From: Candidatus Zixiibacteriota bacterium
Lineage (GTDB): Bacteria > Zixibacteria > MSB-5A5 > GN15 > FEB-12
DNA length: 20,584 nt
Assembly (NCBI GenBank): GCA_041742355.1
Contig: JBGSIV010000185.1
Span: 1 to 20,584, forward strand
Direction of reading: 5' to 3'
In this document: one piece after another, positions 1 to 20,584 of the stretch
How positions within the stretch are numbered: the first letter of the stretch is position 1
Layout: each line of letters starts with the position of its first letter
Program-made: the position numbers and the translations under genes
The notes under the pieces: generated by a model
The model's input: only the letters and a program-made list of their open reading frames with translations
Told to the model about the DNA's origin: nothing
The model's database searches: none

Positions 1-290
1 GCCTGACCTACTTCTGACCTACTTCCTAGCAAGAAGAGCACTCGTATCGGGCTGCCCACAGCAGAGCTGTGGGTTACCTGTTCAAGGAGCCTGACCTACT
101 TCCAAGAGCAGGGTTTGTTCGCGACCGCTCGGGGGTGACGCAAGGCCACCCCCTACGCGCAGACAGGGCTGACCGTTCTATGCGGACGCAAGGCCACCCC
201 CTACGCGGGCGGGGGACAATATGCGCAATCGACGGACATCCTGTGCGGGCACAGGGGCACCGCCGACGCGGGCGGGGGGCCATATCAGGC
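1..290 (-). repeat. Cluster of REP-like palindromes and fragments, truncated by the window edge
   Basis: CCTGACCTAC-type ends at 2-11, ~15-22 and ~90-99. Hairpin GCCCACAGCAGAGCTGTGGGTTACC at 54-78. GTAG-tagged hairpin GGGGGTGACGCAAGGCCACCCCCTAC at 131-156, with a partial copy at 185-204 and a decayed copy 63 bp further on. Confidence 0.8.
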
Positions 291-367
291 GATCGTAAGG
301 CCGTCCAATGTGGTCGAAGAGTCGTTTCATGCTGGCGCCGGGGATGTCGGTCGCGGCGTGACGCATC

Positions 368-1018
368 GCCTCGTTGGGTTCGTTTGCGCAGTAGTCGCTC
401 GTTTATTGCTTGTCTCCCAGTCGGGTTTCTCGGGGTCTTCGACCCCTCGGAATTCGACCTACGCCCAAGCCTCGTTGGGTTCGTCGGCGCAGTTTCGCCT
501 CTGCGTTCATAGCTCTCCCCTGTCTTTCTTTCTGAGAGGAACCCACCATGAATGGCGGGCCACCGGAGGGGGCACCGGAAATTGGGTTCGTTTGTGCAAT
601 TTGCCTGTTTCCGTGTTTGTCCGGCTGTCAGGCCGCAAGCGGCCTGACCTACATCTAACCTATGAATTGGGTTCGTTTGGTAACTCACGGCATACGGTAG
701 AATCAGGCTTGACTGGGCCCCGGGCCAAGCCCGGGGTGACAGGAGGGGGAACTGGGTTCGTGGGCGCGTTTTCACCGGGGGTTTGTTCGTGGCCGGTCTT
801 TCTGTCCTCGTGCGTATCCTCCTAGCATACGGAAGGGTCAGGCTTGACTGGGCCCCGGGCCAAGCCCGGGGTGACAGGAGGGGGAATTGGGGTCGTGGGC
901 GCGTTTTCACCGGGTGTTTGTTCGTGGCCGTACTTCCGGTCCTCGTGCAGGTCCTTCCGGTCGTCGTGCGTATCCGTGTCAGGCTCCAAGGAGCCTGACC
1001 TACGGGTTGGGTTCGTTT
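368..1018 (-). repeat. Array of seven TTGGGTTCGTTT-type boxes (AAACGAACCCAA on minus strand), each interval holding one palindrome
   Basis: Box cores start at 374, 475, 582, 667, 752, 887 and 1007 (spacings 101, 107, 85, 85, 135, 120). The copies at 374, 582, 667 and 1007 match the 12-mer exactly; those at 475, 752 and 887 are degenerate. 368-392 and 469-493 match at 23/25. Confidence 0.85.
690..975. repeat. 135-bp tandem duplication containing one hairpin and one box per unit
   Basis: 690-820 and 825-975 are near-identical (GCATACGG...CAGGCTTGACTGGGCCCCGGGCCAAGCCCGGGGTGACAGGAGGGGGAA...GTGCGTATCC). The second copy has an extra internal 21-bp duplication. Confidence 0.95.
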
Positions 1019-2003
1019 CATCAGGTTCAGGTTTTCGTTCCGGGTCGGGTTTCTCGGCGCGATGCTCCAAGGGACACGGCCGATTGATTTCCAAGTCGGG
1101 TTTCTCGGTGCGACGCGCCTGGGGACACGGCCCGTCAATTTCCAAGTCGGGTTTCTCGGCGCTTCGCGCCTCGGACCCCGACCTACGACAATCGGAATAC
1201 GGTTCGCTGCCAGAGGAACTGCTGCGGAGGAGGTTGACCAGTGCATCGGCCTGGGCCTGTTCTCGGGCGGCCTCACGGTTACGTTCACGGGTGCGGGTGC
1301 GGACATAGGTATCGAAGGCCCGGAAGCGGCGGGCCTGGAGGCGCTCGAAGCAATCAAGGGCGCGCTGGAGCTGGCGGTCGATGGTGGTCTCGTAACGCAG
1401 GAGGGGCAGGAAGATATCCGCGGTGGGCAGGGCGTACTCCTGCCGAGTTGACTGAGGCAATTCGGGGACGGGGGCGGGAGCAGGGCGACCGGGCTCGGCC
1501 GGGAGGGCAGAATCGGTCTTGAGGGCGGAATCGGTCCTGAGGGCAGAATCGGCGTGGAGGATGGGGTCAGCCGGGACGGGGGATTCGCCTCGTTCGGCGC
1601 GTTGGCGCTCGGCCTGCTTGCGTTTGCGGACACCTTCGATGAATCTCCAGAAGCGGTCCTCCTCGGCCTTCTGGTCGGGCTGCTGGGGCTGGTAGCGTGC
1701 GTGGATGGCCAACGCCTCGGCCCGAAGCACCCGCTTGAGCCGCCAGTAGCAGGAAGCGATGCGTTCGACCTGCATGTCCTCGAGGGTGCCGACGGGGCAG
1801 AGCTCGCTGATGAGGTCGTGCAGGAGGGAGTCGAACTCCTCGGGGGATTCATCGTGCTCTTTGCCCTCAAGGATGATCGATTTGGCCAGGAGGCCGTGTT
1901 TGAGGGCGTTCATGCGGCTTCGGGCTTTCCCCTCGGCGGTGCGGGGGCCGGTGGAGTGTTGGGCGTTGAGGCGGTTTTGGGCGGTGCGTTCGTCGGGGGT
2001 CAT
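822..2003 (-). CDS. Uncharacterised protein of the NAxxSTGPRTxEGKxxSxxNALKHGL family, with a low-complexity, repeat-derived C-terminal tail
   Basis: 393-aa ORF with ATG and an AGGAGG Shine-Dalgarno at 2009-2014. Carries recognisable conserved blocks: NAQHSTGPRTAEGKARSRMNALKHGLLA, PVGTLEDMQVERIASCYWRLKR and LLRYETTIDRQLQRALDCFERLQARR. No catalytic motif recognised. Confidence 0.85.
   Translation of the reverse strand: MTPDERTAQNRLNAQHSTGPRTAEGKARSRMNALKHGLLAKSIILEGKEHDESPEEFDSLLHDLISELCPVGTLEDMQVERIASCYWRLKRVLRAEALAIHARYQPQQPDQKAEEDRFWRFIEGVRKRKQAERQRAERGESPVPADPILHADSALRTDSALKTDSALPAEPGRPAPAPVPELPQSTRQEYALPTADIFLPLLRYETTIDRQLQRALDCFERLQARRFRAFDTYVRTRTRERNREAAREQAQADALVNLLRSSSSGSEPYSDCRRSGSEARSAEKPDLEIDGPCPQARRTEKPDLEINRPCPLEHRAEKPDPERKPEPDETNPTRRSGSLEPDTDTHDDRKDLHEDRKYGHEQTPGENAPTTPIPPPVTPGLARGPVKPDPSVC
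1044..1186 (-). repeat. In-frame 51-bp tandem repeat derived from a GTAG-tagged palindrome
   Basis: GTCGGGTTTCTCGG starts at 1044, 1095 and 1146. The third copy continues as the intact hairpin ending GACCTAC at 1186. Encodes AEKPDLEIDGPCPQARR / TEKPDLEINRPCPLEHR / AEKPD. Confidence 0.9.
1503..1552 (-). repeat. In-frame 18-bp tandem repeat (DSALRT/DSALKT/DSAL)
   Basis: GAGGGC(A/G)GAATCGG at 1503, 1521 and 1539. Confidence 0.9.
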
Positions 2004-2176
2004 GCGGTCCTCCTACGTAAGTGTTTCTACTAGTGCGGACCGACCCTCAATCTCCATCGGTTTGGGGTTGATTTTGTCGGGAGAGGGAATGTTAAGTGGT
2101 GAGGGATAATGGTGATGGAGGGAATACGGGAGAAAAGAGGTAGGCCCGGGGGGAGATAAGGGGAGGTTGACGAGTG

Positions 2177-3078
2177 TGTCAGGCGGGGTCGCCTGAGACC
2201 ACACGGACAAACAAGTCTGTCCGTGGCACAGAAGAGATGAGGAGGTGTCAGGCGGGGACACCTGGCAGCACGGTCATAAACGCACGCATTGGGCACGGGT
2301 CGGTCCCGGCACATGTGGACATGTGCCGGGCACAGTTGCGTCGGGTTTCTCGGGAGCTTCGCTCCCTCGGAACCCGACCTACGGATGATGAGGAGGTGTC
2401 AGGTGGGGACACCTGACACCACGATCAGAGAGGACTGGATCCCGGGTCAAGCCCGGGATGACAGTTTCCATACGTCGGTTCAGGTCCGGGTGTCGGTTTG
2501 GGTCTGGGTGTCGGTTTTGGTATAGGGGTCGGTATGGATTTGGGTGGCGGTTCTGTTCCCGGCGTCAGCGTTGAGTCACTGTCAGGCTGCAAGCAGCCTG
2601 ACCTACAGAGGGAGTATTCGTATCGAGTTGCCCGCAGCAGAGCTGCGGGTTACCTCTTCAATCGGGTATGGTATTTCGGTCTGCCCGCAGCAGAGCTGCG
2701 GGTTACCGGTGACCTCTTTGAGAGGCACGACCGCTGAAGGGTCGTGCCCTACGTCGGACCGGTTCACACGATACCGATCCCACAGCAAGCTGTCGGCGAC
2801 CTGGTACTCAATCCTTCCACCGATCCCACAGCAAGCTGTCGGCGACCCGCCTGTGGTACCGGTTGATTAGGTCAATGGCAGGAGTCTGAGGGACTCCTGC
2901 CCTACAAAATTCGTATGTCCCGTCAAAACACATGGCACGACCGCTAAAGGGTCGTGCCCTACTTCTACTCACCTACTCCTATTCACCGACAAGAGAGATG
3001 GCACGACCGCTGAAGGGTCGTGCCCTACTTCTTCTCTACTCCTTCTCAGTCAAACACGCAGAGCCGTGTTCGACCTAC
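2177..3078 (-). repeat. Dense mosaic cluster of about 17 co-oriented REP-like palindromes of several families
   Basis: Hairpins start at about 2177, 2202, 2244, 2305, 2340, 2395, 2435, 2581, 2630, 2683, 2724, 2779, 2825, 2877, 2934, 3000 and 3049. Examples: GGCACGACCGCT(G/A)AAGGGTCGTGCCCTAC x3 (2724, 2934, 3000); exact 29-bp repeat at 2773-2801 and 2819-2847; CTGGATCCCGGGTCAAGCCCGGGATGACA at 2435-2463. Confidence 0.92.
2474..2551. repeat. Degenerate hexamer-periodic tract (NNNGGT)13
   Basis: gtcggt tcaggt ccgggt gtcggt ttgggt ctgggt gtcggt tttggt ataggg gtcggt atggat ttgggt ggcggt. GTCGGT recurs every 18 bp for four copies. Confidence 0.85.
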
Positions 3079-3794
3079 CGTTTCAGCCGGAGGGTCAGGA
3101 AGACCCAGGGGCGGATCATCGACCACCAGCCGGTGAAGGGGCGGATTTTCGAATAGTCGCGGCCGGACTCGGGGTAGACCATCGAGACGGGAGCTTCAGT
3201 CACGCGCCAGCCGCGTTTGACGGCTTTCCAGTGGAGGTAGTACTCCATCTCGTAGCGGCCGAGCCAGTTCTGATCGATGTTGATCTCGGGGTCATTCACG
3301 ATCGCGAGGCGGTAGGCGCGGAAGCCGCAGGTGATGTCGGTGTGGCGTTTGCCGAGGAGGATCGAGGCGATCAGGGTGAAGGCCTTGATGCCGTAGTGGC
3401 GGCCCATGGGGAGGTTGGGGCTGTCGCCGCCGGTGAGGTAGCGGGAGCCCTGGACGTAGTCGGCCTGATCCTTGAGGATGGGATCGAGGAGGCGGGGGAT
3501 TTCTTCGGGGAGCATCTTGCCGTTGCCGGCCATGATGACGAGGATTTCGTGGCCGTGCTCGCGGGCATATTTCACGGCAGTGCGGATGCCGGCGCCGACG
3601 CCCCGGTTGTCGCCGTGGCGGATCACGGTATACCCGCATTTGACGAGGTAGTCGCCGGAGCCATCGGTGGAGCCATCGTCGACAAAGAGCAGGTCGTACA
3701 GGCGGTCTTTGGGGAAGCGGTCGAGGAGGACGCGGAGCTTCTCCCCTTCGTTGAAGGTGAGAACGGCGGTGAGGGTTTTGGGTGAGGTGGTCAT
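3075..3794 (-). CDS. Glycosyltransferase family 2, DPM1-like (polyprenol-phosphate glycosyltransferase type)
   Basis: 239 aa with motifs TFNE, VDDGSTDGS, HGDNRGVGAGIRTA, VQGSRY and DITCGFRAY. The DxD position reads MAGNGK rather than MDADG. Confidence 0.93.
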   Translation of the reverse strand: MTTSPKTLTAVLTFNEGEKLRVLLDRFPKDRLYDLLFVDDGSTDGSGDYLVKCGYTVIRHGDNRGVGAGIRTAVKYAREHGHEILVIMAGNGKMLPEEIPRLLDPILKDQADYVQGSRYLTGGDSPNLPMGRHYGIKAFTLIASILLGKRHTDITCGFRAYRLAIVNDPEINIDQNWLGRYEMEYYLHWKAVKRGWRVTEAPVSMVYPESGRDYSKIRPFTGWWSMIRPWVFLTLRLKR

Positions 3795-3809
3795 GGTTGT
3801 GGTTTGTGA

Positions 3810-4310
3810 GAGATTGCTTCGTCGCTAAAGCTCCTCGCAATGACAGGTCCTGAGCGTTCGCGTCGCGTCAATGTCATGACCGCGAGGGTCCTGACCTACA
3901 AAAAGAGCATTCATGTCGTGCTTTCCGCACTCATTTCTGGTTACGCGCGGAGGATACGGAGGTGTCAGGCGGGGTCGCCTGACACCACAGTCATACCTAT
4001 TTTTTCTCTCTGTCAAGCACGCAGAGCCGTGCTTGACCTACCGGTCCGTCACCCTTCGACTCCGCACACAGCCAGCGGGCTGGTTGGGTGACGTCGAGTC
4101 GGCTCACAGCCAGCGGGCTGGTTGGGTGACGGTGGCAGGAGTCTGGGGACTCCTGGCTCCGTTGTTCTTGTCACCTATCCCACGGCAAGCTGTGGGCGAC
4201 CCGGTCTGCAAGAAGAGCATTTGTATCGAGCTGCCCGCAGCAGAGCTGCGGGTTACCTGTTCATCTCACCCTGTTCATCTCAGCGATCCCACAGCAAGCT
4301 GTGGGCGACC
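3810..4310 (-). repeat. Second mosaic cluster of about 10 co-oriented REP-like palindromes
   Basis: GAGATTGCTTCGTCGCTAAAGCTCCTCGCAATGACA at 3810-3845. Further hairpins at 3873-3899, 3961-3988, 4012-4041, 4134-4160 (decayed), 4179-4201, 4233-4257 and 4288-4310. Exact 27-bp repeat at 4067-4093 and 4105-4131. Confidence 0.92.
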
Positions 4311-4376
4311 CAATATTCGGTCATCGTATCACCGGTCAGCGCCGTTCCCGCCGTTTCCTCCCTATCCTCTCCCCTG

Positions 4377-4982
4377 TCAGGATTCGCAGACGAGGCGGTC
4401 GCCATCGAGGCGGTACACCAAACCGCACTCGCACTCGATGTGGGCGGTGAGGCCGTGGGCTTTCGCGGGGGAGATCGATCCCGGGTCGATGTCGAGCCGT
4501 CGGGCGCACTTGCACACATAGCCAACCATGCGGGCCGGGTTGCCATACCACATGGTGAAGTCGGGGACCTCTTTAGTCACCACCGCGCCGGCGCCAACGA
4601 AGGCGCACTGGCCGATATCGTGGCCGGCTACTATCACAGCGTTGGCGCCGATCGTCGCGCCGCGTTTCACCAGGATGCGGTCGACCTGATCGTGGTAGAC
4701 CTTGCTGCGGGGGTGGATGTCGTTGGTGAAGACGGCGCAGGGGCCGATGAAGACGTCGTCTTCGATAGTGACGCCGTCCCAGAGGGCGACGCCGTTTTTA
4801 ATGGTGACGCGGTCGCCGACGACGACGTTGTTTTCGATGAAGCAGTGGTCGCAGATGTTGCAATCGGCCCCGATGGTGACATTCTTCTGGACGTTAGTGA
4901 AGGCCCAGATGCGGGTGTTGGCGCCGATGTTCTCGGAGGCGCAGAGGGCCTTATCGTGGACGAAGAACTTCTTCTCGTTCAT
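4377..4982 (-). CDS. Hexapeptide-repeat sugar N-acetyltransferase (WbpD/WlbB/WxcM-like)
   Basis: 201 aa left-handed beta-helix repeats (IGANTRIW, IGADCNICDHCFIE, VFIGPCAVFTND, GATIGANAVI, GAGAVVTKEVP, GNPAR) and a C-terminal CxC...CxCG. Confidence 0.92.
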   Translation of the reverse strand: MNEKKFFVHDKALCASENIGANTRIWAFTNVQKNVTIGADCNICDHCFIENNVVVGDRVTIKNGVALWDGVTIEDDVFIGPCAVFTNDIHPRSKVYHDQVDRILVKRGATIGANAVIVAGHDIGQCAFVGAGAVVTKEVPDFTMWYGNPARMVGYVCKCARRLDIDPGSISPAKAHGLTAHIECECGLVYRLDGDRLVCES

Positions 4983-4985
4983 ATG

Positions 4986-5996
4986 TCAGCTCAACTCAAT
5001 ACACTTGCCGTTGGCCTTGATCGACCGGTTGGCGGCCTCGAGGATGCGCACGACGCGGAGGCCGGCGTGACCATCGGTCATCGGGGCGCGGTTTTCGTTG
5101 ATCGACTTCACGAACTCGCCCGCCACTTTCTTGAGGGCTTCGGTCAGGTCGATCTTGGGGGCGAGCATATCACCGGTGCGGTATTCGACGAGGATGTTGT
5201 AGATGTGGTCTTTGTCGCGGACAACATCCATGCCCCGGTCGTAGACTTTGATTTTCTCGGATGGTTCCATATCGTCGTAGATGACCATCTTCTTCGAGCC
5301 GGAGAGCAGGGTCTTGCGGACTTTGACGGGGGCGAGCCAGTTGACATGGATGTGGCCGAGGAGGTTATTGTCGTAGAAGGCGGTGACGTAGGCGATGTTT
5401 TCGATGTCGCTCTCGAAGTGGGCGACGCCGGTGGCGGCGATCGCTTTGGGGGTGCGGTCCAGGAGGTAATCCATGATGGAGACATCGTGCGCGGCGAGAT
5501 CCCAGATCACGTTGACATCGTGCTGGAAGAGGCCGAGGTTGACGCGGACGGAGTCGAAGTAGTACAGGTCGCCGAGGTCGCCCCTGTCGACGAGGCGCTT
5601 GATGGCCTGGACCGCACCGGTGTAGAGAAAGGTGTGGTCGACCATGACGCGGAGGTTGCGCTTTTCGGCGGCTTCGATGAGGCGTTCGGCCTGCTCGACG
5701 GTGGCGGTGAACGGCTTTTCGAGGAAGAGGTGTTTGCCGTGCTCGAGGACATCCATGCCGAGCGAGAAGTGAGTCGAGACGGGGGTGGCGATCACGACGG
5801 CGTCGACATCGGGCGAGGTGATGATGTCGCGGGCATCGGTCGACAGGGTTTTGATCGTGGGAAACGGGCGGGCGATGGTGGTGAGCCGGTCGCGGCGGAG
5901 GTCAGCGACGGCGGTCACGCAGACATCCGGCATCGAAGCGAAGTTGCGGATGAGGTTGGGGCCCCAGTAACCGCAGCCGATGACACCTATGTTCAT
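4986..5996 (-). CDS. Gfo/Idh/MocA family NAD-dependent oxidoreductase (nucleotide-sugar dehydrogenase type)
   Basis: Rossmann motif IGVIGCGYWG, IATPVSTH, GKHLFLEKP and WDLAAHD. Start placed at the ATG at 5996, with an AGAGGA SD at 6004-6009; the ORF track's TTG at 6002 is the alternative. Confidence 0.95.
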   Translation of the reverse strand: MNIGVIGCGYWGPNLIRNFASMPDVCVTAVADLRRDRLTTIARPFPTIKTLSTDARDIITSPDVDAVVIATPVSTHFSLGMDVLEHGKHLFLEKPFTATVEQAERLIEAAEKRNLRVMVDHTFLYTGAVQAIKRLVDRGDLGDLYYFDSVRVNLGLFQHDVNVIWDLAAHDVSIMDYLLDRTPKAIAATGVAHFESDIENIAYVTAFYDNNLLGHIHVNWLAPVKVRKTLLSGSKKMVIYDDMEPSEKIKVYDRGMDVVRDKDHIYNILVEYRTGDMLAPKIDLTEALKKVAGEFVKSINENRAPMTDGHAGLRVVRILEAANRSIKANGKCIELS

Positions 5997-6017
5997 GAGC
6001 AATTCCTCTTACGCATC

Positions 6018-6026
6018 AGTATACCA
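6018..6026 (-). promoter_or_regulatory. Putative extended -10 promoter (TGgTATACT) for the oxidoreductase-acetyltransferase pair
   Basis: Minus strand reads TGGTATACT about 20 nt upstream of the start codon. No clear -35. Confidence 0.45.
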
Positions 6027-6106
6027 GCACCTGACCATCGGGCTTAAGCTGCATCAGGAAGATGTTGTACCGTCCGGTCTGTTTTCCCGCGGCCGGCGAG
6101 AGATCC

Positions 6107-8227
6107 TCACAGCCGCGGGATTTGGTCGCTGGTTCGCGGAATATAATATGAAATCGCGGAATCGGACAAATAATTCACCGGGAGCGGGATGCGCGGGTCG
6201 CCTTGGTGGACGAAGCGCTCGATGGCGGTATTTCGCCAGGCGGGGATGAAGTGTTCGCCGGAGGCGGAGAATCGTCCCCAGAGGGTGATGTAGTTATTCG
6301 GTTCGGGGACCTGACGGTTGATGGCGACGCTGATATCGATGGAGCCGTGTTCGGCGAGGATGTCGCGGAGGACCGAGTCCGGGAGGGGCAGGAGGGCGTA
6401 CTGGCGGAATTCCTCGATGCCGAGCGGGATGAGCCGTCCGTAGTGGCGGTAGACCGGTTTGGGGTAGAACAGGTTTGACAGGGGGGGCTGGCCGCCGACG
6501 AATTCGAAGGACTTGTCGTGAACCTCGAGGGTGAAGGCGTTGCGGCGGCCGGCGCCCGAGTTGAGGTCGACGGCGATGACCAGCTGATCATCGGGGAGGA
6601 TCGGCTCGAGGTGCGAGATGTAGATGCGGGTGCCGGCTTTCATCTGGTCGGAGTCGAGTCGGCAGGAGAACTCGGCCCATTGGTCGCGGGCGAAGGAGTT
6701 GGAGGTCATGACGGCCGCGAGGATGGCTGTGGCAATGGCCGGGATGACATACCGGTTGAGGCGGAGGTGTCCGGCGATCGGCCGGAAGAGCAGAATGAGG
6801 CCGGAAGCGATAAGGGCAATTCGGATCAGGAGCGCTGCGCCGACGATGATCTCGCTGAGGCCGGTTCCGAGGAGGGCGTTGAGCCATTGGGGTTCCAGCA
6901 GCCAGCCCCCGAGAAGGAGAGCGAGACCGAGCGCGAATTCCCTGGCCGCGGGGTGTGTCCTTGATTTCAGGGTGTCGTGGGCGATGGATAGAAACCAGCC
7001 GGCGGTCAACATCATCATGGGTATCGCCTGGAAGCTGTAGCGAGAGATGGCGTGGAAGATTAGGTGGAGGGCGGTGTAGTAGCCAACAATCAGGAGCGGC
7101 CAGGCGGCGAGGGTCCGGTTGGTGCGGAGCAACAGGAGCAATCCGACGAGGCCGGCGACGATCAGGGCGAGGTGGAGGATTTCGCCGACCGTCCAGGGGA
7201 TTATGAAGGAGCGCTGGAAATCGTTGTAGGGTCGCCGCCAGAGGCGGTCGAGTTTTTTGACCATGAGGCCGATGTAGCCGTCCGGGTCGCCGGAGATTTC
7301 GGCCGAAACGGAGCGTTCCCAGAACCCCTCCTCTACCTTATCGAGATCATACCCCTCATAGAGCACCGAGGAGGACTGCAGGAGGTTGGCCTCGGCGTAT
7401 TTCGGGTCGCGCAGGGTGAGCTGGCCGAAGTGGGCGGAAGCGACGGAAAGCCAGAGGACGAAGATGACGGCGGCCGGGGTGGCGTAGATCAGGGCCATGC
7501 GTCCGAACGTGCGGAGATCGGAGGATCCGCGGGTGTACAGGTAGAATCCGAGCAGCAGCGGGAGGCCGAGGAGCATGGCGGTCGGTTTGTTCAACACGAG
7601 GGCGCCGGTTACGAGGCCCGCGAGAAGGAGGGGCCGGGTATGGCCGGTTTCGGAGCCGCGCATCAACAGGTAAATTGCCAGCAAAATCAGCAGGCTGGTG
7701 GAAGTCTCCAACAGCAGGAGGGTCGAGGTGAGGATGAACGGAAAGTAGAGAGCGTAGATGGCGCCCGCGACGAGGGCGCCTTTTCGTCCGACGAGGCGCA
7801 GGCCGATCAACATGAGCAGGAGATTGGCGGCGACATCGAAGCCGATGCCGAAGAGGCGGGCAACGGTGAAGTCGGCGACGGGTGAGAGGAAGAAGATAAT
7901 GGCCAGGACGAACGGGTACAGGGGGCCGCTGAAGAAGATCTCCTCGCGCGCTTCGGTGAGGGTGTGGGGGGTGTAGGAGAGCCACTCGATCTGTTCCCCC
8001 TGGATGTACTTCTCGTAGTAATCCTTGAAGCGGTAGCGGTCTTCGCGTTCGTCGGCGGCGGGCTCGGGTGATTCGACCAGTGAAATCAGGCCGATGCCGG
8101 CGGCGGCGTAGCGCCGGGCGTCCCACATGACCGGGAGGAGGTCGCCGAAGAGCAGGTAGCCCAAGCGCAGGACGATCGAAGCGATGAGGATGATGGTGAG
8201 GGCGCGGCGGAAGAGTGGGTCGGTCAT
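6107..8227 (-). CDS. GT-C fold membrane glycosyltransferase (ArnT/PMT_2-like) with a C-terminal soluble domain
   Basis: 706 aa with many transmembrane segments. Acidic WDARRY loop after TM1, followed by GPLYPFVLA, LLLET, LNKPT and a late SRY motif typical of this family. Confidence 0.85.
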   Translation of the reverse strand: MTDPLFRRALTIILIASIVLRLGYLLFGDLLPVMWDARRYAAAGIGLISLVESPEPAADEREDRYRFKDYYEKYIQGEQIEWLSYTPHTLTEAREEIFFSGPLYPFVLAIIFFLSPVADFTVARLFGIGFDVAANLLLMLIGLRLVGRKGALVAGAIYALYFPFILTSTLLLLETSTSLLILLAIYLLMRGSETGHTRPLLLAGLVTGALVLNKPTAMLLGLPLLLGFYLYTRGSSDLRTFGRMALIYATPAAVIFVLWLSVASAHFGQLTLRDPKYAEANLLQSSSVLYEGYDLDKVEEGFWERSVSAEISGDPDGYIGLMVKKLDRLWRRPYNDFQRSFIIPWTVGEILHLALIVAGLVGLLLLLRTNRTLAAWPLLIVGYYTALHLIFHAISRYSFQAIPMMMLTAGWFLSIAHDTLKSRTHPAAREFALGLALLLGGWLLEPQWLNALLGTGLSEIIVGAALLIRIALIASGLILLFRPIAGHLRLNRYVIPAIATAILAAVMTSNSFARDQWAEFSCRLDSDQMKAGTRIYISHLEPILPDDQLVIAVDLNSGAGRRNAFTLEVHDKSFEFVGGQPPLSNLFYPKPVYRHYGRLIPLGIEEFRQYALLPLPDSVLRDILAEHGSIDISVAINRQVPEPNNYITLWGRFSASGEHFIPAWRNTAIERFVHQGDPRIPLPVNYLSDSAISYYIPRTSDQIPRL

Positions 8228-8242
8228 GGTGAACGCCTGTCG

Positions 8243-9283
8243 TTACGACGCGGGCTGCGGGGGCATCGGGCCGACCTCGGAGGAGGCGGCCTCAAGCTCG
8301 AGCTTCCGCAGCGACAGGTGTTCTTTTTTGAGGAAATAGAACCCCATAAGGGTCACGACGATATACTGGGCGGCGTGGAGCACGAGGGCGCACGAGAGGG
8401 CGTCGGCCTTGGCGACGCCGTACTGCATGAGCGACCAGACGGCGCCGGCGTGGTAGACGCCGACGAAGCCGGGGGTGGACGGCACGAGAATCGAGATGGA
8501 CACGACGACCAGGAGGACATAAGCGGCGTCGAGCGGCAGGTCCAGGCCGAACGCGGCGAAGATGAAGATGTTGGAGAGGCCCATGAGCAGCCAGATGAGG
8601 AGGGTCTGCACGCCGACGGAGACGACGTTCCGGATGCTGGTGAGGAACTCGAGTCCCCGGGAGAATTTCAGGATGATGGCGGCCATCTTGTCACGGACGG
8701 TCAACGGCAGAAAGAAGAGGTAGTGGGTGAGCATGTAGCCGGCCTGTGATGGCCGGGCGGCTACGACTACCATGAAGACGATTCCGGCAATAGCGATGCC
8801 GATAGCGAGGTACAGGCCCCGCTCCATGGTGGACGTCATCGGGATGGGCGAGAAGTAGAGCACGCCGCCGAAAATGAGCAGGAGGGCCACAAGGTCGAAG
8901 ACCATGCGTTCGACGAAGATTGTGGCGAGGGAGGCTGATTTGGTGATGGCCCGGTCCTGGGCCGACAGGGAGTAGGCGCGGACGAATTCGCCGAGGCGCA
9001 GCGGAAGGACGTTGTTCGCCATGAAGCCGATGCAGGTGGCGGCGAGCAGGTTGTTGAACGGGACGATCTTGATTGGCTCGACCATGGCCCGCCAGCGCCA
9101 GGCGCGCTGGTACATGGTCAGCACGATAAAGGCGACGTTGGGCAGCAGCCACCAGTAATTGGCGCCTCGGAGTGCGGAGGCGAGGTCGGTGAAGTCGATG
9201 CGGTTGAAGAGCAGCCAGAGGAGGACACCCGAGACGAGGATCCCGATCACGATGTAGAGCATCTTCTTCGCTTGCAGCGTCAT
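8243..9283 (-). CDS. Lysylphosphatidylglycerol synthase TM / flippase-like membrane protein (UPF0104, AglD2-like)
   Basis: Motifs RAWRW, GFMANNVLPLRLGEFVRAY, IFVERMVFD and PSTPGFVGVYH. Start reassigned to the ATG at 9283, which overlaps the upstream TGA (ATGA coupling). Confidence 0.92.
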   Translation of the reverse strand: MTLQAKKMLYIVIGILVSGVLLWLLFNRIDFTDLASALRGANYWWLLPNVAFIVLTMYQRAWRWRAMVEPIKIVPFNNLLAATCIGFMANNVLPLRLGEFVRAYSLSAQDRAITKSASLATIFVERMVFDLVALLLIFGGVLYFSPIPMTSTMERGLYLAIGIAIAGIVFMVVVAARPSQAGYMLTHYLFFLPLTVRDKMAAIILKFSRGLEFLTSIRNVVSVGVQTLLIWLLMGLSNIFIFAAFGLDLPLDAAYVLLVVVSISILVPSTPGFVGVYHAGAVWSLMQYGVAKADALSCALVLHAAQYIVVTLMGFYFLKKEHLSLRKLELEAASSEVGPMPPQPAS

Positions 9284-10395
9284 GGCTTCTTCCCCACGAG
9301 GTTGCAGATCAAGGCATCGAACTCGCGACCGGCATTGTCCCAGCTGAAGGTGGCGGCCCATTCGAGGGCTCCCTGTTCGAGACGGCGGCGCAGCGGTTCA
9401 TCGGTCAGGATCCGGACGAGGCGGTCGGCCAAGGCGCTGGTGTCGCCATACGGGTACAGGAACCCGGTGCGGCCGTCGCGGACCGAATCGCGCAGGCCGG
9501 GCGAGTCGGCGGCAACGACAGTGGTGCCGACCGAGTTGGCCTCGATGTTGGTCAGTCCCCACCCCTCTTTGAGCGACGGCAGCACGGCGACATGGGCGCG
9601 GCGCATGCGATCGACTTTGTCGGCCACCGGGACGAAACCGGGGAATTCGATATCATCGGTCAGGCCGAGTTTGGCGGCCTGCGCTTTGAGCGGCTCAAGG
9701 TAATCGCCGCTGCCGACGATCATAAGGCGGGCATCGGGGATTTTGTCCTTCACCGTGCGCATCGCCGAGATGAGGTGCTGTACCGATTTGTACTTCTTGA
9801 TGCGGCCAAGGTAGAGCACGGTCGGGCGGTCGTACTTTTTGACCGAGGGGTCATGGGCGTAGGTTTTTCGGTCGATGCCGCAGTGGATGACCGAGATGTC
9901 TTTGCGCGGAACGCCGCGGGCGACGAGGTCATCGGCGGTCGATTCGGAGATGACGTTGAAGGGTCTCCCCTTGTAGACATAGACGACAGGGCGTTCGGCC
10001 AGAAAGATGTAGCTGGCCAGGACGGGATTGATCTCGTGGAAGACGGTGGTGGCGAAGAGGTGCGGGATGACCACGAGTGTCCTGAGGTTCAGGTACAGCG
10101 GCGTGTAAAACGGGATCTTGTTGATGTCTTCGATGAGCAGGTCGAAGCGGTTCTCGCGGGCGAGGCGTTTGAGGTGACCCGGGGCGATCAGGTTGAAATT
10201 GTAGCGGTTGCCGCGGCGGATGATGCGGATACCCTCGATGGTCTCCTCGGGTTTGCAGTGCGGGTAGCCGGAGCAGAACAAGGTGACCGAGTGACCGTAG
10301 GAGACCAGTCGCCGAAGGAGTTCTTCGAGGTGGACCTCCGCGCCGCCGGCGTAGGGGTTGGTCAGATCGTTCCAGTTGAGGGCGAGAATGTTCAC
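9280..10395 (-). CDS. Glycosyltransferase family 4 (GT-B)
   Basis: NPYAGGAEVHL, YLGRIKKYK and PSLKEGWGLTNIEA (EX7E). Start reassigned to the GTG at 10395, overlapping the upstream TGA (GTGA coupling). Confidence 0.95.
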   Translation of the reverse strand: MNILALNWNDLTNPYAGGAEVHLEELLRRLVSYGHSVTLFCSGYPHCKPEETIEGIRIIRRGNRYNFNLIAPGHLKRLARENRFDLLIEDINKIPFYTPLYLNLRTLVVIPHLFATTVFHEINPVLASYIFLAERPVVYVYKGRPFNVISESTADDLVARGVPRKDISVIHCGIDRKTYAHDPSVKKYDRPTVLYLGRIKKYKSVQHLISAMRTVKDKIPDARLMIVGSGDYLEPLKAQAAKLGLTDDIEFPGFVPVADKVDRMRRAHVAVLPSLKEGWGLTNIEANSVGTTVVAADSPGLRDSVRDGRTGFLYPYGDTSALADRLVRILTDEPLRRRLEQGALEWAATFSWDNAGREFDALICNLVGKKP

Positions 10396-13373
10396 CGGCG
10401 GGTTTCCCTGGTGAGATCGTCGAAGTTGATGCCCGCTTCGAGTTCGCGGAGGGCGCTCTTTATCTGCTGGTCGTTCGGGTTGAATTCCAGCCACAACTGG
10501 AGGGACCGTTTCATGCCGTTGACATCCCGGGTGCCGTAGTCCATGCGCATGAGTTCATCGAGCGCCCGGCGGTAGTCGTGGGTTGAGCGGATGATTTCCT
10601 CGAGGGTCGACCGTCCGGAGGCGGTGTCTCCCTGTCTCACCTGGGCGAGTCCGAGCAGGGTGCGCATCCAGTTGAGGTCGCCGTACGCGCAGGTATCGAC
10701 CAGCCGCTGCAGGTCGTCGACTCTCCCCTGCTGTTCGTAGACGCTGGCGAGATACTCCGGCAGGTCGCCGGCATACGGGATCAATTTCCATGCCCCGGCC
10801 ACCAGCTTCTCGGATGTGGCGACGTCACCCGCTTTGCGCAGGGTGTCGGCCACCATGAGGAAGCTGTTCCCGTAGTTGCGGGTGAGGCGCTCGGTGGCCT
10901 CGTCCTTGTAGACGTCGGGATCGGCGACGCCGCGGGCAAGGAACTGGTTCTGGAAGAAGTCGAGGGACGTCTCGACGTCGACGTTGAGCCGGCCGTGCGG
11001 TTCGCCGACGCGGAAGAGCATGCCGGTCATGGTCAGGCGGGAGTCGATCGGCTGGCCTCGGTAGCGCCGCACGCCGGAGCCGACGGTCACGGAGAAGTAG
11101 ATGGGGCGTTCCCCGTAGTAGCGGTCGATCAGGGCATCGATGACCATGTCCTGCAGCCGGTACACGGTGCCGTCGGAGGTGCGGTGGGGCCGAAGCTGAT
11201 CGATCTCCGCGTCGGTCCAGGGCAACTCCAGACCCATGGTGCTGCGGAGCTGCCTGACGTACCAGTTGGTATTGGCCAGAGAGAGGTTGACCACGAGAGC
11301 ATCGGTGCGGTTGCCGTAGGTCTGGTGGAGGCACCAGAGCGGGAAGGTGTCGTTGTCGCCGTAGGTGAAGATGATGCTGTTGGGTTCGGCGGAGTTGAGC
11401 AGGTTCATGCCGTAGTCGTAGGGGATGTAGTTGCCGGCGCGGTCGGTTAGGTGGTAATTGCCCGTGATCGCGACGATTGGGGTGGCAAAGAGGAGCATCG
11501 AAGCGGCGACAATCGGCATGCGTATGGCGGGTCGGTCGCGCAGGCTGTCGCGGAGGGCACCGACAAGGAAGGCCAGGCCGATGCCGATGGACAGGCCGAA
11601 GAGCACAAACGCAGAGGTCCAGAAGTAGTCGCGGTCGCGGACTTCGAGGTAGTCCTGGCCGGTGGTCGGGTGCTGCCGGGTGCCGTCGGCGAAGTTCATG
11701 TAGAGTACGAGGCCGATGGAGGTTAGCAGTAAGAGGAGGACCAGGATCAGGCCGGCCCGCGGTCGTCGGCGAAGCACTTCCCACGCGCCGAAGAGTCCGG
11801 CGAGCACGAAGAAGACGGAGGCGGGGCCTCGGGCGCCGTACTGCTCGTGGAAGAAGCGCCAGAAGCCCATGCGCTGGTAGCCGCCGAACTGGTTTTCCCA
11901 GGATCCGCGGCGGACGAACATGCGCTCGACCATGGAGACCTGGCCGTACTGCTTGCGATCGAGGAAGTCGATGGTGGCGCTGATGGTCTGGGGATTGTTC
12001 TCGTTGATGGCCGGTTCCTGACTGGCCCGGACGGGGATGAAGACGTTGATCGAGAAGCCGGCCACGGCGACCGCGAGGATGAGGAGGGCCGCTTTCCATT
12101 CGGGCAACACGCGCGCGAGGCCAAGCATCGTGAGAACCACCGCGGCCAGCGCAACGGCAAAGAGGAAGGGCTTGACCTCGACGATGATCAGCGAGACGGC
12201 CAGGATGGCGATGAGGATATCCCACCGGATGTAGCGGCGGATGAGCCAGGCGAGCAGGATCGCGGCGATGGCCGAGACGAGCAAGAACGGCTTGTAGCCT
12301 TTGAAGATGTGGAGCAGGCCGAACATGATGACGGCGGCGGTGATGAATCCAGCCGGTGCGAGCCAGGTGCGGGCGGCGTTTTCGGTGTGGCGGTGATCGA
12401 AGAAGATTTTGACCAGGTAGACGGCGGCGATGATGAGCCCCGAAAAAGCGAGGAGGCCGCCAGCGTTGAGCATGCCGGCAGCACCGCCGATGGATGTCAC
12501 GCGCTGCAGCAGGACGCCGTAGAGCGGGAGCATCGCGATAAGAAAGCCCAGACCGACCCAGAGATGGATCCTCGGGATGTCCTCGAAGGAGAAGACGTAC
12601 AGGAAGAAGAAGGCGGCCGCGATAGTCACCGGGATATAGAAGGGGATCTCGCCGGGCCGTGAGGAAAGGGCGAAGATCAGGTACAGTTCGGTGACGAAGA
12701 AGAGGCCGACGGCGTACCAGACCCAAGTCGGGCTGTCCTTCTTGAGCATGAAGAGGAGGGCCACGATCGGCAGGGCGATGAAGGCCATCATGTGGACGCC
12801 GACGCCAAGAACGGCGAGGAACACGGCAAGGAACATGAGGCGGTCGCCTTTCGGCGTGCCCTGGTGGTCGCGGTAGACGAGGCCGAGCCAGAATACGGCG
12901 AGCATGATGACCATGGTGAGGCCGTAGACCTCGGCCTCGACGGAGTTGTTCCAGTTAACGAGGTTGAAGGCGCCGAACAGGGCTCCCGAGATGCTTCCGC
13001 CGTAGACGATCAGGCGGCTGGTCCAGTCGGTTTCGGTGAACCACGAGCGCAACAGGCGGACGACAACCAGATAGCCGAACATGGCGGCGAAGGCGGATGA
13101 GACGCCGGAGAGGAGGTTGACCCGCATGGCCGGATCGGAAACGATGGGCAGCAGGGAGAACAGCCGTCCGAGCAGCACGTAGAGGGGCGATCCCGGTGGA
13201 TGGGGGACGCCGAGGATACTTGAGACGGCAATAAATTCACCGCAGTCCCAGAATGACAGGGTCGGGGCGGTGGTGATGGCGTAGAGTGTCAGTGTGAACA
13301 GCCAGACGGCTGCGGCGATGACAGCGTTGGTCCGGTCGAACCGGCGGGGATGGAGGATTTCGGTGTTGCTCAT
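10392..13373 (-). CDS. DUF2723 / TMEM260-like GT-C membrane glycosyltransferase with C-terminal TPR-like helices
   Basis: 993 aa with APTLSFWDCGEFIA, LGVPHPPGSPLY, AEVYG, EVRDRDYF and TYGDNDTFPLW motifs, numerous TM segments and a helical C-terminus. Confidence 0.93.
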   Translation of the reverse strand: MSNTEILHPRRFDRTNAVIAAAVWLFTLTLYAITTAPTLSFWDCGEFIAVSSILGVPHPPGSPLYVLLGRLFSLLPIVSDPAMRVNLLSGVSSAFAAMFGYLVVVRLLRSWFTETDWTSRLIVYGGSISGALFGAFNLVNWNNSVEAEVYGLTMVIMLAVFWLGLVYRDHQGTPKGDRLMFLAVFLAVLGVGVHMMAFIALPIVALLFMLKKDSPTWVWYAVGLFFVTELYLIFALSSRPGEIPFYIPVTIAAAFFFLYVFSFEDIPRIHLWVGLGFLIAMLPLYGVLLQRVTSIGGAAGMLNAGGLLAFSGLIIAAVYLVKIFFDHRHTENAARTWLAPAGFITAAVIMFGLLHIFKGYKPFLLVSAIAAILLAWLIRRYIRWDILIAILAVSLIIVEVKPFLFAVALAAVVLTMLGLARVLPEWKAALLILAVAVAGFSINVFIPVRASQEPAINENNPQTISATIDFLDRKQYGQVSMVERMFVRRGSWENQFGGYQRMGFWRFFHEQYGARGPASVFFVLAGLFGAWEVLRRRPRAGLILVLLLLLTSIGLVLYMNFADGTRQHPTTGQDYLEVRDRDYFWTSAFVLFGLSIGIGLAFLVGALRDSLRDRPAIRMPIVAASMLLFATPIVAITGNYHLTDRAGNYIPYDYGMNLLNSAEPNSIIFTYGDNDTFPLWCLHQTYGNRTDALVVNLSLANTNWYVRQLRSTMGLELPWTDAEIDQLRPHRTSDGTVYRLQDMVIDALIDRYYGERPIYFSVTVGSGVRRYRGQPIDSRLTMTGMLFRVGEPHGRLNVDVETSLDFFQNQFLARGVADPDVYKDEATERLTRNYGNSFLMVADTLRKAGDVATSEKLVAGAWKLIPYAGDLPEYLASVYEQQGRVDDLQRLVDTCAYGDLNWMRTLLGLAQVRQGDTASGRSTLEEIIRSTHDYRRALDELMRMDYGTRDVNGMKRSLQLWLEFNPNDQQIKSALRELEAGINFDDLTRETRR

Positions 13374-13431
13374 ATCTATTATAGGCCGGGAGGATCCCGG
13401 CGGACTAAGTCCTTGCCAGTCAAAACGCTTG

Positions 13432-13459
13432 AATATAAGGGATTTTTGAGCCGTGTAAA
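13432..13459 (-). promoter_or_regulatory. Putative sigma70 promoter for the glycosylation operon
   Basis: Minus strand TTTACA-N16-TATATT in an AT-rich patch about 60 nt upstream of the DUF2723 start. Confidence 0.5.
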
Positions 13460-13499
13460 GCCTGAATAGCGCGGAAAGTGGCGGGGGGCAACGGACCGG

Positions 13500-13534
13500 A
13501 ACAAAGAAACGGCGGGAGTCCAGGCTCCCGCCGT
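13500..13534 (-). terminator. Rho-independent terminator after the lipoprotein gene
   Basis: Minus strand ACGGCGGGAG-CCTGGA-CTCCCGCCGT (10-bp stem) followed by TTCTTTGTT, 30 nt after the stop codon. Confidence 0.85.
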
Positions 13535-13564
13535 GAGATCCGAGTATTGGTCGCGGCGATGGGA

Positions 13565-14782
13565 TCAGTCTTCAGGCCAGACCCGAACGGTATCGGGACC
13601 CCAATCGCAGTTGATGCTGCTTTCGCTGCGTCGCCAGGTTATCGGATTGATCAAAGGGAGGGGCAGGCGGATCGCGACGGTGGGGTTGAGGCCGGCAGCG
13701 TCATCGACTGGCGGGCAGTCGGCGGTCGGGACCATGACGGTGTAGTCGATGGTTGTGCCGGTGGCGCCGGATTCGATCCAGTCGAGCCAGACTCCCCCGC
13801 CCCAGTTGTGCTGGGCGCCGGCGCGAAGGATGACGACGGCATGGGTGGAGAAATCAACGGGAGGACCAAACGCATACCAGGGATTCTCCATGCCACCGCC
13901 CGGGATTGGGATGGTATCGGAGGTGACGCTGTCGATGTAGATGGTATCGGGGTACGACCAGCGGGCCGAGTCGCAGGACCAGGCGGTTTGCAGCCAGCGG
14001 GCGTAGGTCGCCGAATCGCGGATGACGGTCTCCCCCGCGCCGAGGTCACACGGAGCATCGGTGTAGTAAAGGGTCATAGGCTCGGACGGATCGGGACCCC
14101 AGGAGCAGGAGTACACGGTGTCGGCGCGAATCCACGAAACGGGTTGGGTGATCGGTTTGGGGATCACCACGGCGATCATCGGGGATGTGGGGCCATCGAC
14201 CCACAGGGCGAACATCATGGCGCAGGAGGAATCGAGTTCGGACACGGTGTAGCGGATGCTTGTCCCCTGTTCGCTGGTGGTCACGCCGGTGACCTGTATG
14301 GATCGGCCGAGGGCGGAGTCGTCTTCGAGGATGATGACGGCGACGGCCGAGCTGTCGAAATCGATTGCCGGCGGGGACCAATGGTAGGGATCGTCGGGGT
14401 AGACGGAATCGTAGACGCTCGAATCGTACATGGTGGAATCACCCGGGTCGACGAGCGAGTCCCATCCGGTCGCGGTGCATGAGTCGATAGCCAGCCAGAA
14501 GTCAGCGAAGGCGTCGGAGTCCTCGATGAGGAAATGGCCGGGCTCGCCGCAGGCGAACTCGGCGTAGTAGAGGGCCGGGTAGCCGTAGGCGGTATCGAAA
14601 TCGGGGAATTCCCAACCCGAAGTGTCCGGGCCCGAGCCGTACGGGTCGTTGTTTTCGTAGCGGCCGCCGCCGGCGAGCGGGGTGGTTGGACGGTGATCGC
14701 CGGTGGTTGGCGAGTCGCTGTCGCAGCCGAAGAACAGGATCAGGGTCAGCAAGAGACAACCGGCACAGATAACTTTGACCAT
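13565..14782 (-). CDS. Lipoprotein with two PrcB C-terminal-like domains
   Basis: 405 aa with a signal peptide ending FFG-C. Internal duplication: PPAIDFDSSAVAVIILEDDSALGRSIQVTGV...TSPMIAVVIP versus PPVDFSTHAVVILRAGAQHNWGGGVWLDWI...LNPTVAIRLP, matching the PxVDF...GxxI pattern of PrcB_C. Confidence 0.8.
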   Translation of the reverse strand: MVKVICAGCLLLTLILFFGCDSDSPTTGDHRPTTPLAGGGRYENNDPYGSGPDTSGWEFPDFDTAYGYPALYYAEFACGEPGHFLIEDSDAFADFWLAIDSCTATGWDSLVDPGDSTMYDSSVYDSVYPDDPYHWSPPAIDFDSSAVAVIILEDDSALGRSIQVTGVTTSEQGTSIRYTVSELDSSCAMMFALWVDGPTSPMIAVVIPKPITQPVSWIRADTVYSCSWGPDPSEPMTLYYTDAPCDLGAGETVIRDSATYARWLQTAWSCDSARWSYPDTIYIDSVTSDTIPIPGGGMENPWYAFGPPVDFSTHAVVILRAGAQHNWGGGVWLDWIESGATGTTIDYTVMVPTADCPPVDDAAGLNPTVAIRLPLPLINPITWRRSESSINCDWGPDTVRVWPED

Positions 14783-14864
14783 ATTTCCCCTCCAGACCGA
14801 TATCGATCAGGGCAGTGTGGAGTTCGTTTTACCATGTCACGGGAGTGCCTCGAGACACCCCTAC

Positions 14865-14892
14865 AGTATAACGCCGGGGCGAGTACTTTCAA
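14865..14892 (-). promoter_or_regulatory. Putative sigma70 promoter for the lipoprotein gene
   Basis: Minus strand TTGAAA-N16-TATACT about 80 nt upstream of the ATG. GGAGGGG SD-like sequence before the start. Confidence 0.55.
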
Positions 14893-15014
14893 GGGATTAT
14901 TGCGTTAAGGTGAAGCACCACAAGTGCGATTTGTCCATTTTCGCGGGATCAGGCCCCTTCACACCGAAGGGGCGGGGAGCGGCGGTTCTTCGGCCGATCG
15001 GGAACCGGGGCCTG

Positions 15015-15476
15015 CTACTGGTTCCCGGTGGATTCTCCGTTGCGCTCCGACCGTTTCACGTATGAGTCGAGGATGCCGTTGACGAACCCGGAGGATTCGG
15101 CGGTGGAGAATTTCTTGGCCAGTTCGATCGCTTCGTTGAGGATCACTTTGACCGGCGTGTCGCGGTGCTCATCGAGTTCGATCAGGGCCATGCGGAGGAT
15201 GACGCGGTCGATCGCGGCGATGCGGTTGATGTTCCAGTTGACCGCCAGGCCGGAGATCTTCTCGTTGGCCCATTCGGCGCGGCGGAGGGTCGAGGCGAAG
15301 AGCTTGCGGGCGAACTCGGTGGGGCCGTCGGGCAGCGTCTGCTCCTTCAGGAGCTCGGTCAGTGCCTCCTGCGGGTTGACAGTGCCGAATTCGGCGGAGT
15401 ACAGGGCCTGCAGGACCAGTTCGCGGGCGCGCCGGCGCGGCGGGTCGGAGGGGTTGTCGAACGGGCGATCGGGCAT
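15015..15476 (-). CDS. nusB: Transcription antitermination factor NusB
   Basis: RRRARELVLQALY arginine-rich N-terminus, IDRVILR, VILNEAIELAKKFS and FVNGILD. Confidence 0.98.
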   Translation of the reverse strand: MPDRPFDNPSDPPRRRARELVLQALYSAEFGTVNPQEALTELLKEQTLPDGPTEFARKLFASTLRRAEWANEKISGLAVNWNINRIAAIDRVILRMALIELDEHRDTPVKVILNEAIELAKKFSTAESSGFVNGILDSYVKRSERNGESTGNQ

Positions 15477-15517
15477 TATTGGTTTGCTCGGTTTTTCATG
15501 GTTCAGTTCGTGGGGGA

Positions 15518-15546
15518 AGGATAGAGGATGGCGGAGGAGAAGTCAA
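15518..15546 (-). promoter_or_regulatory. Putative dedicated sigma70 promoter for nusB
   Basis: Minus strand TTGACT-N17-TATCCT about 40 nt upstream of the nusB start. Confidence 0.6.
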
Positions 15547-15590
15547 GGGGGGGTGAGTCTTCGTTCGATGCGAGGGGCGGGGCGAACGGG

Positions 15591-16058
15591 TTACTGGATC
15601 TTGACGTATTCCTGACGGCCGTGGGGGCAGTAGTCAATCACCTGAAGTCCTCCTGACCGCCAAATCCTAACCAACCAGTCAACAGTATCGATTTGCGAGG
15701 CGTTGCGCGAGATCTCATTGGTACACCGGTCGCCAACAGGAGCAAACACCACGAATTCAGGGATATCAAGGTAGTAGCGGTGGCGTCCCTGGTCCACGAT
15801 ACTGAATCGGCCACTGTCTACAAATTGTCGGCCTTCCTGACTGACGTAGCTGTGCAGATAGGTGGAGTCGGGGTTCAGCACGATCTCATCGAGTTGGGCT
15901 TGGCCGAAGTTGGCGCGGTAGGTACCGGTGATTTGAGGAAAGGTCAGCGGATCGGAAGAAACACCGGGCCCTTCACACGAGAATAAGTAGAAACCAATTA
16001 CAAGAAGAAAGGGTAGCCCTTTCAAATACACATCAAACCTATCTATCGACTTATACAT
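15591..16058 (-). CDS. Hypothetical exported protein, probable lipoprotein
   Basis: 155 aa with a hydrophobic N-terminal stretch ending LFS-C, followed by beta-strand-rich sequence (ITGTY, IVLNPDSTY, VDSGRF). Visibly more AT-rich than flanking genes. Start uncertain. Confidence 0.7.
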   Translation of the reverse strand: MYKSIDRFDVYLKGLPFLLVIGFYLFSCEGPGVSSDPLTFPQITGTYRANFGQAQLDEIVLNPDSTYLHSYVSQEGRQFVDSGRFSIVDQGRHRYYLDIPEFVVFAPVGDRCTNEISRNASQIDTVDWLVRIWRSGGLQVIDYCPHGRQEYVKIQ

Positions 16059-16182
16059 GGGTACCCCGCTGCTTGCGTTGGGGGAAGATTAGGCAATTGG
16101 GTTTGTCCATCGCGATCAATAGGCCTGATCGACCCGCATACTAGTTGAGACGCGACCAGATCTCTCGGTACCTCTTCCCTGT

Positions 16183-16250
16183 CCCACCATAAATGGTGGG
16201 GCACAGAAGAATACAAAGAATCGTCTCCCACCGCAAGCGGTGGGGCACCC
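16183..16250 (-). repeat. Palindrome pair downstream of the ABC permease
   Basis: CCCACCATAAATGGTGGGGCACA at 16183-16205 and CCCACCGCAAGCGGTGGGGCACCC at 16227-16250. Confidence 0.9.
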
Positions 16251-16282
16251 GACCACAACAACGCAATCCCGGGGCCTGCGGC

Positions 16283-18673
16283 CTACTCATTTCTCAACGC
16301 GTCCGCCGGATTCGCGCGTGATGCCTTGATGACATGGTACGCGCAGGTCGCGAGGGCAATAACCGCAGTCAGAAGGCCACCCGCTACATACACAGTGATG
16401 TCAAACGGCGCCCTGACAGGATACTCCTCCCGGGACAACGCATTCACCCAATACGCCAGAGGAAAGGCCACAACAGTCGCGAGGCCAATTAGAACCATGA
16501 ACTCCCTGGTCAGCATGCTCTGGACAACTGAGGTCGAAGCTCCCATCACTTTGCGAATCGCTATCTCTTTCGTTTTGCACGTAACGGTGTAGGAAACCAG
16601 GCCGAATACGCCCAAGCCTGCAATGAGCAGCGAGATTATGGTGAGAATTCCGAAGAACTGAGACTCATTGTCCAGTTTCCCGTAAGCGGTGCGGATATTC
16701 TCGTCCAGAAACGAGTACACAAAGGGCTGATTTGGGAACACGCGGTTCCAGACACTGCGAATGCCCGCGATGGAACCACTGATATTGTCCGGCCTCAACT
16801 TGACAGTGAGAACCCGACATTTGTCAGGATTCAGCGAGATGGTGGCGCCCGGGTGGTAGGAGAAATCCAGGGCGCTTCCCTGAAAGTCCCTCACGACACC
16901 GATAATCTCCCGGAAGGAAGAATCGGTGAACAGCAAGGACCCGATCGGTTCGGAGAATCCCAATTCCTTCGCAAAGGATTCGTTGATGAGTATGCCCCGG
17001 TCGATATCCCCCGGCTGGTCAGACGTAAACGCACGACCTTTGACCAACGTTATGCCATAGTGGGAGAGAAAGTCATAGTCGCCCACCAGATGCTTCGCGA
17101 CGTGAATTTCGTTCTCCTCGCGGTTTGCACTCGAAAAATAGAGCATGGATAGGAATCTCGTCCCCATTATCCGGTTCGATCGCGCTGTGCTGAGCGCTTC
17201 GGGGCACGTTTGAAGTTCCTGCTGCATCACAGTGCAATTTCGCGGACCATTCTCTCCGGCAAACTGCATCACGAGCATGTTATCGCGTTCAAAACCGAGA
17301 TCGTAGTGGGTCAGGAAACGCAGCTGGTCCTGAAGCCCGAGCGTTACCGTAGCAAAGAAAACTGCCAACGTAAACTGAAACACCAGAAGAGACTTGCGAA
17401 TCGTCCAGCGACTCCTCCCGACGACCACCCGGCCTCTCAGCGCCGCAGTGGGCTGATAGCGCGAGAGGTAAAGCGCCGGATAATATCCTGCCAGCAGGCC
17501 GACCGCGGTTGCCAGCAGCACCACGAGAAACACCGAGGCGGGCTCAGTATAGAGATTCACAAGGTTATACGGATCCGGCGTTATCGTATGATACCCTGTC
17601 CGCAGCAGTTCCAACATTGCCGCACTCAAGAGGGTTGCCACGCACGTAAGCAACATCGACTCACCCAGGAACTGCAGGATCAGGCTCTTGCGGTCGGCTC
17701 CGAGTGTTTTGCGCACGCCGATTTCCCTGTGCCGGTCGGCAGCTCTCGCCGTGGCCAGGCTGACAAAATTGACGATGGCCTGGAGAAGGATGAAGAGACA
17801 GACGCTGATAATGAAAATCAGCATGTCATACTCACGGCCGGGATAGAGCTCACCCTCGTTTCCCGAATAGTAGGAGTTGCAGTAAACATCTTTCAGGGAC
17901 TGCAGTGAGAAGGAATAATGCGAAGCTGTCGCCCTGGTGACATGATTCGCGAAGAGGGCTTGAATCCGATTGGCCAGCGCCGCTCGGTCGGTGCCATCCC
18001 GAAGGAGCAGGTAGGTGAAATCCGAATAGTCTGCGGTCCAGCTGTCAAGTGAGCCCCCGGAAGCCACAAGACTGGAGTAAGATGCGATGAGATCGCAATG
18101 CAACTGCGTCAGGAGAGGAGGATCCTCAAGTACGCCGGTAATGGTGTACAACGTGCTGTCAACCAATCCGATCGTCTTTCCGACCGGGTTTTCTCCCGGG
18201 AAGAGCTCCTCGGCAAGGGAGTCGGTGATAAGAACCGCGTAAGGGGTATTCAGGCAGCTCTCCGGGCTTCCCACTTTCAGGGGAAAGGTGAAGACCTCGA
18301 AGAACGCCGGTCCGGCGAACAGCAAGGGACCCGCCAGATGTGACTTCTGGCCCAGTGTGAGATGGGCGTTTCTCAAATGCCGGAAGACGGCCGCCTGCTG
18401 GACATCAGGCATTTCACTGACAATAGCCGGCCCCAGCGGAGCCATGACCCGGGCGCTGGTCAGTGTTGTATCCATATTCCGATAGGTCAGCTCCACCCGG
18501 TAAATGCGATCGTGGTTCTTGTGGCAGTCTTCCCACCGGAACTCACGAACGACATACGAAAGGCCTACCTGTGCGATGGCCAATCCAATTGCCAGTCCGG
18601 TCACGGTGATAACCGTGTAAAGTGGATGTCTGAATAGCACGCGGCCCGTGAACCTGAAGAATTGGCTAATCAT
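16283..18673 (-). CDS. ABC transporter permease, duplicated MacB periplasmic + FtsX domain type
   Basis: GLAIGLA, IVNFVSLATARAADRHREIGVRKTLGA, QFLGES, LLAGYYPA, KEIAIRKVMGAS and ANPADALRNE. Start placed at the ATG at 18673 (MISQFFRF; AAGGGAAG upstream); the ORF-track start at 18763 lies inside the predicted promoter. Confidence 0.95.
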   Translation of the reverse strand: MISQFFRFTGRVLFRHPLYTVITVTGLAIGLAIAQVGLSYVVREFRWEDCHKNHDRIYRVELTYRNMDTTLTSARVMAPLGPAIVSEMPDVQQAAVFRHLRNAHLTLGQKSHLAGPLLFAGPAFFEVFTFPLKVGSPESCLNTPYAVLITDSLAEELFPGENPVGKTIGLVDSTLYTITGVLEDPPLLTQLHCDLIASYSSLVASGGSLDSWTADYSDFTYLLLRDGTDRAALANRIQALFANHVTRATASHYSFSLQSLKDVYCNSYYSGNEGELYPGREYDMLIFIISVCLFILLQAIVNFVSLATARAADRHREIGVRKTLGADRKSLILQFLGESMLLTCVATLLSAAMLELLRTGYHTITPDPYNLVNLYTEPASVFLVVLLATAVGLLAGYYPALYLSRYQPTAALRGRVVVGRSRWTIRKSLLVFQFTLAVFFATVTLGLQDQLRFLTHYDLGFERDNMLVMQFAGENGPRNCTVMQQELQTCPEALSTARSNRIMGTRFLSMLYFSSANREENEIHVAKHLVGDYDFLSHYGITLVKGRAFTSDQPGDIDRGILINESFAKELGFSEPIGSLLFTDSSFREIIGVVRDFQGSALDFSYHPGATISLNPDKCRVLTVKLRPDNISGSIAGIRSVWNRVFPNQPFVYSFLDENIRTAYGKLDNESQFFGILTIISLLIAGLGVFGLVSYTVTCKTKEIAIRKVMGASTSVVQSMLTREFMVLIGLATVVAFPLAYWVNALSREEYPVRAPFDITVYVAGGLLTAVIALATCAYHVIKASRANPADALRNE

Positions 18674-18751
18674 AGCGCGCTTCCCTTGTTTGCTCAATGA
18701 CATTGGATCTGGCGGGGGGCTCTGGTCGTCTCTCCGCCTCCACCTCTGGAT

Positions 18752-18767
18752 TGCAAGATGCATGCCA
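18752..18767 (-). promoter_or_regulatory. Sigma54 (-24/-12) promoter for the ABC permease
   Basis: Minus strand TGGCAT-GCATC-TTGCA matches TGGCAC-N5-TTGCW with correct spacing, about 80 nt upstream of the start. Confidence 0.75.
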
Positions 18768-18822
18768 CTTATCGTAAGGCGTTACAATACAACGGACAAG
18801 AAACCGGGAATGAAGGCCTGTG

Positions 18823-18859
18823 TGTCCGTTTACGAACGGGAAGTGTGCGAGATCGTACA
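18823..18859. promoter_or_regulatory. Tandem dyad sites, putative enhancer-binding-protein UAS
   Basis: TGTCCG-N4-CGAACG at 18823-18838 and TGTGCG-N4-CGTACA at 18844-18859, spaced 21 bp apart, upstream of the sigma54 motif. Confidence 0.6.
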
Positions 18860-19045
18860 CTTCATCCCACATTGCGTCAAGATCGTCGACACGCCAATCT
18901 ACGTGCCCTGGCGCTGAAAGTTATGGGGGATTAGCGGAAAGCCCTGGCGGACGGTGAGGAGAAGGCAACGGATGCCGGGGCGGAGCCGGGAATGACAGTA
19001 CCGCGGCGTTGGACGAGGTCTAAAGAAAGCTCTGGATCTGAGGGA

Positions 19046-19167
19046 CCCACCATAAATGGTGGGCCACAAAGATTGATGTCAGGTGGGCCACCTGAGAATA
19101 TAGAGAATCTTCTCCCACCGCAAGCGGTGGGGCACCCAAGAACCCCCACCATAAATGGTGGGGCACA
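19046..19167 (-). repeat. Cluster of four palindromes downstream of ribH
   Basis: CCCACCATAAATGGTGGG at 19046 and 19145, TCAGGTGGGCCACCTGA at about 19079-19095, and CCCACCGCAAGCGGTGGG at 19114. Confidence 0.9.
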
Positions 19168-19179
19168 AAGACCCGGACC

Positions 19180-19650
19180 TTATCCGATGGCCTTGTACAG
19201 GTTGACCATCTCGATTGCGGCCTCGGCGGCATGCCAGCCCTTGTTGCCGGCTTTGGTGCCGGAGCGCTCGATCGCCTGCTCGAGATTGTCGGCGGTGACG
19301 ATGCCGTAGATGACCGGGATACCGGAATCCATCGCGAGTTTGGCGATCCCTTTGGCCGACTCGGAAGCGATGTACTCGAAATGCGGGGTGTCGCCGCGGA
19401 TGACCGCGCCGAGGCAGATGACGGCGTCGAACTGGCCTGATTTGATCATGCGCCCGGCAACGTGCGGGACTTCGAATCCGCCGGGGCAGTAGGCGACGCT
19501 GATTTTGGTTTCGTCGGCGCCGTGGCGGGTCAGGCAGTCAATGGCGCCATCGAGGAGTTTGTCGGTCAGGAAGTTGTTGAATCGGCTCACGACGAGCCCG
19601 AAGCGGAATCCGGCCGCTTCCAGTTTGCCTTCGAATGTTTTGTATGCCAT
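19180..19650 (-). CDS. ribH: 6,7-dimethyl-8-ribityllumazine synthase
   Basis: [29 protein letters not shown] and [14 protein letters not shown]. Confidence 0.99.
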
Positions 19651-19653
19651 CGC

Positions 19654-20584
19654 TTATGCTCCCATCCTGCGCAGTGAAAGGATGTGTCCCATCTTGTCGC
19701 GTTTGGTCTCGAGGTAGTGCTGGTTATGCTGACCCGGTTCGACCTCGAGCGGCACGCGCTCGGTGATTTCCAGTCCGTAACCCTTCAGGCCGATCACCTT
19801 CTTGGGGTTATTGGTCAAGAGACGAATCGAAGTGAGGCCGAGGTCAACCAGGATCTGGGCGCCGACGCCGTATTCGCGGAGGTCGGCTTTGAAGCCGAGG
19901 TCCTCGTTGGCCTGGACGGTGTCGCGGCCTTCTTCCTGGAGTTTGTAGGCGCGGATCTTGTTGGCGAAGCCGATGCCTCTCCCCTCCTGGGTCATGTAGA
20001 GGACAACGCCGCAGCCCTCGCGTTCGACCTGGCGCATGGCGGCGTGAAGCTGGCTGCCGCAGTCGCAGCGGCAGGAGCCGAAGATGTCGCCGGTCACGCA
20101 ACTGGAGTGGACGCGGACGAGGACGTTCTTCTTCCCGGCGACTTCGCCTTTGACGAGCGCGACATGGTAGCAGTCGTCGACCCAGGACTTGTAGAGGTGG
20201 AGCTGGAACTCGCCGTGCTCGGTCGGGAAGTCGACCGATTCGATCAGCTCGATGTGTTTTTCGGTGCGGCGGCGGTAGGCGATGAGGTCGCGGACGGTGA
20301 TGAATTTGAGGCCGTGGTCTTTGGCGAACTGCGCCAGCCGGGGGACGCGGGCCATGGAGCCGTCGTCGTCCATGATTTCGCACAACATCCCGACCGGGTT
20401 GAGGCCGGCCATGCGAGCGAGGTCGACCGAGGTTTCGGTGTGGCCGGCGCGTTTGAGCACACCGCCGGTGACGGCCTGGATCGGGAAGATGTGGCCCGGG
20501 CGGGCGAGGTCTTCCGGTCTGGCCTTCGGATCGGCCAGCACCTGCACGGTTTTGGCGCGATCGGCGGCGCTGATGCCGGTCGTG
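19654..20584 (-). CDS. ribBA: Bifunctional 3,4-dihydroxy-2-butanone-4-phosphate synthase / GTP cyclohydrolase II (5'-truncated by the window)
   Basis: The frame stays open to the window edge ([10 protein letters not shown]). RPGHIFP and RAGHTE mark the DHBP synthase; [28 protein letters not shown] and LLTNNP mark the cyclohydrolase II. Confidence 0.98.

Follow-up and report, generated by a model that had tools for sequence, protein, structure and literature searches.

The gene near one end of the window (the whole stretch of 20,584 nucleotides analysed, from Candidatus Zixiibacteriota), a promoter-like leader ahead of it and a short box of DNA together make up an element that is widespread and undescribed. 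This element most likely steers the packaging machinery of its host to its own DNA. The reading that we prefer is a selfish element, built from a small terminase and a pac site, that rides a gene transfer agent (GTA) of the host and is itself accompanied by gene-less freeloaders; we hold it tentatively, at a little under an even chance. The features are collected in Table 1.

Table 1. Features of the array, the gene and the leader, with positions in the window.
Feature	Position	Strand	Basis or remark
Additional unit, family L hairpins, of a type found after B units in other arrays	130..373	-	contig ends at base 1
Box 7	374..385	-	exact
REP hairpin, GTAG-tagged, family B	420..462	-	folding
Box 6	475..486	-	2 mismatches
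REP-like hairpin, GTGG-tagged, family D	541..564	-	folding
Box 5	582..593	-	exact
REP hairpin, GTAG-tagged, family A	627..652	-	folding
Box 4	667..678	-	exact
REP hairpin, TGTC-tagged, family C	713..741	-	folding
Box 3	752..763	-	3 mismatches
393-aa gene, all-helical unclassified family (STGPRT...KHG / WRLxR / RYE)	822..2003	-	ORF, family searches
REP hairpin, TGTC-tagged, family C, within 131-nt duplication	848..876	-	folding, repeat comparison
Box 2	887..898	-	3 mismatches, within ORF
REP hairpin, GTAG-tagged, family A	978..1003	-	folding
Box 1	1007..1018	-	exact, within ORF
Three 51-nt REP half-unit copies in coding tail (family D3)	1038..1190	-	repeat comparison
Helix 195-234 with RYE motif, second half of predicted core	1302..1421	-	structure model, interface
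Helices 54-68 and 73-104, predicted oligomerisation core	1692..1844	-	AlphaFold mean pLDDT 84; interface residues
N-terminal module, residues 2-47, common to phage small terminases; putative DNA-recognition part	1863..2000	-	HHalign
Leader, promoter-like 5' end of element including RBS; near-copy of portal promoter	2004..2088	-	leader model, blastn
REP cluster without boxes, upstream of leader, same hairpin families, outside element	2176..3070	.	repeat comparison

The first-pass annotation of this DNA had reported seven copies of the box. Their positions and their minus-strand orientation stand, but only those at 374, 582, 667 and 1007 are exact. At a tolerance of two mismatches the window holds six matches against 1.17 expected (none of 100 shuffles reached six), and five of the six fall inside the array; the palindrome cluster at ~2176–3070 has no box at this tolerance, as had been noted. 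Contigs of a public sequencing run (X1, which may be the source sample) are letter-identical to 55–445, 423–516, 487–654, 1146–1926 and 1899–2369, and contigs of a second run (X2) to 752–877 and 977–1395 of the array and gene. No single piece from either run covers the entire stretch, and joints between these contigs could not be distinguished from paralogous arrays. None of the sequencing runs listed was an RNA dataset carrying the stretch.

The box had been taken to be private to this gene copy. In the host genome there are 117 exact boxes and only two genes of the family (the window gene and a paralog). An exact box occurs in 51 clusters, and with up to two mismatches 187 boxes are found in 55 arrays, the clusters being same-stranded; since 53 of the 55 arrays are without a family gene, the box is not local to the gene within the genome. 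The unit of the element is a leader, followed by the gene or a short filler, followed by a box, and it is present in many dispersed copies. Behind the box, a perfect DnaA-type 9-mer is present in 27/30 sites of one relative (G026) and in 0/28 sites of another (G022). It is thus not general, and a DnaA/iteron origin was dropped as an explanation.

The annotation's link between box and protein family was upheld across phyla, and with it the idea of an undescribed gene-plus-box system. Motif discovery downstream of homologous genes returned the box as the top motif (77 loci, many phyla). It lies 3' of the gene in 54 of these 77 loci, in all three frames and both in and out of the ORF, and as a single copy in 34. 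Because the 56 matches inside ORFs use all frames (23/10/23) and another 37 lie outside ORFs, a peptide-level origin of the box was ruled out. The gene is patchily distributed (53 of 151 genomes, up to seven matches per genome), and box abundance depends on its presence in the genome: the median number of boxes was 35 with the gene and 4 without, and 15 or more boxes were counted in 40/53 genomes with the gene versus 5/98 without. Sister genomes held 0 and 44 boxes; 4 of 14 within-genus contrasts of box number against the gene ran in the wrong direction. Searches of mostly open-access main texts found no literature related to the box or to the peptide motifs of the family.

The six hairpins fold where they had been annotated (−12.8 to −18.0 kcal/mol) and start 3–18 nt past a box. 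The count of four hairpin families was correct, but not that only one of them is duplicated. Two families appear twice: the family A hairpin GTAGGTCAGGC at 627–652 and 978–1003, and a second family within a 131-nt duplication (690–820/825–955). Tagged REPs are defined in PMC3733652, in the passages devoted to them, as extragenic multi-copy sequences with a GTAG/CGTC tag and a short stem, and are treated there with BIMEs and RAYT proteins; the six hairpins share the tags, the stems and the extragenic multi-copy state. Their tags are GTAG, TGTC and GTGG, the stems of families A, C and D measure 8–9 bp, and each family has tens of copies. Positions 289–756 and 358–742 of the window align with two further arrays of the same genome (C55 and C289, respectively). 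The cargo, which had been called variable, is not unique and consists of a limited set of REP units that recur in similar order. Adjacency of box and hairpin did exceed the control (85/132 versus 33.5%). The hairpins that separate the boxes are REP repeats of the ordinary kind, and every cluster draws on them again.

These repeats bear on two alternatives. The system could be a by-product of REPs, with the box as a BIME-like linker and the gene and leader as passengers that RAYT transposases carry from REP to REP. The match to tagged REPs (within the scope of the PMC3733652 definitions), five Y1_Tnp matches in the genome, the common placement of elements between REPs with fixed polarity, and the fact that most REP copies are boxless (only 31 of 101 family B copies follow a box) are all in line with this. 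Yet the same box, often single, is found behind the gene in phyla whose repeats are unrelated; one box type accompanies at least ten hairpin families; box number tracks the gene; and the leader is left unexplained. Those passages of PMC3733652 do not describe a constant box that numerous REP families share and that is linked to a gene other than RAYT. We judge this origin to be improbable. Alternatively, the leader transcript might be cut or bound by the protein at the boxes, yielding small hairpin RNAs in a CRISPR-like or antitermination-like manner. The boxes of an array face the way of the leader (among leaders with room, 34 of 43 are followed within 1.4 kb by a box on the same strand and none by a reverse-strand one), and the ~20-bp box is unstructured and A/C-rich. 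The arrays, however, lack the even spacing and unique spacers of CRISPR arrays, their units being ~9–390 nt in length and drawn from the reused REP library; most relatives are single-box; reverse-strand boxes lie within genes in other phyla; and Rfam gave only a chance miRNA match in window 1–4400 (E 0.5) and none in 20 loci. Such processing is very improbable, and the annotation's option of a transcript cut into hairpin RNAs finds no support here.

The protein belongs to a family of 23,276 clusters (50% identity) at E≤0.001; after residue ~235 it continues as a low-complexity tail of translated repeats. No family match was obtained in Pfam (Terminase_4 included), NCBIfam (0 families at E≤1, no terminase-relevant match below E 0.01) or PHROG, and 11 family members had no match to PHROG TerS. 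There was no relative by sequence among solved structures and no phage match in INPHARED; five plasmid records matched. The HGGxSTG domain is a Cys-rich motif with an NCBIfam model; the protein does not have this domain, as no HGG precedes the STG and no NCBIfam match was found, and mostly open-access main texts yielded no paper on the domain. The suggested resemblance of the N-terminus to small terminases held up: HHalign gave 99% (E ~4e-18) over 46–48 columns only, after which the profile match ends. The partners of this module are four phage proteins encoded before the large terminase (TerL), one of which scores above the Terminase_4 cut-off. The family genes are not beside TerL; the only phrog_2 TerL of the genome is on a contig (C120, at 1724–3097) that carries neither of them.

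Foldseek returned no significant match to the protein model, and the best hits of a VIA fold search (Z 7.9 and 7.5) were generic hairpins. The small terminase of HK97 had no sequence match to the protein and aligned to the model with Z 7.2 (103 aligned, rmsd 5.0), a score that unrelated, generic hairpins equalled. In BFVD, terminases took ranks 3, 4, 5 and 10 at non-significant E-values of 0.3–0.7 (TerS rows, 0.3–1.1), and in the ESM Atlas unnamed clusters matched at 0.93–0.94 and named SEC-C clusters only at ≤0.81. By these model-based searches, neither a new fold nor the absence of a terminase fold is indicated. The protein models as a head-to-tail, side-by-side oligomer. A four-copy prediction (contacts agreeing by at least 48% between runs, partner pLDDT at least 60) scored 0.59 against 0.00 for the best of three controls; the mark used for this score was reached by 20/30 solved pairs and 1/23 single chains in a two-copy calibration, which is unlike the four-copy job. 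Among 37 copies pN/pS was 0.32 pooled (median 0.14), and broken gene copies with internal stops exist. A C-terminal strand motif was seen in 92 of 264 homologs and is lacking in the window protein.

The leader resembles, by sequence comparison, the promoter of a single-copy, GTA-like phage-head cluster of the host. Its best non-self match in the genome (blastn, 27/28 nt) lies ahead of a portal N-terminus on contig C282, and that of the paralog's leader is the promoter of a protease-like gene (35/35); portal and protease-like gene both belong to this cluster. A model built from array leaders only scored the two promoters at 14.2 and 18.2, with the next sites on the same contigs at −5.6 and −10.1. 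With acidobacterial leaders only, the site before the head operon ranked first in 4/4 20-kb loci, and third and fourth in two more acidobacterial loci. The promoter link is weaker in relatives from the host phylum: for G022 and G026, leader models built from the genome itself failed to pick up the head promoters of these genomes, and a pooled model placed only 6/20 head-gene upstreams in its top 5%, a figure in which intergenic bias is uncontrolled. The head cluster itself is syntenic (portal–TerL–...–capsid); in twelve 20-kb loci inspected by eye, with 17 proteins scanned, portal and TerL were present in 12/12 and capsid in 9/12. TerL was found in 144/151 genomes, nearly always single, and its identity drops with taxonomic distance. 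In one genome with 19 element copies (G031) the queries used matched neither TerL nor capsid, although both are present in G035, a close relative. No report of a GTA in Zixibacteria, or of a GTA small terminase in Acidobacteria, was found in the literature (mostly open-access, main texts).

The shared promoter, the TerS-like module and the signs of purifying selection might also belong to an accessory small terminase or regulator that is useful to the host. During particle production the cell would then prefer the boxes as places to begin packaging or as anchors, and the system would be domesticated, not selfish. Against this, the gene is patchy and multi-copy while TerL is single and near-universal, sister genomes differ as described above in their boxes, and the internal stops mark some copies as broken; we consider it quite unlikely.

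Two Bryobacterales genomes each contain ~19 dispersed copies of 92–97% identity; the edges of the copies are defined, and the flanks are for the most part unrelated. The element comprises one ORF within ~1.15–1.25 kb; gene-less miniature copies measure only 100–300 bp and retain both ends, and tandem duplications terminate at the box. It could be a new transposable element, the protein moving the leader-to-box unit alone or with a host nuclease, with the box as the fixed end of a one-ended or rolling-circle-like process and the promoter likeness as borrowed regulation. The dispersed copies, the patchy distribution, the miniatures, the box-terminated duplications and the fixed polarity towards REPs argue for it. 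On the other side, no transposase, HUH or recombinase family was matched in Pfam, NCBIfam, PHROG or a sequence search of solved structures. Visual inspection of 11 aligned copies and 38 listed ones showed neither a terminal inverted repeat nor a target duplication, and five attempts gave no clean empty site. The conserved R, K, H, R and Y had suggested a tyrosine recombinase, an idea that was dropped, as the fold searches did not turn up a fold of this kind and the candidate catalytic residues R91 and Y204 are located at the modelled subunit interface. A transposable element is, on balance, unlikely.

In the selfish packaging reading that we prefer, a copied promoter, a small-terminase-like gene and a pac-like box would make up a minimal element. 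The gene would be turned on along with the GTA-like particles, and a ring of the protein would bind the ~20-bp box and recruit the host large terminase, which with its own short small subunit would otherwise package randomly; packaging would therefore start at boxes. DNA bearing the element would be over-transmitted, a form of drive resembling a phage satellite reduced to terS and pac, and gene-less copies would be freeloaders. Arrays may arise as box-bearing ends multiply next to REP hairpins, blocks of units then being copied or converted between loci. Packaging bias by itself does not make new insertion sites. Among the functions that had been offered for the box, a binding site for the encoded protein appears to fit best, and the terminus of a mobile unit fits in part, the box being the fixed end of the element. 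That there is a whole cross-phylum class of such packaging drives, in which a lone small-terminase-like gene and a pac-like box on a copied host GTA promoter restore packaging specificity and bias transfer their way, with gene-less parasites, and through which GTA-like clusters that had gone unrecognised come to light in two or more phyla, we regard as possible rather than probable.

GTAs are thought to package DNA almost randomly; what keeps such selfless machines in existence is an open question, as is whether they are cheated. With its protein, its promoter and its 20-bp site, the element lends itself to a direct test of GTA cheating. If the proposal is true, a very large family that lacks annotation would gain a function, the spurious NEPN/TNPI/KRTQ tails that many hypothetical proteins carry would be accounted for, and a GTA-like cluster found throughout the phylum would be brought to notice. 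Should packaging not be the explanation, a widespread multi-copy element without a known transposase is still left.

Several known systems share parts of this arrangement. Insertion sequences with MITE derivatives likewise have autonomous and miniature copies that keep both ends and are patchy and multi-copy; the element has this copy pattern, but neither a transposase domain nor terminal inverted repeats nor a duplicated target were found, and no report of a MITE in Zixibacteria was met with in mostly open-access main texts. DNA uptake sequences are short asymmetric motifs in thousands of copies, in ORFs in any frame, that could accumulate via biased transfer; the box differs in having tens of copies, in always being part of a leader-box unit and in its link to a terminase-like gene. 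With the P27-type small terminases (Terminase_4, PF05119; loci L113–L117) the protein has in common the 46–48-residue N-terminal module, a helical core and a predicted side-by-side oligomer; it differs in lacking a Terminase_4 match, in showing no detected homology past the module and in not adjoining TerL. As in the RcGTA (PMC6854486, sections on its terminase), the host has one head cluster, inherited vertically, in which a short small gene is the candidate for TerS. The RcGTA small terminase, gp1, is described there as being without a DNA-binding domain at its N-terminus, which its authors propose to explain random packaging; the family studied here has such a module by prediction, has a cognate box and sits away from the cluster. 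A further parallel is with the SaPIs, phage-inducible chromosomal islands which, according to the portions of PMC12829572 that treat packaging, bring a pac site of their own and continue to be packaged when the helper phage lacks terS. Both would be parasites that redirect the capsids of others to their own packaging site. The element differs from SaPIs in having a single ORF and neither an integrase nor att sites nor genes for replication or regulation, in its size of ~1.2 kb or 100–300 bp and in its many copies per genome, and its helper would be a domesticated cluster of the host, not a phage.

The seven boxes reported in the first-pass annotation were recovered (four exact, one with two mismatches and two with three), as were the 393-aa ORF and the six hairpins, all of which fold and start 3–18 nt past a box. 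The window makes up all of contig C185 in a 4.37-Mb genome assembled in 310 contigs (G000, the host genome). Pieces of the locus were recovered in public contigs, none of which spans it in full. The host genome holds 117 exact copies of the 12-nt box and 55 same-strand arrays with together 187 boxes (up to 2 mismatches). There are only 2 family genes, the second being a paralog on contig C113 with in-frame boxes within its coding middle.

The proposed adjacency of boxes and hairpins exceeded chance: 85 of 132 inner boxes had a hairpin start within 30 nt, versus 33.5% at random in-array positions (13 hairpin patterns; 200 draws, maximum 44.7%). The polarity was fixed for asymmetric patterns (31:0, 12:0, 11:0, 9:0 and 8:0) and mixed for two others (7:3 and 8:6); the hairpin order C-A-D-B-L is repeated on contigs C55 and C289. 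The array hairpins match the definition of GTAG/CGTC-tagged REPs in PMC3733652, the majority of their copies in the genome are located away from boxes, and five Y1_Tnp matches are present. As the hairpins are of REP type and mostly distant from boxes, the cargo is ordinary, and the distinctive parts are the box and what stands before it. That the system arose as a by-product of REPs we regard as quite unlikely. The next gene after the last box was convergent in 33 of 44 host arrays (gene calls made in this analysis), and the last box frequently abuts the terminator-like hairpin of that gene.

A leader of about 90 nt, promoter-like and including a ribosome-binding site, is common to both host genes and many gene-less arrays. 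A leader model yielded 53 matches in the host genome; a same-strand box lay within 1.4 kb in 34 of the 43 with room, and a reverse box in none. Conversely, the leader was found in 28 of 45 arrays with sufficient upstream DNA, and some gene-less copies retain the ribosome-binding site and start codon directly before the box. Boxes are mostly single in three related genomes (G012, G022 and G026), many with a leader about 100–130 nt upstream. The unit is a leader, then the gene or a short filler, then the box. Contigs C179 and C266 show three tandem leaders ahead of a single array and a leader nested within another array. A perfect DnaA-type 9-mer lies 66–67 nt past the box at 27 of 30 sites in G026, 3 of 9 in G012 and 0 of 28 in G022.

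The motif search downstream of homologues suggested by the first-pass annotation covered 77 of the 79 loci that GTDB yielded. They come from Acidobacteria, Planctomycetes, Verrucomicrobia, deltaproteobacteria and other groups, and a large share are related and hence non-independent. The box word AACGAACC ranked top de novo 3' of the gene (sense in 41 loci, versus antisense in 4 and upstream in 3). A degenerate core was present in 54 of the 77 loci, peaking 500–1000 nt past the STGP motif, with a consensus of about TTRCSAA-ACRAASCCA-ATT. Because it occurs in every frame, inside and outside the ORF, the box is a nucleic-acid signal, which would most simply act on DNA; an RNA array is very improbable. 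Some Phycisphaerae and Acidobacteria carry an additional reverse box within the gene.

Within the phylum, 151 genomes were covered, and the family gene was detected in 53. The median number of boxes was 35 in gene-positive and 4 in gene-negative genomes, and at least 15 boxes occurred in 40 of 53 versus 5 of 98; within the host family the medians were 37 and 4 (kin are non-independent in these comparisons). Within-genus contrasts, counted by hand from genome tables, agreed in 9 cases and disagreed in 4, with 1 tie. Box abundance depends on the family gene in the genome. The earlier statement that the box is tied to this gene copy was not confirmed: in the host, 117 exact boxes accompany 2 family genes.

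Two close Bryobacterales genomes each contain about 19 dispersed copies (92–97% identity) with defined edges, at which no inverted repeat or target duplication was seen; a new transposon, which would account for such dispersal, is rather unlikely. The pN/pS was 0.32 pooled, with a median of 0.14 (37 open copies). The box-side flank was common to both genomes at 8 sites, and the leader-side flank also in only 1 of these; the leader side is crowded with repeated elements, so the asymmetry is no proof of direction. A clean empty site was sought for element copies and none was found.

Self-matches aside, the window leader is best matched on contig C282 (27/28 nt), ahead of the N-terminus of a portal gene, and the paralog leader on C120 (35/35 nt), ahead of a protease-like gene; both matches were found before any leader model existed. 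These sites flank the sole phrog_2 large terminase (TerL) of the host. The C120 gene looks like a prohead protease; PHROG gives its family as unknown. By sequence, the element leader is a near-copy of the promoters of these head genes. TerL was detected in 144 of the 151 genomes, as a single copy except for two split cases, with about 57–68% identity within the family and 38–49% in the remainder of the class. Its neighbours in a syntenic cluster match portal, decoration, major head and Ig-like tail proteins; no report of this cluster was found in the open-access literature searched. A separate gene of 74–139 aa, which stands directly before TerL in genome G100, has no terminase family match and is a candidate native small terminase.

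In Acidobacteria, four genomes carry a syntenic TerL-portal-capsid cluster of their own. A model built from the element leaders of these genomes alone put the operon-front site at rank one in four of four 20-kb loci, with scores of 12.0–17.7, and at ranks three and four in two further loci; five null chunks peaked at 8.3–12.3 and four at 21.8–43.5, the latter probably real leaders. Against the promoter link, no TerL or capsid match was found in genome G031, the G022 and G026 models failed to recover their own head promoters, and a pooled model placed the site among the top 5% in no more than 6 of 20 cases; in 4 of these the position was constant, −61 to −66 nt before the protease-like gene.

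Locations of features and side observations (G, genomes; C, contigs of G000; L, extracted loci)
Feature	Location	Observation
Family gene	window 822-2003	minus strand
Neighbours	window 3075-20547	ordinary neighbours; Pfam: GT2 glycosyltransferase, NusB; by eye: sugar-modification genes, riboflavin genes, lower-GC ABC permease
GTA-like head cluster	G000 C120:1-4017 and C282:1-255; L276-L287	
One site, two states	L188:1153; L104	gene-bearing copy in G035; gene-less leader copy in G031
Box-like word	L278:17528 (G021)	right after stop of native small-gene candidate, overlapping next start; 1 of 6 such genes
Second conserved TerL-portal-capsid cluster	L293-L296 (Acidobacteria)	different order; several copies broken by IS-like genes
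Element before acidobacterial-type head operon	L111:4437-5341	directly in front, divergent
Weak leader match	L298:291-743 (C157)	ahead of 151-aa phrog_3108 protein, presumably lysozyme-like; possible lysis gene of the regulon
In-gene reverse box	L043, L045, L048, L055, L056, L059, L060, L062, L074, L080, L081, L095, L098	faces away from forward box about 120-340 nt downstream
9-mer sites	L118-L167 (G026, G012)	
Phage small-terminase family	L113-L117, L260-L262	same N-terminal module, four-cysteine segment, then Terminase_4-like C-terminus

The protein family comprises 23,276 clusters at 50% identity, and no library family matched. The predicted structures are all-helical and confident (pLDDT 84 and 89). 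Five viral loci match just the first 45 residues; the matching genes directly precede a large gene, which in both cases scanned matches phrog_2 TerL. Of three small viral genes scanned, one passes the Terminase_4 cut-off. Profile comparison with phage small-terminase genes gave 99%, limited to 46–48 columns, and fold searches gave non-significant hints only, towards small terminases. A four-copy model, which scored 0.59 against 0.00 for the best of 3 controls (agreement at least 48%, pLDDT at least 60), supports an oligomer with chains packed head to tail; R91, which is invariant, and the tyrosine of the RYE motif are in the modelled interface. In the calibration, which the four-copy job does not resemble, 20 of 30 solved pairs and 1 of 23 single chains attained the oligomer mark. 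Given the module, oligomer model, gene position and profile results, the protein appears to be built like a small terminase, but neither its gene position nor its profile places it among them. A domesticated accessory factor could have this build and a head-gene-like leader; we consider it unlikely.

The economical reading of the anatomy, promoter likeness, gene-box dependence and common module observed here, which we favour tentatively, is that the element is a terS-plus-pac parasite of the GTA-like machine. Its gene would be co-induced with the head cluster, the protein would bind the box and recruit TerL, thereby biasing DNA transfer; insertion may need RAYT or end-joining. Precedents are partial. 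According to PMC6854486, the RcGTA small terminase has no DNA-binding N-terminus, which its authors tie to random packaging, and PMC12829572 describes SaPIs whose own pac site is used for packaging by a helper without terS.

The system was not found in the open-access papers searched. In the membership tests run, the element failed as an IS/MITE and as a PICI, the array as a CRISPR, and the protein as an HGGxSTG protein and as a canonical TerS. The gene-plus-array system first proposed is real and undescribed, but its centre was misplaced: it lies in box, leader and head cluster, and the hairpins are incidental.
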